Below the pieces are notes generated by a model. That model was not told the DNA's origin. It did no database searches and worked only from the letters and a program-made list of their open reading frames with translations. Below are positions 1 to 64,000 of a stretch of DNA of 64,000 nt, piece by piece (within the stretch, counting starts at the first letter, position 1; every line of letters starts with the position of its first letter). Both the position numbers and the translations under genes were made by a program. The DNA comes from an uncultured virus (IMG/VR IMGVR_UViG_3300036800_000376) (Duplodnaviria > Heunggongvirae > Uroviricota > Caudoviricetes), in the IMG/VR virus record IMGVR_UViG_3300036800_000376; one strand, 5' to 3'.

Positions 1-2
1 GT

Positions 3-476
3 GTCCCTCAGGAGCCCGGTGAAGCCCCTCGGCTGGCCTGGCGACCCGGAGGAGAAGGTCAGGCACGGCCTGTCGATGGACCCGGGTTCGAGACGGAGCT
101 TCCCGGGCCGCGGCGCGGTCTCGAGCTGCCCGCACCGCCGGTTGGCGTCGATGATCAGGCTCAGGCCGCGGCGCGCGAGGAGCTGTTCCCGAACCTTCCC
201 ACGGTGGTCGGGAGCGGCGAGCAGATCGAGGCTGGCGTCGACCAGATCGCACAGTGGATTTTTGCCAACAGCGAGGACGGATCCGTCCCCGCGCCCATCC
301 TGCGGTGGCTGACGTTCGCTTGGTTGGCCCGGATCGTCTCGCCCGACGCGATCCGTGAGGGCGCCACGGACCCCGTGGAACGAAGCGACGTCGGCAATCC
401 CCCTCGAGAGCTTCTGGCGGCCTACACGAGGGCTGCACAGCTCATCGAGGCGCGCATCGAGGAACAGACGGCCTGA
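3..476 (+). CDS. hypothetical protein, 5'-truncated by window edge
   Basis: Frame is open from base 3 to the stop at 476 with GC-type codon usage. Confidence 0.55.
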   Translation, partial: VPQEPGEAPRLAWRPGGEGQARPVDGPGFETELPGPRRGLELPAPPVGVDDQAQAAAREELFPNLPTVVGSGEQIEAGVDQIAQWIFANSEDGSVPAPILRWLTFAWLARIVSPDAIREGATDPVERSDVGNPPRELLAAYTRAAQLIEARIEEQTA

Positions 477-576
477 GGGCCCGCGGCCCCAGCTCCTGTA
501 GTCTGACATCGGTAATCAGCCGTCATACCGACCTGTGCCGCACGGCGTAACCGCGCTGGCACGGAGGAGCAAGCCA

Positions 577-2088
577 ATGACCGACACCGCCCGCCCCACC
601 CCTCCCGCACGCCGCCCGGCCGATCAGAGCCTTGAGGGGCTCGCTGGCGACGCCGTGGCGGGGCTGCTCAAGGGCATCGGCCACCTCATCGCGCTGCTCG
701 CCCGGACCGCGGGCTCGGCGACTCGAGATGCGTGGCGTTGGTTCTATCTCGCCGCGATCGTCGTGATCGTCGCGGTCGACCGACTCGCTGGCTTCCACGG
801 CAAAGTGCTCGCCGGTGGCCTTGCCGCGCTCCTGCTGGTGATGCTCGTCCGCCACAGCACGGCGCATCGCGGCCTGCACGCGTTCCGAGCTCAGGTCGCC
901 AGCGTCGCCGGCGCCGGGCTGGGATTAGCCGCTGACACGCCCTCCGAACCCAGCATCAAGCGCTGGGGACGCCCTGACGGCCCCGTGATCAAGGTCCGAG
1001 ACGTGCCCCCCACCTTCGACGCTTCGCGCCGCGGCGCCTTCCAGCGGCTCTTCCAAGATCGCGTGAGTGCGCCTGAGGTGACCGCATGGGCATTTGCCTG
1101 GCGCCTGGACCGCAACGAGATCACGATCAGCCCCACCACCACACTCCCGAGCTTTGTCGGCCTGGACCCGCACCGCGCCCCTGTCGGCCTGGCGCTCCTG
1201 CTCGGTACCGGCCGTGACCGCGATGGGCAGCCTACGGAGGTCTGGTGGGATCCGGACGTCGCCGACCCACACGCGCTCATAGGCGGAAGAACCAAGTCCG
1301 GGAAGTCCGTGGTGCTGCGTACTTTGGTCGCGCAGGCGCTCGCCGGCGGCTGGTCGATCATCCTCGCTGACCCGAAAGTGGTGGACTACCGCTGGGCGGA
1401 GGGCCTCGCCGGGGTGACCCATTACGGCGGCGACGACGCACCTATGGCGATCGACGCCGCGTGCGCCGAAATGGACCGCCGCCAAGAGTGGATGAGACAC
1501 CACGCCCCGCGGACTGCAACCGACCTGATGACGGTGGAGGGGCAGCCGTTCCGGCCCTGTCTCGTGATCGCCGACGAGGTAGCCGAGCTCGTGAGCATCG
1601 GCGACAAGGACCGTCGCAAGGAGACGACCGCGCTGCTGGGCTCGCTCGCGCGGCGATCGCGGTTCGTCGGGATGATCTGCGCGTTCGCCACACAGCGCCC
1701 TGACGTGTCGATTCTGCCTGGTGAGGTCAGGGCGAATCTGGGGACGCGCGTGCTGACCGGCGACGGAGATCAGCACATGCGCCAGATGATTTTGGAGACC
1801 ACGGAGCTGTCTCCGCTGCCACGGGACCCTCGCGATCCTGACCGGGCCGTGAAGGGCCGCGGCCGGGTAAAGGTCGGCGGCTCGTTCCCTCGCGAGGTCC
1901 AGTTCGCCTTCGTCGACCCCGTCGACATCATCGACGGCATGTCGGGCCAGCCGCCGCCGTCGCCACCTGGACCGTCGCCAGCTGGCTCGCCGCCGCCCGC
2001 GACGCCGGCCGGCCTGCCCGACCCCGACCAGCCCGCCAGCATCCAGGACGAAGGCCGGGGCGCGAAGTGGTTTCGCAGCGCACCGTAA
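577..2088 (+). CDS. FtsK/SpoIIIE-family (TraB-like) DNA translocase ATPase
   Basis: GGAGGAG RBS before ATG 577; two N-terminal TM helices; Walker A GRTKSGKS, Walker B LVIADE, ATQRP motif. Confidence 0.85.
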   Translation: MTDTARPTPPARRPADQSLEGLAGDAVAGLLKGIGHLIALLARTAGSATRDAWRWFYLAAIVVIVAVDRLAGFHGKVLAGGLAALLLVMLVRHSTAHRGLHAFRAQVASVAGAGLGLAADTPSEPSIKRWGRPDGPVIKVRDVPPTFDASRRGAFQRLFQDRVSAPEVTAWAFAWRLDRNEITISPTTTLPSFVGLDPHRAPVGLALLLGTGRDRDGQPTEVWWDPDVADPHALIGGRTKSGKSVVLRTLVAQALAGGWSIILADPKVVDYRWAEGLAGVTHYGGDDAPMAIDAACAEMDRRQEWMRHHAPRTATDLMTVEGQPFRPCLVIADEVAELVSIGDKDRRKETTALLGSLARRSRFVGMICAFATQRPDVSILPGEVRANLGTRVLTGDGDQHMRQMILETTELSPLPRDPRDPDRAVKGRGRVKVGGSFPREVQFAFVDPVDIIDGMSGQPPPSPPGPSPAGSPPPATPAGLPDPDQPASIQDEGRGAKWFRSAP

Positions 2089-2178
2089 TGGGCGGGTTGC
2101 CGCCCCCTACTCGGCGGTCATAGTGGCCTTCCGAGGGTCTTGGTGTGAGCAGGCGCCAGTGCGGCCAGGGTCGCCGCT

Positions 2179-2200
2179 CCGTCGCCGGCGCCGGCGACGG
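2179..2200. repeat. 22-bp perfect palindrome between convergent genes (possible terminator)
   Basis: CCGTCGCCGGC|GCCGGCGACGG. Confidence 0.5.
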
Positions 2201-2456
2201 CGAGCGCGGCACGGGGTGAGGCGAGCGGGCGGTTGAGCCTAACTTCAACCATCCGGTTTGACCGACGTCAGACAGGGGCTATCCTCTTCATGGCGGGGAA
2301 CTGCGCCCCCACTTCCCCGACCGTCGCCGACGAGACTCCAACCCGAGACGGAGGTAGGCGGCGACTAGCAGGGCCCGGCCGGCTCGGAATGCCCCTCCTG
2401 AATGTCGACCGGGCCCACTCTTCCGCGCGGCCTCGAGCGCGAGCTCGGTTGCGCCG

Positions 2457-3341
2457 TCACGGCCGTGCTTCCTCCTCAGTTTCCTCCTCAGCGAAGGGCT
2501 GGACGTCTCGGATGTAGTCCGCGGCGCGCTGAGCGCGAGCTGCTGCGCTGACGACGAGGCGGTGATCGCCGCGGAGCGCGGCGACCCACGATTCCAGGTA
2601 GCTGGCCGAGCGCTCGACGGTGGCGGTCGACGAGATGCCCGTGACTCCGCAGAGCAGCGCGGCGCCCAGCTCGGCGGTCAATTCTTCGCGGGAGTAGGGC
2701 TCAGAGCCGAACCCGTGCATCTCCATGAGATCCGGGCGGGCCAGGCGGGAGGCGTGCCCGGTCGAGTGCACCAGCTCGTGGAAGGCGGTCGCGTAGTAGC
2801 CCTCGATCGACGTGAACGCCTGGCGCGGAGGAAGGTCCACGCGGTCAAGCGGGGGCCAGTAGCAGGCGGTGTCGCCGCCGTGCTTGATCTCCGGGCGCTG
2901 CGGCATGGAGTCGATCAGGGCCTCGCACGCACTCAGCGGCTCGGTGCTCTCCATCGTCTCCTCCGCGGGTGCGGTGATGCCATCGCACTGCTCGAGGTTG
3001 AACACGCGGTACTTGCGCAGCAGAAAGATCGTCTTCTTAGCCTTGGGGTCGCTCGACTCCTCGTCGCGGACGCGGATCCGCTTCCAGAGCGTCACGGGCG
3101 TGTGGCGCTCTCCCTTGCGGACGTTCCCGCCGAGCCGCTGAGCACCCTTGTAGGTCACCCACCACGGTGACTCGTACGGCGTGAGCGCGAGGAGGAAGAC
3201 GTTGATCCCACGGTAGGCACGGCCGGACTCGAGGTTGCGCGGGCCGGCGGTGTCACGCCACGGCTTGTCCCAAGGCACGACGCCACGCTCGAGTGCCGCG
3301 ATGATCTGATCGGTGACCTGGGTGTAGACGCTGTCGCTCAC
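2457..3341 (-). CDS. ardC: ArdC-family antirestriction/ssDNA-binding protein (DUF1738 + zincin-like domain)
   Basis: VTDQIIAALERGVVPW, YRGINVFLL, VRKGE, VFNLEQ, HELVHSTGH, YSREELTAELGAA. Confidence 0.92.
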   Translation of the reverse strand: MSDSVYTQVTDQIIAALERGVVPWDKPWRDTAGPRNLESGRAYRGINVFLLALTPYESPWWVTYKGAQRLGGNVRKGERHTPVTLWKRIRVRDEESSDPKAKKTIFLLRKYRVFNLEQCDGITAPAEETMESTEPLSACEALIDSMPQRPEIKHGGDTACYWPPLDRVDLPPRQAFTSIEGYYATAFHELVHSTGHASRLARPDLMEMHGFGSEPYSREELTAELGAALLCGVTGISSTATVERSASYLESWVAALRGDHRLVVSAAARAQRAADYIRDVQPFAEEETEEEARP

Positions 3342-3373
3342 GTTTCTTAGCTCCTCGAGTGGAAAACTGTTCC

Positions 3374-3413
3374 TACTGTTTGGAGCCTTGAGCGCGACGC
3401 TTTACACCCCCCC
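3374..3413 (-). promoter_or_regulatory. G-run/GTGWA promoter motif copy 1, upstream of ardC
   Basis: GGGGGGGTGTA-N17-CTCCAA, followed by a leader with a GAGGAG RBS. Confidence 0.6.
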
Positions 3414-3465
3414 AATGGCACATGAACTCGCGCGCGTACGGTCGCCATGACTTGGCGGGGCGTGT

Positions 3466-3768
3466 CTACTTGTTCTCGTCTATCAGTGCTTGGATATCTT
3501 GCTCTGTGAGATCGCGGGGCTTGCCGCTCGCACATTTCTTGCAGCGCCGGCGGGCTGGGTAGCGGCGGCCGATGAGGTCCGATGCGGCGCGCAGGATGTG
3601 ACCGCACTCGCACACGTCACGGTCGCCGTGCGGGTACTCAGCGTCGAGGCCGGTCCCCGACGCGACGACAGCTCGTAGAGGCGCTTCAGCGGCGCGTCGT
3701 GCGTTGACCGCACGCTGCGCCGACGATGGGCCTACCGTGCGGCCGTCTCCTCGCTTACCGAGCGGCAT
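3466..3768 (-). CDS. small Cys/His-rich hypothetical protein
   Basis: CECGH and CKKC motifs; follows the GHKL gene. Confidence 0.45.
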   Translation of the reverse strand: MPLGKRGDGRTVGPSSAQRAVNARRAAEAPLRAVVASGTGLDAEYPHGDRDVCECGHILRAASDLIGRRYPARRRCKKCASGKPRDLTEQDIQALIDENK

Positions 3769-5266
3769 TCAGCCCCTCGGCTCCGGCTCGGAACTCCTCG
3801 AAGAACTCCGGATCCTCGAGCGCGAGACGGACGAGTTTGGCCGCGAGTCCGCAAATCGCATCGTGGAAGTCGTCAGAGAGGTGGTTGCCGGCCCCCTCGT
3901 GCGCGAGCTCGTGGAGGACGAGGGCGTTGACGTCATCGGTGGGGCCGCAGTCGAACCAGACGCGCCCGAGGACGCCGGTGTTGAAGTCGAGGCAGCCGCC
4001 TCCGTAGGCGGCGGCGAAGTTGCGGCAGGCGGGGTCGCTGACCATGCTCACCCGGACTAGGGAGCGTCCGAGCAGGCGCGGGGCCAGCGCTTTGGCGTAG
4101 GCGGCGATGTTGCGCATGCCGGCGGTCCATTGGTCGCGGGGCAGCTCGTGGCGTGCGGGAGCGTTGGGATCATCGGAGTAGGGCTTGGGTGAGGGCGTGA
4201 CCTCGCCGGCGAGCTGCAGGTGTCCGTGCTCGCGGGCGCGTGCGGTGACGCCCTTGGGGAGGCCGCGCGGAGAGACGACGGTATAGCCGGCCGCGACGGC
4301 GCGGTGGTTGGCCTCTGTGTCGTTGGGGTCATAGGCCACGCGTCGAGGGCCGTATCGCTTGTCCAGCGCGGCGCCCACCGCCTCGGGTTCGATCCGTCGG
4401 TCGCTGAGCGCGTCGTCGATCCACTTCTCGGAGGCATCGTCCTCGGCGAGCAGGTCGTGCGTGTGGTTGAGCACTTCGGCGCGGAGCGCGCGCAGGTAGG
4501 CGGGCGTCACGTTGTCGCGGTCGAGATTCAGCGGCACTTTCTGCTCGACGTTGACGTGCCAGCGATCACTCGTGTCGACGACCGGGATTCCGAGCTCGTA
4601 GAGGCTTGGCTGCTCGCCTGGCAGCGGTTCGTAGATCGAGACGGTGGCTCGGCGCGGGTTGCGGTGCAGGCGGCCGTCGGCACCGGACCACTCGGTCTCG
4701 AGCGTGGCCTCAAAGACCCGTAGAGGTGAGCGCTGGGGGATCTCCTGGCCGTTGAACGTGGTCAGCACGCCGACGGGCGGGATCAGGGCGCGGACGACGT
4801 CGGCGCACTGCTCGGCCTCGACGCGCGTCATCTCGATCACCCCGTCGAAACGGGAGCCCCGCTCGCGGCGTCGGCGTGGGAACGTCTCGCGGGTGTCGCC
4901 GGTGAAGCGCACCGTTCCGGTCGTGGTTGCGATCGTCGCTTCCTCACAGAGGGCGATCACGAACTTCTCGCCCAAATTAAAACGACCCCTCTTTACCGGG
5001 TCGGCCTTCTTCGCGGACTCGGCGAACAGGGTGTATGCGTGCGAGAGGTCGGCAAAGCCGGCGGGGTCGTCGTCTTCTACGACGAGCCGATGCCGGGCGC
5101 GGCGGTCAGCGATTGGTTCGAGCGTGACGGTGACCTCGCGGACGTTCTGGTCCCAGCAGTTTTGAATTAGCTCGGTCAGGACCATCGTCTTGCCGCGCCG
5201 CTCTAACAACTTCCGCAAGCCGGTCTTGCTCACGGCAAAGGTCGGGTGGGTCTGTGAGGGGGGCAT
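3755..5266 (-). CDS. GHKL (HATPase)-domain protein with C-terminal HExxH motif
   Basis: ELIQNCWD (N-box), VEDDDPAGF (G1), RGRFNLGEK (G2), GSRF; LHELAHE near the C-terminus. Confidence 0.75.
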   Translation of the reverse strand: MPPSQTHPTFAVSKTGLRKLLERRGKTMVLTELIQNCWDQNVREVTVTLEPIADRRARHRLVVEDDDPAGFADLSHAYTLFAESAKKADPVKRGRFNLGEKFVIALCEEATIATTTGTVRFTGDTRETFPRRRRERGSRFDGVIEMTRVEAEQCADVVRALIPPVGVLTTFNGQEIPQRSPLRVFEATLETEWSGADGRLHRNPRRATVSIYEPLPGEQPSLYELGIPVVDTSDRWHVNVEQKVPLNLDRDNVTPAYLRALRAEVLNHTHDLLAEDDASEKWIDDALSDRRIEPEAVGAALDKRYGPRRVAYDPNDTEANHRAVAAGYTVVSPRGLPKGVTARAREHGHLQLAGEVTPSPKPYSDDPNAPARHELPRDQWTAGMRNIAAYAKALAPRLLGRSLVRVSMVSDPACRNFAAAYGGGCLDFNTGVLGRVWFDCGPTDDVNALVLHELAHEGAGNHLSDDFHDAICGLAAKLVRLALEDPEFFEEFRAGAEGLNAAR

Positions 5267-5499
5267 TACGCGCGTCCCCCATCTCTGTCGACTAGGGCTG
5301 GGCGAACGTGTAGTTCTTTGTGGCACGTAGCCGCAGGTAGTAGCTCTCGGCTAGCGCTCCCCTTCCTCGCCCCAACGCTACTTCGTGGGTGCGGCGTTTG
5401 ATCGTGATGCAGCCATCGCTGTCCACGACCCCCGCCGCCCAGGCGTGATCTGTCTTGGCTGGTACCACGCCGCGAAGAATAAGAACGGTCTCGGATGCC

Positions 5500-5580
5500 C
5501 GTGATCGCGAGCGTCTTGCCGCGGCGCTCGAGCAGCTTCCGCAGGCCCGCCTTACTTACCGCGAATGTCGGCTGTTGCAT
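5500..5580 (-). pseudogene. relic 5' fragment of a paralog of the GHKL gene
   Basis: Encodes MQQPTFAVSKAGLRKLLERRGKT versus PTFAVSKTGLRKLLERRGKT at about 5187-5247. Confidence 0.7.
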
Positions 5581-5697
5581 ACCCGCGCGACCCCCCGTTC
5601 GTGCTGCTGCGTACTGAGTTTCATCCATACATGATACCAAATGGGCGCGTATCCTCGCGCCTATTGTGGTGCCTCTAATGCGCATATTTATCTGAGC

Positions 5698-5735
5698 GGG
5701 GGTGTAAATGCGTTTTTGCGTGGCTATACTTGCAT
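5698..5735 (+). promoter_or_regulatory. promoter motif copy 2 (degenerate; overlaps TATACT -10)
   Basis: GGGGGTGTA-N17-CTATAC(T). Confidence 0.5.
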
Positions 5736-5771
5736 GTGGGAACAGGCTGCATCGCGAGTTAGGAACTGAGC

Positions 5772-6032
5772 ATGGTTACGCATCTATATGTGGATGGCCC
5801 GTACGACGGCGCGGAGCTACGCGGCGCGCGGGACACGATCGAGCAGGCCCTCCTGGACCGCGCGATCGATCTACCGGCGACCCCCGGAGCACCCCCGGGA
5901 AGGGTCGTAGAGCCCGACACCCCTCTGCCCGCAGGCTGCGTGCGGTACGTCCTGGACAGCTTCCAGGGAGTCAGTAGCGAGGAGACCGTCGCGCTCTACC
6001 GGTACCGGCCCAGCCCCGGAGAGCCGTCATGA
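5772..6032 (+). CDS. hypothetical protein
   Basis: ATG after AGGA; ATGA overlap with the next gene. Confidence 0.6.
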   Translation: MVTHLYVDGPYDGAELRGARDTIEQALLDRAIDLPATPGAPPGRVVEPDTPLPAGCVRYVLDSFQGVSSEETVALYRYRPSPGEPS

Positions 6033-6286
6033 CCGCGAGCGTGCAAGAGCGCCACGACACGACCGAGCTCGGGCGCGCCGGCGTCCTCGCCTGGGCCGCG
6101 ACCAACCACGTGCCCGTCTGCATCCTCTACCGCAAGTCCGATGCAACGGGCGCTGAGCTTCGCAAGCTCACGCCCTCATCGGTGCGCGAGAACTCGCGTG
6201 GACGGCTCTACGTGGTCGGTATCGATCACGCGCGCCACGCGCAGCGCACCTTCCGGCTCGACCGCATCGAGGGGGTGCTCCTTTGA
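6029..6286 (+). CDS. stand-alone WYL-domain protein
   Basis: ILYRK...RKLTP...LYVVGIDHARHAQRTFRLDRIE. Confidence 0.8.
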   Translation: MTASVQERHDTTELGRAGVLAWAATNHVPVCILYRKSDATGAELRKLTPSSVRENSRGRLYVVGIDHARHAQRTFRLDRIEGVLL

Positions 6287-6334
6287 TCCGCTGCGCCTCA
6301 CCCGTCACCGAGCTCAATCGAAAGCAGGTGAGCG

Positions 6335-6607
6335 ATGGTCGCTGACTGCTACCACCCCGACCGGGCGATCCTGGCGTGCGCGATCGGAGTTCTCGACGCT
6401 GCCGACTCGCGCGAGCGCGGCGCCTACACGTTCACGACCAGCGACCCCGGTGACCTCGCCGCGATCGCCGGCGTACTCGACGCCGAGCACACCCCCTACG
6501 ACCTCGGGCTAGAGCCCTCCCACACCGCCCGGGTGGACGTCGAGTGCGTGCTGCGGGTAACCGACGAGGGCCGCACCGTGACCCTCCGCACGAGGCTCGC
6601 GTCATGA
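6335..6607 (+). CDS. hypothetical protein
   Basis: AGGTG RBS; ATGA overlap with the HNH gene. Confidence 0.55.
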   Translation: MVADCYHPDRAILACAIGVLDAADSRERGAYTFTTSDPGDLAAIAGVLDAEHTPYDLGLEPSHTARVDVECVLRVTDEGRTVTLRTRLAS

Positions 6608-6939
6608 CTCACGGGCACCGCGGCGTGAAGGCCTCCCCGACGTACAACAGCTGGCGCGCCATGATCCAGCGCTGCCAGTATCCCCCGCACCCGTTCTACC
6701 CGGACTACGGCGGCCGCGGGATCTCGATCTGCCCGCAATGGCTCGGCGCCGGCGGGTTCGAGCGCTTCCTCGCTGATCTCGGCGAGCGGCCCCCCGGCAT
6801 GACGCTCGATCGCCGCGACGTCGACGGCGACTACGAGCCGGGCAACGTGCGCTGGGCGTCCAAGCATGAGCAGCGGTGGAACCGCCGCGACATGGTCGAG
6901 CGCCAAGAGCTCGAACTCATCTACGGAGACGCCCCATGA
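6604..6939 (+). CDS. phage-type HNH endonuclease-like protein
   Basis: YNSWRAMIQRC...YGGRGISIC..W..FERFLADLGERP..TLDRRDVDGDYEPGNVRWA. Confidence 0.8.
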   Translation: MTHGHRGVKASPTYNSWRAMIQRCQYPPHPFYPDYGGRGISICPQWLGAGGFERFLADLGERPPGMTLDRRDVDGDYEPGNVRWASKHEQRWNRRDMVERQELELIYGDAP

Positions 6940-7061
6940 TCCGTCTCGCCGCCCATGGGGAGCAGACCATCGTCCGCCCGCCGCTCGTCCCCGTAGGCGC
7001 CCGCATGCGCCCTCTGGGGAGCCCTTTCGTACTCCACGGCCCGCCTAAGAGAGGACTGACC

Positions 7062-7280
7062 ATGACCCGACGTAGGCTCGTAGCGCTCCTGGCCACCACA
7101 GTGATGCTCACGAGCGCCGGCTGCTCAATCGATGGCCACCAGATCCGTACTGGCTCCGCGGCCGCTTGCGCGTTCCACGTGTGGCGCCTGCATCACGACC
7201 TGAACACCCACCACAATCTGTTCGCGGCTTTCCAGGCCTGGCGCTCAGTGCACAACTGCAGTCGCATCGTAAGCCGATAG
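7062..7280 (+). CDS. small putative lipoprotein
   Basis: GAGGA RBS; RRR, hydrophobic stretch, then SAGC lipobox. Confidence 0.5.
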   Translation: MTRRRLVALLATTVMLTSAGCSIDGHQIRTGSAAACAFHVWRLHHDLNTHHNLFAAFQAWRSVHNCSRIVSR

Positions 7281-7294
7281 AGCCCGTGACAGCG

Positions 7295-8206
7295 ATGCCC
7301 GCACATGCCCACGCCACAGAGCGCGACGACGAAGTCACCCCGCGAGGCCTCGCGGATCGGCTGCTGCTGGAGGTGAGCCCATCCTCTGAGTGGTGCCAGC
7401 GCTGGAACGCACGGGCGCACTCGTGGCGACACACCTCTGAGGGAGGATTTGACCCGCGCCGATATACGGTCGAGCCGATCACCGAGACCGCGGCGCGAAG
7501 CTGGGTGGTGGAGCACCACTACTCCGGCAGCTACCCCGCGGCGTCCCGCCGCTACGGCCTGCTGGACGGCGACGGCACGCTGCTCGGAGTGTGCGTGCTC
7601 GGGATCCCGATGTCCCGCGCCGTGCTCACCAATGTGTTCCCCGACCTCGAGCCGATGGTCGAGTCGCTGGAGCTATCGCGGCTGGTGCTCGCCGACGCAG
7701 TACCCGCCAACGCCGAGTCATGGTTCATCGCCCGCGCCTTCTCCGATGCCGCCCTCCACGGCGTCCGCGGGGTGGTCGCGTTCGCCGACCCCGTGCCGCG
7801 CACGCTCGTCGGCCGAACCGTGTTCCCCGGCCATCGAGGCGTGATTTACATGGCCAGCAACGCCGCCTATCTCGGCCGCTCTACCACGCGCACTCTCATC
7901 CTCCTACCGAACGGCCAGACGCTCTCCGCCCGCTCAGCTCAGAAGATCCGCCGGCACGAGCGCGGCCACCGGCACGTCGAGCGGCACCTCGTTGCGCTCG
8001 GCGCCGCGGCGCGCCGGCCGAGCCAGTCCGGGACCGACTGGCTCGCCGAGGCGCTGCACCAGGTCGGCGCGACCCGGCTGCGCCACCGTGGGAACCACCG
8101 CTACGCCTTCCGGCTCGGCTCCAACGCCCGCGCCCGCGCCCGCGTCCGTCTCGGGATGCCGGGCGGCGCATACCCGGCAAGCGTCGATGCGACCCGTCTG
8201 AGGTGA
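7295..8206 (+). CDS. Mom-family (GNAT-fold) adenine-modification protein
   Basis: VVEHHYSGS, LELSRLVL..VPANAESWFIARA, GVVAFADP, GHRGVIYMASN..YLG. Confidence 0.75.
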   Translation: MPAHAHATERDDEVTPRGLADRLLLEVSPSSEWCQRWNARAHSWRHTSEGGFDPRRYTVEPITETAARSWVVEHHYSGSYPAASRRYGLLDGDGTLLGVCVLGIPMSRAVLTNVFPDLEPMVESLELSRLVLADAVPANAESWFIARAFSDAALHGVRGVVAFADPVPRTLVGRTVFPGHRGVIYMASNAAYLGRSTTRTLILLPNGQTLSARSAQKIRRHERGHRHVERHLVALGAAARRPSQSGTDWLAEALHQVGATRLRHRGNHRYAFRLGSNARARARVRLGMPGGAYPASVDATRLR

Positions 8207-8213
8207 TGCGACG

Positions 8214-8824
8214 GTGAGTGACGAGCTTCAACAGGCGCAGAGGGAGCTGGCGGTCGCGATCGCGCGCGCCGAGGCCCTGGGCGCCGCCGGCGATGAGTCC
8301 GGAACCGATCTGGTGCCGGCTCGCTCCGATGACCCCGTGCAGGCCAGACGCCAGCTCGCCGCGGCGCAGGCCGAGCTGCTCAAGACGCAGGAGATAGTCC
8401 GCCGTGCCTCAGAGCGCCTGGAGCAGACCATGAGGCGCGAGATGGACCGAGTGCGGGGAGTGCTCGCGCCGCTCGACCAGGCCGTCAAGCAGCTCCAGCA
8501 GGGGCTGTTCTCGATTAATCTTTATCTCGGGAGGGACGAAGAGATCGTGCACGTAAGACATTCACCATCGTCCCGGAGCTGCGCGACTACACCCTCACGA
8601 CCTACAAGTTCGCACACGAGCCCGAGCCCGACCCAACACCACCAAGCGAGAACGAGGACGACGATGTGACGCCGCTCGTCGACGGACTACTCGCCGGCGT
8701 CCGCGAAGCACTCGACGCCGATCCCGCCAGCCGCCCGGGCTATGACGTCGAGGCTGACGCCATCGAAGAGGACCGCTCCCTGGTCGACAAGTGCGAGGTG
8801 GGTGATGAGCCAGCGCGACCCTGA
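8214..8824 (+). pseudogene. coiled-coil protein with probable internal deletion/frameshift
   Basis: Protein-like sequence ends at NLYLGRDEEIVH (about 8550); a start-less second frame TFTIVPELRDYTL... runs to TGA 8824. Confidence 0.5.
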
Positions 8825-9326
8825 CTGGGAGACCGGCGCGCCGCGGCCGCTACCGATTCCCCCCGACGAGCTCGCTCCGGTCCCCGACGAGCTGCGAGCG
8901 CTAGCCGAAGATGTGTGTGAGGCGGGCGCCGTAGCGCGCACCTTGCTGCTCGGCGGCAAGCTCGCACAAACCGGGACTGCTTGGCTCGAGGACGGTCGCA
9001 CGGCGATGATCCTCTGTCTGCACCAACCCGACTGGCGCGAGCGGCTGACCGACGCGTTGACCGCCGGCGGGCGGCCGGTTCGCGTCGGGCTCGCCGGCGG
9101 CCTACGCCTGATCCCCGACGCTGCCGCTGACATGCACCCTGAGGTAGCAGTGGTCGCTCATCTCTCGATCCCGGCGATACGGGTCCTCGTGCTCGGACCG
9201 AATGGTGCTCGGGGGGCACTCATCGCGCACGCCCCCGCTGGCCACGAGCTCGGCGAGTGGCAAGAGATCGCCGTCGGCCCTGACGACGAACTCGCCGTGC
9301 TCGTCGAGCGCACGATGACTTCATGA
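8805..9326 (+). CDS. hypothetical protein
   Basis: GAGGTG RBS; ATGA overlap with the next gene. Confidence 0.6.
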   Translation: MSQRDPDWETGAPRPLPIPPDELAPVPDELRALAEDVCEAGAVARTLLLGGKLAQTGTAWLEDGRTAMILCLHQPDWRERLTDALTAGGRPVRVGLAGGLRLIPDAAADMHPEVAVVAHLSIPAIRVLVLGPNGARGALIAHAPAGHELGEWQEIAVGPDDELAVLVERTMTS

Positions 9327-9628
9327 GCGAGGTTGACGGCCTGACCGCCCGTCAGCGCCTCGCGCTCACAGCGCTCCAGGAGGCGCCCGAGTGGCGGGAG
9401 GGTTGGATTCGCCCTGGGAACGTCGCCAGAGCTCTCGGAGACCGTAGGAACAGCGCCGCCGTCAACACCCTCAACGCGCTCGTGCGCCGGGGCCTGGCGG
9501 AATGGTCGCTCGAGTCACTCGTCCTCGGCTATCGCGCCCACAAGCCCGCCGCTACGTGTGGCGAAAGCGTCTACCGACCTGCTCAGACCGCGAACCGGTT
9601 GGCCGATCCCACAACTCCCAACTCCTAA
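9323..9628 (+). CDS. putative winged-helix protein
   Basis: LTARQRLALTAL...NVARALG...LNALVRRGLAE. Confidence 0.5.
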   Translation: MSEVDGLTARQRLALTALQEAPEWREGWIRPGNVARALGDRRNSAAVNTLNALVRRGLAEWSLESLVLGYRAHKPAATCGESVYRPAQTANRLADPTTPNS

Positions 9629-9681
9629 CACGCGCACCCGACGACGCGCAAGATGGCGCGCAGCTATACGCACGATTTGAT

Positions 9682-9710
9682 TTGCATACCCGCGTGTAGC
9701 TGTGTATAGT
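9682..9710 (+). promoter_or_regulatory. sigma70-type promoter
   Basis: TTGCAT-N17-TATAGT with TG extension. Confidence 0.55.
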
Positions 9711-9717
9711 GATGAGC

Positions 9718-10107
9718 GTGATGACCGACCAAGAGAACGCATGGCACGCAGAAGCACTCGACGCCGCAGGCGACCCGCTCGGCGCGCCGCTCACTGACCC
9801 GGCTCAGGTCGTTGACCACCTGACCGCGCGGAGCCTGGCTCACAACATCCAGTACGCGCTGCTACGTGACGCTGGCGTCAAGGACACGGTGGCCGAAGCG
9901 CAGCAGCGTCCCCAGCAGCTCGTCCCGGATCCCTCCCAGGCCGTCCACCAGGCAATTCGCCACGCTTCTCTGTTCACGAGCGCCGAGACGCGAGCGCCGA
10001 TGGTCCGTGAGGGTCTGCGGGTCTGGGTTGAGCTGTACTACCCCGGTGATCGTGACCTCACCTCCCGGACGCAGACCGCGCTCGGCGAGCTCGGCGACGC
10101 GGCCTAG
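9718..10107 (+). CDS. hypothetical protein (start uncertain)
   Basis: ORF immediately after the promoter. Confidence 0.55.
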   Translation: MMTDQENAWHAEALDAAGDPLGAPLTDPAQVVDHLTARSLAHNIQYALLRDAGVKDTVAEAQQRPQQLVPDPSQAVHQAIRHASLFTSAETRAPMVREGLRVWVELYYPGDRDLTSRTQTALGELGDAA

Positions 10108-10912
10108 CCTCACGGGCATCACCGCAAGCACCGCGGTGATCGCCGGCGACCAGGTGGGCGCACTCCGCCCGCCGTTGGTGCGCGACGAGCTCGTTCCGTA
10201 ACGGCACGCCGATCTGCAGCACGATCACCGCGACCGCGGCGAGCACCACGAGCGGGAGGAGTAGGTCCCGCTCAGTCATCCCGCCGGTGCGGATCCGCAG
10301 CGGCTTGGGGAACAGCCAGACCCGTCGGTGGCTGGGCCACCACAGTCGAATTGGTGCGCGTGTGATCCCGTCGGCGAGCAGGTGCGAGAGATACCCGCAG
10401 GCGATGCACAGGATGACCAGCGGCATGACCTCGGGGGTGTGCGCGACGATCCACGAAACCACCGGAGTGGGGTCGAACCCGATCGGGTTCGCGTGTGTGA
10501 GCTTGGCGATCAGATCGATGAGGTAGCTGGCGCCTATGACCAGACCGCATCCGCCCGCCGCGTAGAGCGGAGCTGCCATCAACGCCCAGATCGCGGTGAA
10601 CGCGAGTGAGTGAGTCGCGCCGCGGTGCTCGAACACCGAGCGTGCGAACAATCCCACCAGCCGTGGAGGGATCGAGAGCAGCTGCCCGATCGCGACGACG
10701 ATCGTTTCTCTGCGGCCGCTCGCCGGCAGCAGCCCGTGCGTAACCAGACTCCGGGGGGTGTCGATGTCTGGCAGCACCCCGCCGAGCGTCCCTATCGCGA
10801 CACCGGCAGCGAGAGCGATGGGCGAAAGATCAAGCCCAACAGCTCGCGACACCGGCGGCGCCACGGCCGCCGTGATCAGCGCCCCGAACGCGTAATGCGT
10901 GCGCGCCTCCAC
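10058..10912 (-). CDS. metal-dependent membrane hydrolase (YdjM-like)
   Basis: RTH, LPDID, HRGATHS, GYLSHLLAD motifs with TM helices. Confidence 0.85.
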   Translation of the reverse strand: MEARTHYAFGALITAAVAPPVSRAVGLDLSPIALAAGVAIGTLGGVLPDIDTPRSLVTHGLLPASGRRETIVVAIGQLLSIPPRLVGLFARSVFEHRGATHSLAFTAIWALMAAPLYAAGGCGLVIGASYLIDLIAKLTHANPIGFDPTPVVSWIVAHTPEVMPLVILCIACGYLSHLLADGITRAPIRLWWPSHRRVWLFPKPLRIRTGGMTERDLLLPLVVLAAVAVIVLQIGVPLRNELVAHQRRAECAHLVAGDHRGACGDAREARPRRRARRARSASGR

Positions 10913-10941
10913 CGCTCAGAGCTCCAACGCGACCAGAGCGC

Positions 10942-11232
10942 TCACCGCCGGTCGGGGTCGAATAGCGCCCACGCGAACGCGAGCACGAACCCGATCAGCG
11001 AAAGCGCGGCCGCGTCCTGTCCTGACCACCGTGCGTAGACCTCGAGCGCCACGGCGGCCGCGGTAGCTCCGATCCACAAGCCCATGCCAGCCCAAACGCG
11101 ATAGCGCAGTGGGTGCCGACCGGGTGCGGTCGACGTAGCGTCGGACGGCGATTGGCGCGTAGCCCTACGCACCTCGCGCGCAGGCGCGGCAATGATCACG
11201 AGCACGACGAGCATCGTGGCGATGAGCGCCAT
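10942..11232 (-). CDS. small membrane protein
   Basis: Three hydrophobic segments; TGATG coupling to the upstream gene remnant. Confidence 0.6.
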   Translation of the reverse strand: MALIATMLVVLVIIAAPAREVRRATRQSPSDATSTAPGRHPLRYRVWAGMGLWIGATAAAVALEVYARWSGQDAAALSLIGFVLAFAWALFDPDRR

Positions 11233-11428
11233 CACCGGCCCGCTCCCCCAATGTCTGCGGTGTGCGGGTTGACCTCGACCTGGCCAAGCCCCGTCGGGAT
11301 GAGCGTTCGTACGCCGGCGCCGAGATACCCGCGGGTGACCCATCCTTCCCTGGCGAGCCGTCGGGCGTCCGCTCGAGCCTGATCCTCTCGGGGGGCGAGG
11401 CGGAATCCGAGGCGGGCGGCGTGCTCAG
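11232..11428 (-). pseudogene. 3' part of hypothetical gene interrupted by the IS
   Basis: Removing the IS restores ...REIVTL-AEHAARLGF...GGAGR* (216 codons with 12958-13408). Confidence 0.8.
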
Positions 11429-11499
11429 CTGATATGGAGAGCGTTTTGTCAAGGGGTGCGTCACAATTTTTCTCGCTTTCGCGGGTCGGGTCGTGGGGG

Positions 11500-11741
11500 C
11501 GTGTGGGCGGCTGGGTGGGTGGCGGTCCGGCTGCTGTGCGCGACGCGTGTCAGACTGATATACGCGGGTTTGGGGATGCCGCAGGACCATGGTTCGTCGT
11601 GGGGAGCCGCTGTCTAGTGTCGAGCGTGGCCAGCCGGTGTTGGGGGCGGGTTGCTCATAGCTGAATCGCGGGTTCCCCGCGCGTGCCGGGCCGCCACCGA
11701 CCCAGCCGACGGGATGTCAGCTGTTCTTGGTCGGGGGTCGC
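11500..11741 (-). ncRNA. putative bridge/seek RNA of the IS110 element (ends approximate)
   Basis: Holds matches to the target (TCAGCTA, CACGCT) and the donor junction (ATGGTC, ATATCAG). Confidence 0.65.
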
Positions 11742-12824
11742 TCACTCGATCTGGGTGATCGCCCACACGAACCCGGCGAGCTCCCGGGCGGCCGCGACCG
11801 CGATGATCGTCGGGCGCTTTCCACGCTGCTCGAGGCGGGTCCAGGTGCGGTGCAGTCGCTTCTGCGCGTTCCAGGAGACCGCGATCGCTTCTTGGGGCTG
11901 ATCTTGTTGGCGCTCGGTCAGGGTTTTGCCGAGGTTCGGTCGCGGGCGGTAGTGCCATGCCGCTTCAACGAGCAGCCGGCGGGCGTGAGCAGACCCGGTC
12001 TTGGTGATCGACCCGAGCCGGCGTTGCTGCCCGGTCGTTGACTCTGACGGGACCAGACCGACGTAACTCATCAGCTGCTCCGCCCGGGCGAACCGCTGGA
12101 AGTCGCCGACCTCGGCGCACAACCCGACCGCCGAGAGCGTGTCGACACCGCGCAGGCACCGCAACACGCCGACCTGCGAGTGCCACGGCGAGGCGGGGAG
12201 CATCGCCACGATCTGGCGTTCCAGCCCGTCACGGCGAACCGCGAGCGCGTCGATCGCGCCACGAACGTCGAGCAGGGTCGCTTGCGCCGCCGGCCACTCA
12301 AGCACGATCTCGCTCAGCCACGCGCGATGACGGTCGGTCCACGCGTGCCCGTCATCGAACCGGATCCCGTGCCTGAGCAGCAGCTTCGAGAGCCTATGCC
12401 GGCAGCGCATCAGATCCATCCGCACCCCCTCCCGGGCACGCACGAGATCCCGCAGCGCCTCCTCCTCCGCGCCCGGCACGCGGACCGCGTGCAGCTTCCC
12501 AGCCAGCAGCAGCCGGACCAGCAGCTCCGCGTCCCGACGATCGGTCTTCACCCGATCCCCTGACGCCCGCGGAATCTTCGACGGCGCCGCCACCACACAC
12601 TCCACTCGCCGCTTCACCAGCTCGCGAGCGAGCCCGTACCCCGTCGGACCAGCCTCATACGCGACCCGCACCGGCCGCGGCAACCCCGCGCAGAACGCCG
12701 CCGCCTGCTCCGTCTCGCCGCTCAGCCCGAAAAACGTGAGCTCGCCCGTCTCAGCATCCAGCACCGCCGCGACGACCTTCGCCGCGTGCACATCCAGGCC
12801 GACGAGGGTTCTAGCCTTCGCCAT
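11742..12824 (-). CDS. IS110-family transposase/recombinase
   Basis: VGLDVH, YEAGPTG, KTDRRDA, SYVGLVPSESTTG, GSITKTG, AAARELA. Confidence 0.97.
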   Translation of the reverse strand: MAKARTLVGLDVHAAKVVAAVLDAETGELTFFGLSGETEQAAAFCAGLPRPVRVAYEAGPTGYGLARELVKRRVECVVAAPSKIPRASGDRVKTDRRDAELLVRLLLAGKLHAVRVPGAEEEALRDLVRAREGVRMDLMRCRHRLSKLLLRHGIRFDDGHAWTDRHRAWLSEIVLEWPAAQATLLDVRGAIDALAVRRDGLERQIVAMLPASPWHSQVGVLRCLRGVDTLSAVGLCAEVGDFQRFARAEQLMSYVGLVPSESTTGQQRRLGSITKTGSAHARRLLVEAAWHYRPRPNLGKTLTERQQDQPQEAIAVSWNAQKRLHRTWTRLEQRGKRPTIIAVAAARELAGFVWAITQIE

Positions 12825-12957
12825 GGCTGGCTCCTCCTATTCGATTGTGGACCGGCAGCGCGGCTGCTACCGCGCGGCCTGAACATCCCCCACAACCGAC
12901 ATGGAGGAACCGGCCACTTCTACCGCTCCGACCGGACGGACCGACAATCCATATGGT

Positions 12958-13408
12958 CTAGCGTGACGATCTCACGGTCCCGGCCAGCGAGCATCGGCAG
13001 CTCCGGGGCGGGCGCGGTGAGCTTGCGCTGCTGCCAGAGCGCGAGCGCGAGCGCTCCGTCCTCGGTGAGCGTCAGCTCCCGCACGACGATCGGTTCCGCC
13101 GGCTGGGCGCGCCACACCAGCCCAGAGTCCGGGAGCCCACCAGCGAACACCCGCTCGTGCGTCGCATCGACCCACCCGTGACGCACGCAGGCAGCGAGCG
13201 TGACCCGCCGCGGGCGGATGTACCGGTAATCGATCGGACCCACCCGCGCCCTGTTCGCTTCTCGATCTTCCTCCTCGGTCCACAGCACCACCCTCGCCCG
13301 CCGCCGCGAGCTGCCGTCATCCCGCGGCCAGAACAGCGGATAGTCGGTGGCGTCGAACTCCTCGACGATCCTCAGCAGGGCGGCTTGAGCGTCAGATGGT
13401 GCTCTCAT
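12958..13408 (-). pseudogene. 5' part of the IS-interrupted hypothetical gene
   Basis: ATGA-coupled to the SNF2 gene; runs into the IS end. Confidence 0.8.
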
Positions 13409-15213
13409 GCGGCGAGCTTCCTTCGACGCTTCTTTTTCAGGACGGCCTCCGCGAGCTTCCTCATGCGGTCACTCACGTCGACGGCCTCGAAGAGCGGGCG
13501 GTCGGGCTCAACGATCGGACGGCTGCCCTGCTCTTTGATGTTCAGGACGTCAGCGACAACCGGGTCAGATCCGACATCGCTGACGAGCATGTAGGAAACG
13601 CTCGGGTTGGTTTGCCCGTCTCGGTGGTAGCGGCCTTCGGCTTGGTCGTGGATGCCTGGTGACCAGTCCAGCTCGCCGAACACCCCGACGCTGCAGACGT
13701 CTTGGAGGCCGTCGAGACCGGTGCCGGATCGCAGGCTCATGATCAGCACGCGGCTCTCAGCGGTCGCGTCAACGAACTCCGCATAGGTCCGCGTGTGCCA
13801 GCGGTGCCGAATCCCTTGGACGGCTTGCTGGAGCTCCTCGCCGCCGATGAATCGTGCGCGGCTGAGTTCTTTCTGCGTGGGGGATTCGGTGCCGGTAAAC
13901 ATCACCGGGTGGTGCTCGGCGAGCCGCGTGAGCCAGATTTCGTACACGTCGCGGTGCCAGCCGAAGAGCACGACTTTCTGTTCGCTCTCGAGCAGCATGT
14001 CCACGAACGCGGCGACGTAGGGCGCTTTCGCTACTCCAGTCGCGCGGCGCATCTGCATGTCGATCTCACCGCTCGCGGTGAAGACCTCCTGGCGATCGTG
14101 GGAGTGCAGGATCGTCTCGGCGAGCGCCGCCGCCCCGCCCTCCTCGAGGAGCCGGTCGAGCTCGCCCTCGTCAGCGTCGACGCGATGGGGGACGCGCACG
14201 ACCTCGGGGAGCTCGCGCCCGACCTCTTTGCGGGTGCGACGCAGGAAGATCCCCTCTGAGCGAAGGTGCGCGCCGAGCGCCTTGGGATCTTTCACGGCCA
14301 GCTTGTCTGACCATTGTGGGGCGCCCGCCCACTCGCGAGCGAACTCCGCTCGCGAGCCGAGTACGTCAGGCGCGATGATCGACAGCACGTTGTGGATCTC
14401 GCCGGCGTAGTTGTAGATCGGTGTTCCCGTCAGACCTAGGCGGACGTGTGCGAGGTCCGCGATCCGCCCGGCCGCCTTGTACTTATCTGACTCGGCGCGG
14501 CGGAGCTCCTGCGCCTCATCAAAGATGACCGTCTTTACCCGGCCGGCGAGGTGATCGACCCATCCGCGGAGCTTGTGGTAGTTGATGATGAGGATGTCCG
14601 GGTCATAACCCCGCATCTCCCGCCGGCGAGCAGGGTCGTACGGCGTCCCGGTGCGGATGATGTGCGCCCGCAACGTCGGCAGCGTCTTGGCGAGCTCCCG
14701 CATCCAGTGATGCGGCAGGTGCGTGGGGCACACCACCAATGCGGGGAGAAGATCAGGGTTCCGCAACACTAGGAGACCACTTAGCGTCTTTCCTAGGCCG
14801 AGCTCGTCCGCGAGTAGTAGCTGCCCGGTCGCGAGCGTGAGGTCGGCGGCGATGAGCTGATATTCGCGGGGCTCGCGGGATGGTGTCAGAGCGCCGGGTA
14901 GGTGCGGGCGATCGCCGCGGAGCAGAGATTCCACCAGGTCTTGCCGTTCCACATAGGCTGCTGTCGCCTCCTCGAGGTGGGTGCGGTCAGCGGTCGAGAT
15001 CTTCATCGGCCAGCGCTGCAGCACCCATTCCAGATCTCGTGCGACCTCGAGCGTGTGCTCGAGTGAGATCCACCCCGACCGGTTCTTATCCGCGCGAGGG
15101 AACAGCCGTTTGAGGCGCATCAGCACGTCAGGCGTAGCGATCACATCCCACACACCACGCTCAAAGGACAGGTCGTCAGGCGGCTTGAAGCGGATCTCGC
15201 CGTAGGTCTTCAA
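13405..15213 (-). CDS. SNF2-family helicase/ATPase
   Basis: LLADELGLGKT, IFDEAQ, GLTGTP, RRTRKEV, GTGLDGLQ, QAEGRYHRDGQ. Confidence 0.9.
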   Translation of the reverse strand: MKTYGEIRFKPPDDLSFERGVWDVIATPDVLMRLKRLFPRADKNRSGWISLEHTLEVARDLEWVLQRWPMKISTADRTHLEEATAAYVERQDLVESLLRGDRPHLPGALTPSREPREYQLIAADLTLATGQLLLADELGLGKTLSGLLVLRNPDLLPALVVCPTHLPHHWMRELAKTLPTLRAHIIRTGTPYDPARRREMRGYDPDILIINYHKLRGWVDHLAGRVKTVIFDEAQELRRAESDKYKAAGRIADLAHVRLGLTGTPIYNYAGEIHNVLSIIAPDVLGSRAEFAREWAGAPQWSDKLAVKDPKALGAHLRSEGIFLRRTRKEVGRELPEVVRVPHRVDADEGELDRLLEEGGAAALAETILHSHDRQEVFTASGEIDMQMRRATGVAKAPYVAAFVDMLLESEQKVVLFGWHRDVYEIWLTRLAEHHPVMFTGTESPTQKELSRARFIGGEELQQAVQGIRHRWHTRTYAEFVDATAESRVLIMSLRSGTGLDGLQDVCSVGVFGELDWSPGIHDQAEGRYHRDGQTNPSVSYMLVSDVGSDPVVADVLNIKEQGSRPIVEPDRPLFEAVDVSDRMRKLAEAVLKKKRRRKLAA

Positions 15214-15566
15214 AGCACCCCAACTGAGACGGTGCGGACTGGTTTGCCGGCGATCTCTCCCGGCAGCTGCAGGTGCCGTAGCCGGCTGGTGACCACGAGC
15301 ACCGCGTCGAGGCGATCGCTCTCCGCGTATCGGGTGACCTGGCGGCGTACAGCGGCCGAGCTCCCCCCCACCTTCACCTTCACCTCGATGCCGACGCGGT
15401 CGACGAGGAGGTCGACGCGGTTGCGCGAGTCGAGTCGAACCTCGCGCTCGACGGACAGCCCGCGGCTGCTGAGCGCGGCCGCGACACCCCGCTGCAGCTC
15501 GTCCTCGTCGGCATACCCGAACCGGTGCGCCCGGATGATGTCGACGAGCTGCTCGAGCGTCGTCAT
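15210..15566 (-). CDS. putative PD-(D/E)xK nuclease
   Basis: E...VEREV..RVDLLV..GIEVK...QVTRY. Confidence 0.65.
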   Translation of the reverse strand: MTTLEQLVDIIRAHRFGYADEDELQRGVAAALSSRGLSVEREVRLDSRNRVDLLVDRVGIEVKVKVGGSSAAVRRQVTRYAESDRLDAVLVVTSRLRHLQLPGEIAGKPVRTVSVGVL

Positions 15567-16189
15567 CACCGACCAGCCTCGATCTCGGCGGCGGCGTGCG
15601 GGACGAGCGAGCGTGGGGCCCACCCGGCTCGCTTAGCGCGCCGGTCTGCTCGAAGCTCGGCGTCAGCTACCGCGAGGGCGGTGCTCGTGTACGCGTCGAT
15701 CGCGGCGATGTCTGGGAGGTGCTTGGCTTGCCTGAGCTCGCCGGCGTGCTTCTCGACCGACATCGCCTTGTGCATCCGGATGATCTGCAGCGGGGTGCAC
15801 CACCAACCGTGCACGAGGACCGCGGTCGCGCGGCACTGCACCGCGGAGACCTCGGGATCCCGCACCGTCCAATCATCGAAGACGTGAACGCACACGCCGG
15901 CGATCACCCGTTCGAGGAACGCCGGGTCGTGGGGGTCGGGACGACGCACGGTCCACCCGCATCCGCCGGCGAGGATGTCGGCGAGCTCTGGGGCGGCGAA
16001 CACGTCGACGTCGCCGATGCGGTCGCGCAGCCCGTAGAGCAGCAGCACGGCTGACCCGAACAGCGCCCACGGTCTCGGTTGCTGCTCGAGCACGCCGGCG
16101 GCGGCCGCCGCGGCGTTGAGCTCGTCGCGCAGCAGGTCAAGGTCAGGCTCTCTATCCGTCGCTGTGGGCTGTAGCTGTAGGTCAGTCAC
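15566..16189 (-). CDS. putative Pol-beta-type nucleotidyltransferase
   Basis: LFGSAVL...GDVDVF; KH..DI tail. Confidence 0.6.
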   Translation of the reverse strand: MTDLQLQPTATDREPDLDLLRDELNAAAAAAGVLEQQPRPWALFGSAVLLLYGLRDRIGDVDVFAAPELADILAGGCGWTVRRPDPHDPAFLERVIAGVCVHVFDDWTVRDPEVSAVQCRATAVLVHGWWCTPLQIIRMHKAMSVEKHAGELRQAKHLPDIAAIDAYTSTALAVADAELRADRRAKRAGWAPRSLVPHAAAEIEAGR

Positions 16190-16823
16190 GGGTGAGCTCC
16201 GTGAGGCCTTGCCGGAACGCGGTGGCGCCGCCTCGCGCGGGATGGCGGACGTAAGGGACCCCGGGAAGTAGCCCGCTAGCGATCCGGCCGACCGCCACGA
16301 CCCGCGCCGGGGCGAGCGCGTCGACGAGCTCGGCGAGCAGCATTCGGCCTTGCTCGATCTCCCCAGCGGTGGGGGTTCGGTTGGATCGCGGCTGCCCGGG
16401 CTGGTGGGGGTGCGTGGGCACGGCGTTCCACCGGACCGTGCCCGCGTCTAGCCCGAGCTCGGCCAGGACGCGAGTGACGATCGTGGCGCTCGCCTCGCTA
16501 TATCCCGCCGGGTGGGTACTCGTGCGCCGCTCGGGCGGGAGCTGGCGCTCAGCGGTGAACGCGATGCCGCTGAACCGGCAGCCGAGGTGCCCGGGCGCCT
16601 CCCCCACCAGCAGCAGGCCACAGCCGCCGGCGCGGTCAGCCAGGTGCGCACGTAGGTTCGCTAACCGTTGCGCGGGCGCGCTAGGCCCGGCGTCGAGCCC
16701 GGGGATCCACTCGTGGTACTGATTGCAGGTCGAGCCGATCTCGACGTCGACCAGCCGCTCCAGGAAGCTCTCGAGCTCGCGGGGGAGCACTGTGTCTAGG
16801 GTGCGGGGCTCGGTGATCATCAC
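16182..16823 (-). CDS. uracil-DNA glycosylase superfamily protein
   Basis: LLVGEAPG..G..FSGIAFT, WNAVP, NRTPT, VAVGRIA, RHPA. Confidence 0.88.
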   Translation of the reverse strand: MMITEPRTLDTVLPRELESFLERLVDVEIGSTCNQYHEWIPGLDAGPSAPAQRLANLRAHLADRAGGCGLLLVGEAPGHLGCRFSGIAFTAERQLPPERRTSTHPAGYSEASATIVTRVLAELGLDAGTVRWNAVPTHPHQPGQPRSNRTPTAGEIEQGRMLLAELVDALAPARVVAVGRIASGLLPGVPYVRHPARGGATAFRQGLTELTRD

Positions 16824-17896
16824 GTCTTGCGGCGCCAGTCCTCGCCGGTGACCGGAGTGGGTCGCGAGAGGTCGTGTAGGCGTGATGCGACGCGATCACC
16901 AAACGCGCGGTCCCACTGGGCAACGGGGATGTTGCTCGCACCGATGATCGGGAGGCTGCGTCTGTGGCGACGATCGACGAGGGCTTGCAGCTCGTTACGA
17001 CCCCACTGTCCGAGCGCGTCAGCGCCGAGGTCATCGAGTGCGAGCAGCGGGACGGAGGCCGCGCGATCGAACACGGGACGCACGGGCTCTTTGGTCTCCA
17101 TGTTGCGCTTGGCTTCCTCGAGCAGGTCGCTCACGGTCAGGTACCAGACGTCGGCTTCGTGGCGCTCGATCAGCAGCACGAGCGCGGCGGTGATGAGGTG
17201 TGTCTTCCCGCGACCGGGTGGCCCCACGAGCATCGGCGGCCGCGGGCAATTGGGCGTTCCCCATCGGGCGGCCACAGCGGCGATTTGCTTGAGAGCTGCC
17301 TGGTTGCCGGGGGTAGGAACGACGCTGACCCCCACGAAGCGCTCTGGCAGGCAGGCTCTCTGGCTCTTGACCTGGCGGCGGTAGTCGCGATCGAACTTCA
17401 CTCGCGGCACCCCGAACCCGAACCGGCACGGCTCGTAGTCGCACTCCACGATCCACTGCTCCCCCGTGCGCTCGATGAACCGCAGCATCCCCGGACACCC
17501 CGACTCGTCCCATTCAGCGTGCGGCTTGAATGGGGGGTGCTCATCATCGCCGCTGCCTACGGCCCTCAGCCAACCAGGCTCGGGCGTGATCCGGAACGCG
17601 TTCCGATTCCGTTTCGGCTTTGGCGGCTCGTTGGCGTCATCCGGTGCCGGATCAGGCTCGTTGGCGTCATCCGGTGCCGGATCAGGCTCGCTGGCCGTAT
17701 CGGGTTCGTGATCGGTTGGGGGGGTCGCCTCGGACTTACCTGGCCGGTTTTCCTTGAGCACATCCGCGATCCCGCGGAACGCGCGGCGGCGGCTGTAGGG
17801 GCGCGGCTCGCGCTCGAGCTCGCGATCGGACCCAGGCTCACGGTCGGGATCGGGGTCAGGCTCAGGGTTCGCGGGCATCGTGTTCTCCTCGCTCAT
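16820..17896 (-). CDS. DnaC/IstB-like AAA+ ATPase
   Basis: GPPGRGKT, LALDDLG, LVDRRH..LPIIGASN, DRVASRL, GEDWR. Confidence 0.85.
   Translation of the reverse strand: MSEENTMPANPEPDPDPDREPGSDRELEREPRPYSRRRAFRGIADVLKENRPGKSEATPPTDHEPDTASEPDPAPDDANEPDPAPDDANEPPKPKRNRNAFRITPEPGWLRAVGSGDDEHPPFKPHAEWDESGCPGMLRFIERTGEQWIVECDYEPCRFGFGVPRVKFDRDYRRQVKSQRACLPERFVGVSVVPTPGNQAALKQIAAVAARWGTPNCPRPPMLVGPPGRGKTHLITAALVLLIERHEADVWYLTVSDLLEEAKRNMETKEPVRPVFDRAASVPLLALDDLGADALGQWGRNELQALVDRRHRRSLPIIGASNIPVAQWDRAFGDRVASRLHDLSRPTPVTGEDWRRKT
17625..17690. repeat. 30-bp tandem repeat x2.2 (EPDPAPDDAN)
   Basis: ggctcgttggcgtcatccggtgccggatca repeated exactly. Confidence 0.9.
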
Positions 17897-18939
17897 TTCG
17901 CGCTCTCCACCGGCGTCGCAACGACAGGTCGCCCGAGCCTGCGGGCCTCGTCCAGGTATCCGCCAGCGATCGCGACGACCTCTAGGAGCCCCAGGGACCC
18001 GACGAACCGCTCGATCACCCGCTCATCTGCGCTTCCGCAGTCCAGGAGCACCCGGTGGCCATCACGAACCGTGAGCACCACCCGCCGCGTACCGCCCTGC
18101 GCCGTGTCGTATCGACCCACGACCTCAGACAGCAGGCGTCTCGGCGCTGCCCGCCGTCTCGGCACTGCCCGCCTCGGCGCTGGCTGACATGAGGGGCGCT
18201 CGCGCGGCACAGCGAGCAAGGGCGCGCTCAGGCCCTCCGAGATGCTGGCCAGGAGATCGGCGATATGCGGATCGGCTGCCGCTCGAGCGAGGATCGTCCG
18301 ATCGGCGCTCAGCACCGTGGCGTGTGTGCGACCGAACGCCTTCCCGATGTTGGTCAGGCTGTATCCCTCGCGGCGTAGAGCAGCCATCACAAGCTGTCGC
18401 GCCAGCACTACCGATGCCCGGCGGTCGCGGTCAAACAGGCACTCCGGGGAGATGCGCAGCTCGCCAGCTGCACGGGCGGCGAGGACCGCAGCGGCCTCCT
18501 GGAGGCTCACTCTAAGCACCACCCGTCGCGTCCTGCCGTCCCTTGTGCGATCTCGACCCGTAACCTCAGACAGCAGGCGGCTCGGCACCGTCTGCTGCGA
18601 TAACGCGGGCTGGCCCGAGTGCTCGAGCGGCTCGGCGCCGGCGGGCACCTGGTCGTTCAGACCTTCCGCGATCCTGGTGAGAAGGTCAGCGAGGTGCTGA
18701 TCGGCGGCCGCTCGCGCGAGGATCATGCGATCGGCGTGCAGCACCGTGGCGTGGGAGCGACCGAACGCCTCCCCGATCTCGGTCAGGCTGTATCCCTGCC
18801 GACGCAGCACGGCCATCGTGACCTGGCGAGCGAGCACCACCCGTCCTCGCCGATCGCGGTCAAACAGGCACTCCGGGGAGACGCGCAGTTCCCCGGCCGC
18901 ACGGGCGGCGAGCACCGCTGCTGCCTCCTGGACAATCAC
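17893..18939 (-). CDS. protein with two tandem DnaA C-terminal (domain IV) HTH domains
   Basis: VLARQ..MA.LRR.GYSLT.IG.AFGR.HATVL.A occurs twice, with a 429-bp period. Confidence 0.8.
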   Translation of the reverse strand: MIVQEAAAVLAARAAGELRVSPECLFDRDRRGRVVLARQVTMAVLRRQGYSLTEIGEAFGRSHATVLHADRMILARAAADQHLADLLTRIAEGLNDQVPAGAEPLEHSGQPALSQQTVPSRLLSEVTGRDRTRDGRTRRVVLRVSLQEAAAVLAARAAGELRISPECLFDRDRRASVVLARQLVMAALRREGYSLTNIGKAFGRTHATVLSADRTILARAAADPHIADLLASISEGLSAPLLAVPRERPSCQPAPRRAVPRRRAAPRRLLSEVVGRYDTAQGGTRRVVLTVRDGHRVLLDCGSADERVIERFVGSLGLLEVVAIAGGYLDEARRLGRPVVATPVESAK

Positions 18940-19877
18940 GCGACCGCCTCACTGAGTTGCGGGAAGGTGCGCACGCGCAGTTCCGCTGGCCATTCCTCCG
19001 GGTTGCCGCCTTTGGCGTCCTTGCTCTGTTGGGAGCGGGCCCACTGCTTCCCGAGCTGCTTGACGAACAGCGTCGTGTTGTTCGCGGCCGCCGCGGCCTC
19101 TAGAGCCCGGATCCATTCGAGGTTCAGCGGTCGTGCACGCGGGCCCGACTCGCCGCCGACGATCAGCCAGTCGATATCGGTCAGATCAAGCCCGGGGCGC
19201 CACGTCTCCTGCACAACGCCATGCGGGCGGCCGCTGCGGATCGGGTAGTCCTGCATCTTCTTCCCCGCGCCGATCAGCGGCCCCAGAAGTGGCTCCGCGC
19301 TGATGAACCTGATCGCCGCTGGTGTGTTCCGCAGCAGGTCGGCACGGTGCACGAACCGACGGTTCTCGATCGACACGCCGAGCCATACGTTCTGAAGCGG
19401 CCAACAGCTGCTCATCCCGAGTGCGGGGAGGTTTGGCACGTGCTCGCGTGCGGCGTCTTCGCACACGCGCCAGGATTCGTACTGTAGATCGCGCGCGATC
19501 ACCTCCTCCTGATGCCACTCGAACCACGCTCGCATCCGGCCCGCGCGCTTGGTCAGCACTTGGAAGGTGTGCCGTGGTGCTGCGGCCATGACGCCGAACA
19601 CGGCCGCGATGTACTCATTGGGGATGTCCTCGAAGAAGAGGTCTGACATCGAGTTGACGAAGATCCTCGAGGGCTTTGGCCAGCGCAGCGGCGCACCAAG
19701 CCGTGACGGCCACAACCGCAGATCGAACCCCTGCTCGTAGGAATGCCCGGGAACCCCACGCCAGCGCTCAGCGAACGTCTTGGCGTAGCAGTGCGCGCAC
19801 CCTGGGGATACCTCAAAGCATCCGGTGGTCGGGTTCCACGACCGGTCACACCACTCAATCTTCGTTAGGCCAGGCAT
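18936..19877 (-). CDS. DUF5131 (phage Gp37/Gp68) family protein
   Basis: TKIEWCD.SWNP.TGC..VSPGCAHCYA, IFVNSMSDLF, SAEPLLG, WLIVGGESG, FVKQLG. Confidence 0.92.
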   Translation of the reverse strand: MPGLTKIEWCDRSWNPTTGCFEVSPGCAHCYAKTFAERWRGVPGHSYEQGFDLRLWPSRLGAPLRWPKPSRIFVNSMSDLFFEDIPNEYIAAVFGVMAAAPRHTFQVLTKRAGRMRAWFEWHQEEVIARDLQYESWRVCEDAAREHVPNLPALGMSSCWPLQNVWLGVSIENRRFVHRADLLRNTPAAIRFISAEPLLGPLIGAGKKMQDYPIRSGRPHGVVQETWRPGLDLTDIDWLIVGGESGPRARPLNLEWIRALEAAAAANNTTLFVKQLGKQWARSQQSKDAKGGNPEEWPAELRVRTFPQLSEAVA

Positions 19878-19880
19878 CCT

Positions 19881-20117
19881 CTACCTCTTCTCTGCGTAAA
19901 GTTGCGCGCCGCAGCGGCCGCAACGACGGCGATCGTGTGGGTTGGGCACGTGGCTGCATTCCATGACGCGCGCGAGGCGCTCAACGTCCGTCTCGGTCCA
20001 GTCCTGCGCGTTGATCGCGTTGGGATGCCGGTATCGGCTCAGGAAGTCGCGCATGATCTGCCGCGACCCAGGCCGCGGCTCAGGCGCCGGAGTCTGCTCG
20101 TTGGGTTCCATCACCAT
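19881..20117 (-). CDS. hypothetical protein
   Basis: AAGGAG RBS; Cys-containing tail. Confidence 0.5.
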   Translation of the reverse strand: MVMEPNEQTPAPEPRPGSRQIMRDFLSRYRHPNAINAQDWTETDVERLARVMECSHVPNPHDRRRCGRCGAQLYAEKR

Positions 20118-20602
20118 GGCTTGCTCCTTGCGTAGCGCTTGGCCTGGTGCAGGCGGGTAGCGAGCTCGTCGATCTCCTCTGGATCGATCGAGAGCCGCCG
20201 CGGGCGACCGTCTTCCCATGACTCGATGAACACCCGCTGCCCTGGCGCGGCGTACACACCGAAGGAGCCGCCCTCGTAGACACGGCGGTCCTCCTGGTTG
20301 CGCAGCGGCTCTCCAATAAGCCACAGAGGCCCACGGGGGCTGGAGGCCGTCACGGTGACCTCGATCACCTCCAGATCCGCTATCGGGAACGGCCACGTCG
20401 CCCAAGACCACTGGCCGTGCTCGTCCATCGAGTAGAAGCGCACGCCGGCCTCGCGGCGCTCGGGATAGAGCTCGACGATATGACCGCCGTGGGGTGGCGG
20501 GGCGGCGTAATGGAAGTTGTCGCAGTTCGGGTCTATGCGAACGTGCTGGCCGATCTGTAGCTCGTTCTCGGCGGCGCTCATTGGCTCTCCGGGCGTTGTC
20601 AT
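20111..20602 (-). CDS. hypothetical protein
   Basis: Coupled ORF in the minus-strand chain. Confidence 0.55.
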   Translation of the reverse strand: MTTPGEPMSAAENELQIGQHVRIDPNCDNFHYAAPPPHGGHIVELYPERREAGVRFYSMDEHGQWSWATWPFPIADLEVIEVTVTASSPRGPLWLIGEPLRNQEDRRVYEGGSFGVYAAPGQRVFIESWEDGRPRRLSIDPEEIDELATRLHQAKRYARSKPW

Positions 20603-20856
20603 TTGGGGAGTTCCACGTGCCGGCCGCGTTCCACCGCTGCGGACCGGACGAATGTGTCGAAGACCGCTATCGCGGTGAGAACCGAGTCGCACAGAGACCG
20701 CACCCGGGCGCAGTGCTGCATCCAGGAGATCCAGTCGAGAACATCACGAGGGCTGCCTGTTGGACGGCCGTGAAGCCAGGCGGTTCCCTCTGGTACGGGT
20801 CGCGCGGTCGTGAGCTCGTTGAGCGCGTCCGTCTCGTGGATCTCGCGGTCGGTCAT
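20599..20856 (-). CDS. hypothetical protein
   Basis: ATGA overlaps on both sides. Confidence 0.5.
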   Translation of the reverse strand: MTDREIHETDALNELTTARPVPEGTAWLHGRPTGSPRDVLDWISWMQHCARVRSLCDSVLTAIAVFDTFVRSAAVERGRHVELPK

Positions 20857-21140
20857 GGCTTTCTCCACCGGCGCCCACGAGCAGTCGGCCGCAGGAACGG
20901 CCGCAAGAACGTATGACCGGTCCGCGGCTGATGTTGGGTGACCAGCCCCCAGTCAGTCAGCGTGTCGGCCGCGGGGAGCTGCCGGCCGTCGAAGTGGACC
21001 TCTCCGTGCTCGATCACGTGAGCGAGCAACCGCTGCTGCGGCTCGGTAAGGCGAACCTCCCGAAGCGGCATATCCGGGCTAGCCACATCACGGGGGATGA
21101 CTCGACGAGACGGGGTCAGGCTTTGGTTCTGACCGGGCAT
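20853..21140 (-). CDS. hypothetical protein (winged-helix-like)
   Basis: TAATG coupling; LTEPQQRLL...L..WGLV...PTARG. Confidence 0.5.
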   Translation of the reverse strand: MPGQNQSLTPSRRVIPRDVASPDMPLREVRLTEPQQRLLAHVIEHGEVHFDGRQLPAADTLTDWGLVTQHQPRTGHTFLRPFLRPTARGRRWRKP

Positions 21141-21586
21141 TACGCAGCGACCGCCCCAGGGATCGGCCAGAGCCCGAGCGTGCCGTTCATCGACCGAGGC
21201 TCGAACGCGGTCGCTCGATCCAGCAGCCACCCCCACCGGCCACGGTTGTAGTCACCGAACGCTCGCTCCTGAGCGCTGATCCCGGCCAGCTCGACACCGT
21301 CGGTGGGGACGCAGTCGAGCAGGACCACCCCGCCGATCAGTGCGCCACGCGGAAGATCCTCCAGCTTTTCGATCCCGGCCGCTATGAGCGCCGATCGGAA
21401 AGGCTCCTCGAAGCACAACACCTTCGCCCGGCGTGGGAAGCCCTTGGAGGCGTGGATCCCGAGCCAGCCGCGGTACGGCGTCCGCCACGAGCGGGTCTCG
21501 ACGCGCTTCGCGCCGGCGATCACGAGCGTCGCCCAGGGCTGTGTGAGCGATAGCGCGGGATAGCTTCCCCGGTAACCGGAGGTCAC
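21140..21586 (-). CDS. ASCH-domain protein
   Basis: ALSLTQPWATLV.AGAKRVETRSW.T.YRG.L.IHAS; G.LGLW. Confidence 0.9.
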   Translation of the reverse strand: MTSGYRGSYPALSLTQPWATLVIAGAKRVETRSWRTPYRGWLGIHASKGFPRRAKVLCFEEPFRSALIAAGIEKLEDLPRGALIGGVVLLDCVPTDGVELAGISAQERAFGDYNRGRWGWLLDRATAFEPRSMNGTLGLWPIPGAVAA

Positions 21587-21840
21587 AGCTTCTCCTCTGG
21601 CCGGCAGACTTTGCACAGCAGGCAGTCGTCATCGGTTCGGGAGGTCTCGACGACTTGCTGCCAGAGGTCGAACGTCGTGGATCTAGCGCCTGGCCCGTGG
21701 GCGTACCGACAGTCAGCACGATGCAACCGGTAGACGGTGTAGCCGACCGACTTGGGGTCAGGTCGCCCCACGCCAGTCGGTTTACGGGTCGTCACGAAAA
21801 CGAGCGGCGGCCCCGAAGCGTCACGTGGATCGGTGTCCAT
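21583..21840 (-). CDS. hypothetical protein (LHRADC...CLLCKVC), probably leaderless
   Basis: ATG lies 33 nt after the GTGAA motif. Confidence 0.6.
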   Translation of the reverse strand: MDTDPRDASGPPLVFVTTRKPTGVGRPDPKSVGYTVYRLHRADCRYAHGPGARSTTFDLWQQVVETSRTDDDCLLCKVCRPEEKL

Positions 21841-21880
21841 GCCCTTTCTAGGCGCGGACGCGGGGATATTCACCCTCCCT
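21840..21880 (-). promoter_or_regulatory. promoter motif copy 3
   Basis: GGGAGGGTGAA-N17-CCTAGA-AGGGC-ATG type spacing (33 nt from GTG to ATG). Confidence 0.6.
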
Positions 21881-21917
21881 CCTGAAATCACGGGGGCGCC
21901 GGAGCTCGAAGTGGCGC

Positions 21918-22172
21918 TCAGCACAACGGGAGCTCCGGTTGGGCTGGCACCACACGGAGGTCGGACGCGTCGAGGCCGTGCGCTGCGGCGAACGCGCGAC
22001 GAAGCTCGCCGTCTGGGTCGATGTAGTCCGTGGCGGCTTGGATTGCGTGCGCCGACCCGTGGCAGGCGCCGCCGCAGATGCAGTCGCAGTCGGATGTCGT
22101 GGCGTCGTGGCAGCGGGCGTCGCACCGGCCGACGCATCCCTCGCTGTTGTAGACGGCGAGCACGGTCGTCAT
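21918..22172 (-). CDS. small Cys-rich protein
   Basis: CVGRCDARCH...CDCICGGACHG. Confidence 0.6.
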   Translation of the reverse strand: MTTVLAVYNSEGCVGRCDARCHDATTSDCDCICGGACHGSAHAIQAATDYIDPDGELRRAFAAAHGLDASDLRVVPAQPELPLC

Positions 22173-22495
22173 CGATCGACCGTCCTACGGTCGCGATCGC
22201 GATCGTCATACGGTGCGGGTGCCGTCATGCCGTCCGCGGGGAATCGCTCGAGCGCGAAGGCGAGCGCCCACCGGATCGCTTCTCCGTCCGCGATCGGCGA
22301 GCCGTAGGCCGTGTGCCGGCCGCGGTGCTGCTGTATCTCCTCCCACACGGGCGAGTGGGTTTCCGCCTTTCCGAGCGCGGTCTTGAGCTCTATTAGTCGC
22401 GCCACGTCCGCTTCGCTGAGTCGGACGCTGACGGTGCGTAATGCGAGCTCTCGCCGGCGGCCCTCGCTCGAGTGTCGATAGCGGCGCGCGGTCAT
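22169..22495 (-). CDS. hypothetical protein
   Basis: Coupled ORF. Confidence 0.5.
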   Translation of the reverse strand: MTARRYRHSSEGRRRELALRTVSVRLSEADVARLIELKTALGKAETHSPVWEEIQQHRGRHTAYGSPIADGEAIRWALAFALERFPADGMTAPAPYDDRDRDRRTVDR

Positions 22496-22959
22496 GGTTC
22501 GGGCCTTTCTGCTACTGCGCATGGGAAGCAGTCGGGGTATCCGGGGTCGGGCGGCCGCTGCCCGCACTTGCAACAGATGGGTCCGATGTCGGGGATCTCG
22601 ATCCCGGCCTTCTCCCATGCGAGCACGGTCAGTAGCGCCCGCTCCAGGCGCGTCTCAGCAACCCGGGCGCGACGGCCGAACAGGACCGCGCGGAGGCGCA
22701 CGAGCCGCGGGGAGCGAGGCGGGCTCGTCGCAAGCTGATAGAGCAACTGGCTGGTCTCGACTGCCTCGATGCAGCGGCGGACCGCTTCCGCGAGGGAGTC
22801 GCTCGCCCCGCGGGTGTCGCCCGATGCTCCGTACAAGGCCAAGCGCAGGTCGGCGGACACGAGCTGCCAGTGGGTCTCGCACATCACCTGGTCGACTTGG
22901 ATGCGCTCCTCGCAGCCTTTAACCGGGCACCCGTGGCTTTGCTGCTGCAGCGCCGTCAT
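22492..22959 (-). CDS. hypothetical Cys-motif protein
   Basis: CPVKGC...MCETHW; CCKC...CFPC. Confidence 0.55.
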   Translation of the reverse strand: MTALQQQSHGCPVKGCEERIQVDQVMCETHWQLVSADLRLALYGASGDTRGASDSLAEAVRRCIEAVETSQLLYQLATSPPRSPRLVRLRAVLFGRRARVAETRLERALLTVLAWEKAGIEIPDIGPICCKCGQRPPDPGYPDCFPCAVAERPEP

Positions 22960-23255
22960 CGACGGGCCTCCATCACGAGCGCGGTGCCGGCGGTGGTTGC
23001 CTGCCATCTCCCGACGTATGTCTCGTCGTCCTGCGTGTACTCAACGAGACCGCGGGTGCGTAGGTTGCGGAGGCCGACGCTCGCTTGTTGTCCGCTCACT
23101 GCAGGCGGGACGGTGGCCTTGGCTGGGAGCCAGCAGCCACCGTCGACGAGCTGCTCGAGCTGCGTCCACTCGAGCGCAGGCACACCAGCGCGCTCCGCAG
23201 CCGAGCGACGGGGGCCCTGCGGCGTCCGGTGAGTTCGCAACGCAGCCTCGGTCAT
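22956..23255 (-). CDS. hypothetical protein (winged-helix-like)
   Basis: LRNLRTRGLVE...WQATTAG; coupled. Confidence 0.5.
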   Translation of the reverse strand: MTEAALRTHRTPQGPRRSAAERAGVPALEWTQLEQLVDGGCWLPAKATVPPAVSGQQASVGLRNLRTRGLVEYTQDDETYVGRWQATTAGTALVMEARR

Positions 23256-23470
23256 TCCACACCTACTGTCAGGTCTCGTCGTGCTCGCTCGAGCGCGCGC
23301 AGCGCCTCGTGCTTGGCGCCGCCGTGGTCGATGTAGCGGCGTACGTGGTCGAGTTGCGGGAGCGCGAGCTCGATCCCGGCTTTGAGCAGGTCTCGCTCAC
23401 GAGCGACCTCGTTGTAGCTACGTCCAGGCAGCCAGTCGCCTTGGCGAGCGTCGGTGTCGATCGAGCTCAT
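23252..23470 (-). CDS. hypothetical protein
   Basis: ATGA overlaps. Confidence 0.5.
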   Translation of the reverse strand: MSSIDTDARQGDWLPGRSYNEVARERDLLKAGIELALPQLDHVRRYIDHGGAKHEALRALERARRDLTVGVE

Positions 23471-23706
23471 CGGCGCGCCTCGCAGTCCTTACAGCGATCG
23501 CTCCGTCTGACCGACCAGACACGCGGACCGGCGTCCGAGAACAGGTCGTCGGGCAGCACCACACGCCCGCAGAGCGCTATCCCACGCCAGTCGCTGTAGG
23601 GGTGGCGGCTGGTCGCGTGAACGGGTACGGCGTGGATCTTGTGAGCGGCCTGCCCGTACCGATATCGGCTGTTCTGCTCAGAGCTGATCTCGCGAGCGAG
23701 CGTCAT
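23467..23706 (-). CDS. hypothetical protein (H..ALCG..CKDC)
   Basis: ATGA overlaps. Confidence 0.5.
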   Translation of the reverse strand: MTLAREISSEQNSRYRYGQAAHKIHAVPVHATSRHPYSDWRGIALCGRVVLPDDLFSDAGPRVWSVRRSDRCKDCEARR

Positions 23707-23927
23707 CGCCATTCCCCCACGACGACACGCCGATGCTGCACTGCGCCGGTGAGCCGGCGAGCGCCGTAGGGGTCGCGTCGGGGCGTTGGGTCACGCTCGA
23801 GCGCCGTGCGGCGGCCCCAGCGTCGCGCCAGGGCCTCGCCTCGGTCGCATTCCAGGATGGAGCCGCCCGGCCAGATCACCCGCCATTCGGTGTAGCGGCG
23901 GCAGTCGTGAGCGCGATCGCGAGGCAT
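23703..23927 (-). CDS. hypothetical protein
   Basis: Fills the gap in the coupled chain. Confidence 0.4.
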   Translation of the reverse strand: MPRDRAHDCRRYTEWRVIWPGGSILECDRGEALARRWGRRTALERDPTPRRDPYGARRLTGAVQHRRVVVGEWR

Positions 23928-23930
23928 CGC

Positions 23931-24176
23931 TTAGAAGAGCCTCCGTTGCCCGGGCCCGAGCGGGAACCCCTTGACGATGTGCACGGTCCGCCCGTCTCGA
24001 GCCGGGTAGCGAACCTCACCGCGTGGGATGTCCGCGAGCCCGTCGAGCGCCTGGTCGACGTAGGGCTCGGCGTCGCTGGCTGGGGCGGGTAGCCGCTCCC
24101 AGCGCCCGGGGTCGGCGAGCGGCTGCTCCCACCGCACGTAGACACGCTCCTCGAGCACGTTCGCGAGCTGGGTCAT
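23931..24176 (-). CDS. hypothetical protein
   Basis: ATGA overlap with the helicase stop. Confidence 0.5.
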   Translation of the reverse strand: MTQLANVLEERVYVRWEQPLADPGRWERLPAPASDAEPYVDQALDGLADIPRGEVRYPARDGRTVHIVKGFPLGPGQRRLF

Positions 24177-25846
24177 GACGCGATCGCCAGGCGGCGACGG
24201 GCTCGTGCCAGCTCTTTGATTTGGTCGGGATGGTTCGTGGCCAGCGTCGAGACTTGGCGGCGAACCCAGTCCACGGACTCGGTGACAATCTCGACGGGAG
24301 CATCGGCGTCGACGACGCCCACGGCCGCGGCGAGCTCGCGGTGCGCGGTGGCGAGCTGATAGGCGGGGTTGATCAGCCGCCGCAGCTGCGCATAGGTGCT
24401 CAGCAGCGTGAACAGTTCCCCGCGGAGCGATTCGCGCGCGGCCACGGCCGCGCGGATCTCTTGCGGTGAGGGAGGCAGCTTCGGCGTCGAGATCTCGACG
24501 CTCTCCTCGACGGCGCTCAGGCGTGTGGTCGAGGAGAGCACGTCGAGGGTGGGTGGGACGGTCCCGTTGAGCGGTTGTGCGTCAACGGCGCGGCACTTCG
24601 GTCTGCTGCCGCGCTGCCCGCCGAGGAGCGACGGATCCTCCTCGCCGAGCTCGCGAGTGGTGGCAGAGCGGGCGCCGGTGGTGGAGGAGATCCCGCCGAG
24701 AACGTCCAGGCGCTCGGCGTAGCGGATGAGCTGTGGGTCGGCGGGCATGTGCACAGTCGCGGGAAGCCGCGCGTATTTCGCGCGGCCGCGTAGCGCGCGG
24801 CCGGATACCTGGCGGACCATCAGCTCGGTCGACGCGGCGGTCGCCCACACGATCACCCCGAGACGGGGAATGTCGACGCCCTCGGACACCATCCGAACGC
24901 TCACGAGCCATTCGTCGCTGTCCTCGGCGAACGCGGCGATCGCCTTGTGCGCGCGCGGTATGTCGCTCATCGCGAGCACCGGCAGACTGCCGGTGACCTC
25001 GGCGATCAGCTGGTCAACCTCGAGCGCGTGCGGCTGGGAGTCGCATACCACCAGTCCCGCGGCATCGGGCACCTGCTCGCGCATCTTGAGGAGGTCCTCG
25101 TGCGCCGCGGTGAACAGCGACCGCAGGTACGGCTTGCCGGGGTCAAGCGCGGCGCGCAAACGCCGCGGACGAGCGCCAGGGTCGACACGTTCTGAGAACA
25201 TCGCTGCGTGCTGCTCTGCGCCCTCGAGCCAGACGATCGCGCCGTCGTGCGGACGGAAACGCACCGGCCGGCATGCGCCGTCCCTGACCGCCTGCGCGTA
25301 GTCGTACCCGAAGTCCGGAACGCACCGTCCGTCCGCGTCGTAGGTCACGAACGGGATCCGGCCCTCATCGGAGCGGAATGGAGTGCCGGAAAGCATCAGC
25401 CTCACGGTCGCTCCGCCGAACGCGTTGCGGAGCGATTCGCCCCACGCGAGGTCGTCGCCGGCGTGGTGGATCTCGTCGCACACCAGCACCGTCCGACGCT
25501 TCTCGCACGCCACGGCGTATCGCTCGACTCGTTGCGCGACCTGCGCATATGTCGCGCACACGCCGTGCACGTGCTCGGGCCAGCCGGCAAGACCGAAGTC
25601 GGTATCCATCCGGTAGCCAAGGCGAGCGAGCTCGCGCTGCCATTGGTCACGAACGATCACCGATGGGCACACCACGATCAGCTGATCGCACTCCCGGGCG
25701 CTCATCACCCCAGCGACGCCGGCGCCCGCCGCAATGGTTTTCCCGGCGGCTGGGCAGGCGACGAGAAGGAAGTCCGGGCCCGGATGGCACTCAAGGACCC
25801 GCACGAACCGCGCCTGCCAGCTCCGCAGAGCGATGCTTGTCGTCAT
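24173..25846 (-). CDS. SF2 DEAD/DEAH-box helicase (ResIII-like)
   Basis: LRSWQ, CPAAGKT, VCDEIHH, LSGTPFRSD, MVSEGVDIPRL, QVSGRALR. Confidence 0.9.
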   Translation of the reverse strand: MTTSIALRSWQARFVRVLECHPGPDFLLVACPAAGKTIAAGAGVAGVMSARECDQLIVVCPSVIVRDQWQRELARLGYRMDTDFGLAGWPEHVHGVCATYAQVAQRVERYAVACEKRRTVLVCDEIHHAGDDLAWGESLRNAFGGATVRLMLSGTPFRSDEGRIPFVTYDADGRCVPDFGYDYAQAVRDGACRPVRFRPHDGAIVWLEGAEQHAAMFSERVDPGARPRRLRAALDPGKPYLRSLFTAAHEDLLKMREQVPDAAGLVVCDSQPHALEVDQLIAEVTGSLPVLAMSDIPRAHKAIAAFAEDSDEWLVSVRMVSEGVDIPRLGVIVWATAASTELMVRQVSGRALRGRAKYARLPATVHMPADPQLIRYAERLDVLGGISSTTGARSATTRELGEEDPSLLGGQRGSRPKCRAVDAQPLNGTVPPTLDVLSSTTRLSAVEESVEISTPKLPPSPQEIRAAVAARESLRGELFTLLSTYAQLRRLINPAYQLATAHRELAAAVGVVDADAPVEIVTESVDWVRRQVSTLATNHPDQIKELARARRRLAIAS

Positions 25847-26136
25847 CGCTCCACTTCCACGGCGGTGAGATGCTCGTTGGCGAGGGTCGCAAGGACGTCG
25901 CCGTGGCAGGCTTGCGGTGAGCACCAGCACCCGAGCGTCTTGCCGGCGAGCTCGCGCAGGTCCGCGAGCAGCTGCGGCTGGGATTTCAGCCAACGCTCAT
26001 AGCGGGCGATGACTTCCGCACGGTCCCCTTCCTGGCCGACCACGTAAGGGTTGCCCCACTTGCTGGGCCTACCGATGTACACGTCGTACCGGTCGCGCTT
26101 GCAGTGCACGACTGTTGTGAGTGACCGTTCGCTCAT
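25843..26136 (-). CDS. DUF4326-domain protein
   Basis: YDVYIGRPSKWGNPY...L.GKTLGCWCSPQACHGDVL. Confidence 0.88.
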   Translation of the reverse strand: MSERSLTTVVHCKRDRYDVYIGRPSKWGNPYVVGQEGDRAEVIARYERWLKSQPQLLADLRELAGKTLGCWCSPQACHGDVLATLANEHLTAVEVER

Positions 26137-27755
26137 GCCTTCTGCCGCCTAGCTGGCTGGCGAGTCCCGCCGGGCCGAGTCTCATAGAGGTCCGCGAATG
26201 TCGTGCCGCCGTCCCACATTTCGAGCGCTCGGTCAACGATCGCGCGACGGATCGTGGTCTTCTCCGCGCCGCGTCCGACACCGCGGATCCACACACTCAG
26301 CATGTCGGGGTTCATATGGAGCCGACGGGCGAGCTTCGCGTAGGAGCCGAGCTCGACATAACGCTCGATCAGCCACCCCAGGAACGGATCGAACGGGACG
26401 ACCCCGGCCGCCTCAACCGGGAGCTCCCCGTCGCCGCGCGGCCACGCGACCGGCCCGTGCTCCGCCACGAGGCGCCTATGCGCCTCTTGAACGTCCGGGA
26501 CGGTGAGCCATCCGAACTTTCGGAAGCGCTTCACGAGCGACCCGTTCAGGGTCTTCTGGCTTGAGAACACGTCGCGGACGCCGGCGGCGTTGACCGCCCA
26601 CATCCGTCGCGCAACCCATGCGATGCGTGGGGTATTGGAGTACTCGCCGGTCGCGAGGATGAGCATCGGGACGCTCACGAACGAGTCGCGCCCAGGGATC
26701 GGCTTGTGCTCCCGGAACACGATCCGCCGACACCGGTAGCAGTACCCCGACTCGTGCTTGGTCAGCGTCCCGCACCGCTTCCCGGTCTTCACCCCGACGT
26801 GCGGACACGGCTTCCCCTCCAAGTCATGGCAGGCGCGGCACGTCGCTGACTGGTGGTTCTTGTAGCCGCCGCAGCCCGGACAGACGTTGTACTCACGATC
26901 CGGGGCGGGCGGGTCGAACCCGTACACAGCCCGGAACGTCGTGCCTGCATGCTCGAGGTAGCGCGCCACGGTCGACGCGCGGATCGTGTCGCTCGGGATC
27001 CCCGCGCGGCGCATCTTCGCGCCGTTGTGGGTGCCCTTCATCATCCGGCACACGATCGTCTGGTCGATACCCACCGCGTCCGCGACGAGGTTCCAACCCT
27101 GGCTACGCCAGTGCGCCGTGCCGGCAGCCCGCGCGTCGGCGAGCCGCCGCTTACGTTCCCGGTCCATCCAGGCCTGCAGCGGCGCGAGAGCAACCATGTC
27201 CCACGTACGACTCTGCGCGAGGCGCTGCCCCTCGCTGCGGCGCTTCGCGACGTACTCGGGCCGCGGGTCGTGGTGGTAGCAGTAGGCGCTATCCGGCAGA
27301 GGAGACTGAGGACACGACCCGCCCCTCGGCGCCGGGCCCGAACCGGTCGCTACCCCGATGCACTCTCGCTCTGAGCGGTACAGCCCACCGTCATAGTTCG
27401 CATCACGGATCACAAAGACGTGCGCCGCCGGGCGTTTCGGCCACCCTTCGCGACGCCACCACGTCTGCAGCCGCTCCGCCACGACCGTCACGTTCTCTGT
27501 GTCGCTGACCCCCGCGGCGATCACCGCTCTCGCGGCGTCACGGATCGAACCGTGTTGCAGGAAGTACACCTGCCTTGCCAGCTCGAACGCCCCAGCGGTC
27601 AGTCTCGGTACCGCCCCGGTGCTGCTCGCCTTGACTTCGGTCACCGCCGGCGGCACCTGAAGCTCATGCCGCAGGGCCTCGCCAAGCGCGTCCAATGACG
27701 CAGCGCGACGTCTCGCAGCTCGCCCCGCGGCGTGCTGTTCCACCGTCACGCCCAT
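26133..27755 (-). CDS. large multi-Zn-ribbon/HTH-like DNA-binding protein
   Basis: Several CxxC/CxxH clusters and HTH-like segments (SYAKLARRLHMNPDMLSVWIRG). Confidence 0.65.
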   Translation of the reverse strand: MGVTVEQHAAGRAARRRAASLDALGEALRHELQVPPAVTEVKASSTGAVPRLTAGAFELARQVYFLQHGSIRDAARAVIAAGVSDTENVTVVAERLQTWWRREGWPKRPAAHVFVIRDANYDGGLYRSERECIGVATGSGPAPRGGSCPQSPLPDSAYCYHHDPRPEYVAKRRSEGQRLAQSRTWDMVALAPLQAWMDRERKRRLADARAAGTAHWRSQGWNLVADAVGIDQTIVCRMMKGTHNGAKMRRAGIPSDTIRASTVARYLEHAGTTFRAVYGFDPPAPDREYNVCPGCGGYKNHQSATCRACHDLEGKPCPHVGVKTGKRCGTLTKHESGYCYRCRRIVFREHKPIPGRDSFVSVPMLILATGEYSNTPRIAWVARRMWAVNAAGVRDVFSSQKTLNGSLVKRFRKFGWLTVPDVQEAHRRLVAEHGPVAWPRGDGELPVEAAGVVPFDPFLGWLIERYVELGSYAKLARRLHMNPDMLSVWIRGVGRGAEKTTIRRAIVDRALEMWDGGTTFADLYETRPGGTRQPARRQKA

Positions 27756-28141
27756 CAGATCGCCGCCTCTGATGGCTGGGGGAGCTTGTAGAGCCGCGGG
27801 CAACGCGCTTCCTCGCAGAGGAGGAGTCCGAGGTCGACGAGCTCATCAAGGACCGACGGAGCGTCTGACGCGGCTCCTACCGCGGGGCGTTCGAGGAAGC
27901 TGAGGCCCGTGCGTTGGGAGAGCTCGTGCGCGCTCAGCGGACCTTCGGCGATGGCGAAGGTGAGCGCGATCTGGGTGAGCGCGATCGCGTGCGCGACGCA
28001 GCTGCTGCACAGATCACCCCCGCTCGGATCCTCTACCCAGCAGCACCCGCCCGGGCACGCCTCCTCGTCTGTGCAGCCACAGATCCTGCAGGCCACGACG
28101 TCGAAGCCGTGCTCCTCGTAAGGTCGCTCCATAGCGCTCAT
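27755..28141 (-). CDS. hypothetical Cys-rich protein
   Basis: CRICGCT...CPGGCCWV...LCSSC. Confidence 0.6.
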   Translation of the reverse strand: MSAMERPYEEHGFDVVACRICGCTDEEACPGGCCWVEDPSGGDLCSSCVAHAIALTQIALTFAIAEGPLSAHELSQRTGLSFLERPAVGAASDAPSVLDELVDLGLLLCEEARCPRLYKLPQPSEAAI

Positions 28142-28848
28142 CCCGAGGCCTCCTCTCCGGCGTCTCGGGCCCGGGCGCGACTCACCGTTGTGATCGGGTC
28201 GACGTCGCTTTGGCTGCCGGGCCCGGCGGGGTCGACCGCGAGCACGTGCACGCTGGCGGCTGGCACGAAGTGCTGCTCGAACCAGTCGCGCTGGTAGACA
28301 CGGCTCACCTCGCGAGCGCCGTGATCGACCTGCGCGACGGCGTACACGTTTGTGTCGGTCACCCGTCGAACGTTGAGCGCATCCCCCGTGTCCGTGTTGA
28401 CGTACGCGCCCGGCTGAAGCCCGTCCACGCCGTCATGGCGCCCGCAGCGCGCACAGGTAGCGATCATCTCCTCAACCGCCGCGTGGATCGTGCGCAAACG
28501 AGTGCTGTGCAGCTCCTCGAAGGGCAGGAGCTCACCGCGGGGATCTAGCTCCTCGGGGGTGACGCCGATGTCCTTGTACTCATCGGCGAGCGTGGGCGTG
28601 TAGAGCCGGTGGACGATCGCCTGCGTGAGGTACGTCAGTCCGAGCGGTGTCAGATGGCCGAGCAGCTCCTCGATCGCGTGGAATGCCAGCCGCGACTCGC
28701 GCGAGCGGTCCTCCTGCGTGAACTTCTCGCCGCTGCTCAGGATGTACCCGGGGGCGCTCGGGTCCGGTTCGGGATCTCGCACGTAGGGGTGCACGTAGCG
28801 GCCGTTGGCGTCGACGTCGTCGCGCGGCGGGTCGGGCAGCACACTCAT
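28138..28848 (-). CDS. hypothetical protein
   Basis: Coupled ORF. Confidence 0.55.
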   Translation of the reverse strand: MSVLPDPPRDDVDANGRYVHPYVRDPEPDPSAPGYILSSGEKFTQEDRSRESRLAFHAIEELLGHLTPLGLTYLTQAIVHRLYTPTLADEYKDIGVTPEELDPRGELLPFEELHSTRLRTIHAAVEEMIATCARCGRHDGVDGLQPGAYVNTDTGDALNVRRVTDTNVYAVAQVDHGAREVSRVYQRDWFEQHFVPAASVHVLAVDPAGPGSQSDVDPITTVSRARARDAGEEASG

Positions 28849-29084
28849 CGCTGGTCGCTTTCCGAGGGGCCGAGGGTCATCACGCCACCCGAGCCGGCGT
28901 ATCCGCACCCGAGACAGCGATGGGTGCCGATCACCATGAAGTGACCGCGGGAATGGCTGGCGCCGCAGCCGGGGCACGACCACGATCGCGGCAGGTAGCC
29001 GGCCGCGAGGTCAGCACGCTCGGCGTCTAGCGTGTCGGCGGCGAGCTCGGCTGCAATGACCGGATCGGGATGGTAGGTCAGCAC
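28845..29084 (-). CDS. small Zn-ribbon protein
   Basis: CPGCG...HRCLGCG. Confidence 0.55.
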   Translation of the reverse strand: MLTYHPDPVIAAELAADTLDAERADLAAGYLPRSWSCPGCGASHSRGHFMVIGTHRCLGCGYAGSGGVMTLGPSESDQR

Positions 29085-29326
29085 GTCTCACCCTCCGTTC
29101 GCAGCGCCTCACGGAGTTGAGCGACTTCCGTCTCGTGCTCGCTGACGAGCATGAACTTGTCCCGGCAGAAGACGCAGCCGATGTACGGCTCGGACTTGTG
29201 GTGGCGGTGCATCTGCTGGTGGCTGAGCAGCTCGGCGCCGCCGTCGAACACGATCAGCTGCTTTACCGTGTCGCGGAGGAGCTCGAGCTCAGCGCGCTCG
29301 TTGCTCGTGAGAGGCTTGGTGGTCAT
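29078..29326 (-). CDS. hypothetical protein
   Basis: Coupled ORF. Confidence 0.5.
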   Translation of the reverse strand: MTTKPLTSNERAELELLRDTVKQLIVFDGGAELLSHQQMHRHHKSEPYIGCVFCRDKFMLVSEHETEVAQLREALRTEGETC

Positions 29327-29453
29327 CGTCCACTCTCTGCCGTGTGTTCGTTGAGTCGCATGGCCCACTCGCGTGCGCTGAGAGACAGGTCGAGCAGTGA
29401 AGTGGCGGCACTCACGGCACGATGCGGACGGCGTCGCGGTTCGAGAACGCCGC

Positions 29454-29708
29454 TCATCTTCCCCCCCGAGGCGCACGCGCCGACCGTAGGGTGAGATCCT
29501 CCAGGCGGCGCAGATCGGTGCTCGCGCACACGCATGTGTGCTCGCCGATCCCGGCAGCGTCGAGGCGCACAACCCACTCTAAGTCGGGTGTCAGCGCAGC
29601 GGAGAATGTGTCGGCGATCTCGCCCGAGAACCCGTACCACGGGTGCTCGCGTGTCGCGATGGCCACGTGATCGCCGAGCTCAAGCTGCGTCTTGGCGTCG
29701 GCGGTCAA
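29454..29708 (-). CDS. hypothetical protein
   Basis: GGAGG then TTG, overlapping the upstream stop. Confidence 0.45.
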   Translation of the reverse strand: MTADAKTQLELGDHVAIATREHPWYGFSGEIADTFSAALTPDLEWVVRLDAAGIGEHTCVCASTDLRRLEDLTLRSARAPRGGR

Positions 29709-30481
29709 TTCGACGCCTCCATCAGGGTAATCCCGAGCAGAGACTCCACCACCGCGGCCCCGAGTAGCGTCCCTACCGGCCGGGAGACCGCATTTCCGAT
29801 CATCTGCGTACGCAGCTCGTTGGAGAGCTCGACGAACTTCCCGCGCTTGTTTCGCCGCCGCGCTGTCAGGAGGTAGGGCTCCCCGTCCGGGAGTGTCTGC
29901 ATCACCTGTGCGCGGAGCAGCTCTGGCCATTGCAGCATCCGTAGGAAGCACTCGTCGACGTCCGCGTCAGAGATCACCAGCGCTTCGTGAGAGCGCGTCG
30001 TGAGGGTTCCGGCCGGCTCGCCGAGCGATCGTGGGATATCCGCCCGGTAGGAGGGCATCAGTAGCGCCTGCTTGTCGCGCGAGGTGATCGTGCCGATCGC
30101 GTCGTCGAGTTCGCGCACGAAACCGGGCATGCCGTTGTAGAGCAGCAGTCCGTGGTGGGTGCCCTCGGCGGCGACCCCCGGCTCATCGTGCAGCAGCATC
30201 GCGGCTGCACGAGCTCCCCAACCCTCACGCTCACTGACCCTCAGCTCTCGCAGCGACCAGTCGTAGGGGCCGAGCTCCCGGTCGGGCTCAACTAGGCCGT
30301 GCGCGCCGCTGAGGATGTACCAGGCGTCGAACCGCTCCTCGGCGTACTGGGCGGATAGCCGGAACAGGTTCGAGGTGTAGAGCTCGCGCGCGGCCGCGGG
30401 ATGCTCGAGCTTCTTCGCGCCGCATCCCACGAGCACGATCCGGCGTGCGGCCGCGGGCCCGTGATCCCGATGCTCGCTCAT
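29705..30481 (-). CDS. chimeric ORF: DUF6884-like N-terminus fused to the C-terminal part of a C5 DNA methyltransferase
   Basis: IVLVGCGAKK...LYTSNLF...WYILSG.HGL; then TLTT..H.AL..DEC..RML...QMIGNAV. Confidence 0.65.
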   Translation of the reverse strand: MSEHRDHGPAAARRIVLVGCGAKKLEHPAAARELYTSNLFRLSAQYAEERFDAWYILSGAHGLVEPDRELGPYDWSLRELRVSEREGWGARAAAMLLHDEPGVAAEGTHHGLLLYNGMPGFVRELDDAIGTITSRDKQALLMPSYRADIPRSLGEPAGTLTTRSHEALVISDADVDECFLRMLQWPELLRAQVMQTLPDGEPYLLTARRRNKRGKFVELSNELRTQMIGNAVSRPVGTLLGAAVVESLLGITLMEASN

Positions 30482-30873
30482 TGGGTCACCTGCCTCTGCG
30501 ATGCGAGCCAGTTCTCGATGTCCTCTCCGGGGAGCTCCCAGACAGGCTCGGCAGAGTTCGCGTACCTGCGCGGATCCCACGGCCAGCGAGCCACGACATC
30601 AAACTTGAACTGCTGGTAGGACACCGGCAGCTCGTCAGCGAAATCCGGGCCGCTGACCCGCTCGATGTAGTCCATCAGGAGGCTTCGCGCTAGGTCAGCG
30701 GGCCCCGAGCCGCCATAGCCCCACGCGAACCCGCTGGGGGAATGTCGCACCCGATGCTCAAGCGCCACGGGCTCCCCACCGTTTACCTGCACCGTGACTC
30801 GCGTGCCGTTATAGCCGCCGTAGCCGCGGTAGACAACGTTGCGAACCTCCGAGCGTGCCGACTCGCCGCTCAA
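30478..30873 (-). CDS. DUF6166-like protein
   Basis: RHSPSGFAWGYGGSGPADLARSLL...YQQFKFDVVA. Confidence 0.75.
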   Translation of the reverse strand: MSGESARSEVRNVVYRGYGGYNGTRVTVQVNGGEPVALEHRVRHSPSGFAWGYGGSGPADLARSLLMDYIERVSGPDFADELPVSYQQFKFDVVARWPWDPRRYANSAEPVWELPGEDIENWLASQRQVTQ

Positions 30874-31226
30874 GACCTTCTCCTCGGGGGCGGGCCCCCC
30901 ATCGCTTGCGCGAGCTCCGCTCGCTGGCGCTGGGAGAGCCCCCCGACCGTCTTGCTCGGCGAGATCCGGCACTGCGTGAGGATCTTGTTGACCCTCACCC
31001 GCCCGTACTTCGGAACGAAGAGCAGGAGATCGAACACCTTCGCAGTCTCCAAGTACTCGGGCGGCTCGAAGAGCACCTCGTAAATCGCCCGGCGACCCGC
31101 CTTCAGATCCCACTTGAGCTTCGACCGTCGCCTGCGCACATCGTTGGCGCGCTGCAGCGCGTCCATTCGCTGCTGCAAGGACCGCTCCGGCGCGGTCGGC
31201 ACGGTTTGCGTTGTCAAGCCCATCAT
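30870..31226 (-). CDS. mihF: actinobacterial integration host factor (mIHF-like)
   Basis: QRMDALQRAN.VR..RS.LK.DLK.G...KV.DLL..VPKYGRVRV.KIL..CRISPSKTVGGLS.RQR.EL. Confidence 0.85.
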   Translation of the reverse strand: MMGLTTQTVPTAPERSLQQRMDALQRANDVRRRRSKLKWDLKAGRRAIYEVLFEPPEYLETAKVFDLLLFVPKYGRVRVNKILTQCRISPSKTVGGLSQRQRAELAQAMGGPPPRRRS

Positions 31227-31301
31227 CGACTCCTTCTCTGCTGGTTGGTGGGGGCACGGGTACTGCTGAGATTTCGAGGACGGGCCCTGGCTGCCTGATC
31301 G

Positions 31302-33146
31302 TCATCGGAACAGCAGGGGGGTTGCGGCGACATATCCGGGCTGCGGGTAGTCGAGTAGCCCGAGCGTGCGCAGCCCACCGAGGTTGTTGTCGTAGCCGCT
31401 TGATCTCGGGGCGACCCCGGCGGCGTCGGCGAGCTCCTCTCGGCTCATCGAGTCGGGGTAGGCCGCGAGCAGCGGCGCCATGATCCGCCAGCGCACGGGC
31501 GGGAGCAGGGTCTGTACGTGCTCGTGCAGCTCCTCGGTGCTGAGGTCGCTCGCGATGGTGCTGACGGCGATCGCTCGGCCTTCCTCGGTCAACGCGACGA
31601 ACTTCGGGGCCGGGTAGGTGAGCAGTCCGAGCGTGCGCAGCCCGCCGAGGTTGTTGTCGTACCCGCTTGATTTCGGGCTCACGCCAACCCATAGCGCGAG
31701 CTGCGTCTTGTGGGCCTGGTCCACACCGATGCTCTCGAGCGCCGCGAGGGAATCGAGGATCCGCTGCCGGGCAGGCGCGATCGCCGTGCCCTCTCGAGCC
31801 CCGCCCGCGGCCGTCGGGCCCGCGGCCGCGGCCGGGCGGGGAGCGCGAGCGGCGGCGGGGGCGGGCCGGACTGGCGCTGAGGGCTGCTTGTGGGCGCGGA
31901 GCGCGACGGCGATCGCGGAGCTCGCCGCGGTGATCTCTTGCACTGGCCGGGTGAACGCCTCCGCCGCGCGCTCTACACGATCGGCGAGCGCGTCCCCTGC
32001 CGCGATGATCTCCTCACCGGGCCCGCCCAGAGCTTCGACCGCGTGCTCGAGCCGCTCGACGAGCGCGGGGTCGAGCACCGGTACCTGCACGGGTTCGGGG
32101 ATGGGCTGCTCGGCGCGCTCGCGTTCACGTGCCAGCTCCGCTTCGCGTGCGCGGAGATCCCGCTCGAGCGCCGAGATCCGCTGGCGGAGCACATGCGGGT
32201 CGTCTTTCTCGGCCTCTTCAACGAGCTCCGCCATCTGCGCGCGGAGCGCGTCGAGGTCCACCTCGGCTCGGTCCGCGGAGCGGGGGCGTCCCTTCGCTCG
32301 CCGGCGCTGCCCAACCGGCGGGGTCGCTGAGCTGTCATAGGTCCGCTTCGGGCGGAACTGGACAACCTCGAACACACCGCCGAGGAACTCGGGGGAGAGC
32401 ACAACCGCTTCGCCCGCGTGGAGACGTGGAAGCGCGGTGAGCATCTGTTGCTCGCGTTCGGGAGCGTCCGCGGCCTCCATCCACTCGCGGACAGCGGCTC
32501 TCATCCGCGGCCCGGTCAACCGGTGCGCCACGAGCGTCTCCACCAGGTCGAACACCGTCTTTGAGATCGCCTGCGGGCGCTGAGAGATCAGCGTCGAGCC
32601 GAGGCCTCGTCCGCGCCCCAGCGCGACGACGTCCTCACCGGCACCCAAGAGTCTCGGTAGATGACCTCCCTTTTCCTTTGGGGACTGCGGGAACAGGGTG
32701 TGCGCTTCGTCGAAGAAGAGGTGCAGCGGGTGACGGTTGACGTGGTAGAGCACTTCCAGGAAGTCGGCCATGAACCGCTGCCGGTCGGCTTTGCGCAGCT
32801 CCGAGGCGTCGAGGATGACGTTTACCGCCTCACCAGCCACGAACCGCGCGACCATCTCACCGGCGGTGGGTAGCAGCGGGATGTCAGCGCGATCCCCACC
32901 GAAGATGACCGCGCTCACCCCCGGGCCGGTGTCAGGGATCGTGATCCCCCACCAGTCCCCGCGCGGGTCATAAGCGCAGAACTGCTCCCCGGCGTCGCTG
33001 ATCTCCTCAGCGGTAACGATCGCCGAGCTCGTTTTCCCTGACTCCTTGCCGCCGAGATATCCGAACGTGCCCGTGACCGCCTCGAGCGGAAGCGTCAGCG
33101 TCTCCGAGACGCGCAGCACAGCGGACGTCCTTGTTCTCGGGCTCAT
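31302..33146 (-). CDS. HerA/FtsK-superfamily (DUF87/DUF853-like) ATPase with coiled coil and tandem wHTH tail
   Basis: GGKESGKT, FFDEAH, GRGRGLG..LISQRPQ; two copies of SSGYDNNLGGLRTLGL..YP. Confidence 0.8.
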   Translation of the reverse strand: MSPRTRTSAVLRVSETLTLPLEAVTGTFGYLGGKESGKTSSAIVTAEEISDAGEQFCAYDPRGDWWGITIPDTGPGVSAVIFGGDRADIPLLPTAGEMVARFVAGEAVNVILDASELRKADRQRFMADFLEVLYHVNRHPLHLFFDEAHTLFPQSPKEKGGHLPRLLGAGEDVVALGRGRGLGSTLISQRPQAISKTVFDLVETLVAHRLTGPRMRAAVREWMEAADAPEREQQMLTALPRLHAGEAVVLSPEFLGGVFEVVQFRPKRTYDSSATPPVGQRRRAKGRPRSADRAEVDLDALRAQMAELVEEAEKDDPHVLRQRISALERDLRAREAELARERERAEQPIPEPVQVPVLDPALVERLEHAVEALGGPGEEIIAAGDALADRVERAAEAFTRPVQEITAASSAIAVALRAHKQPSAPVRPAPAAARAPRPAAAAGPTAAGGAREGTAIAPARQRILDSLAALESIGVDQAHKTQLALWVGVSPKSSGYDNNLGGLRTLGLLTYPAPKFVALTEEGRAIAVSTIASDLSTEELHEHVQTLLPPVRWRIMAPLLAAYPDSMSREELADAAGVAPRSSGYDNNLGGLRTLGLLDYPQPGYVAATPLLFR

Positions 33147-33316
33147 GCCGCACCCATCCCGTGCGCGATGTCCCGCTCGCAGATCGCGTCCGGGGTGGGA
33201 TCGGCGAGGTCGATCGTGAGTCCGGTGAACGTGTCGACCGTCGTGGGCCCGTTGGGATGCAGACCCCCACCGTCGGCGGGCATGAGCGCGAGCGCTGTGG
33301 TCTCGTCGAGCCTCAC
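33143..33316 (-). pseudogene. truncated N-terminus of a phage-type HD phosphohydrolase (57 aa, not in ORF track)
   Basis: VDTFTGLTIDLADPTPDAICERDIAHGMG then a stop; coupled on both sides. Confidence 0.55.
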
Positions 33317-33690
33317 GCGATCACGGGCGTTTCTTCGGGGAGCAGGAACGTCCTTACCCGGTCGAGGTCAAGCGTGACGCCGTGGTACTCCTCGGCGATC
33401 ACGCACAGCGCGTCCTCGGTCAGTCCGCGCCCGTGTAGGCGTCTGAGGGTGCGGCGCAGGTACTCGCCGGAGCGATCGTTCCCGATCCGCTTATCGACCC
33501 CAGTGATCCGGTTTCGGCGCTGGCGGTAGTCGTCGTCGACCCATGCCTTGACCGTTGCCCACGCCACGGCGGTGCCGTTCTTAGCGAGCATCTGCTGGAT
33601 CTGATGGACGGTCCAGCCGGCGGCCGCGAGCTGGCGAGCGAACGCGACGGTCTTTGAGTCATGGTGAGAGCAGCGTCGAGGGGTGCTCAC
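33313..33690 (-). CDS. HTH-like hypothetical protein
   Basis: ARQLAAAGWTVHQIQQML...VAWATVKAWV. Confidence 0.55.
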   Translation of the reverse strand: MSTPRRCSHHDSKTVAFARQLAAAGWTVHQIQQMLAKNGTAVAWATVKAWVDDDYRQRRNRITGVDKRIGNDRSGEYLRRTLRRLHGRGLTEDALCVIAEEYHGVTLDLDRVRTFLLPEETPVIA

Positions 33691-33905
33691 CGTGGGACCT
33701 CCGCGCCAGTTTCGTCATTCTGGGCCCATTGACCGCGGCGGCCGCACTCGGGACAGCGCACGTACTCCTCGTAGGCGGGGTCGATCTCCCCGGAGCGCTC
33801 CTCGGGGAAGAGCAGCACGTCCCACTCCTCGTTGCACGCCGAGCACCACACGGTGACGACAACGACCGTCGCCATCTCCTGCGTCTCGTGGGGCGTGGCG
33901 CTCAC
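33687..33905 (-). CDS. small Zn-ribbon protein
   Basis: CSAC...CPECG. Confidence 0.5.
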   Translation of the reverse strand: MSATPHETQEMATVVVVTVWCSACNEEWDVLLFPEERSGEIDPAYEEYVRCPECGRRGQWAQNDETGAEVPR

Positions 33906-34501
33906 GGCTCACCTCCGTCGGTCTCTTCGCGGAACGGGGCGTGCGCCATGATCAGCGCGCGGGAGCGGTGCAGCTGCCCGTCCGCTAGCGCCCAACGCTC
34001 GACGGGGAGGGACTCGTCGTAGACATCGCGCTCGTGCTCGAGCACGAGGGTGTCGAGCGCGAGCGCTACAGACCGCCAGTCGTCATCGTCCACGGCCGGC
34101 TCGGGGATCCGCACGATGTCCTCCCACGCCTCCCCGTCGTCGACCACGGCGTCGACGGGCGCTGCGACCTGGCCAGTGATCTCCTTCAGGAGCCATCCCA
34201 GGGTGTGCGCCGACGCGGCGGCGAGGGTGAGCGCGAGGTTGACCTGATCGATCAGGGCGCGACGGTTGAGCTGCTCGAGTCGGCGTTGCCCGAACCCGGG
34301 TAGGTCGAGCACGAGCGTGAAGAGCGGGGTGCTGCGCAGCGGCTCGGGGCGTTCCTCCAGGATCCGCGCGAGCGTGATCGACCCGTTGCGCATCTGGCGC
34401 CGTAGCTTGGCCTTGTCGCTCCGGAGGCTGTTCGCGTTCCCGAGCGCAGCCATGTTTTGCGCGCGCTTGCGGCTCGTCTCGGTGGGTGTGGAGGTGCTCA
34501 C
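33902..34501 (-). CDS. divergent mIHF-like protein with acidic extension
   Basis: MAALGNANSLRS.KAKLRRQMRNG.ITL..IL...LF.LVLDLPGFG..R. Confidence 0.6.
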   Translation of the reverse strand: MSTSTPTETSRKRAQNMAALGNANSLRSDKAKLRRQMRNGSITLARILEERPEPLRSTPLFTLVLDLPGFGQRRLEQLNRRALIDQVNLALTLAAASAHTLGWLLKEITGQVAAPVDAVVDDGEAWEDIVRIPEPAVDDDDWRSVALALDTLVLEHERDVYDESLPVERWALADGQLHRSRALIMAHAPFREETDGGEP

Positions 34502-34743
34502 GACGTCCCCCTTCCGAGCGTGGTGAGGGTGCCCTGGGACCGGTGGGCCTCGACGAGACGACGGGCCTCATCAGCGGTGCGTGCGTTGCGGCGCATCCCG
34601 GCGGCGACGTGCGCCGCGGCGCGATCATCGAGCCCTTCGATCCATTCGGCCACGCGCGTGCTCGTGAGCGCGAGCCGTGAGAGATAGGTCTCCATCTTCT
34701 GGAGCTGCTCGGGGGTGTACGCCGCCGGCGTGACCGTCGTCAT
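34498..34743 (-). CDS. hypothetical protein
   Basis: Coupled ORF. Confidence 0.5.
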   Translation of the reverse strand: MTTVTPAAYTPEQLQKMETYLSRLALTSTRVAEWIEGLDDRAAAHVAAGMRRNARTADEARRLVEAHRSQGTLTTLGRGTS

Positions 34744-35138
34744 GACCGGATCCCTGTCGCCGTGGCGGCGGCAGCGGCGCGCTCGCGAACCCAGAGCAGC
34801 GAGTCAAGCTCCCCACACCAATCTTCCCAACCGGCAAGCAGTCGCTCTACCGGCTCATAGGGAACCTCAGCGTCCGGATCGGCGGGGATGACACCGAGCA
34901 CTTCGACACTGCCGACGGGATCGCCGGCGGTGGCGGTGAGCGCGTCGGGGCTGTCGAGGCGGGGCCCACCGTCGAGGCGGACTGCGTAGATCTCGCCGGT
35001 GGCGCTTACCCATGAGACCCGCCAGACGGGCCAGTCGGTCCACTCCATCCACCACGTCCCGAAGTCCGCCTCACAGGAGCGCTCCCGGGCTGGATTCGCG
35101 GCATAGAAAGCGGTGATGTTGGCGTACACGCGACTCAC
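34740..35138 (-). CDS. hypothetical Trp-rich protein
   Basis: GAGG RBS; ATGA coupling. Confidence 0.55.
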   Translation of the reverse strand: MSRVYANITAFYAANPARERSCEADFGTWWMEWTDWPVWRVSWVSATGEIYAVRLDGGPRLDSPDALTATAGDPVGSVEVLGVIPADPDAEVPYEPVERLLAGWEDWCGELDSLLWVRERAAAAATATGIRS

Positions 35139-35149
35139 GGGATCCCTCT

Positions 35150-36073
35150 CTAGAGCTCGATCTGCGGTTCGGGGGTGGTCTCGGCCGGCTGGGCGGTGGC
35201 CTGCTCGACCTGCCGCTCGCCTTGCGCCACACGCTCGGTGAGCCACGTGAAGAACAGCCGCCCGGGCTCACGCGCGAGCTTCTGTGCGGCGAGCAGCGGA
35301 TCCTCATCACGCTCGACGGGTTGGCCGAGCTCGCCGAGCTGCGCGACGATCTCCGCAGGGTCGACTCCGATCGCGTACGCGCTGTCGAATGCCTCGATCA
35401 GCTGGCGCTGCATGGAAGGGCTCAGCGCATACGTATCGTCAGTCCCGCCGGCCTGCGCCATCTCCTCGCTGGTGTAGATGCCAGAGAGCTCCTGCGGGAA
35501 CGCCCTCCGCAGCGCAAGAGCCTCCGCGCACTTCGCGATCATCACATCGGGCATCTTTTTCCACATGAAGTGGAGGCTGCCGCTGGACTCATAGATGGCG
35601 TAGCTCGTGAAGCGCGCGACAGCGACGGTGGCTTCTCGCACGCCGGTCTTCCACACGCCGACCTTCGCGGCGGCCGGCGGGGCAGCGTCGAGCCAAACGT
35701 CGTACCACTCACGATCGGGGCCACACCACAGCGGCGCTGTTCCACCCTCGTATTTGCCGGTGCGCTCCGCGATCAGTCGTAGCCCGTCGATCGCGGTCTG
35801 AACCTTCATGACCTCGCCCCGGTCCCGACCCCGGCCCTCGAACCGGAACACGGCGAAAATCTGGCGGGCGAACGGATTGAGACCGGTGCGCTCGCACTGG
35901 TAGATGAACAGCGCAAGCTCGTCGTCAGTCGCTTCGCGCTCCCTGGGCTTGCAATAGGTGCGCTTGATCAGCTGGACTTGATCGCGCGTGAAGACGCGAG
36001 AGACGATCTCTCCGCTCGAGGTCGGCGCAACGATCGAGTGAACGGGCTCATTCCGGGGCTCGAGCTCGTTCAT
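35150..36073 (-). CDS. bet: phage recombination protein Bet (Red-beta/RecT-like annealase)
   Basis: ATDDELALF..C.RTGLNPF.RQI, TAIDGLR.IAERTG.Y.G, W.KMP.VMIAKCAEALALRRAFP.ELSGIYT.EEM. Confidence 0.93.
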   Translation of the reverse strand: MNELEPRNEPVHSIVAPTSSGEIVSRVFTRDQVQLIKRTYCKPREREATDDELALFIYQCERTGLNPFARQIFAVFRFEGRGRDRGEVMKVQTAIDGLRLIAERTGKYEGGTAPLWCGPDREWYDVWLDAAPPAAAKVGVWKTGVREATVAVARFTSYAIYESSGSLHFMWKKMPDVMIAKCAEALALRRAFPQELSGIYTSEEMAQAGGTDDTYALSPSMQRQLIEAFDSAYAIGVDPAEIVAQLGELGQPVERDEDPLLAAQKLAREPGRLFFTWLTERVAQGERQVEQATAQPAETTPEPQIEL

Positions 36074-36474
36074 CGCCGGGTCCTCGGGCCGGTGCTGCGG
36101 GGTGAGTGGAGGCTGTGGGTGGTGCCGTCGAGCGTCCATTCCAGCGCCCGGCGTTCCAGGCCGCCGGCCTTCCAGCGGTGCTCGAGCGGCTTGAGGCCAA
36201 GCGCGTGGAGCTCGGCGGTGAGCAGCTCGTAGCGCTCGGCGGTTTCCGCGAACGCGGCGATTTGGGCGTTCTCGACGCCGGCGGGGAGGTTCACACCGAA
36301 CAGCCGGGTGGCGAGCGCGCGGCGGGTTCGCGTGGCGAGCTCGGGGTTCCCTCCGGAGCTGCTCGCGGCGATCAGGGCGTCGCGTTCAGCGGTGAGACGA
36401 TCGATTTCCGCGTCGATCCCGGCGAGCGCGGCACCAACGCTGTCGCCGTCTGTGGTTATGAGTGCAACGTGCAT
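36070..36474 (-). CDS. hypothetical protein, first gene of the long minus-strand operon
   Basis: ATGA coupling to bet; AT-rich upstream region. Confidence 0.55.
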   Translation of the reverse strand: MHVALITTDGDSVGAALAGIDAEIDRLTAERDALIAASSSGGNPELATRTRRALATRLFGVNLPAGVENAQIAAFAETAERYELLTAELHALGLKPLEHRWKAGGLERRALEWTLDGTTHSLHSPRSTGPRTRR

Positions 36475-36499
36475 GCCTGTTCCCTTACCCTCGTGTTTG

Positions 36500-36605
36500 A
36501 CACCGGTATACGTTAGCAAGTTCGCGCTCCAATACAAGCATAAATATTTACGTGTTCTGATGCGCGTATATGCGCACCGGTATATGCGCCGGACTGCGCG
36601 CAGGT
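36500..36605. promoter_or_regulatory. AT-rich control region with short palindromes
   Basis: TAAATATTTA, GCGTATATGC and two CACCGGTATA copies. Confidence 0.45.
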
Positions 36606-36623
36606 CGTGGGGAGATGCATCCC

Positions 36624-37874
36624 TTAGCTCCTCGTGATCACGGGCCGAGAGGGGCGCGCCAGACGCACGCGCTCCTCGCCCGGAGCGGAGCGGAACAACG
36701 ACGATGAAGCCGAAGGCGAAGCCGGGCGTGAGGAAGCGAAGAGGGGCGCGGGCCGGCGAGCAAGTTTGGGAACAGGCTTGCCACTCGGAGCTATGAACTC
36801 GCCCGGCCCCTCTTCACTGGCGAGTCTAGATGCCGTCAACATCATGCGGGTGTCGGCGTTCAGCTCCCGCCCAAGCAGCCACCATCGCCAGCGGCGAAGA
36901 TCCTCAGCGAGCCGCTCATCGCGCGGTAGGAGGTTGCACATCGGCTCGCCGTGCTGAGCGCGCGAGCGCGATCCCAGCGATCCGACCTTGTACGCGCCAA
37001 GTGCCCAAACGCGGCCGTCCCCCTCCCCCTTGACCACGCTCTCGAGCCCCCACCGCTCGGCGAGGAACTCGCGCAGCAGTCCCGCTTCGCGCGTGGGCAC
37101 GATGAACCCGTCGGTGTTGATGTAGCGCACGTCGAACAGCTCGACGACCTCGTGCGCGATCGCGTGCAGCGTGTGCATGAGATAGCCCCACAGTTCGGGC
37201 GCGAGGAAGCGGTTGTAGGTTGACACCTTCGACACGCGCCCGTCGGACCACTGCGTCCGCTCCCGAGCGCGCACCACACCGATGATCGTGTTGCGCGTCT
37301 CCTTGAGCGTCGCGAGCTCTGCGGTCCGTAAGAACCGGATGAGTCCTTGGCCGAACACGCGCCGCTGCGGGTTGAAACGCAGGTCCAGGCTCGCGGGGGC
37401 GTAGAGCTGGAAGTAGGCGGCCTTGATATCGACGTAGGTGAGCTCGCCGGCGGACTCGCGCTCGAAGCGCAGAGGCGGGTTGAGATCGAGCATCGGCCAC
37501 GTCTCCCGCGACCAGGGCACGCGCTTGTAACCCATCCACTTAGAGCGCGCCGTCTTGCGGTGCGCGCACTGCTGCTCCCACAGCATCCGGATGTACGGCC
37601 GGGCGGTCTCGGTCGGGGTGACCGGCCACACGCTGTGGTCGATCATCTTCGTGCGCCCGATCGTGTCCGAGATCGTCCGGGTCCCGAACACCAGGCGCTG
37701 ATAGTCCCGATAGACGTGCTCGCGCATGAACGCCTTGTAGTCGAACTCCTCACGCGCGAGCGCGTACGGGGACTCGAGCACCATCCGGTGGAGCTCCGCA
37801 CGCAGCCGATCCGGCGACTCGACGGGCATCCCGCCAGGGCGCGCCTCGACGAGCGTCCCGCCAGGGCCGCTCAT
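36624..37874 (-). CDS. compact family-B-like DNA polymerase palm domain, no exonuclease domain
   Basis: Motif A YVDIKAAY, motif B KETRNTIIG, motif C YINTDGF, in order. Confidence 0.65.
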   Translation of the reverse strand: MSGPGGTLVEARPGGMPVESPDRLRAELHRMVLESPYALAREEFDYKAFMREHVYRDYQRLVFGTRTISDTIGRTKMIDHSVWPVTPTETARPYIRMLWEQQCAHRKTARSKWMGYKRVPWSRETWPMLDLNPPLRFERESAGELTYVDIKAAYFQLYAPASLDLRFNPQRRVFGQGLIRFLRTAELATLKETRNTIIGVVRARERTQWSDGRVSKVSTYNRFLAPELWGYLMHTLHAIAHEVVELFDVRYINTDGFIVPTREAGLLREFLAERWGLESVVKGEGDGRVWALGAYKVGSLGSRSRAQHGEPMCNLLPRDERLAEDLRRWRWWLLGRELNADTRMMLTASRLASEEGPGEFIAPSGKPVPKLARRPAPLFASSRPASPSASSSLFRSAPGEERVRLARPSRPVITRS

Positions 37875-38287
37875 ACGGAATCCCCCACGTACAGAACCCA
37901 GCCGTCCTCGTCGGGTTCCCACCGCAGCGCCCAGATCCCCGGCGTGACGTTGCGCTCGAAGTCGCTGAGGATCGGCTGGAGCGTCGGGTAGACGCCACGC
38001 CAGTTGTCCGGGCGGATCTGGCTCGGGTTGCCGTAGATCCGCGAGCGATCCTCCGGCTCCTCTTCGGGCGGCTCCTCAGGCGGCGGTGGCGGGGCCGGCG
38101 GCTCAGGTGGCGCGGGCGGCTCCGGTGGCGGGGCCGGCGGCTCAGGTGGCGCGGGCGGCTCCGGTGGCGCGGGCGGCGGAGTCGGCGGAACCTCCGGAGG
38201 CGGCAGGGGCGCGCGACCGGTAGCCCGTCGGAACGTGTTGCGAATCGAGCGGCCGAATCGGCGGAAGAACCCGCCCCGGCTAGCCAA
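37871..38287 (-). CDS. Pro-rich protein coupled to the polymerase-like gene
   Basis: GGAG then TTG start; ATGA overlap; basic N-terminus, PPEPPA linker, Trp/Tyr-rich C-terminal domain. Confidence 0.65.
   Translation of the reverse strand: MASRGGFFRRFGRSIRNTFRRATGRAPLPPPEVPPTPPPAPPEPPAPPEPPAPPPEPPAPPEPPAPPPPPEEPPEEEPEDRSRIYGNPSQIRPDNWRGVYPTLQPILSDFERNVTPGIWALRWEPDEDGWVLYVGDSV
38085..38162. repeat. 39-bp tandem repeat x2 encoding the Pro linker
   Basis: ggtggcggggccggcggctcaggtggcgcgggcggctcc repeated. Confidence 0.85.
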
Positions 38288-38512
38288 GACGACCAGCTCC
38301 CCGGTTCACGATCGGCCATGCTGTGGCGATCGCAAATACGGACGCGAATTGACGAACGCACTCGTAAACAGCCGCGAGATGCGCTACAGTTTCGACCAGG
38401 CCCTGAGAAAGCCTTATAGAGTTTTTGGAATCCCGTCCGGTGGCTGCCGAGGCGGGTTTCCGCGTTAATGGGGGTGGTCTCACTTAGGGAGGGCCCCTCC
38501 TATATCTTCGGG

Positions 38513-38749
38513 TCACGCCTGTGCGCTCACCTCCGGCGGGTTTGGACGCGCTGCGCGACTGACGTGCTGTCGTATCGCCTCGCGCGCCACGGCACTCACG
38601 GACTTGCCCTCGGCGAGCGCCTGCTCTTCGAGCGCTTGACGCTCAGCCGCCGCGATCTTGGCCGTCACGAGAACCAGCCGGTTGCCCCGGTTGTACTTCG
38701 CCGGGGGCGGTCGATCTGAGTGGACGGTTGTGGCGGTTATGACGCTCAT
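38513..38749 (-). CDS. CopG/ribbon-helix-helix protein
   Basis: VTAKI...ERQALEEQA.AEGKSVSAVAREAI. Confidence 0.65.
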   Translation of the reverse strand: MSVITATTVHSDRPPPAKYNRGNRLVLVTAKIAAAERQALEEQALAEGKSVSAVAREAIRQHVSRAARPNPPEVSAQA

Positions 38750-39021
38750 GCCGAGGCGGCAAGTATCGGTATACCGTCGGACGGACCGGCGGAATAGCTG
38801 GACCTCCGACGTCCTGCACACCCGCTGTTTGCGGGCTCAGCGGAGCAGCTTACCACATCGGTCTACAGATGTTTGACCGACGTAATCGGTGGTCTAACGA
38901 GTCCGCTCGGGCGCTCTCGCGCAAAAGGGAGCAGACTGACGCGCGGCATTGTCACAGCCCTCTCGGACGGAACTTTCCCGCACTTTGCGTACGTAAAGTC
39001 CGCTAACCCGGCGGGGCCGCG

Positions 39022-39483
39022 CTACCCGTTGACGTGCGGGTCGCGTAGACCCGTGAGCGCCCAGAACGCGTGACCGCGTGCAGGTACCCGGCCTCGAGCT
39101 CGCGGGCGACGGGGAGACGGCAGGAACCGCATCGCGTAGGACAGCAGCGACTCGGCGACCAGCTGGCGGCCAGCGTCGCTGACGGGGCACCGTGCCTGCT
39201 CGAGCGCCCACGTCCAGCAGTTCGCCTCACGCTCGAGGATCGCCGCGCTACGGCCGCGGGCGACATGGTGCGCGACCTCGTGCAGCGCCACCAGGTACGA
39301 GCCCTCGTCCGCAGCCGGCGGGCAGGCGATCACCCGGACCCTGGCGGCGCCGGCGCGAGCCGCGAACGCCGACTTCCCCAAGCCGCGGCCTCTCACGACA
39401 CCATGCGCTTCGCAGAGCTCCAAGATATGCGCCTCAAGCTGTGCGCCTTTGAGGCTAGCCCGTTGTGGATGCGTTCCGTCCAT
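39022..39483 (-). CDS. small HExxH metalloprotease-like protein
   Basis: YLVALHEVAHH...EREANCWTWA. Confidence 0.6.
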   Translation of the reverse strand: MDGTHPQRASLKGAQLEAHILELCEAHGVVRGRGLGKSAFAARAGAARVRVIACPPAADEGSYLVALHEVAHHVARGRSAAILEREANCWTWALEQARCPVSDAGRQLVAESLLSYAMRFLPSPRRPRARGRVPARGHAFWALTGLRDPHVNG

Positions 39484-39923
39484 GCAGTTATCTGCGTACC
39501 ATTCTACCAAGCTCGGCGCGCGTGAAACGACACATCAAACCATTTGCGTTTCTGCGCGTGGTCGTATACGCTGGTCAAACTGTGGTAATCGACCCCTCCC
39601 AAACGCAGCTGAGCCCTCAGCAACTGGAAGTACTGGAGTGCTGCTTCCCCGAGCAGTGGGGCGAGCTCACAGCAGCGTTCACCGACAGCGCGAACCCTCT
39701 CGCGACCGGCCCGGACCTCCTCGTCCACACCAGCATCCCCGGCGCCCGGGTAGCGCGCATCGACAGTTTGGGCCGCATCGGCTCAGCCGACCGGGTGCCT
39801 GATCAGATCGACGCTCTTGGCCGCGTCGTCGCGGACTATCAGATGCCCGCCGAAACCTTTGTCGTTAGGTTCAAACGCCTCTCGACGAGCCCGATCGGCA
39901 CCGCGACCGAGTACACCGGATGA
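39465..39923 (+). CDS. hypothetical protein (start uncertain)
   Basis: ATGA coupling to the next gene. Confidence 0.5.
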   Translation: MDAFRPCSYLRTILPSSARVKRHIKPFAFLRVVVYAGQTVVIDPSQTQLSPQQLEVLECCFPEQWGELTAAFTDSANPLATGPDLLVHTSIPGARVARIDSLGRIGSADRVPDQIDALGRVVADYQMPAETFVVRFKRLSTSPIGTATEYTG

Positions 39924-40729
39924 AGCTCTCCTACCGATTCAGCGATGACTGGTTCATCTACGCCCAAGCCACTGACGGATCATGGTGGTCCGCGAACACC
40001 GAGACGTGGCCCGAATGGCTCGACGCCGCCAAGCAGGCCGGGGCTGATCGCCGCGTATTCGATGCTGTGACCCGGCTGGCCGGGGATGAGGACGCAACCG
40101 AGCGGCACATAGTCGCGCGTGTGACCGCCTGGGACACAGAGCTCTCCCCCACCGCCACGCCCGTATCAAGGCCAACCCGTGAAGGCCTGCAGGGCGTCAT
40201 CCGCCAGCATCCCCTCGGTTTCACTGGCTTCGCTTCCTGGGAGCGCGTACCCGGCGATTACACCGACGACCTCACCAAGACAGCCGCAGCGGTCCCGCTG
40301 AGAGCCGACGGCACCGTGATTCCGTGCGAATGGCCCAAGGGCTGCGATCTGCGCTCCCGCGAATCCGTGCTCGACACAACCCACGGCGAGCTCGCGCTCT
40401 GCCGCCAGCACGCGAAAGAGCTGCGCAACGCGAATCACCTGCTCGCTAAGGACTACATCCCGGCCCCACATCGACTTGCTGACCTCGGGACGCTTATCCC
40501 TGACTCTGCAATGGAGCACCACGTCGAGTACGTCCACGCCTGGCCCGAAGGCTGGCGGGAGGCGAGGTGCTACCTCCCACTCGAGTGCCCAAACTGCCGC
40601 CGGCTACGGCTCCTGTACGCACTCCGGATCGACGGCAGCGAGGGGATCCTTGTGCACTGCGAAAAATGCGGGCTCTCCTCACATCCAGAGACCGAGCCCG
40701 ACGACCCCTGGGAGAACCAGTCCTCATGA
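39920..40729 (+). CDS. hypothetical protein with Zn-ribbon motifs
   Basis: CPNC...CEKC; coupled. Confidence 0.6.
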   Translation: MKLSYRFSDDWFIYAQATDGSWWSANTETWPEWLDAAKQAGADRRVFDAVTRLAGDEDATERHIVARVTAWDTELSPTATPVSRPTREGLQGVIRQHPLGFTGFASWERVPGDYTDDLTKTAAAVPLRADGTVIPCEWPKGCDLRSRESVLDTTHGELALCRQHAKELRNANHLLAKDYIPAPHRLADLGTLIPDSAMEHHVEYVHAWPEGWREARCYLPLECPNCRRLRLLYALRIDGSEGILVHCEKCGLSSHPETEPDDPWENQSS

Positions 40730-41166
40730 GCGATCGGTTCACTGAGGGCGTGGACTCGAAGGGGCGCCTGCACCCCACCGCGGCGGTCGAGCGGCTGCTC
40801 GCCACGATCCCCGCTGACCCTGTGAACCTGTGGGACGCCGCGGACGTCGCCGTCGACCAGGCCGACGAGGAGACCTTACGCGCCGCGCTGCGCGGCCTAC
40901 TCGGGCTGCACCTACACCAGCTGCGCTACAACGAGCCTCAGATCGCGATGCGCAACGTGCTCGAGGGCGACTACGTGCGGCTGCACGGCACGGTGTCCTT
41001 CGTCCGCGAAGTACTCGACCAAGCCGTATCGCGATCCCCCAAGCGAAGCATCACCCTGAAGGTCAACTACCACACGCCCGGCGGACCCCAGGCCACCTAC
41101 GCGTATGCCGCTAACACCAGCATCCCATTGGTCGCGCGCCCCCGACAGGACCGCCATGACTCCTGA
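40726..41166 (+). CDS. hypothetical protein
   Basis: ATGA coupling. Confidence 0.55.
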   Translation: MSDRFTEGVDSKGRLHPTAAVERLLATIPADPVNLWDAADVAVDQADEETLRAALRGLLGLHLHQLRYNEPQIAMRNVLEGDYVRLHGTVSFVREVLDQAVSRSPKRSITLKVNYHTPGGPQATYAYAANTSIPLVARPRQDRHDS

Positions 41167-41392
41167 GCAAAGTCCCACCCGCAATGAGGTCACGATCGCC
41201 TACGACGGTCGCGAGCTCGAGCTCGAGGATCTCGAGTCGATCCTTCGCGCGCCGGAGCGACTGCGGGCCTTGGCCCTCGACCTCGAGGAACAAGCGCGCC
41301 AGGCGCTCAACGAGGGACACCTAACCCGCGGCCGCGAGCTGCTGGACGCCGCCGACGCCGCCCTACGCACGGCGAAGAGCTGGGAGCCATGA
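41156..41392 (+). CDS. hypothetical protein
   Basis: AGGA RBS; helical. Confidence 0.5.
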   Translation: MTPEQSPTRNEVTIAYDGRELELEDLESILRAPERLRALALDLEEQARQALNEGHLTRGRELLDAADAALRTAKSWEP

Positions 41393-41703
41393 CGCCGCCG
41401 CCCGAGCAAAGCAGCGGTCCCGGGTCGGTTTCGGTCTACGCCCGCACGGTGCGGGTTACCGTCCGGTTACGCGGCCGCGAGGCCGAGCGCGTCGACGCGC
41501 TCCTCGAGCGCCTGAAGGCCGACACCCGCGGCACGCGCTGGCGGAAGCCCTGGTCCCCCGGGCGCAATTACAGCTGGACACGAGGAGACGTGCTTCGCCT
41601 CGGCATCCAAGCGCTCGAGGAGGCGATCGCCGCGTCTGACTATCCCATGGCCACCGGATCGTCAGACGATGCAGGGCGACTCGCGCTGGAGCGTACGCCA
41701 TGA
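41389..41703 (+). CDS. hypothetical protein (RHH-like)
   Basis: VRVTVRL...TRGDVLRLGI.AL. Confidence 0.5.
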   Translation: MTPPPEQSSGPGSVSVYARTVRVTVRLRGREAERVDALLERLKADTRGTRWRKPWSPGRNYSWTRGDVLRLGIQALEEAIAASDYPMATGSSDDAGRLALERTP

Positions 41704-42167
41704 AGCCTCCAGAGCCCCGCCGCGCCCGCGACCTCGGCGACGTTTACAACGACGTGGCCGACCGCTACTCGGGCAATATCGAGCGAGATCTCGCTGAGTG
41801 CAACATCCCACCAGATCTTGCGCTCGACATCGGGCGGACCTGCGCCGCCTGGGCGGTCAACGGGGTGCCACACGCGCAGATCGCCGCCGCGCTCGCGTTC
41901 CACGTCGGGCTCATGACCGGCGTCGAATGGGTGCGAGAGACCCGGGTGGTCACGCCTTCCTCTGAACAAAGCGACTCCCACGGAGAGCCTTACCGCTATG
42001 AGGCCAAGGTCACACTGATCATCGCCGAGCATGGCCTTGATCGCGCCTGGAGCGCGGCGCGGGATGCCGCAACGACACTCGAAGGGCGCGAGGATGTCGT
42101 GCACGCCCAGGTGAGCCTGATGGACCTGCGTCACCGGCCCGATCTCGACAACTCGCTGAAGCCATGA
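41700..42167 (+). CDS. hypothetical protein
   Basis: ATGA coupling. Confidence 0.55.
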   Translation: MKPPEPRRARDLGDVYNDVADRYSGNIERDLAECNIPPDLALDIGRTCAAWAVNGVPHAQIAAALAFHVGLMTGVEWVRETRVVTPSSEQSDSHGEPYRYEAKVTLIIAEHGLDRAWSAARDAATTLEGREDVVHAQVSLMDLRHRPDLDNSLKP

Positions 42168-42601
42168 GCAAGACCGCGGTTGTGATCCTCAACGTGACCG
42201 AGCACGCGGCAGCAATGACCCCGCCGCGCCTCAACCTCGTCGACGTCCTCGCCCGCAGCAGCACGCACGCGTCCACAGCCGTGCGTGGTGGGTGGGATGA
42301 GCTCGTGCGGGAAGCCGACGAGCTCGGCTATCGGGTCGAGCTGGTCGAGTACTGCGAGTCTGCGGACTCCCCGGGTCTGCTCGGCGCCGGGCTCGGTGTC
42401 TGCATCTACGCGAAGCGAATCATCCGGGTGCGACGAGCCCTGCGCGAGGAGGACCGCTGCTTCGTGCTCGAGCACGAACTCGATCACGCCCGGAACGCCG
42501 GCGCCGGGCGGGAGTGGCACGCCGAGCTCGACCGCAAGGTCCACGTCGACCACGCTGACCAGCATCGCGTGATCGACGACTACCTCTACCCGGAGATGTG
42601 A
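42164..42601 (+). CDS. ImmA/IrrE-like HExxH protein
   Basis: G.C.YAKRIIRVRRAL...RCFVLEHELDH. Confidence 0.55.
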   Translation: MSKTAVVILNVTEHAAAMTPPRLNLVDVLARSSTHASTAVRGGWDELVREADELGYRVELVEYCESADSPGLLGAGLGVCIYAKRIIRVRRALREEDRCFVLEHELDHARNAGAGREWHAELDRKVHVDHADQHRVIDDYLYPEM

Positions 42602-42605
42602 CGCG

Positions 42606-42962
42606 ATGCCGCCCCTGTTCCGTCGCCAGCGCCAATCCGCCAAGCCCAACACCGCAGCCCCAAGGCAGGCGCCCCCACCGCCAGCGGGCAGGACCCAAGC
42701 GGAGGGGTCGCCCAAGACCGCATCTCTACCGTGCCCCGCGTGTGGCGCTGGGCACCTACTCGCGCACGTGGATCTCCCGCTCACGCTCAGTGTCCACTTG
42801 ACGCACGAGGGGCAAGTCCGCCCCGCGGAAGTCTTGACCACCAAGCGCGAGCTCCAGCGCGCAGCACAAGAACACTTCAAGCCGCTCGGCGACGACGTGC
42901 TCCTGACCTGCTCCACCTGCGACTACCGGCGCACTGTGGGCGAATTTCGAGGTGCAACATGA
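42606..42962 (+). CDS. Zn-ribbon hypothetical protein
   Basis: CPACG...CSTCD. Confidence 0.5.
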   Translation: MPPLFRRQRQSAKPNTAAPRQAPPPPAGRTQAEGSPKTASLPCPACGAGHLLAHVDLPLTLSVHLTHEGQVRPAEVLTTKRELQRAAQEHFKPLGDDVLLTCSTCDYRRTVGEFRGAT

Positions 42963-44020
42963 GGCGCGCCCCGGCGACAGTCCGAGCGACCGCGCTCGCG
43001 GCCGCGGCCACGGCCGTTCTCGCCGGCTGCGGGATCGCGGCCTCAACCACGAGCAGTCAGACCGCGAGCTCGAGCGCGTCCCGAGATTCCGGGGCGATAG
43101 TCGATCCGCGCTCGAGCGCGGCGCTGCAGCTCGCGACCGAGCCCAACGCGGGCGGTAACCGGCCGTTCCTGGCGATGATCGCCGGAGCTCACCGCAGCAT
43201 CGATATGACGATGTACGAGCTCGCCGATCCGCAGGTGGAGGCGGCGCTCGCCGCGGCCGCGAAGCGTGGGATGACGGTGCGGGTCCTGCTCAACGGCGGC
43301 TACTACAGCGAGCGTGAGAGCACGAACAGCACGGCCTACGGCTACCTCTCCTCGCACGGGGTGGCGGTGCGCTACACGCCGGCGTTCTTCGCGCTCACAC
43401 ACCAGAAGACCATCACGATCGACGGGCGGGTCTCGGCGATCATGACGCTGAACCTCACCAGCGAGTACTACGCCACCACCCGCGACTTCGCGGTCCTCGA
43501 CTCACAGCCAGCGGACGTCACCGCGATCGAGGGCGCGTTCAATGCCGACTGGCGCGACCAGCGAGTCACCCCGTCCGCCGGCGCCGGGGATCTCGTGTGG
43601 TCCCCCGGCTCCTCCACCGAGCTCCTCCATCTGATCGCGTCCGCCCGCAGCTCGCTGCAAATCGAGAACGAGGAGATGGCCGACCCCGCCATCACCAGCG
43701 CGCTGTGCGCCGCCGCCCGCCGCGGCGTCAAGGTCCAGATCGCGATGACCTACGAGTCCGACTGGAGCTCCGCGTTCTCCGAGCTCACCGGATGCGGCGC
43801 ACAGGTCCGCGTCTACCACGGGGAGCACCCGATCTACATTCACGCCAAGGTGATCCTCGTCGATAACCGGACGGCGTTCCTGGGATCGGAGAACTTCTCC
43901 CGAGGCTCGCTCGACAGCAACCGCGAGCTCGGGATCGTAACCTCAGCACCGGGCATCGTTCATTCGCTCGCCGGGACCCTCACTAGCGACTTCTCGGGTG
44001 CCGCACCCCCCGAACGCTGA
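42959..44020 (+). CDS. phospholipase D-family lipoprotein
   Basis: LAGC lipobox; two HKD motifs HQKTITID and HAKVILVD...GSEN. Confidence 0.88.
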   Translation: MRRAPATVRATALAAAATAVLAGCGIAASTTSSQTASSSASRDSGAIVDPRSSAALQLATEPNAGGNRPFLAMIAGAHRSIDMTMYELADPQVEAALAAAAKRGMTVRVLLNGGYYSERESTNSTAYGYLSSHGVAVRYTPAFFALTHQKTITIDGRVSAIMTLNLTSEYYATTRDFAVLDSQPADVTAIEGAFNADWRDQRVTPSAGAGDLVWSPGSSTELLHLIASARSSLQIENEEMADPAITSALCAAARRGVKVQIAMTYESDWSSAFSELTGCGAQVRVYHGEHPIYIHAKVILVDNRTAFLGSENFSRGSLDSNRELGIVTSAPGIVHSLAGTLTSDFSGAAPPER

Positions 44021-44026
44021 ACCGCT

Positions 44027-44560
44027 ATGAGCGGCGAAAGTTCCCTCACCGCGTTTCTGCCGAGCGATCTCGCGCTTGCGTTCGCGTATCAGATCACGCG
44101 ACAGCTTCGAGCTGAATACGAAGACCCCGAGGACTGGCCGATCATCGCCGTTGGCGTGCCCCACAACGCCCTAGCAGCCAACCCGATGATGCACCTGGAC
44201 GAACTCGCACTCCGCGAATACACCGAGGTGCTCCCCGCATTCATCACAGACCACCAGCTGCAGGCGATGGCACTGATCTTCTCAGCATGGACCACCGCCT
44301 ACACAGGCGAATCTGCACAGCGCGCGCTCGATGACCTCCATAAACGCGGTGGTCCCGAGGTGCGCCCCTCCCACGATCCGCGCCGCCAAGAGATCCTCTG
44401 TATAGGGGCACTCGACGCCTCCAGCCAGCGCTACTGCCAGATGCAAGTCCATCGCTCCGGCGAGCACCCCCATATCGGTATTCCCGAGCTGCTACCAGAT
44501 ACGGCGCTCGGGCCCGCCTATCTCTCTCTCCAACAAGCGCTAGGCCGCACAGATGGCTAA
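44027..44560 (+). CDS. hypothetical protein
   Basis: 177-aa ORF with protein-like composition. Confidence 0.6.
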   Translation: MSGESSLTAFLPSDLALAFAYQITRQLRAEYEDPEDWPIIAVGVPHNALAANPMMHLDELALREYTEVLPAFITDHQLQAMALIFSAWTTAYTGESAQRALDDLHKRGGPEVRPSHDPRRQEILCIGALDASSQRYCQMQVHRSGEHPHIGIPELLPDTALGPAYLSLQQALGRTDG

Positions 44561-44598
44561 GTCGTATTAGAGCAGCCGGGCCTCGGCAAGCGCGGCCT

Positions 44599-44856
44599 CT
44601 AGATCCTCGATCTCTCATGAGAGGCGTCTTTGGCGAGCCGGTCGATGCGGCGCGCCGCGGCGCGCAGGCTGCTCGACCAGCCGTCGAGAACGCACCACCA
44701 GCCATCAAACACTGCAATGCACCAGATCGGCTCGCACGGATGGCGCAGCGCTCGGACCCCGCTCGGGTGCTTCCACTCGCTGGTGTACGCGGGAGCGATC
44801 CGATCGGAGTCGCTGACCTTGGTCAACCCGTGTCGCGTTGCGGTCAGATAGGCCAT
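44599..44856 (-). CDS. hypothetical protein
   Basis: Abuts the upstream ORF. Confidence 0.4.
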   Translation of the reverse strand: MAYLTATRHGLTKVSDSDRIAPAYTSEWKHPSGVRALRHPCEPIWCIAVFDGWWCVLDGWSSSLRAAARRIDRLAKDASHERSRI

Positions 44857-45129
44857 CTAAACGGGCGTGTGGTCGGCGCTGTCGGAACGATTACCGTCAG
44901 CGTCGTGCCACCCACAATCACACGGCAGCCCCACCGCGAGGTGGTGCACCTCGCAGCGCCGCAGGATCTCGTCGTGGCACGGCCACCAGCCACCGCAGCT
45001 CGCGCAGGCTAGCCGCGTGTAGCCGAGCCCAGCGTCACGATCGACGGGGCGGTGTCGGCTATCGGGCTGCTCGGCGCGCATCCGCTCGTGGCGGGGCGGC
45101 ATCGGATCTTGTCGCTGTTGGGAAGTCAT
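44857..45129 (-). CDS. small Cys/His protein
   Basis: CASCGGWWPC...CDCG. Confidence 0.45.
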   Translation of the reverse strand: MTSQQRQDPMPPRHERMRAEQPDSRHRPVDRDAGLGYTRLACASCGGWWPCHDEILRRCEVHHLAVGLPCDCGWHDADGNRSDSADHTPV

Positions 45130-45183
45130 AAGGGGCTCTTCGGTAATGGCGCTCGCGTCCAGCCCGAGGGCGGACGGGTTCGG

Positions 45184-45372
45184 TCATGATTGTTGTTGAT
45201 ACCGGTCGATCAGGCGCCCGACCTCAGCATCCCAGGCAGCCCAGAACGCGTCGCTCGGTACCGCGTACAGGCGGCCTATGCGCTCCTCGACGACGGCGGC
45301 GGTGATCTCCTGAGAGAGCTCGTCGGACAATCCGTCCGCCACTGCCTCGAATAGCGCCGCCATCGCGTTCAT
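45184..45372 (-). CDS. small hypothetical protein, probably leaderless
   Basis: ATG 33 nt after the motif. Confidence 0.55.
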   Translation of the reverse strand: MNAMAALFEAVADGLSDELSQEITAAVVEERIGRLYAVPSDAFWAAWDAEVGRLIDRYQQQS

Positions 45373-45411
45373 GCTCATTAGAGCCCGCGGCACACGGAAT
45401 TTCACCCCCCC
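45372..45411 (-). promoter_or_regulatory. promoter motif copy 4
   Basis: GGGGGGGTGAA-N17-CTCTAA-TGAGC-ATG. Confidence 0.75.
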
Positions 45412-45446
45412 GTCCCGAACTCCCCGGACGGCCCCTCTCTCTTGAG

Positions 45447-46706
45447 CTACGACGCCGGCGGGTCGTCCTGCTCGAGGGCGGCCGTGAGCGCTTCAACCTG
45501 GGCGCGTACCGAGCTCACCATCGCCTCGACGCCGGCGCGGGCTTGTGTGATCCCGTTCCCCGCCTGCGTGAGGTTACGTTTGATGACGCGAACCTGCTCA
45601 AGCGTTCCGAGGATGTTCTCGGTCGTGTTGTGCAGCAGCTCGGGATCGAGCGTCTCACCACGCGCCTGGCGCATCGTGACCCGAGCGCGGGCGAGCGCGT
45701 ATGCGACCTCGAGCGGCAGCGCTCCACCCACCTCATCCGGGTCGTAGACAACGGCGAGCTTGTCCGCCCCGTACTCACATAGCTGCCGCATCCCGCTCGG
45801 CATGTGCTCCGGTTTTGAAACGATCAGCACAGCGAAGTCCGCGCCGCGATCGCTGATCGCCCTATCGAGCTGCCGGGTCGCTTCGGGCCGGGTCAAGCGG
45901 GTGGTCTTCGCTTCCCACACGAGCCGGCCAACGGGCCGGCCCCGGCCCGCCGCGAGATCAACGATCACATCACCGGACTTCCCGACCGCCCCGGGCACAT
46001 CACCGACGGCCTCCACGACGTCGCCCTGCACGGCGGCGAGCTGCTCGAGCGCGGCCGCGACCTGCTCCTCGTAGGGCCTGCCCTTAGCCGCGGACCGGTC
46101 ACGCTCAGCGGCGACGGCGGTCTCGGCAGCCTGCCCGGCTCGCATCTCGGTCACAACCAGCACGAGATCGCGGAGCGCCTTGGCGGTCTCCTCGCCGCTT
46201 CTCGCGATCGCCGCGCGCGTCTCGGCGCGTAGCAAGCTGAGCGGGTTCTCATCGCCGGCGGATGAGAACAGCTCCTTGAGGTGCCGCTGGTGGCCGGAGA
46301 GCAGCTCGTCGAGCCGCTCGCGAAGATGGGCGGGTAGACCCTCGGTCGAGGTGGACCCGAACAGTCGATCGAGCTCGCTCCTGACCAAGCCGAGCAGATC
46401 CTCGCTGGAGGCCGCAACGGATGCGGTCACGTGATCGGCGGTGCTCGTGAGCTGCTCTCGCAGCCAGTCCGCGCTCTGTCCCGCCGTTTCGCGGGCGAGC
46501 ACACGCGCTCCGATCGCCGCGGCGTCCTCGACGAGTCTGACCAGCGCGTCACCGTCATCGGCGACCTGCTCGGCGAGAGCGCGCAGCTCGGGATCGGCGA
46601 GCAGGAGCCGGTCGACCGCGACGCCATCCTCGAGCAGCCGCACGCGCCGCAACGGTGTCGGCAAGGTCTCCGGGGGGCCTCCGTGATTGGGGAGTTGCTC
46701 GGGCAT
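45447..46706 (-). CDS. coiled-coil protein with PD-(D/E)xK-like domain (RmuC/DUF2130-like)
   Basis: KGRPYEEQV...SGDVIV...VWEAK, flanked by coiled coils. Confidence 0.6.
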   Translation of the reverse strand: MPEQLPNHGGPPETLPTPLRRVRLLEDGVAVDRLLLADPELRALAEQVADDGDALVRLVEDAAAIGARVLARETAGQSADWLREQLTSTADHVTASVAASSEDLLGLVRSELDRLFGSTSTEGLPAHLRERLDELLSGHQRHLKELFSSAGDENPLSLLRAETRAAIARSGEETAKALRDLVLVVTEMRAGQAAETAVAAERDRSAAKGRPYEEQVAAALEQLAAVQGDVVEAVGDVPGAVGKSGDVIVDLAAGRGRPVGRLVWEAKTTRLTRPEATRQLDRAISDRGADFAVLIVSKPEHMPSGMRQLCEYGADKLAVVYDPDEVGGALPLEVAYALARARVTMRQARGETLDPELLHNTTENILGTLEQVRVIKRNLTQAGNGITQARAGVEAMVSSVRAQVEALTAALEQDDPPAS

Positions 46707-47309
46707 GGGTCGTTTAGGATCGCGCGTCCCCCGGACGCCCAGTTTGCAGCGCTTCTAGGCGCTTGCGGTAGCGGGTGATGCTGCCGGTCAGGTTCTGGAG
46801 CTTGTATGACGGGAGCGCGCCGCCGGCGCCGAGCTGGAACGCCGCGACGGTCGCGATCGTCGCAGCGTCGGCGCGCTGCGCGTCGTCGAGGATGGAGAGA
46901 TCGCCTGCTTCGCCGCTCTTGGCGGCCTTGCGGCAGCCTTGATCCGGTCGCGCTCAGCTTCGAGCTCGGCGATCCGCTCCCGAAGCCGCTCCGGAGCGTC
47001 GGGGTCATCGTCGTAGATCGCGCGGTCGGCGGCCGCGGCGATGTTGTCCGCTCGCCGGCGAAACTCGGAGGCCTTCGCGTTGTGCTCAGCGCTGGCGCGC
47101 GTCGCATTGTCGAGCTTCACGATCGCGCGCTCGTGCCGGCGCTGAGAGTGATGCCCAACGAGGATCGGCTGGCCCAAGGGAATCGCGTCCATGATCGAGT
47201 CGGCGGTGCCCCGGGCGGCGGAGGCCTTCGCGTCTCGTTTCTCTGCCCAGTCTCGCAACCGCTCAGCGCGGCGTTCCCTGCGCTCGCGATACGTCGGTTT
47301 CTCGTCCAT
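46707..47309 (-). pseudogene. DUF3560-domain protein, frameshifted near 46935
   Basis: IPLGQPILVGHHS, IYDDDPDA.ERL; the C-terminal PSYKLQNLTGSITRYRKRL is in another frame. Confidence 0.7.
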
Positions 47310-47347
47310 GCCCTTTAGAGCCACTGAGGGGGCGATCTTCACCCCCC
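47309..47347 (-). promoter_or_regulatory. promoter motif copy 5
   Basis: GGGGGGTGAA-N17-CTCTAA-AGGGC-ATG. Confidence 0.75.
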
Positions 47348-47535
47348 TTCGGATGTTTTGCCGAGAACTGTCAGCTCTCGGCCTTGAATCGCTCGACGAT
47401 GCCCCCCAGATGCTGCGCCTCTCGACGCATTGACTCGGCGACCAGCGGCGCGTTCGCGAGCACAGCGAGGAGACGCCTCATCGACCACGGTGGCCTTGCT
47501 CTCGATGTAGCCGAGCTCAGCCTTCGTTCGGGTAG

Positions 47536-47721
47536 TCACCGGCGTTTCCAGAGCACAGCCTCATCGAAGTGGTGCTCTGCTTCCGCCAGGCGCCTGTGCG
47601 CCTCGCGTTGGTTGGGCGCATAGATCAGGGCGCGGACTTCGTAGGCGTAAAGCTTGGTCTTGCCGTCGTTGGCGAGCGCCGTCTTCGGTGCGCGCGTGAT
47701 GTCGCTCTTTGTGGGGGTCAT
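47536..47721 (-). CDS. small hypothetical protein
   Basis: Member of the minus-strand small-gene array. Confidence 0.5.
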   Translation of the reverse strand: MTPTKSDITRAPKTALANDGKTKLYAYEVRALIYAPNQREAHRRLAEAEHHFDEAVLWKRR

Positions 47722-47742
47722 AGGACGGCGTTAGGGACAGCG

Positions 47743-48018
47743 TTAGAGAGCATTGGCCGTGCGCGCCCGCCATACGCGAGCGTTGTCCTCGAACTCCTCT
47801 ACGGCTCCGAGTAGATCCTCGTCCGAGTTGCCGAGCGTGGACTCGAAGTTTCCTGTCGCCCTCGCATCGACAATCTCGCCGATCAGCGCGGCGGAACGCC
47901 CGAGCTCACTTTCGGCCTCCTTGGCTTTGCCGTGGACTGGGCAGTCTGGGCGAACGAAGTCCTGTGGGCAGATGCACCCGTCGGGTCCCGCTGGCGCTCG
48001 GGTTGGCTCGGTATTCAT
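47743..48018 (-). CDS. small hypothetical protein
   Basis: GAGGAGG RBS; CIC...CPVHG. Confidence 0.6.
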   Translation of the reverse strand: MNTEPTRAPAGPDGCICPQDFVRPDCPVHGKAKEAESELGRSAALIGEIVDARATGNFESTLGNSDEDLLGAVEEFEDNARVWRARTANAL

Positions 48019-48049
48019 CGTTCCTCCTCAGGTCTCCGGAATCCAGGGT

Positions 48050-48274
48050 TTATCGGGCATCGGTGTCGGACACGTGCTCCTCGTCGAACTCGCTGACAAG
48101 GCTGATCCGGCCTTCCTCGTCAGCGCCGAAGAGGTCACGCGCGACCGTGATCGCTTCTTCGCGTGTGTCATACGTGCCGATCTCTCCCATCGCGTGGCCG
48201 TCGCGGGCGGGGATGTCCACCGCGAACCGCGTCATCACGTGATCGTCGCTCGGAGGCTGCTCGTCGGTACCCAT
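48050..48274 (-). CDS. small acidic hypothetical protein, probably leaderless
   Basis: ATG 33 nt after the motif. Confidence 0.6.
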   Translation of the reverse strand: MGTDEQPPSDDHVMTRFAVDIPARDGHAMGEIGTYDTREEAITVARDLFGADEEGRISLVSEFDEEHVSDTDAR

Positions 48275-48312
48275 GCTCTTTAGAGCCCCTGACGGCGCGA
48301 CCTTCACCCCCC
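48274..48312 (-). promoter_or_regulatory. promoter motif copy 6
   Basis: GGGGGGTGAA-N17-CTCTAA-AGAGC-ATG. Confidence 0.75.
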
Positions 48313-48370
48313 GCCCTCCACGGATATCCGCATGTTTTGGCGACGCCCTGAGGCGGGCTCACGGCCTCTG

Positions 48371-48384
48371 CGAACATATGTTCG
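48371..48384. promoter_or_regulatory. LexA (Cheo-type) SOS box
   Basis: Perfect palindrome CGAACATATGTTCG matching GAAC-N4-GTTC. Confidence 0.7.
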
Positions 48385-48385
48385 G

Positions 48386-48745
48386 TTGACGGCTGAAGGG
48401 TCCCCCTATACACGATTCCAGCGCTGCCTCGCGGCTGGTCTGCGGACCGGTCGATGGCCACTGGCGTGGGCTGCCGCGACGGAGGTTGAGCACGTCGAGC
48501 TGCAAGACGCGCTCGTGCTCGTGCTGCTCGTTGTCGAGGAGCCTCGCTTCCCGCGAGCGGCGGCGCGGTGGATCGGCCGGGTTTGCCTCGAGATCCCGTC
48601 GATCACCCTGCGCGAGGTGCAGCTCGCCGGCGATGCGCTCTGCGGGCTCCCCGATACGGCCGCCGCGGGCGCCCTGGCGTCAGTGTGCAGCGAGCTCGGG
48701 CTTGGCCGCGGCGCGAGCGCTACCCGCACGCTCTACGGCTCCTGA
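48386..48745 (+). CDS. hypothetical helical protein directly behind the SOS box
   Basis: TTG start 1 nt after the box; GSPYTRF...L.DAL.L...RF.RAAARW.GR. Confidence 0.6.
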   Translation: MTAEGSPYTRFQRCLAAGLRTGRWPLAWAAATEVEHVELQDALVLVLLVVEEPRFPRAAARWIGRVCLEIPSITLREVQLAGDALCGLPDTAAAGALASVCSELGLGRGASATRTLYGS

Positions 48746-48779
48746 GCCCGCTCGCGAGCCAGCGTTTCACCTTGGATCT

Positions 48780-49127
48780 TCAACTCCGCCGGCAGGGCCG
48801 CACCATGGGATCGTCGAGCGTTACGTGACCGCACAGGGCGCTGGAGCGAACGGTCATCCCCTCCTCGTCTGGACGCAGCGCGATCAGTCCTACGACACCA
48901 TCGTCGTAGGGCTCTCCGACCGCGCGCCCGAGGTACTCCCCGGTCTCGTCGTCGAACACCTTGCGGCCGTCCCAGCTCATCCATCGTCCCGGTTCTCGGG
49001 ATGCTCGCCGCGTAGGCGCTCTTTCAAGGTGCTCACTGCTCCCTCGGTCGGGGTAGTCACGGCTGGCGCGAGACTCGTATTCGAGTCGTTGGGAGAATTC
49101 GGAGCGAGGTAGTTTCTGGGCGGTCAT
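48780..49127 (-). CDS. hypothetical protein
   Basis: Array member. Confidence 0.45.
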   Translation of the reverse strand: MTAQKLPRSEFSQRLEYESRASRDYPDRGSSEHLERAPTRRASREPGRWMSWDGRKVFDDETGEYLGRAVGEPYDDGVVGLIALRPDEEGMTVRSSALCGHVTLDDPMVRPCRRS

Positions 49128-49136
49128 AGGACAGCG

Positions 49137-49469
49137 CTAGCGAGCGTCGGTCACGGCTTGTACGAACCGTTGACGAACGCCGGACGGGAAGATGCAGAGC
49201 ACGTCTTCCGCGCTTTTACCCCGCATGAAGTTGCCCGACTCGCCGTCGCCTGATTGCCAAGACGCCGCCCAGTGAGATCGCGGTTCCCTGTCGGTTGAGA
49301 CGGTCAATGCGGCGTGCGGATCGGTGATCTCCCCGTCCTGCGGTGCCCAGAGCTGGTAGAGCGCGCCGTCCCTTCGCGTGAGTGACCAGCCAGGGCCGTG
49401 GAAGCGCATCGCCTCGATGGCGTCGAGCCGCATCGCCTTGGTCGTGTCGCTCGGCGCTCCCTCGGACAT
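49137..49469 (-). CDS. hypothetical protein
   Basis: GGAGGAG RBS. Confidence 0.55.
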   Translation of the reverse strand: MSEGAPSDTTKAMRLDAIEAMRFHGPGWSLTRRDGALYQLWAPQDGEITDPHAALTVSTDREPRSHWAASWQSGDGESGNFMRGKSAEDVLCIFPSGVRQRFVQAVTDAR

Positions 49470-50042
49470 CTATCGCTCCTCCCAGACGGGTTCCCCAGCC
49501 GCTTCCTTCGCGGCGAGAGCCTCAAGGGCCCCAGCGGCGATGCGCGCCCACGACGCCGCCGCATCAAGGGTGCCAGGAGAGGCATCCCCATGCTCGTAGG
49601 CGCCCTGGACCATCTCCAGTGCGTCCTCAGCGTCGCGCCAAAGTGAGTTCACCGTCACCGGGAGCTCCGCGTAGGTGGCGTGCAACGCTCTCTGGCCGTT
49701 CTCGGTGATCTTGTAACGACGGCCGCCTGCCTCTTCGTCAGGGCTCGACTCGGCGGACCCCGCGACGGTAAGAGCGTCCAGCAGTTCACCCGTGATCGGC
49801 GCATTAAGCGCCTCGGCCGGAAGCAGTTGCCTGAGGAACCTGTTCTCTCTCGGGCGGTACTTAGCGAGGATCTCAACGGAGAAGTACTCATCGCCTGAGA
49901 CGAGCGAGGAGCCATCGAGCGAAGCGAGCGCCACGAGTGCGGTGGGGTCGTCCATGCCGCCGGCGAGGAGGCTCGGCCCGAGAACGTGACCGACCTCGCC
50001 GCTTCCCGACCGAAATCGCTGGATAACGTTTCGGAGGGTCAT
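49470..50042 (-). CDS. hypothetical protein
   Basis: ATGA coupling. Confidence 0.55.
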   Translation of the reverse strand: MTLRNVIQRFRSGSGEVGHVLGPSLLAGGMDDPTALVALASLDGSSLVSGDEYFSVEILAKYRPRENRFLRQLLPAEALNAPITGELLDALTVAGSAESSPDEEAGGRRYKITENGQRALHATYAELPVTVNSLWRDAEDALEMVQGAYEHGDASPGTLDAAASWARIAAGALEALAAKEAAGEPVWEER

Positions 50043-50458
50043 GCGCCGACTCTAGCGCCGGTCCTCGACGTTGCGCCGTCGCCGGGTTCGATGCTGGCCA
50101 GCGCGGGCGCGTCCTCCCACGGGACCGCCGGCGCGCCCTCACCGCCGATGTCAGAAACGACCGGTGGGGCGATGTGCACGCCGTGCGCAGCACCCGTGTC
50201 GAGATCGATCACGCCGATCGCAATGTCACCTTCGAGGGCCTGCTCTGCGAGCCCCGCGAGCGCTTCGCCGATCGTCGCGAACGTGCTGATCCACCAGTCG
50301 CGACCGGAGCGGTTGTGCTCTCGATCGATGATCGCTGCGTAGCGTCCCTCAGCGAGCTCGGTGAACGGGGCGCCGTCGCGATCTTCGGTCCAGTCGCCCG
50401 AGTAGCTGCCCGCGAGCGCCTGGAGGCGTTGCATGCGCGTCGACTCAGGGGTCATCAT
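50039..50458 (-). CDS. hypothetical protein (R[YW]A...DL[DT] family)
   Basis: Coupled; resembles 50455-51288 and 54016-54396. Confidence 0.55.
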   Translation of the reverse strand: MMTPESTRMQRLQALAGSYSGDWTEDRDGAPFTELAEGRYAAIIDREHNRSGRDWWISTFATIGEALAGLAEQALEGDIAIGVIDLDTGAAHGVHIAPPVVSDIGGEGAPAVPWEDAPALASIEPGDGATSRTGARVGA

Positions 50459-51288
50459 CGCTGGGTGTTGGTGTTGAACACCACAGCGACCACGACCCGC
50501 GCGACCGTGTAGCGGACGGGCATCCGATCATCGGGCACAGCCCGCTCGACGAGCTTGCACTCGCTCTCGTCTACCCGCTCGGCTGCACCGTCGAGCCAGT
50601 CGACGTTCGGGTTCTTATCGAGGTAGAGCCACTGGAAAAGCACGCCTTCGGAGTGGTCGTCCTCGACGCGGATCACGTGCCAGCGCTCCTCGCGCCACTC
50701 GACGATGTCGCCTTCGTCGGCGGGTAGCGGCTCGCCGGCGAGCTCGTCGAGATCGAAGTAGCACACGGGCTGACGGCCCTCGTGGATGTCCGTGACGGCC
50801 GCGGCGTCAACCTCGCCTCGGGAGGCGAGGCTGGTGATGAAGTACCCGTGACCCAGCGTGTCGCTCACGAGCGCGTAGCGGCCGGCGACGTACTGCGCGG
50901 CGCGCCCACTCGCGACGGGGACTCGATCGAGCGGGAGTGCACGCATCGCGGCCTCGCGGCTCACCGGCACGGTCGGCATCGTCCAGTCGCCGGCGCCGCA
51001 CTCGTAGCCGTCGAGAATCGCGTTGAAACGCTGCCGGCGGATGTCGTCACTCGCGGCCGTGGCCGGTGGTGCAGCGGTCTCTCCGGTGCCGGCGTGTAGG
51101 TCGACGGTCGTTGCTGGTTGATCGGCGTCGAGCTCGGTGACCTCGAAGGACGTCGCGAGCGACGTCGAGTCGCGCTGGATCGCGAGCGCGCGCTGGGCGG
51201 CATCGTGGGGGTCTCTCGCGTCGAGATCGATCTCCCACCGCACGCGGAACGCGGTCTGGTCGCTGTCGTTGGTCTGTTGTGTGCTCAT
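50455..51288 (-). CDS. acidic multi-module hypothetical protein, probably leaderless
   Basis: ATG 33 nt after the motif. Confidence 0.65.
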   Translation of the reverse strand: MSTQQTNDSDQTAFRVRWEIDLDARDPHDAAQRALAIQRDSTSLATSFEVTELDADQPATTVDLHAGTGETAAPPATAASDDIRRQRFNAILDGYECGAGDWTMPTVPVSREAAMRALPLDRVPVASGRAAQYVAGRYALVSDTLGHGYFITSLASRGEVDAAAVTDIHEGRQPVCYFDLDELAGEPLPADEGDIVEWREERWHVIRVEDDHSEGVLFQWLYLDKNPNVDWLDGAAERVDESECKLVERAVPDDRMPVRYTVARVVVAVVFNTNTQR

Positions 51289-51327
51289 ATCTCTCCTAGC
51301 CGCCAGCACTGCGATATTCACCCCCCC
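51288..51327 (-). promoter_or_regulatory. promoter motif copy 7
   Basis: GGGGGGGTGAA with ATG 33 nt downstream; -10 region GCTAGG-like. Confidence 0.65.
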
Positions 51328-51329
51328 GG

Positions 51330-51578
51330 TCATTCGGGGGCCCAAGTCTCGCCAGCGTCCGCGGGTGACCAATCGCGCGGCGGGAGTGTCGGGTATCGCC
51401 TCCCGAGATCGGTTTCGAGCTCCAGGCGCTCTTGGTAGTGCTGCTCGCACCGCGGGAAACCGCGTAGCGCGCCCGGGAGCGGTGCGCGTAGCGCAGCGGG
51501 ACCCGAGCATCCATCGGGACCGTTGACGCACTCCAACACTTCCCGCTGGGCGTGCTCGATGTTCTCGTGGTCGTTCAT
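51330..51578 (-). CDS. small hypothetical protein
   Basis: C...CSG...FPRCEQH...PRDWSPADAGETW. Confidence 0.55.
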   Translation of the reverse strand: MNDHENIEHAQREVLECVNGPDGCSGPAALRAPLPGALRGFPRCEQHYQERLELETDLGRRYPTLPPRDWSPADAGETWAPE

Positions 51579-52006
51579 TCGGGGATCGTCCTCTCTCTGC
51601 TCTCCGCGGTCAGCTCGGCGAGTTCCTCAGGCGCGATCGGGTCGCCGATGAACGCCGCGAGCGCGATCAAGTGCTCCATCACGTGGCCGTTGAGTCCGTT
51701 CTCCCGCGCGTCTTGGAACTCGTCGGCCCAGTGGTAGGCGACGACCGCGCGGATGTGCTCAACGAGCCGATCAGCTTCGATGCTGGCCTTCCCGAGCGTC
51801 ACCCCGATCTCTGCCGCAACCTCTCCCATGCGCGTGCTCGTGTCCATTCCCGGTTTCCCGCGCACCTCGGCGATGAGATTCACCACGCCGCGCGTGTACT
51901 CGGGATTGGCCTCCCCCTCGGGGTCTCGGATCTGCTCGCAAAGCAACTCGCGGGCGCTATCGATCAACTGCGCGTAGGTGATGCTCTGATTTGCGTTCAT
52001 GGGCAT
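51575..52006 (-). CDS. hypothetical protein
   Basis: AGGTGAGG RBS. Confidence 0.55.
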   Translation of the reverse strand: MPMNANQSITYAQLIDSARELLCEQIRDPEGEANPEYTRGVVNLIAEVRGKPGMDTSTRMGEVAAEIGVTLGKASIEADRLVEHIRAVVAYHWADEFQDARENGLNGHVMEHLIALAAFIGDPIAPEELAELTAESRERTIPE

Positions 52007-52025
52007 GCCTCACCTGTCGTCTGTC

Positions 52026-52400
52026 TCATCGTAGGTTCGCTCCGACGATGCTCGCTGCCTCTGGGACGCTCGAGTTTCCGAGCGCCTCGATGAACTGGCT
52101 CACCTCATAGCCATCGCTGAGATCCACGTCGCCCCATGCCGCGACCCGCCGGCCGATCCGCGCGGCCTCCTCGTCCTCGTCGTCGTGGGACTGCGTGTGG
52201 TCGCGATCAACGATGAGGTCGGCTAGTTCGTCAGCCCGCGCGCAAATGGCGTCCTTGATCTCGATGTCGGTTTCGTCCCAAGTGCTGCCATCGGACTGGT
52301 CCACGAGATCCCGGATCGCCCGCGCCAGCGCAAGCTGCTGGCCGATCCGCCCGCCGGGCTCTTCGCAGGGCTGCGCGTCGTTGGGGTTAGGGGAGGTCAC
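52026..52400 (-). CDS. acidic hypothetical protein
   Basis: GTG overlapping the upstream gene's end. Confidence 0.5.
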   Translation of the reverse strand: MTSPNPNDAQPCEEPGGRIGQQLALARAIRDLVDQSDGSTWDETDIEIKDAICARADELADLIVDRDHTQSHDDEDEEAARIGRRVAAWGDVDLSDGYEVSQFIEALGNSSVPEAASIVGANLR

Positions 52401-52686
52401 GGATATCGACCTGCTGGTTGAACGGGAGTGCGTCATCGAGCGCACGCTGCCACCGCGACCAATCGTCGGGCCACATCGCGCCTGGCTGGTTCCACTCGAT
52501 CACCGCGGCGCGTACGGTGTGGACGAGCCGGTCGAGATCGCCGCTGTTGACCGCTCGCGTGAGCGCTGCCCGCTGCCGGCGAACCATCTTGTTCAGCGCG
52601 TCGTAGTCCACTCGCACGGTCGCTGATGCTCGCCGCTCCGCGCGCGATCGCGCGAGCTCGAGAATCTCCCTGGCTTCGGTACTCAT
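52387..52686 (-). CDS. hypothetical protein, probably leaderless
   Basis: ATG 33 nt after the motif; WPDDWSRWQRALDDA. Confidence 0.65.
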   Translation of the reverse strand: MSTEAREILELARSRAERRASATVRVDYDALNKMVRRQRAALTRAVNSGDLDRLVHTVRAAVIEWNQPGAMWPDDWSRWQRALDDALPFNQQVDIRDLP

Positions 52687-52725
52687 ACCCTTTAAAGCCG
52701 CGACAGGGCTGGTTTTCACCCCCCC
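52686..52725 (-). promoter_or_regulatory. promoter motif copy 8
   Basis: GGGGGGGTGAA-N17-CTTTAA-AGGGT-ATG. Confidence 0.75.
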
Positions 52726-52735
52726 GGCCGGGGGG

Positions 52736-53038
52736 CTATTCGCCGGCGGCTCGGTGGACGTGAACGACGTCGCCGCTCGGCCATTCGCTAAGCGCGTCGC
52801 CCTGCTCGATCAGGTGCCGCACCCCTGTCTCGCGGTCCAGTACGCACCACACTGTGTCCGCGGACCCAAGGTCGGTGATCAGACCGACCGCGAGTTCGAT
52901 CGCCTCCTCGGGACAGCGCGCGTCCTCGATCGCGTAGGAGACCACGAGCGAGACGAGATAGCGCTCGTCGTCGCAGGCGTAGATCGCGACGATCGGCGCG
53001 TCAAGATCAGCGGAGGGCGCGAAGTTCGTGCTCATCAC
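52736..53038 (-). CDS. hypothetical protein
   Basis: Coupled ORF. Confidence 0.55.
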   Translation of the reverse strand: MMSTNFAPSADLDAPIVAIYACDDERYLVSLVVSYAIEDARCPEEAIELAVGLITDLGSADTVWCVLDRETGVRHLIEQGDALSEWPSGDVVHVHRAAGE

Positions 53039-53328
53039 AGAGCCTCGCCCGTCAAAGCGTCCCGGTAGCCGCTGAACGGCACGACGAGCACCATCGGTTC
53101 GCCCACGGCGTCCGTCAACGGCTCATCATCGGCGAGCTGCCAGTAGTCGCGACTGGACGCCGAGTACTGCTCGCTCGTGACCGGTGAGAGCGCGATCGCG
53201 CGGCGGGGCTCGACGTGGTACCCGTTGCCGGCTGCGTCGATCGCGTCGCGGCCGGGGTTGGCCGCCTCGAAGGCGCGCATGTTGCCGGGCGTCGCGAGCG
53301 TAGATCCCTGCGCTGAGCGTCGCATCAC
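53035..53328 (-). CDS. hypothetical protein
   Basis: YSA...DYW...EPL.D..GEPMVLV; coupled. Confidence 0.55.
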   Translation of the reverse strand: MMRRSAQGSTLATPGNMRAFEAANPGRDAIDAAGNGYHVEPRRAIALSPVTSEQYSASSRDYWQLADDEPLTDAVGEPMVLVVPFSGYRDALTGEAL

Positions 53329-53912
53329 AGCCCGCCGGTCTCACGGTCAGCGATCATTCGCGCGGCCAGCTCGGGGTCACAGATGATGGCGTGCTCGACG
53401 TCGCCGACGTGCTCGAACGTCGCGCGGAACGCTTCCGCGTCTTCCTCGCGCGCGAACACGGCGACATCCTCGCTGGCGTCGTCGGGGCGCACCACGTACA
53501 CCTCGGGCCGGGGTCGCTCGGGGATCTCATCGCTGGCGGCGAGCGCGAGGCTCGACTTCGCTGCGGCAAGGTACACCTCCCAATCACCCCGCCCGGTGGT
53601 GCGGTTGATCGCCGCTGGGGAAGGGAACGCGTACACGCCTATCCGGCGCTCCGGGCGTCCGAGGCGCACCCATTCGGTGTAGTCATCGACCGCGCGCTCG
53701 ACGTGCTCGCCTATGACGGGGCAGAGCCCCACCGCAAGTAGCTTCGCGCAGAGCGCGCTCACCGCGGCGTCGTCGCTCGGGTAGCGCTGGCAGTCGTTGC
53801 AGCGCTCGACGTATGGCAGCGCGGGCGGGAACTCCCCGTCCGACCCCCACGGCCACAAGATGCCGGGGTGATCGGCACTGCAATCGCAATCAGATCTCTC
53901 GTTGTCGCTCAT
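53325..53912 (-). CDS. hypothetical protein (VERCNDC.RY..D..A), probably leaderless
   Basis: ATG 33 nt after the motif. Confidence 0.65.
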   Translation of the reverse strand: MSDNERSDCDCSADHPGILWPWGSDGEFPPALPYVERCNDCQRYPSDDAAVSALCAKLLAVGLCPVIGEHVERAVDDYTEWVRLGRPERRIGVYAFPSPAAINRTTGRGDWEVYLAAAKSSLALAASDEIPERPRPEVYVVRPDDASEDVAVFAREEDAEAFRATFEHVGDVEHAIICDPELAARMIADRETGGL

Positions 53913-53950
53913 ACCTCTTCGAGCCCGCAGCACAGTGCCTTTCACCCCCC
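53912..53950 (-). promoter_or_regulatory. promoter motif copy 9 (divergent pair)
   Basis: GGGGGGTGAA-N17-CTCGAA-GAGGT-ATG. Confidence 0.75.
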
Positions 53951-53978
53951 ACCTCGCAGCGATTTAAGCCGCGCACGA

Positions 53979-54016
53979 GGGGGTGAATCTCGGGCCCTCG
54001 GAGGCTCCGAAGAGCA
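53979..54016 (+). promoter_or_regulatory. promoter motif copy 10 (divergent pair)
   Basis: GGGGGTGAA...CTCCGAAGAGC-ATG, 33 nt. Confidence 0.75.
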
Positions 54017-54396
54017 TGAACACGAACGAGTCAGTGGAGCGGCTGTCGCCGCCGGGATGTGAGCGCGTGACGCGCAGCGAACGACTGCGGCGCCTGATGA
54101 AGCAACACGGCCGCGCCGACGAGTGCGCAGACGTGCTGGTCGAATATCAGGGTGAGCGTTGGGCGCTGATGGAGGGGGACGCTCGTGCTGGCAACGGCGG
54201 TCCCTGGTGGTCGGTAAGCGACGATTGGGGTGTCCTGCTCGACGCTTCGGCGCGCCAGGAGTATCCCGAGGACTGGCCAGCGCTCGAACTGTTCGACCTG
54301 ACCTCCGAGTTTCACACGTCGATCGAGCTTCGCTACGCGCCGGTGGACACCCCACCGGAGAGCGCGCCGCAAGCACACCCGGGGGTGATCGGGTGA
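54016..54396 (+). CDS. hypothetical protein, probably leaderless
   Basis: ATG 33 nt after the motif. Confidence 0.65.
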   Translation: MNTNESVERLSPPGCERVTRSERLRRLMKQHGRADECADVLVEYQGERWALMEGDARAGNGGPWWSVSDDWGVLLDASARQEYPEDWPALELFDLTSEFHTSIELRYAPVDTPPESAPQAHPGVIG

Positions 54397-55184
54397 GTAC
54401 CCGCGCGATCATCGCCTACGCCCCCGACCCCAAAACCCGAGACTGGTCGGGGGTCTACAGCCACGGCGACGGGTATCCGAGCGGTCTCGGACGCATCCTG
54501 CACGAGCTGTGCGCCGGCTCTTTCGGGGGTGACGCGCACGCGCTCGGGGTCTACGCCACTCGTGAGCACAGCTCGTGGTCATCGATCGTCGCGCCCGACG
54601 AGGAGCCCGAGTACGGCGGCTGCCACTGCCACGGCCCGAACGCCGAGATCGCGCCCGGCGACGACAGTCAGCGCTACCACCCCGACGATCTCACCGATCC
54701 CGAGCTGCACACCTGGATTGAGTGGGTTTACATCATCGAGCCCGAGCGACTGATCGTGCTCGCGCCGGTCGAGCGCGGCTATAAGCCGGTCGGTCACGTC
54801 GCATGGACTGAGACCCCGACCGACGAGGACTGGACCCGCATCGAGTGCGGCGAGAACTACGAGCGGTGCAAGCACTATGCGTGGGTTCATTTCGACGTAC
54901 CCGAGGCATCCAAACGGCTCGGGACCGCGAAGTGGCTCGGTCGCGAGCCGCTTGATCCCGTAGAGGACGCGATCGGCTGGCGGCTCGTTGACGGCACGCT
55001 TGCTCGCCGCGGCGGCCACGGGTTCTCCGGGAGCTACTACGGCAGAGCGCGCGGCTGGTATGAGGGCGTGACGCTGCCCGATGGCTCCACCCGGGACCTG
55101 CGCGTCTGCCTGGGCGAGCGCACCCGCCGCCTGCGCTCAGACCTCACCCCCGTCTTCCCCCCAACCCGCCCGGTAGATCACTGA
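54393..55184 (+). CDS. conserved mobile-element hypothetical protein (STR..I...YxHxDGYP)
   Basis: VYSHGDGYPSGLG..L; IEWVYII; GTGA coupling. Confidence 0.65.
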   Translation: MSTRAIIAYAPDPKTRDWSGVYSHGDGYPSGLGRILHELCAGSFGGDAHALGVYATREHSSWSSIVAPDEEPEYGGCHCHGPNAEIAPGDDSQRYHPDDLTDPELHTWIEWVYIIEPERLIVLAPVERGYKPVGHVAWTETPTDEDWTRIECGENYERCKHYAWVHFDVPEASKRLGTAKWLGREPLDPVEDAIGWRLVDGTLARRGGHGFSGSYYGRARGWYEGVTLPDGSTRDLRVCLGERTRRLRSDLTPVFPPTRPVDH

Positions 55185-55225
55185 CCAAACCGGCGGCGCG
55201 GCCGCGCGGTGAAAACGACGCGGCA

Positions 55226-55264
55226 GGGGGGTGAAAACAAGCGGCTCGCGATCTCGAAAGGGTG
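55226..55264 (+). promoter_or_regulatory. promoter motif copy 11
   Basis: GGGGGGTGAA-N17-CTCGAA-AGGGT-GTG. Confidence 0.7.
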
Positions 55265-55443
55265 TGAGCGAACAAACGAACACCAACCACCCCGACCGGC
55301 CGCTCCCGGCGCCGGCCTCCCGGGAAACCGGCGACCGCCGCGACCCCAGCGACAATCCCGACGTCTCTTACGTGGTCCGCACGATGCCGACGCGGCGATC
55401 ATTCCACGAGGCCGCACACAAACTCCCCGAGAGGAGCTAAGCC

Positions 55444-55785
55444 ATGGCCAAGCGCAGGAAGAATCGCCGCATGTTCCCGCGCGAAGAGCGCAAGAGGTAC
55501 TCGGCCGCCGTCGCGGCCGTACCGCAGAGCGAGCGTGACCGCACGGAGCTGGCAGCGGCGCTCGGCGCGCAAGCCTCGGACGTGACCCTGGTCGAAGCGT
55601 GGCTCTCGCTGCGCGAGCTGGCCGACGAGCGCGAGGTCGACGAGACGCGCTTCATGGGCGTGCTCGAGCGCGAGTTCCAGCGCCGCACGGGCGTTCGCCT
55701 GACGCTCAAGAGCGCCGAGGACCGCATCGCCGCTGAGGAGGATCAGCGCGACATCGAGCGCGCCGAGTCAGGCGAGTACGACTGA
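55444..55785 (+). CDS. hypothetical protein
   Basis: GAGGAG RBS. Confidence 0.6.
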   Translation: MAKRRKNRRMFPREERKRYSAAVAAVPQSERDRTELAAALGAQASDVTLVEAWLSLRELADEREVDETRFMGVLEREFQRRTGVRLTLKSAEDRIAAEEDQRDIERAESGEYD

Positions 55786-55823
55786 CCAGCCTCACGACGC
55801 GCCGTCCCCCTTTCGCACGGGCA

Positions 55824-55863
55824 GGGGGGTGAAAACCCACCGCCTACAGCCTCCTAAGAAGTA
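55824..55863 (+). promoter_or_regulatory. promoter motif copy 12
   Basis: GGGGGGTGAA...CTCCTAAGAAGT-ATG, 34 nt. Confidence 0.7.
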
Positions 55864-55888
55864 TGAGCAAACGAACGGCGGTGAAGGC

Positions 55889-56110
55889 ATGATCGGCACT
55901 CAAATCCGGATCACCAACGAGCTCGCGCAAGCCGTGGGGAAGCTGGCCGAGAAGTACCCCGAGTCGAGCGTCGAGATTCTCTACGACGACGATCGCGCCG
56001 AGCAGCTGTGGGAGGTCACCTTTGAGCTGCTCGAAGTCGACGACGTGAGGCGGCAGACCTACATCATCGACGACGAGACCGGCGAAGTGATCGAGGTGGT
56101 GTCGGCATGA
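55889..56110 (+). CDS. small acidic hypothetical protein
   Basis: Coupled by ATGA to a 9-aa leader ORF at 55863-55892. Confidence 0.55.
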   Translation: MIGTQIRITNELAQAVGKLAEKYPESSVEILYDDDRAEQLWEVTFELLEVDDVRRQTYIIDDETGEVIEVVSA

Positions 56111-56346
56111 TGCGCTACGCACTTGTGGTCGCACCGCAGGCAAACGTCGAGCCATATCTCCCTCACAACTACAGTGTCATCGGCTGCGTGGCGGTCGACG
56201 ATCAGATCGACCACACCGTGATCATGGGTCAGGACGACGCCGGCTGGACACTCGACGGCTACGTACTCCCGCGACTGGCCAGCGGCCTGTACTCCGCCAC
56301 GGAGATCGACCTCGGCCACCCGATCATGAAGGCGGTCCCGGCATGA
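56107..56346 (+). CDS. small hypothetical protein
   Basis: G.DDAGWTLDGYVLPRLASGL; coupled. Confidence 0.6.
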   Translation: MMRYALVVAPQANVEPYLPHNYSVIGCVAVDDQIDHTVIMGQDDAGWTLDGYVLPRLASGLYSATEIDLGHPIMKAVPA

Positions 56347-56631
56347 GCGGCGAGCAGGCCGTGGTGCTGTGCATCCGCGACCCCGATTGGGAGAACGAGT
56401 ATGTGGTCGACGGCGACGTCCGGATGATCGACATTGACCTGGGCTCGTCTTTCAACGGGCCCAAGTACTTCAACGTCGACCTGGACGATGCCGCGCAGCG
56501 AGACTGGCTCGAACGTGTGCGCGGCGAGGTCGCCGACCTTGCCCGAGAGCAGCGCAGTCCGCAAGTGCGTCGAGGAGCTTTGCGCCGGTCTTGATAGGGG
56601 TGACTACTGGTGTACGCAATCCTCAAAGTAG
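56343..56631 (+). pseudogene. hypothetical gene with probable frameshift near 56540
   Basis: Paralog of the C-terminal half of 56906-57430; the LPESSAVRKCVEEL tail is in another frame. Confidence 0.5.
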
Positions 56632-56867
56632 CGATCGGCCGCAAGCCGATCCGGCGGTATCCGGTGGGCCCCGCGGGGATATACGACGAGATCGTCAAAC
56701 GGCTACCGGGTCGACGTCGAGGGCCACCCGAGCGACGATCTACCTCGATGCACAGAATGGGTCCGGCAGCTATCGCGATCCGGCCGAGCATCACCGTCGA
56801 GAAGCGGGGCGGCCAGTGGAGAGTGTTCGCGCGGCGGGAACTCCCCGCAGACACAAGTAGCGGCGCC

Positions 56868-56906
56868 GGGGGGTGAAAACCGGCCGCCCGCGGCCTCTAA
56901 GAGATA
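56868..56906 (+). promoter_or_regulatory. promoter motif copy 13
   Basis: GGGGGGTGAA-N17-CTCTAA-GAGAT-ATG. Confidence 0.75.
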
Positions 56907-57430
56907 TGAACGAACGAACGAACACTGACCGCGCGCAGCGCGCGCTCGAGACCCTGGCATCGCAGGAGTACGACGAGGGCCTCGGTCTCACTAACGACCC
57001 TGACATGGCGCATCAGGCGGTGAAAGATCTCCTCGGGGATCTCCGCCACTTCTGCGACCGCGCAGGGGTGGACTACGCAGCCGCTGACCGTAGCGGCTAC
57101 CGCACCTACCGCGAAGAGCGTGCGGAGGACCCGGCCGGGTCCGGCGTGCTGAGCACACCCGAGGCTGGACCAGGGCCTGTGGTTGTGATCGTCCGTCATC
57201 CCGATCACGCGAACACAGTCGAGGCGTTCCCCGGTGACGGGATGCCGGTCGTCCTCGACGTCGATCTCGGATCCGGGTTCGACGGAACCGCTGAGAGCGT
57301 CGAGAAGTTCCACGAGTGGCTCGCGGGAATGGAGCAGACCTACCGTGACAGTGGGTTGCCTGTCTCTCACCCCGCGTTCGCGGCGTTCATGGAAGCTGTC
57401 GAGTCCGCCGACCCGACCCTCCCGGCATGA
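56906..57430 (+). CDS. hypothetical protein (DLL.DL.H.C...Y.EE), probably leaderless
   Basis: ATG 33 nt after the motif. Confidence 0.65.
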   Translation: MNERTNTDRAQRALETLASQEYDEGLGLTNDPDMAHQAVKDLLGDLRHFCDRAGVDYAAADRSGYRTYREERAEDPAGSGVLSTPEAGPGPVVVIVRHPDHANTVEAFPGDGMPVVLDVDLGSGFDGTAESVEKFHEWLAGMEQTYRDSGLPVSHPAFAAFMEAVESADPTLPA

Positions 57431-57807
57431 ACCCGCCCGACGTTCTCGAAGGTGGCCGCTGGCCGCTGGATTGGCGCTCGCTCTACCCGCGTGAGCGGTG
57501 GCTGTGGTGGGAGCAGCTGTGGATGGACGTGTGCGCGCTCCGCGACCGCTACCGGCTACCGGTCCGCTCGGACTGGTGGGAGGACTCGATACAGGTTGAG
57601 GCGCTCGCCGCCTGGACCGACCGCTACGACACTGGCGAGTGGGACGACCCACCCGGGAAGCTCGCGCTGCTCTACGAGCTCGAACGTGTCGCCGCGCTGT
57701 TGCGCGAAGGCAGCGAACCGTTTCATCCAAGCCGTGATCGCGAGGCGTTCCTCGCGCACGTGGACGCAACCGGCGCTCAGCGCCCCACCGGACGGGAGAC
57801 GTCGTAG
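57427..57807 (+). CDS. Trp-rich hypothetical protein
   Basis: ATGA coupling; W..L..V..LR.RY.L...WW. Confidence 0.6.
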   Translation: MNPPDVLEGGRWPLDWRSLYPRERWLWWEQLWMDVCALRDRYRLPVRSDWWEDSIQVEALAAWTDRYDTGEWDDPPGKLALLYELERVAALLREGSEPFHPSRDREAFLAHVDATGAQRPTGRETS

Positions 57808-57856
57808 GATCGTAATTACCCTCGACGTCCAACGAGAACCCTTGGAGAGAATCGAC

Positions 57857-58258
57857 TTGATCGACCGCATCCGCCAGGACATCCAGCACCGGCTCGACCA
57901 GCTGCTCGCCGAAGCGGAGAAGCTCCGCGCCGCGCTCAGCGCGCTCAGCGAGCGCGGCCGTCCTACACCAGCCGCGAGAGCGCGCCCGACATCGCCGGCG
58001 CCGGCGGCCGCGCGTCGGTCGCCGCGGCGTGCAGCTCCGGCGCGCGCGCGGTCCCAAAACGGCGCGGGGTCTCGTACCCGACCCGGGGAGACCAAGAGCA
58101 AGGTGCTCGCCGCGCTCGCCGGCGGTGAGGCGATGACAGCGGGCGACGTCGCCAAGGCCTCCGGGCTTACGCGCGGCACGGTCAGCACCACGCTGTCAAA
58201 GCTCACTAAGACCGGTGAGGTCGCGAAAGCCGACCGCGGCTACAAGCTTCCAGGCTAG
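57857..58258 (+). CDS. coiled-coil, basic linker and winged-helix DNA-binding protein
   Basis: GGAGA then TTG; MTAGDVAKASGLTRGTVSTTLSKLTKTGEV. Confidence 0.7.
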   Translation: MIDRIRQDIQHRLDQLLAEAEKLRAALSALSERGRPTPAARARPTSPAPAAARRSPRRAAPARARSQNGAGSRTRPGETKSKVLAALAGGEAMTAGDVAKASGLTRGTVSTTLSKLTKTGEVAKADRGYKLPG

Positions 58259-58386
58259 CGCCGACCGCAGCCGTGCCGGCGGGAGCCAGCCACGCCCAAG
58301 GTTTTACCGTCGCGAGCGGTCACGTCGTGACCGCGGGCGAGGTAGCCACACCCACGGGCTGCGGACCGCGGCTATCGGCTTGCGGG

Positions 58387-58656
58387 TTAGTGCCGGTCGC
58401 GCTTGCTGCCTGAGCGCCACGCGATCAGGTCGTAGACCGCTTTGCGCGTGCGGAGGCCCACGAGCTGGCTGATCTCGGTGACCGGGAGGATCCCCTTGGC
58501 GCGGATCGCGAGATCGGCGATCTCCTCGTCGGCTCGCTCCTGTTCGGCGATCGCGGCGGCGCGGCGATCGCCGGCGGCGCGGAGCCGCGCGCGTAGCTCC
58601 TCGAGCGCGTCCCGCACCGGATCACTCTCGGTGGTGGTGGCGGCGGGCCTAGGCAT
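58387..58656 (-). CDS. small HTH-like protein
   Basis: LPVTEISQLVGL.TRKAVYDLI. Confidence 0.6.
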   Translation of the reverse strand: MPRPAATTTESDPVRDALEELRARLRAAGDRRAAAIAEQERADEEIADLAIRAKGILPVTEISQLVGLRTRKAVYDLIAWRSGSKRDRH

Positions 58657-58906
58657 TGATCGTCACCGCGGCGCGGTGGGGAATCGGGAAGGTGATCTTC
58701 AGCTGCGCGCCGAGCGCATCGGCGAGATGCGCGAGCTGCCCGATGGTGAGGTTGTCGGTCCCCGACTCGATGCGTGCGACGTATGAGCGTCCGACGCCGA
58801 GGCGCTGCGCGAGTTGCTTCTGGGTGAGCTTCGCCTCGCGGCGTGCGTAGGCGAGCTCGTGGCCTACTGCCTTGGCGTGCACCTCTGAGGTGCGGGTGTG
58901 CTTCAT
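58649..58906 (-). CDS. XRE-family HTH regulator
   Basis: ARREAKLTQKQLAQRLGVGRSYVARIESG..NLTI..L..LA.ALG. Confidence 0.88.
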   Translation of the reverse strand: MKHTRTSEVHAKAVGHELAYARREAKLTQKQLAQRLGVGRSYVARIESGTDNLTIGQLAHLADALGAQLKITFPIPHRAAVTINA

Positions 58907-59277
58907 TACAGCGCCGCCTCTCGCACGGGGATGGTGATGTCGGGGCGGCGCGATCGCCGCGGCGGCGGGTTGGGGTCGCTGTCGGCCGTGATGACGGGCA
59001 CGAGCTGCCCGGTGCGATAGGCGGTGCGCAGGTTTCGCGCCCACCGCTCGGGATCGTCTTGGTAGCGCACGCGCTCGCCGGCGTGCTCGTCGAGGACCGC
59101 GACGTCGAGTGCGAACAGCTCGCGGCGACCGGTGAACTCGGCGTGCCCGTCTTGTATGCGGATGCTCGCGACGGTCTCGTAGGCGCGGTCGCCTGTCGGG
59201 GTTCGCAGCTCCACCGCGATCATCGCTGTGGTCTTCCTCTCACGGTAGGTTATCTGTTGGATAACACTAGCAGGCAT
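58906..59277 (-). CDS. hypothetical protein
   Basis: TGATG and TAATG coupling; DPERWARNL..AYR. Confidence 0.6.
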   Translation of the reverse strand: MPASVIQQITYRERKTTAMIAVELRTPTGDRAYETVASIRIQDGHAEFTGRRELFALDVAVLDEHAGERVRYQDDPERWARNLRTAYRTGQLVPVITADSDPNPPPRRSRRPDITIPVREAAL

Positions 59278-60017
59278 CAGAAATGCCCCTGTCGCAGGAT
59301 CTGGTTGGTGGCGGTCATCCTCCGCGCGCGATCAGTGAGAGCGTCCGCGCGGTCGGGGAGAAGGATCGCGCGCAGCCCGAGCAGATCGGTGCTGGCGAGT
59401 AGGCGTCCCAGCGCGCCCCTCTCCCACTCTGTGAGAGTGGGCTCGCCGTTCTCGTGACGCCACTGCACGAGATATGAGTGATTGAGCAGGTCGCCTGGCC
59501 GTGCGAACGTGTAGCCATGATCGATGAGCCCGAGCGAGTCCAGGTCGGTCAGGAAGTTCCCCGCGTGACGGTCCTGCTGGGCGATGAGCGAGTCGAAGAA
59601 CGCGGCCGGGGTCGCCTTGTCGGCGATGCTGCCCAGCGCGATGTTCCACGGCTCGCCGAACATGTGACGGCTCAGCGATCCGGGCTCGTCGTGGATGGTG
59701 CGCAGCACGCAGACGCACACGAGTTGGCTGACCGGCTCGCCGAGCGCGGCCGCGAGGCGCCACGCGGCTGCCTCGTTGATCGGGATCTGGTCTGGGTCCT
59801 CGTGCCCGTAGCTCGCGGCGATCCTGACGTGAACCCCCTCGAACGTCTTGTGATAGGCGGTTGTGCCGGACTCAAGTTCGACGCGGTAGCAGCCGTTCGT
59901 GCTCTCATCGTCGGTCTCGTCCTGGCGCCAGATAACCGGCGAGCTGAGTAGATCGTCCTCTACGGGGGTGGTGCCCTGTTGGGCGACGATTGCGTCTACC
60001 TGGGATTGCAACGTCAT
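59277..60017 (-). CDS. PI3/4-kinase-like (HipA-like) protein kinase
   Basis: AYHK, NEAAAW.LA, FD.LI.Q.DRHAGNFL, LIDHGYTF. Confidence 0.75.
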   Translation of the reverse strand: MTLQSQVDAIVAQQGTTPVEDDLLSSPVIWRQDETDDESTNGCYRVELESGTTAYHKTFEGVHVRIAASYGHEDPDQIPINEAAAWRLAAALGEPVSQLVCVCVLRTIHDEPGSLSRHMFGEPWNIALGSIADKATPAAFFDSLIAQQDRHAGNFLTDLDSLGLIDHGYTFARPGDLLNHSYLVQWRHENGEPTLTEWERGALGRLLASTDLLGLRAILLPDRADALTDRARRMTATNQILRQGHF

Positions 60018-60023
60018 AGCATG

Positions 60024-60052
60024 AGTGTACAGCAGCTAACCATTCTTGTCTA
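60024..60052 (-). promoter_or_regulatory. sigma70-type leaderless promoter of the kinase operon
   Basis: TAGACA-N17-TACACT, with ATG just downstream. Confidence 0.55.
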
Positions 60053-60078
60053 GCGGCAAAACAAATTTGCCTTAGCCC

Positions 60079-60106
60079 TTGCAAGCGCTGTGCCCTTGTG
60101 TATACT
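60079..60106 (+). promoter_or_regulatory. sigma70-type promoter of the sigma-factor gene
   Basis: TTGCAA-N16-TATACT with TGTG before the -10. Confidence 0.6.
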
Positions 60107-60113
60107 AAAGGGC

Positions 60114-60686
60114 ATGAGGACGAACGCGACCACCGGAGGCCAGCCCATGAAGTCCCGCAACGAGCAGATCAGCACCCTGTACCGCGACCACCAGATGACC
60201 GTGCAGCGCCGCGTTCAGCGCCACGTCAACGCTCCCGTCGCGACCATCGAGGATGCCTGCTCATGGGCGTGGACCCAGCTCATCACCCACCCCGCAGCGC
60301 CCCTCGGCGACGAGCACCAGGCGCTCGCCTGGCTGACCACCGTCGCCATCCGCCAGGCATGGAAGCTCGCCCGGCGCGAGACTCGCGCGCGCTCCTTCGA
60401 TGAGTTCCCCACCACCGACGACGGCACCGTCCTCGATCTCCTCCCCGCCCCTGAGAACGTCGAGCAGACGGTCCTCGGGCGCGACCGCCTCCGCGCGCTC
60501 AAGGCACTTACCGACCGTAACCTGCCCGCGCTGACCGAGCGTCAACGCCTGCTGCTCGTCCTCCAGGCGGCCGGTTACACCTACGACGAGATCGTGGCGA
60601 TCACGGGCATGACACGCCGCACCGTCGAGCGCCAGCTCCTCCGCGCGAGCGAGCGCGCCAACGAGCACGACCCCACACGAACCTAA
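60114..60686 (+). CDS. ECF-type sigma-70 factor (alternative start 60147)
   Basis: Region 2 LYRDH...IEDACS.AW...AWL.TVA.R.AW; region 4 LTERQR.LL.L...GYTYDEI..ITG.TRRTVERQL.RA. Confidence 0.85.
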   Translation: MRTNATTGGQPMKSRNEQISTLYRDHQMTVQRRVQRHVNAPVATIEDACSWAWTQLITHPAAPLGDEHQALAWLTTVAIRQAWKLARRETRARSFDEFPTTDDGTVLDLLPAPENVEQTVLGRDRLRALKALTDRNLPALTERQRLLLVLQAAGYTYDEIVAITGMTRRTVERQLLRASERANEHDPTRT

Positions 60687-60687
60687 A

Positions 60688-60728
60688 GGGGGGGCGAAAG
60701 TGCCGTTCTGAAAGGCTTAGGACAATCA
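60688..60728 (+). promoter_or_regulatory. promoter motif copy 14 (degenerate)
   Basis: GGGGGGGCGAA...GCTTAGGACAATC-ATG, 34 nt. Confidence 0.5.
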
Positions 60729-61786
60729 TGAACCCCACCCCCTCTCTCGCCGCCTGGTGCACGACCGACGTCGAGCGCTACCGCCAGAAGCACGAACAAG
60801 ACCCCGCCCTGCAGAACCTCGACCCGCTCGAGCTACCCAACCGCCTGAGCGAGCTCGCCACCCGATTCGCCGCGCTGCTCAACAGCGAGTCAACCGCAGA
60901 CGCGTTCCTCGACATCGCCGGCGAGACGCTCGCGATCGCGACCATGGCCTCCATGCACTACGCCGGTTTCGCGCAAGTCAACCCGCGCCGCGAGCTCGAC
61001 AAGCGCCTCGAGTTCGCGATCCGCGAAGCCGACGAGAGCGAGCGCCACGGCGAACCAATCACCGCCAGCGCCAGCGACACGTTCCCGAGCTTCACCGCAC
61101 TCGCCAGCGTGCTCCTCGCGGACCTCGCGCACCCCGGCCGGCTCGAGGACCCCGCCCAACCGCTTCGAGACCTCCAGCGGTGGTGCGCACAACTCGCTGT
61201 GCTCGCGATCGCGATCGCGCGCGACATCCACGACCCCCCCGAAGTGGGCGTCCCCGACGAACTGCTCGACACGCTCGCCGAGATCGCCTCCGAGATCCGC
61301 ACCTACGGCACGTCACGTCGCGGGGATCTCGATCAGCGCGGGAGCCCGGTCGCGAGCCTCCTCATCTCCATCCAGCCGAACCTCGACACGCTCCACCAGC
61401 ACGCACGCACCACCCCCGGGCCGCTCCGCGACGCGATCCTCCTCGAGTCACGCTCGAGCTGGATCCGCGCCGCCGCCGACTGGGCCCACCTCGCCCACAA
61501 CCTCGAGCGCGCCGCCGGCGCGGAGGATCGCGATCCTCTCGACACCGCCGCCGGCCAGGCCGCCAAGCGTATTGTCGCGGGCCGGCTCACCAGCGACCCC
61601 GCCCGCGTCGACCTCGAGGAGCTCTGGGACCAGCAGACCCTACGTCTCGCGCTCCTCGCCAACACCCACCTAGCCATCCCACAACCCAAAGACGCCCCCG
61701 TCCGCGCCGGGAGTACCGAAGCGATCGAGCAGCTCGCGGCGCTCCTCATTGGGCTATGGGCGATCAACGCCACGGTGCTGTCATGA
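60728..61786 (+). CDS. all-alpha hypothetical protein
   Basis: 352-aa ORF with strong GC3 bias. Confidence 0.65.
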   Translation: MNPTPSLAAWCTTDVERYRQKHEQDPALQNLDPLELPNRLSELATRFAALLNSESTADAFLDIAGETLAIATMASMHYAGFAQVNPRRELDKRLEFAIREADESERHGEPITASASDTFPSFTALASVLLADLAHPGRLEDPAQPLRDLQRWCAQLAVLAIAIARDIHDPPEVGVPDELLDTLAEIASEIRTYGTSRRGDLDQRGSPVASLLISIQPNLDTLHQHARTTPGPLRDAILLESRSSWIRAAADWAHLAHNLERAAGAEDRDPLDTAAGQAAKRIVAGRLTSDPARVDLEELWDQQTLRLALLANTHLAIPQPKDAPVRAGSTEAIEQLAALLIGLWAINATVLS

Positions 61787-62064
61787 GCGCAGACCGACAC
61801 AGCGAGTCTCAGCGCGCGGCGACACGCGCACGGAAGGCGATCGCCGACGCCGGCGGGCTCGTCACCCCGCAGGAGATCGCGCGCGAATGGGGACTCACTC
61901 CACAAGCCCTCGCCGATCGCATCAACCGCGGTACGTTCCCACCCCCGGTCAAGATCGCCGGCCGCGTACGGCTATACCTCCGCGCCGACCTCGAGCCATA
62001 TCGCGAAGCCACGACCGCCGCCGGCGCCGCGACCGCCGCCGCGATCAAAGCCCGACGCTCCTGA
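61783..62064 (+). CDS. AlpA/excisionase-like HTH protein
   Basis: LVTPQEIAREWGLT...INRGTFPPPVKIAGRVRLYLRADL. Confidence 0.75.
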   Translation: MSADRHSESQRAATRARKAIADAGGLVTPQEIAREWGLTPQALADRINRGTFPPPVKIAGRVRLYLRADLEPYREATTAAGAATAAAIKARRS

Positions 62065-62129
62065 CCATCACACGAGCGACTTGCAATCTCGTCCGAGTAT
62101 GTCGTCCCACCCTGCTACGGTGGGATGGC

Positions 62130-62447
62130 ATGCCTAACGAGAGCGTTCTGCGCGAGACCACGATCCCGGCCAACACTGTCCGCGTTCCCGAGCCCGAGCC
62201 CGGCACCGCGGCGGTCATCCGCCGCTACCAGGAGGACCGCGCCGTCGTACTTCACCCAGCCGACTACGCGCAACTCGTACAGGACAGCAAGCTCATCGCC
62301 TCCCTTGGCCGCCTCGACTCGCTCCCGACGTCCACCCCGCTCGAGCGCAAGGTCATAGCGTCGGTCGAGACTCCCGGCGCCGAGAGTCCGGTCCTGGAGG
62401 ATCACGACGCGCTCACCGCATGGCTCGCGCTGGGCGAGGAGCAGTAG
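62130..62447 (+). CDS. putative antitoxin (Phd-like motif)
   Basis: AVIRRY..DRAVVLHPADYAQL; overlaps the toxin-like gene. Confidence 0.5.
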   Translation: MPNESVLRETTIPANTVRVPEPEPGTAAVIRRYQEDRAVVLHPADYAQLVQDSKLIASLGRLDSLPTSTPLERKVIASVETPGAESPVLEDHDALTAWLALGEEQ

Positions 62448-62980
62448 TCGGCCGCGCCTTCTGGGCGCTCGCTCCGTTCATCCCCGCCGCACCGTTCCGA
62501 CTCCACGCCGGCGCTGACCACCCCCCGATCACCGTCCCACAGGTGAGCACGCTGCGACGAGCCGCCCAACGCGGTGGCGACGTCGAGCTCACAGTACTCA
62601 CCACAGCGAAGCTACGACCGGTGCTCGTGATCGCAGAGGCCTCGGACCCGTTCGACGGTCCAGCGGTTCTCGCGCTCCGTCTGCGACGCTTCTCCAAGCT
62701 CACCGACGACGAGCAGGGCACCGTCCGCCAGGGCAAAGCCGAGAAGCTCTTCTACCTGCGCCCCGACCGGTTTCCTGGGCTCACCGAGGAGAACGCCGCG
62801 GTGTTGCCGACTCTCATTCGCGTCGCACCCAACGCGCTCGATGAAACCAGCGACCTTGGAGGTCTCGACGAGAACGAGCTACGCGTCATACACGAGCGGA
62901 TCGTCCGCTACTTCGGTCTCGACCTAACCGTTCTCGTCCGCCAGCTCCTGGAGAACCGGCTCCGCGACGTCCGCCACTAA
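62420..62980 (+). CDS. PemK/MazF-like toxin (start uncertain)
   Basis: KLRPVLVI...VLAL; ENAAVL..L.RV...LG.LDENEL..I.ERI..YFGL. Confidence 0.55.
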   Translation: MARAGRGAVVGRAFWALAPFIPAAPFRLHAGADHPPITVPQVSTLRRAAQRGGDVELTVLTTAKLRPVLVIAEASDPFDGPAVLALRLRRFSKLTDDEQGTVRQGKAEKLFYLRPDRFPGLTEENAAVLPTLIRVAPNALDETSDLGGLDENELRVIHERIVRYFGLDLTVLVRQLLENRLRDVRH

Positions 62981-63023
62981 GCAGGGATCCGTGACATCAA
63001 GCAAGCCGCCCCTTGTCAGATGG

Positions 63024-63515
63024 TTAGGTGGTCGCCCACCGCGCGCGCATCGGCGTGTTCTCGATGCGATCCACTAGCGCGTACAGCGATACCGGGTCCA
63101 GGTCCCGCAGGCGGGCGACCAGCGCGTCGGGGTCTTCCACCGCGGCCGCGAGCTCGGGGTTGCGCAGCGCGTCGGCGACTTCGGCCCAGAGGAGACGGGG
63201 AATGCTCAGGGGGGCGCTGCCCTGGTGAGTAGACCAGGCGATCTTGCTGATCACGTTGATCTCCTCGTCGGTGAAGGGCAACGGATTCGTCTCGTGAACG
63301 AGGTCGAGCAGCTGGTAGTAGCGGGCAGCATCGCGCTTCAGGATCAGCGATGGGCTGAGACCACAATCGAGACGCTTCGCGACCCATTCCGCGAGCGGAT
63401 CCCCGATCCGGAACTGAGCCAAATCGCGCGGCGTGACCTCCGGCACAGCGTGCGCATCCGCGCCCGTGCCAACGTGCGTATCGTCGTGCACATCCTTGAG
63501 GCTAGAGGGGGTCAT
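63024..63515 (-). CDS. hypothetical protein
   Basis: RD..RYY.LL...FT.EE...L..RL..L...YALVDRIE. Confidence 0.6.
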   Translation of the reverse strand: MTPSSLKDVHDDTHVGTGADAHAVPEVTPRDLAQFRIGDPLAEWVAKRLDCGLSPSLILKRDAARYYQLLDLVHETNPLPFTDEEINVISKIAWSTHQGSAPLSIPRLLWAEVADALRNPELAAAVEDPDALVARLRDLDPVSLYALVDRIENTPMRARWATT

Positions 63516-64000
63516 ACTCTCAACGGCTCCTATGTGATTTGAAAAGGTTGTTAGACAAGCGTTTTCGACGGTCTTACCGCGAGTCCTTAGTCTACACGCT
63601 TCCCGAAGATCCACCCGCGAAGCATCCCGCCCCTCCCCCGGTCTTTGCAGCCGCCCGTCGGACAGACTACGCGCCGGTCCTGACGCCGGGGGAAGCGCTC
63701 TCCGAGCCGGTCGCGCAGCCACTCGAGGCGGCGCGTCGTTCCAGCCACGCGCCGCGGTCGACTTGTCCGATTGCGACGATGTTCCCTGCTGCCTGCTGGT
63801 CCGGTGGTCCGAGGCGCGCGGGAGCATTACGCCGTGAACTCTCGGTTTGTCCTCGTCGCGGTACTCCTACTCGCGGTGGCAGGCGGATTCGCCTGGCTGG
63901 GCTACGTCCTCGGCACCGGCCGCTCGTCGGTCGATCGTGAAGACGCTCACGATCCCGGGGTCGTCGAGCCCGAGCTCTCGGCCCAGGACGCGTTAGCTGA

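Follow-up and report, generated by a model that had tools for sequence, protein, structure and literature searches.

The genes considered here belong to a soil bacterial mobile element. They lie in a stretch of 64,000 nucleotides of DNA, the whole of which we call the window; this stretch is internal to its contig and contains no terminus. All features given below between positions 35150 and 38749 are on the minus strand, and they are described in the order in which they are read. An RHH-like gene of the CopG/Arc type, encoding 78 aa from its ATG (38513..38749), is followed by a 225-bp spacer (38288..38512), by a gene for a 138-aa partner protein, P0002 (37871..38287), and by the putative polymerase gene, whose product of 416 aa we call P0001 (36624..37874). 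Directly downstream is a gene for a 155-aa protein of no recognised family (36070..36537), with no match in Pfam, PHROGs, PADLOC or NCBIfam. It is accompanied by a gene for a RecT/Bet-type single-strand annealing protein (35150..36139; Pfam RecT, 5.7e-28; phrog_2780, 2e-58; TIGR01913, 4.3e-29). The polymerase gene belongs to a co-directional run that includes RecT, IHF-like and HerA-like genes. Elsewhere, the window encodes DnaA-domain-IV, DnaC-like, FtsK/SpoIIIE-type and ArdC-like proteins. We recognised no primase gene in the window, and when 69 of its ORFs were scanned with NCBIfam models, neither a further DNA polymerase nor Tap/Tpg was detected.

A metagenome scan for related loci yielded close relatives at only two, L002 and L003. 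A second genome scan yielded one locus, L004, and searches of genome contigs and viral contigs with several family queries yielded nothing. In L002, the 155-aa protein has a counterpart in the same place (9336-9863), RecT has a homologue at L002:10679-11608, and the RHH-like gene has one in the same position (L002:7073-7324).

The first-pass annotation of this DNA, made from the letters alone, reported about 225 bp of non-coding DNA and a CopG-like gene upstream of the coupled pair. Both are present, and the weaker part of that claim is the RHH assignment, which falls below the Pfam cut-off (RHH_1, E 0.0022, 18.3 bits vs 20.5; PHROG Arc-like repressor, E 0.002). On these profile matches, the 78-aa protein is probably a regulator. 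Alignments of the spacer reveal a hairpin right after the RHH stop codon and several blocks common to L002 and L003. Its identity is 66% over 184 aligned pairs, compared with 64-75% for coding DNA. The spacer is likely to be a promoter or leader. It contains no consensus sigma-70 promoter or terminator, and an Rfam search of the intergenic region gave one sub-threshold chance match, located inside the RHH coding region.

The stop codon of the partner gene overlaps the polymerase start codon as ATGA (37871-37874), as first described, and the polymerase frame remains open further upstream as far as a GTG at 37922, which would give 432 aa. The partner gene starts with TTG at 38287, and GGAG lies 9 nt upstream. 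In related genes, translation begins at a conserved ATG farther upstream (MA[A/V]EPP). The window has an ATG that aligns with this start codon (38317..38319), but not in the reading frame of the partner, in which a TGA stop lies at 38306-38308. Contigs from a second soil sequencing run leave 38247-38353 uncovered. The architecture proposed for P0002 was also recovered: the N-terminus is basic, with a helix predicted at residues 10-23, and a Pro linker connects it to a Trp/Tyr-rich C-terminal domain. The linker, (E)PPAPPEPPAPPP, is encoded by 2.5 tandem copies of a 39-nt unit with 96% matches (38084..38179). Logan contigs break inside this repeat. The C-terminal domain has a predicted beta-alpha-beta-beta order and ends in WVLYVGDSV; its AF2 model is poor (pLDDT 60).

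Homologues of P0002 are P0163, P0164 and the products of L002:7511-7960 and L003:306-776. In L002, the partner and polymerase genes are 40 nt apart and do not overlap. L004 has an Arg-rich ORF of 132 aa that shares GTGA with the start of the polymerase gene, and a profile of the partner C-domain and the small upstream ORF of Thermus tectivirus phiKo (ORF22) did not recover it. A small upstream coupled ORF recurs in three distant lineages, with sequence similarity that is weak to absent. Conservation of such a gene beside polymerase homologues is clear in the close clade (L002, L003 and P0163, the longest contig of which has the same length, 17,218 nt, as that of P0003), and in phiKo and L004 it is a matter of position only. 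Comparison with the L002 homologues gives dN/dS values of 0.37 for the polymerase gene (0.33 for its core alone), 0.34 for the partner gene and 0.45 for the RHH gene, indicating purifying selection on all three.

Translation of the 416-aa ORF places the three ordered motifs as originally noted. Motif A, YVDIKAAY, occupies residues 147-154 (37413..37436), motif B, KETRNTIIG, residues 191-199 (37278..37304), and motif C, YINTDGF, residues 251-257 (37104..37124). The motif A consensus of family-B polymerases (PolBs) is of the Dx2SLYPS type, and the pattern in the P0001 family is YVD[IL]xxAY. In the AF2 model, D149 (codon 37428-37430), a candidate metal ligand, lies at the end of strand 141-150, ahead of helix 153-158. 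Motif B, on a short fingers helix (191-202), keeps the PolB Kx3Nx3G spacing, and the Tyr preceding the Gly is missing. Motif C is on a predicted beta-turn-beta (251-253 / 256-260). It carries D255 (codon 37110-37112), which corresponds to the second Asp of the canonical DTD; the first is replaced by Asn.

P0001 belongs to a large, unannotated family of 541 clusters at 50% identity, whose core of about 300 aa corresponds approximately to residues 21-335. D149 and D255, each present in 99/99, are the only invariant columns among 99 aligned members. Most motif B residues are widely kept (K191 in 73/99, R194 in 82/99, N195 in 64/99 and G199 in 94/99), and in motif C, T254 is found in 71/99 and G256 in 79/99, whereas the first Asp position is D in 4/99. 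Such a pattern is not expected of motifs that arose by chance. P0001 has no match in Pfam, PHROGs, NCBIfam or PADLOC, and because none of these four curated libraries recognises the family, annotation that uses them has missed it. At E<=0.01, no Pfam exonuclease or polymerase domain, including DNA_pol_B and DNA_pol_B_2, and no NCBIfam model, a set that would include Tap, matches any of the 99 members. Profile alignment of the family with phi29 polymerase by hhalign also found nothing (E 0.54). Our placement of P0001 among the PolBs is therefore based on its predicted fold and on short motifs. In literature on phiKo and other tectiviruses and on exonuclease-less or minimal PolBs, we found no published description of the family apart from one sentence on a phiKo polymerase gene.

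The AF2 model of P0001, built from 99 sequences, has a pLDDT of 85 and a pTM of 0.79. In a Foldseek search of the PDB, all matches listed were family-B polymerases, 41 of them with E<=1e-3, and we conclude that P0001 has a predicted family-B palm and fingers fold. The first-pass annotation had named absence of a palm fold or of conserved catalytic Asp residues as evidence against its proposal; the model has a PolB fold, and two Asp residues are invariant. The best structural match in BFVD (E 9e-19) is a 315-aa viral protein, which by its size we take to be ORF21 of phiKo.

Several domains of larger PolBs appear to be missing. The region ahead of the palm is just about 110 residues long, E89 is the single column before residue 140 that is acidic in at least 60/99 members, and no ExoI-III pattern is conserved across the 99 members. 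To judge from these patterns and from the absence of a Pfam exonuclease domain in P0001 and the 99 members, P0001 is without a functional 3'-5' exonuclease, in agreement with the earlier description. In fold alignments, the match extends to phi29 residue 56, which suggests that a remnant of the N-terminal exonuclease may persist. The TPR1 subdomain, a hallmark contact for terminal proteins, also seems to be absent: in the model, D149 is separated from the helix beginning at 184 by some 30 residues that include two short strands, apparently too few for a TPR1 like that of phi29. A beta-hairpin at 205-218, after the fingers helix, may be equivalent to TPR2. Of the thumb, the model retains a single helix.

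With P0001, P0016 and P0162 as queries, the sole match among 50,697 records of isolated phages was phiKo ORF21 (AYJ74696.1, annotated as a hypothetical protein), and PLSDB plasmids gave no tblastn match. ORF21 is a true homologue of P0001, with 29% identity over 196 residues (tblastn E 3e-8; BLASTP 1e-15), which establishes a shared family. The phiKo genome is linear, 11,129 bp long, and has 21-nt inverted termini that are 90% complementary. Polymerase families matched none of the 23 phiKo ORFs scanned, of 26 in all; a passage of a 2026 preprint does mention "the DNA polymerase gene" of phiKo. Like the P0001 gene, ORF21 has a small ORF directly upstream. Unlike P0001, it has 315 aa and no C-terminal tail, and it is part of an 11-kb virus genome instead of a large element. 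The small ORF, ORF22, encodes 72 aa. Unlike P0002, its product is acidic and has no Pro linker. It was the best of 230 six-frame phiKo ORFs against the P0002 C-domain profile, with an E value that is not significant (0.12), and hhalign of ORF22 with P0002 gave E 0.01. Members of the close clade are found on large contigs (86,330, 78,090, 41,968 and 30,387 nt). By contrast, no contig of 20 other family clusters exceeds about 18.5 kb (the longest being two separate records of 18,477 and 18,507 nt), which fits small genomes.

We propose that P0001 is an exonuclease-less, PolB-type polymerase that is protein-primed with the help of its small partner and belongs to the replication-recombination operon of the element. 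This is a tentative proposal, to which we assign a probability of roughly 40%. P0001 would be an active, proofreading-less enzyme of the phi29/PRD1 kind, pared down to a palm, fingers of two helices and a rudimentary thumb behind an N-terminal domain that is only vestigial. Both catalytic metals would be bound by D149 and D255, and the incoming dNTP by K191, R194 and N195 of the fingers helix. Translational coupling would yield P0001 and P0002 from a single message, with the RHH protein encoded upstream as its probable regulator. P0002 would dock on P0001 through its C-terminal domain and offer a hydroxyl residue (a conserved Tyr, Thr or Ser, the candidates being Y85, Y100, T102, S108, Y133 and S137) as primer, while its basic N-terminal helix would grip DNA. 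Together they might initiate synthesis at the ends of a linear element or fill these ends in, and bulk replication of the element would depend on its own DnaA-domain-IV and DnaC-like proteins and on host enzymes. Protein priming is plausible for the family because its sole phage relative comes from a linear tectivirus, with inverted terminal repeats, that has no other polymerase-like gene; the gene order, with the small gene ahead of the polymerase gene, is also that of phi29. Against protein priming, TPR1 seems to be absent, the candidate primer proteins are small, and the two genes do not overlap in L002. The similarity between P0002 and the phiKo partner is not significant, and for L004 it is undetectable. 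Also, the element could be circular, because the clade is on large contigs and because of its DnaA-domain-IV, DnaC-like, RecT, FtsK/SpoIIIE-type and ArdC-like genes.

The same minimal PolB might instead be an accessory polymerase of the recombination-replication module that is not protein-primed, a reading that we regard as possible though somewhat unlikely. Such an enzyme could start chains de novo as a substitute for a primase, or extend 3' ends annealed by RecT. P0002, with its basic helix, Pro linker and docking domain, would then be a DNA-tethering or processivity subunit that replaces the missing thumb. Consistent with this idea are the position of the gene two genes upstream of RecT and co-directional with the IHF-like and HerA-like genes, the lack of a recognised primase, the one-helix thumb and the strongly basic partners of the window clade and L004. 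A PD-(D/E)XK-like gene two genes upstream of the L004 polymerase gene points the same way, if weakly (E 0.0017). Against it, the ORF22 product is acidic instead of basic, and since phiKo has no other polymerase-like gene, its family member must copy the whole genome.

A third possibility is suggested by the C-terminal extension of P0001 (residues 340-416; 36624..36857), which consists of the end of a long helix and then a disordered tail (AF2 pLDDT < 50). The tail contains GKPVP and two "xxxLF" sites, PAPLF at 378 and SSSLF at 393, and all 8 close homologues have GKPVP and 2-3 LF sites, for a total of 19 sites. P0001, which is without proofreading, could accordingly be imagined as an error-prone repair or translesion polymerase tethered by these sites to the beta sliding clamp of the host. 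The clamp-motif consensus is QxxLF, and SSSLF resembles the QSSLF motif of Streptomyces PolA2 as described in PMC12926913. We consider this explanation improbable. Gln is present in 0/19 LF sites, and the tail evolves fast (pN 0.36 vs 0.20 in the core). It is also clade-specific, with an occupancy of approximately 5-18/99 that leaves most of the family tailless, which argues for a late addition, not a family function.

The first-pass annotation had offered a nucleotide-polymerising defence or anti-defence pair as an alternative. Defence-like genes do exist elsewhere in the window, namely a DrmC-like PLD gene (42731-44020), an SNF2/DpdE-like gene (13405-15213) and ArdC-like and Mom-like genes. 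Nevertheless, this alternative is now very improbable: P0001, P0002 and the RHH protein have no PADLOC match at E<=1e-3, the gene resides within the RecT/IHF-like/HerA-like operon, synteny with L002 is shared with RecT and replication genes and not with defence genes, and the phiKo homologue is within an 11-kb virus genome. It is just as improbable that P0001 is a catalytically dead PolB relic serving as a structural subunit. Models of a herpesvirus "DNA helicase/primase complex-associated protein" are at ranks 2, 5 and 9 of the structural matches, and an HSV-1 helicase-primase complex chain is at rank 9 of another structural search; we take these proteins to be inactivated PolBs. The first Asp of DTD is missing, as such a relic would allow, but the sole invariant columns among the 99 diverse members are the two Asp residues expected as metal ligands, motif B is kept, and PMC11161782 indicates that the first Asp is dispensable in several PolBs taken as active.

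If P0001 and its relatives are active, then a core of about 300 residues, roughly half of phi29 polymerase, suffices for a family-B polymerase, and the proofreading domain is dispensable. The family would also supply the replicase that is absent from the annotations of phiKo and hundreds of uncultured relatives, and could represent an end-replication system of actinobacterial mobile elements that is unrelated to Tap/Tpg. Because a heat-loving tectivirus has a relative of P0001 as its sole polymerase-like gene product, P0001 may rank among the smallest replicative polymerases, and that relative, ORF21, would combine very small size with heat stability and be a possible reagent. The small partner gene provides a handle on how so reduced an enzyme starts chains or holds DNA, whether as a miniature terminal protein or as a thumb acting in trans. 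A bolder form of our proposal, which we judge quite unlikely, is that a large, linear, soil actinobacterial-type replicon is capped without Tap/Tpg, its approximately 300-aa PolB core priming on the 138-aa P0002, and that the same module replicates phiKo-like tectivirus genomes. If so, P0002 would join a DNA-binding helix, through a polyproline spacer, to a priming domain of some 55 aa with beta-alpha-beta-beta order, the P0001 core would be the smallest replicative-type family-B polymerase, and the 541 clusters would form a new, widespread class of protein-primed replication with miniature terminal proteins.

Comparison with known systems helps to define what would be new. The protein-primed PolBs of phi29 (gp2/gp3), PRD1 and Bam35 share the motif order A-B-C with P0001. 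In phi29, as in the window, the small gene precedes the polymerase gene, with terminal-protein gene 3 adjoining polymerase gene 2. These polymerases differ from P0001, which is without conserved exonuclease motifs and seems to have no room for TPR1, and the phi29 enzyme has 572 aa, such that the P0001 core is about half its size or less. Candidate primer proteins of the P0001 family, at 72-156 aa, are also far smaller than known terminal proteins.

Pipolins encode a PolB, piPolB, that retains a full exonuclease domain. It reportedly is primer-independent and needs no pre-made primer, a finding credited to Redrejo-Rodriguez et al. in 2017. By description, piPolB is like P0001 in being a PolB of mobile elements from which the first Asp of DTD is absent, a feature of piPolB noted in PMC11161782. 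The same paper (Krupovic et al. 2024) describes derivatives of protein-primed PolBs in eukaryotic viruses, the mavirus TP-vOTU-PALM protein and the pPolB-S1H of PLVs and transpovirons, in which the exonuclease was lost and the palm motifs were kept. By description, too, these proteins resemble P0001 in having no exonuclease domain and in missing the first Asp of DTD. Unlike P0001, the mavirus and PLV proteins are large fusions with TP and vOTU protease domains and retain TPR1 and TPR2, whereas P0001 stands alone, has a prokaryotic host and would take its primer from a separate gene.

The Tap/Tpg system of Streptomyces, finally, acts on linear replicons of actinobacteria, whose replication otherwise proceeds from an internal origin. 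According to PMC5449611, nucleotides are added to a small terminal protein to fill in the replicon ends, and Tap, as portrayed in that paper, is without polymerase motifs. In its working, this system is like the one proposed here for P0001 and P0002, in which a polymerising protein would likewise act with a small terminal protein.

Three consecutive genes on the minus strand of the window encode a 78-amino-acid RHH-like protein (38513-38749), a 138-amino-acid protein with a proline-rich linker, called P0002 (37871-38287), and a 416-amino-acid polymerase-like protein, called P0001 (36624-37874). Much of what the first-pass annotation had described here is borne out. Motifs A (YVDIKAAY), B (KETRNTIIG) and C (YINTDGF) lie in that order in P0001, at residues 147-154, 191-199 and 251-257; the ATG of the P0001 gene overlaps the TGA stop of the P0002 gene as ATGA; and a 39-nt tandem repeat, in 2.5 copies, codes for the P0002 linker. 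The 225-bp spacer upstream of the P0002 gene (38288-38512) is also present, but the gene beyond it, previously called CopG-like, gives a weak signal (Pfam RHH_1, E 0.0022, under the cut-off; PHROG Arc-like, E 0.002). The spacer is 66% identical over 184 aligned pairs to that of L002, a metagenome contig with a polymerase 63% identical to P0001, and the flanking genes are similar at 64-75%. Directly after the RHH stop codon, a hairpin could pair in both sequences, which differ from each other.

P0001 has no match in Pfam, PHROGs, NCBIfam or PADLOC. An exhaustive HMMER search over 1.84 billion representatives nevertheless revealed a large family unrecognized by these resources, in which 541 proteins pass E<=1e-3, 267 of these also reach <=1e-10 and 25 reach <=1e-30; the majority measure 290-330 amino acids. 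We aligned 99 members, namely P0001, four close homologues and 94 of the 150 family matches listed; the other 56, which were fragments or much longer proteins, were omitted by eye. None of the 99 matched a relevant model in Pfam, PHROG or NCBIfam. The only invariant columns are D149 in motif A and D255 in motif C, the aspartates expected to be catalytic, and G64, P134, G177, G199, P226 and A240 are conserved in at least 90% of members. Across the family, the motifs take the forms YVD[IL]xxAY, [KR]xxR[NH]xxxG and xTD[GA], within a common core that corresponds to P0001 residues ~21-335.

The proposal that P0001 is a family-B polymerase (PolB) is supported by its predicted fold, but not by sequence comparison, where hhalign between the family profile and phi29 polymerase yielded E 0.54. 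An AlphaFold2 model based on the 99-sequence alignment (pLDDT 85.3, pTM 0.79) was compared with the PDB by Foldseek, and all of the matches listed are family-B polymerases, 41 of them at E<=1e-3. In BFVD, a 315-amino-acid viral protein ranks first (E 9e-19), ahead of PolBs and of herpesvirus proteins associated with the helicase-primase; in the Atlas, the nearest clusters are hypothetical proteins of 280-314 amino acids labelled viral, and structural neighbours include archaeal and viral PolB clusters. The predicted model places the motifs as in PolBs, with A at the end of a strand before a helix, B on a helix and C at a beta-turn. The stretch before the palm has only ~110 residues, among which E89 is the sole conserved acidic column, so it lacks the three exonuclease motifs, in agreement with the earlier observation that no 3'-5' exonuclease domain is recognizable. 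This N-terminal part may nevertheless be an exonuclease remnant, since the exonuclease region of the phi29 and archaeal enzymes is reached in some of the fold alignments. In the model, motif A and the fingers are separated by only ~30 residues, probably not enough to hold a TPR1 like that of phi29; residues 205-218 form a hairpin past the fingers, in the place expected of TPR2, and little more than a long helix (320-354) makes up the thumb.

P0002 gives a poor model (pLDDT 60), in which a helix at the N-terminus precedes a beta-alpha-beta-beta domain (residues 96-136). Its gene starts with TTG, 9 nt downstream of GGAG. Four relatives have an ATG start farther upstream (MA[A/V]EPP), which aligns to window positions 38317-38319 (minus strand), out of frame with P0002; a TGA at 38306-38308 closes the P0002 frame upstream of the TTG (region 38285-38319, minus strand). 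This discrepancy reflects an assembly indel or else an N-terminus that is genuinely shorter here. A second frame is open for 203 codons over the entire partner gene (37750-38361, minus strand), and comparable frames occur in L002 and in another metagenome locus, L003; this is probably an effect of GC- and proline-rich composition and not a second gene.

That the partner is kept beside polymerase homologues holds in the close clade, where it is present in every case (L002:7511-7960, L003:306-776 and P0163, whose longest contig, at 17,218 nt, is as long as that of P0003). Within this clade, the last 60 residues of the partner are 80-90% identical (dN/dS 0.35). The gene overlap is not universal, as the two genes are 40 nt apart in L002. 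Farther away, the partner is matched by position only. When P0001 was compared by tblastn with 50,697 phage records, one record was found, the linear, 11,129-bp tectivirus Thermus phage phiKo, in which ORF21 (315 amino acids, within 1557-2731) is annotated as hypothetical; other family members as queries also found only phiKo. The 72-amino-acid ORF22 ends 8 nt ahead of ORF21, with GAGGAG in the gap, and its C-terminus (…IVYDEETDTWEVYVDYE) resembles that of P0002 (…LRWEPDEDGWVLYVGDSV) with weak statistics (BLASTP E 0.18; hhalign E 0.01, probability 4%; first of 230 six-frame phiKo ORFs with a partner-domain profile, E 0.12). On an 8.1-kb contig (1-8131) of an Actinomycetes metagenome-assembled genome, the GTG start of a polymerase 42% identical to another family member overlaps the TGA of a 132-amino-acid Arg-rich ORF that the P0002/ORF22 domain profile does not match. 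This contig looks phage-like; its order is a PG_binding_1-domain protein, an Imm5-like protein, a masked stretch, a weak PD-(D/E)XK-like protein, the Arg-rich ORF, the mini-polymerase and a possible methylase fragment. Thus, a small, tightly coupled gene upstream of the polymerase recurs in three distant lineages.

The phiKo genome ends in 21-nt inverted repeats (1-21 and 11109-11129) that are 90% complementary. No polymerase is annotated in phiKo, and a Pfam scan of 23 of its 26 ORFs (the other three are ~46-57 amino acids) recognized none. The available part of the original phiKo description names no polymerase, and the available text of a 2026 preprint locates a phiKo protospacer 'within the DNA polymerase gene', with neither a name for that gene nor further detail. 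Because known tectiviruses use protein-primed replication with a PolB (PMC11348598, PMC11161782), we infer that ORF21 is the phiKo replicase. Contigs in 20 further family clusters reach at most 18,507 nt (two separate records have 18,477 and 18,507 nt), a size consistent with small genomes, although contigs from metagenomes tend to be short in any case. In contrast, the eight proteins of the P0001 clade (63-100% identity, P0001 included) come from contigs that reach 86,330, 78,090, 41,968 and 30,387 nt.

We tentatively favour, with a probability of about 0.4, the reading that P0001 is a protein-primed PolB without proofreading that works on the termini of a linear element. P0002 would serve as its primer there, and bulk replication would begin at an internal start through a likely initiator/loader pair (16820-18939, minus strand), consisting of a protein in which two stretches resemble the DnaA domain-IV HTH and of the adjoining DnaC/IstB-like ATPase. 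NCBIfam recognized no other DNA polymerase and no Tap/Tpg among 69 window ORFs scanned. The window (GC content 66-70%) has no recognized capsid or portal gene, and its terminase-family matches are only secondary ones of FtsK/SpoIIIE-type and HerA-like ATPases. Recognized products are these FtsK/SpoIIIE-type and HerA-like proteins, ArdC-like, Mom-like, DUF5131, UDG-like and RecT proteins, an IS110 transposase, SNF2 and DEAD-type helicases, an ECF sigma factor, a PLD-family DrmC-like protein and an actinobacterial IHF-like protein. The last (199 amino acids; 33902-34501, minus strand; E 3e-6, under the cut-off) belongs to the run of genes that includes RecT and the polymerase. A second soil metagenome, produced in a different study, has short contigs that match parts of 36000-39200 at 100% identity, so the element occurs in more than one sample.

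The main rival, possible if doubtful, makes the same enzyme an accessory polymerase of a RecT module that starts chains or extends 3' ends, while P0002 would tether it to DNA. The window and L002 have in common the gene order RHH, partner, polymerase, 155-amino-acid protein and, farther downstream, RecT. An error-prone polymerase tethered to the clamp has a slim chance. P0001 residues 340-416 (36624-36857, minus strand), which are missing from most of the family and disordered past the helix in the model, carry GKPVP and two or three xxxLF sites in all eight close homologues (for example, SSSLF in P0001). In these eight tails, the repeated motif resembles the fuller pattern xxxLF[RH][SA]xPGxxRVR. 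These sites are like the bacterial clamp-binding consensus QxxLF and the Streptomyces PolA2 motif QSSLF (as given in part of PMC12926913), but the Gln is missing from all of them and the tail is evolving rapidly, so clamp binding is offered only as a hypothesis. A defence function is very improbable for the pair, even with possible defence or anti-defence cargo scattered over the element: the DrmC-like protein (42731-44020, plus strand), a DpdE/ZorD/DrmD-like SNF2 helicase (13405-15213, minus strand) and a PbeA-like ResIII/DEAD helicase (24173-25993, minus strand). A dead relic is just as improbable.

A literature phrase search for minimal or exonuclease-less PolB found no paper, and the portions available of surveys of bacterial and phage polymerases (PMC12926913, PMC11348598, PMC7544198) contain no description of a stand-alone form like this one. 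Protein-primed PolBs that have lost the exonuclease were known before from eukaryotic viruses, namely mavirus and the PLV/transpoviron fusions (PMC11161782). However, those enzymes are large TP-vOTU-PALM fusions, whereas the form predicted here is a prokaryotic, stand-alone PolB core of ~300 residues with a separate small partner. Priming of ends by this pair would parallel in function the end patching by Streptomyces Tap/Tpg (as described in part of PMC5449611), although the proteins are unrelated by sequence.
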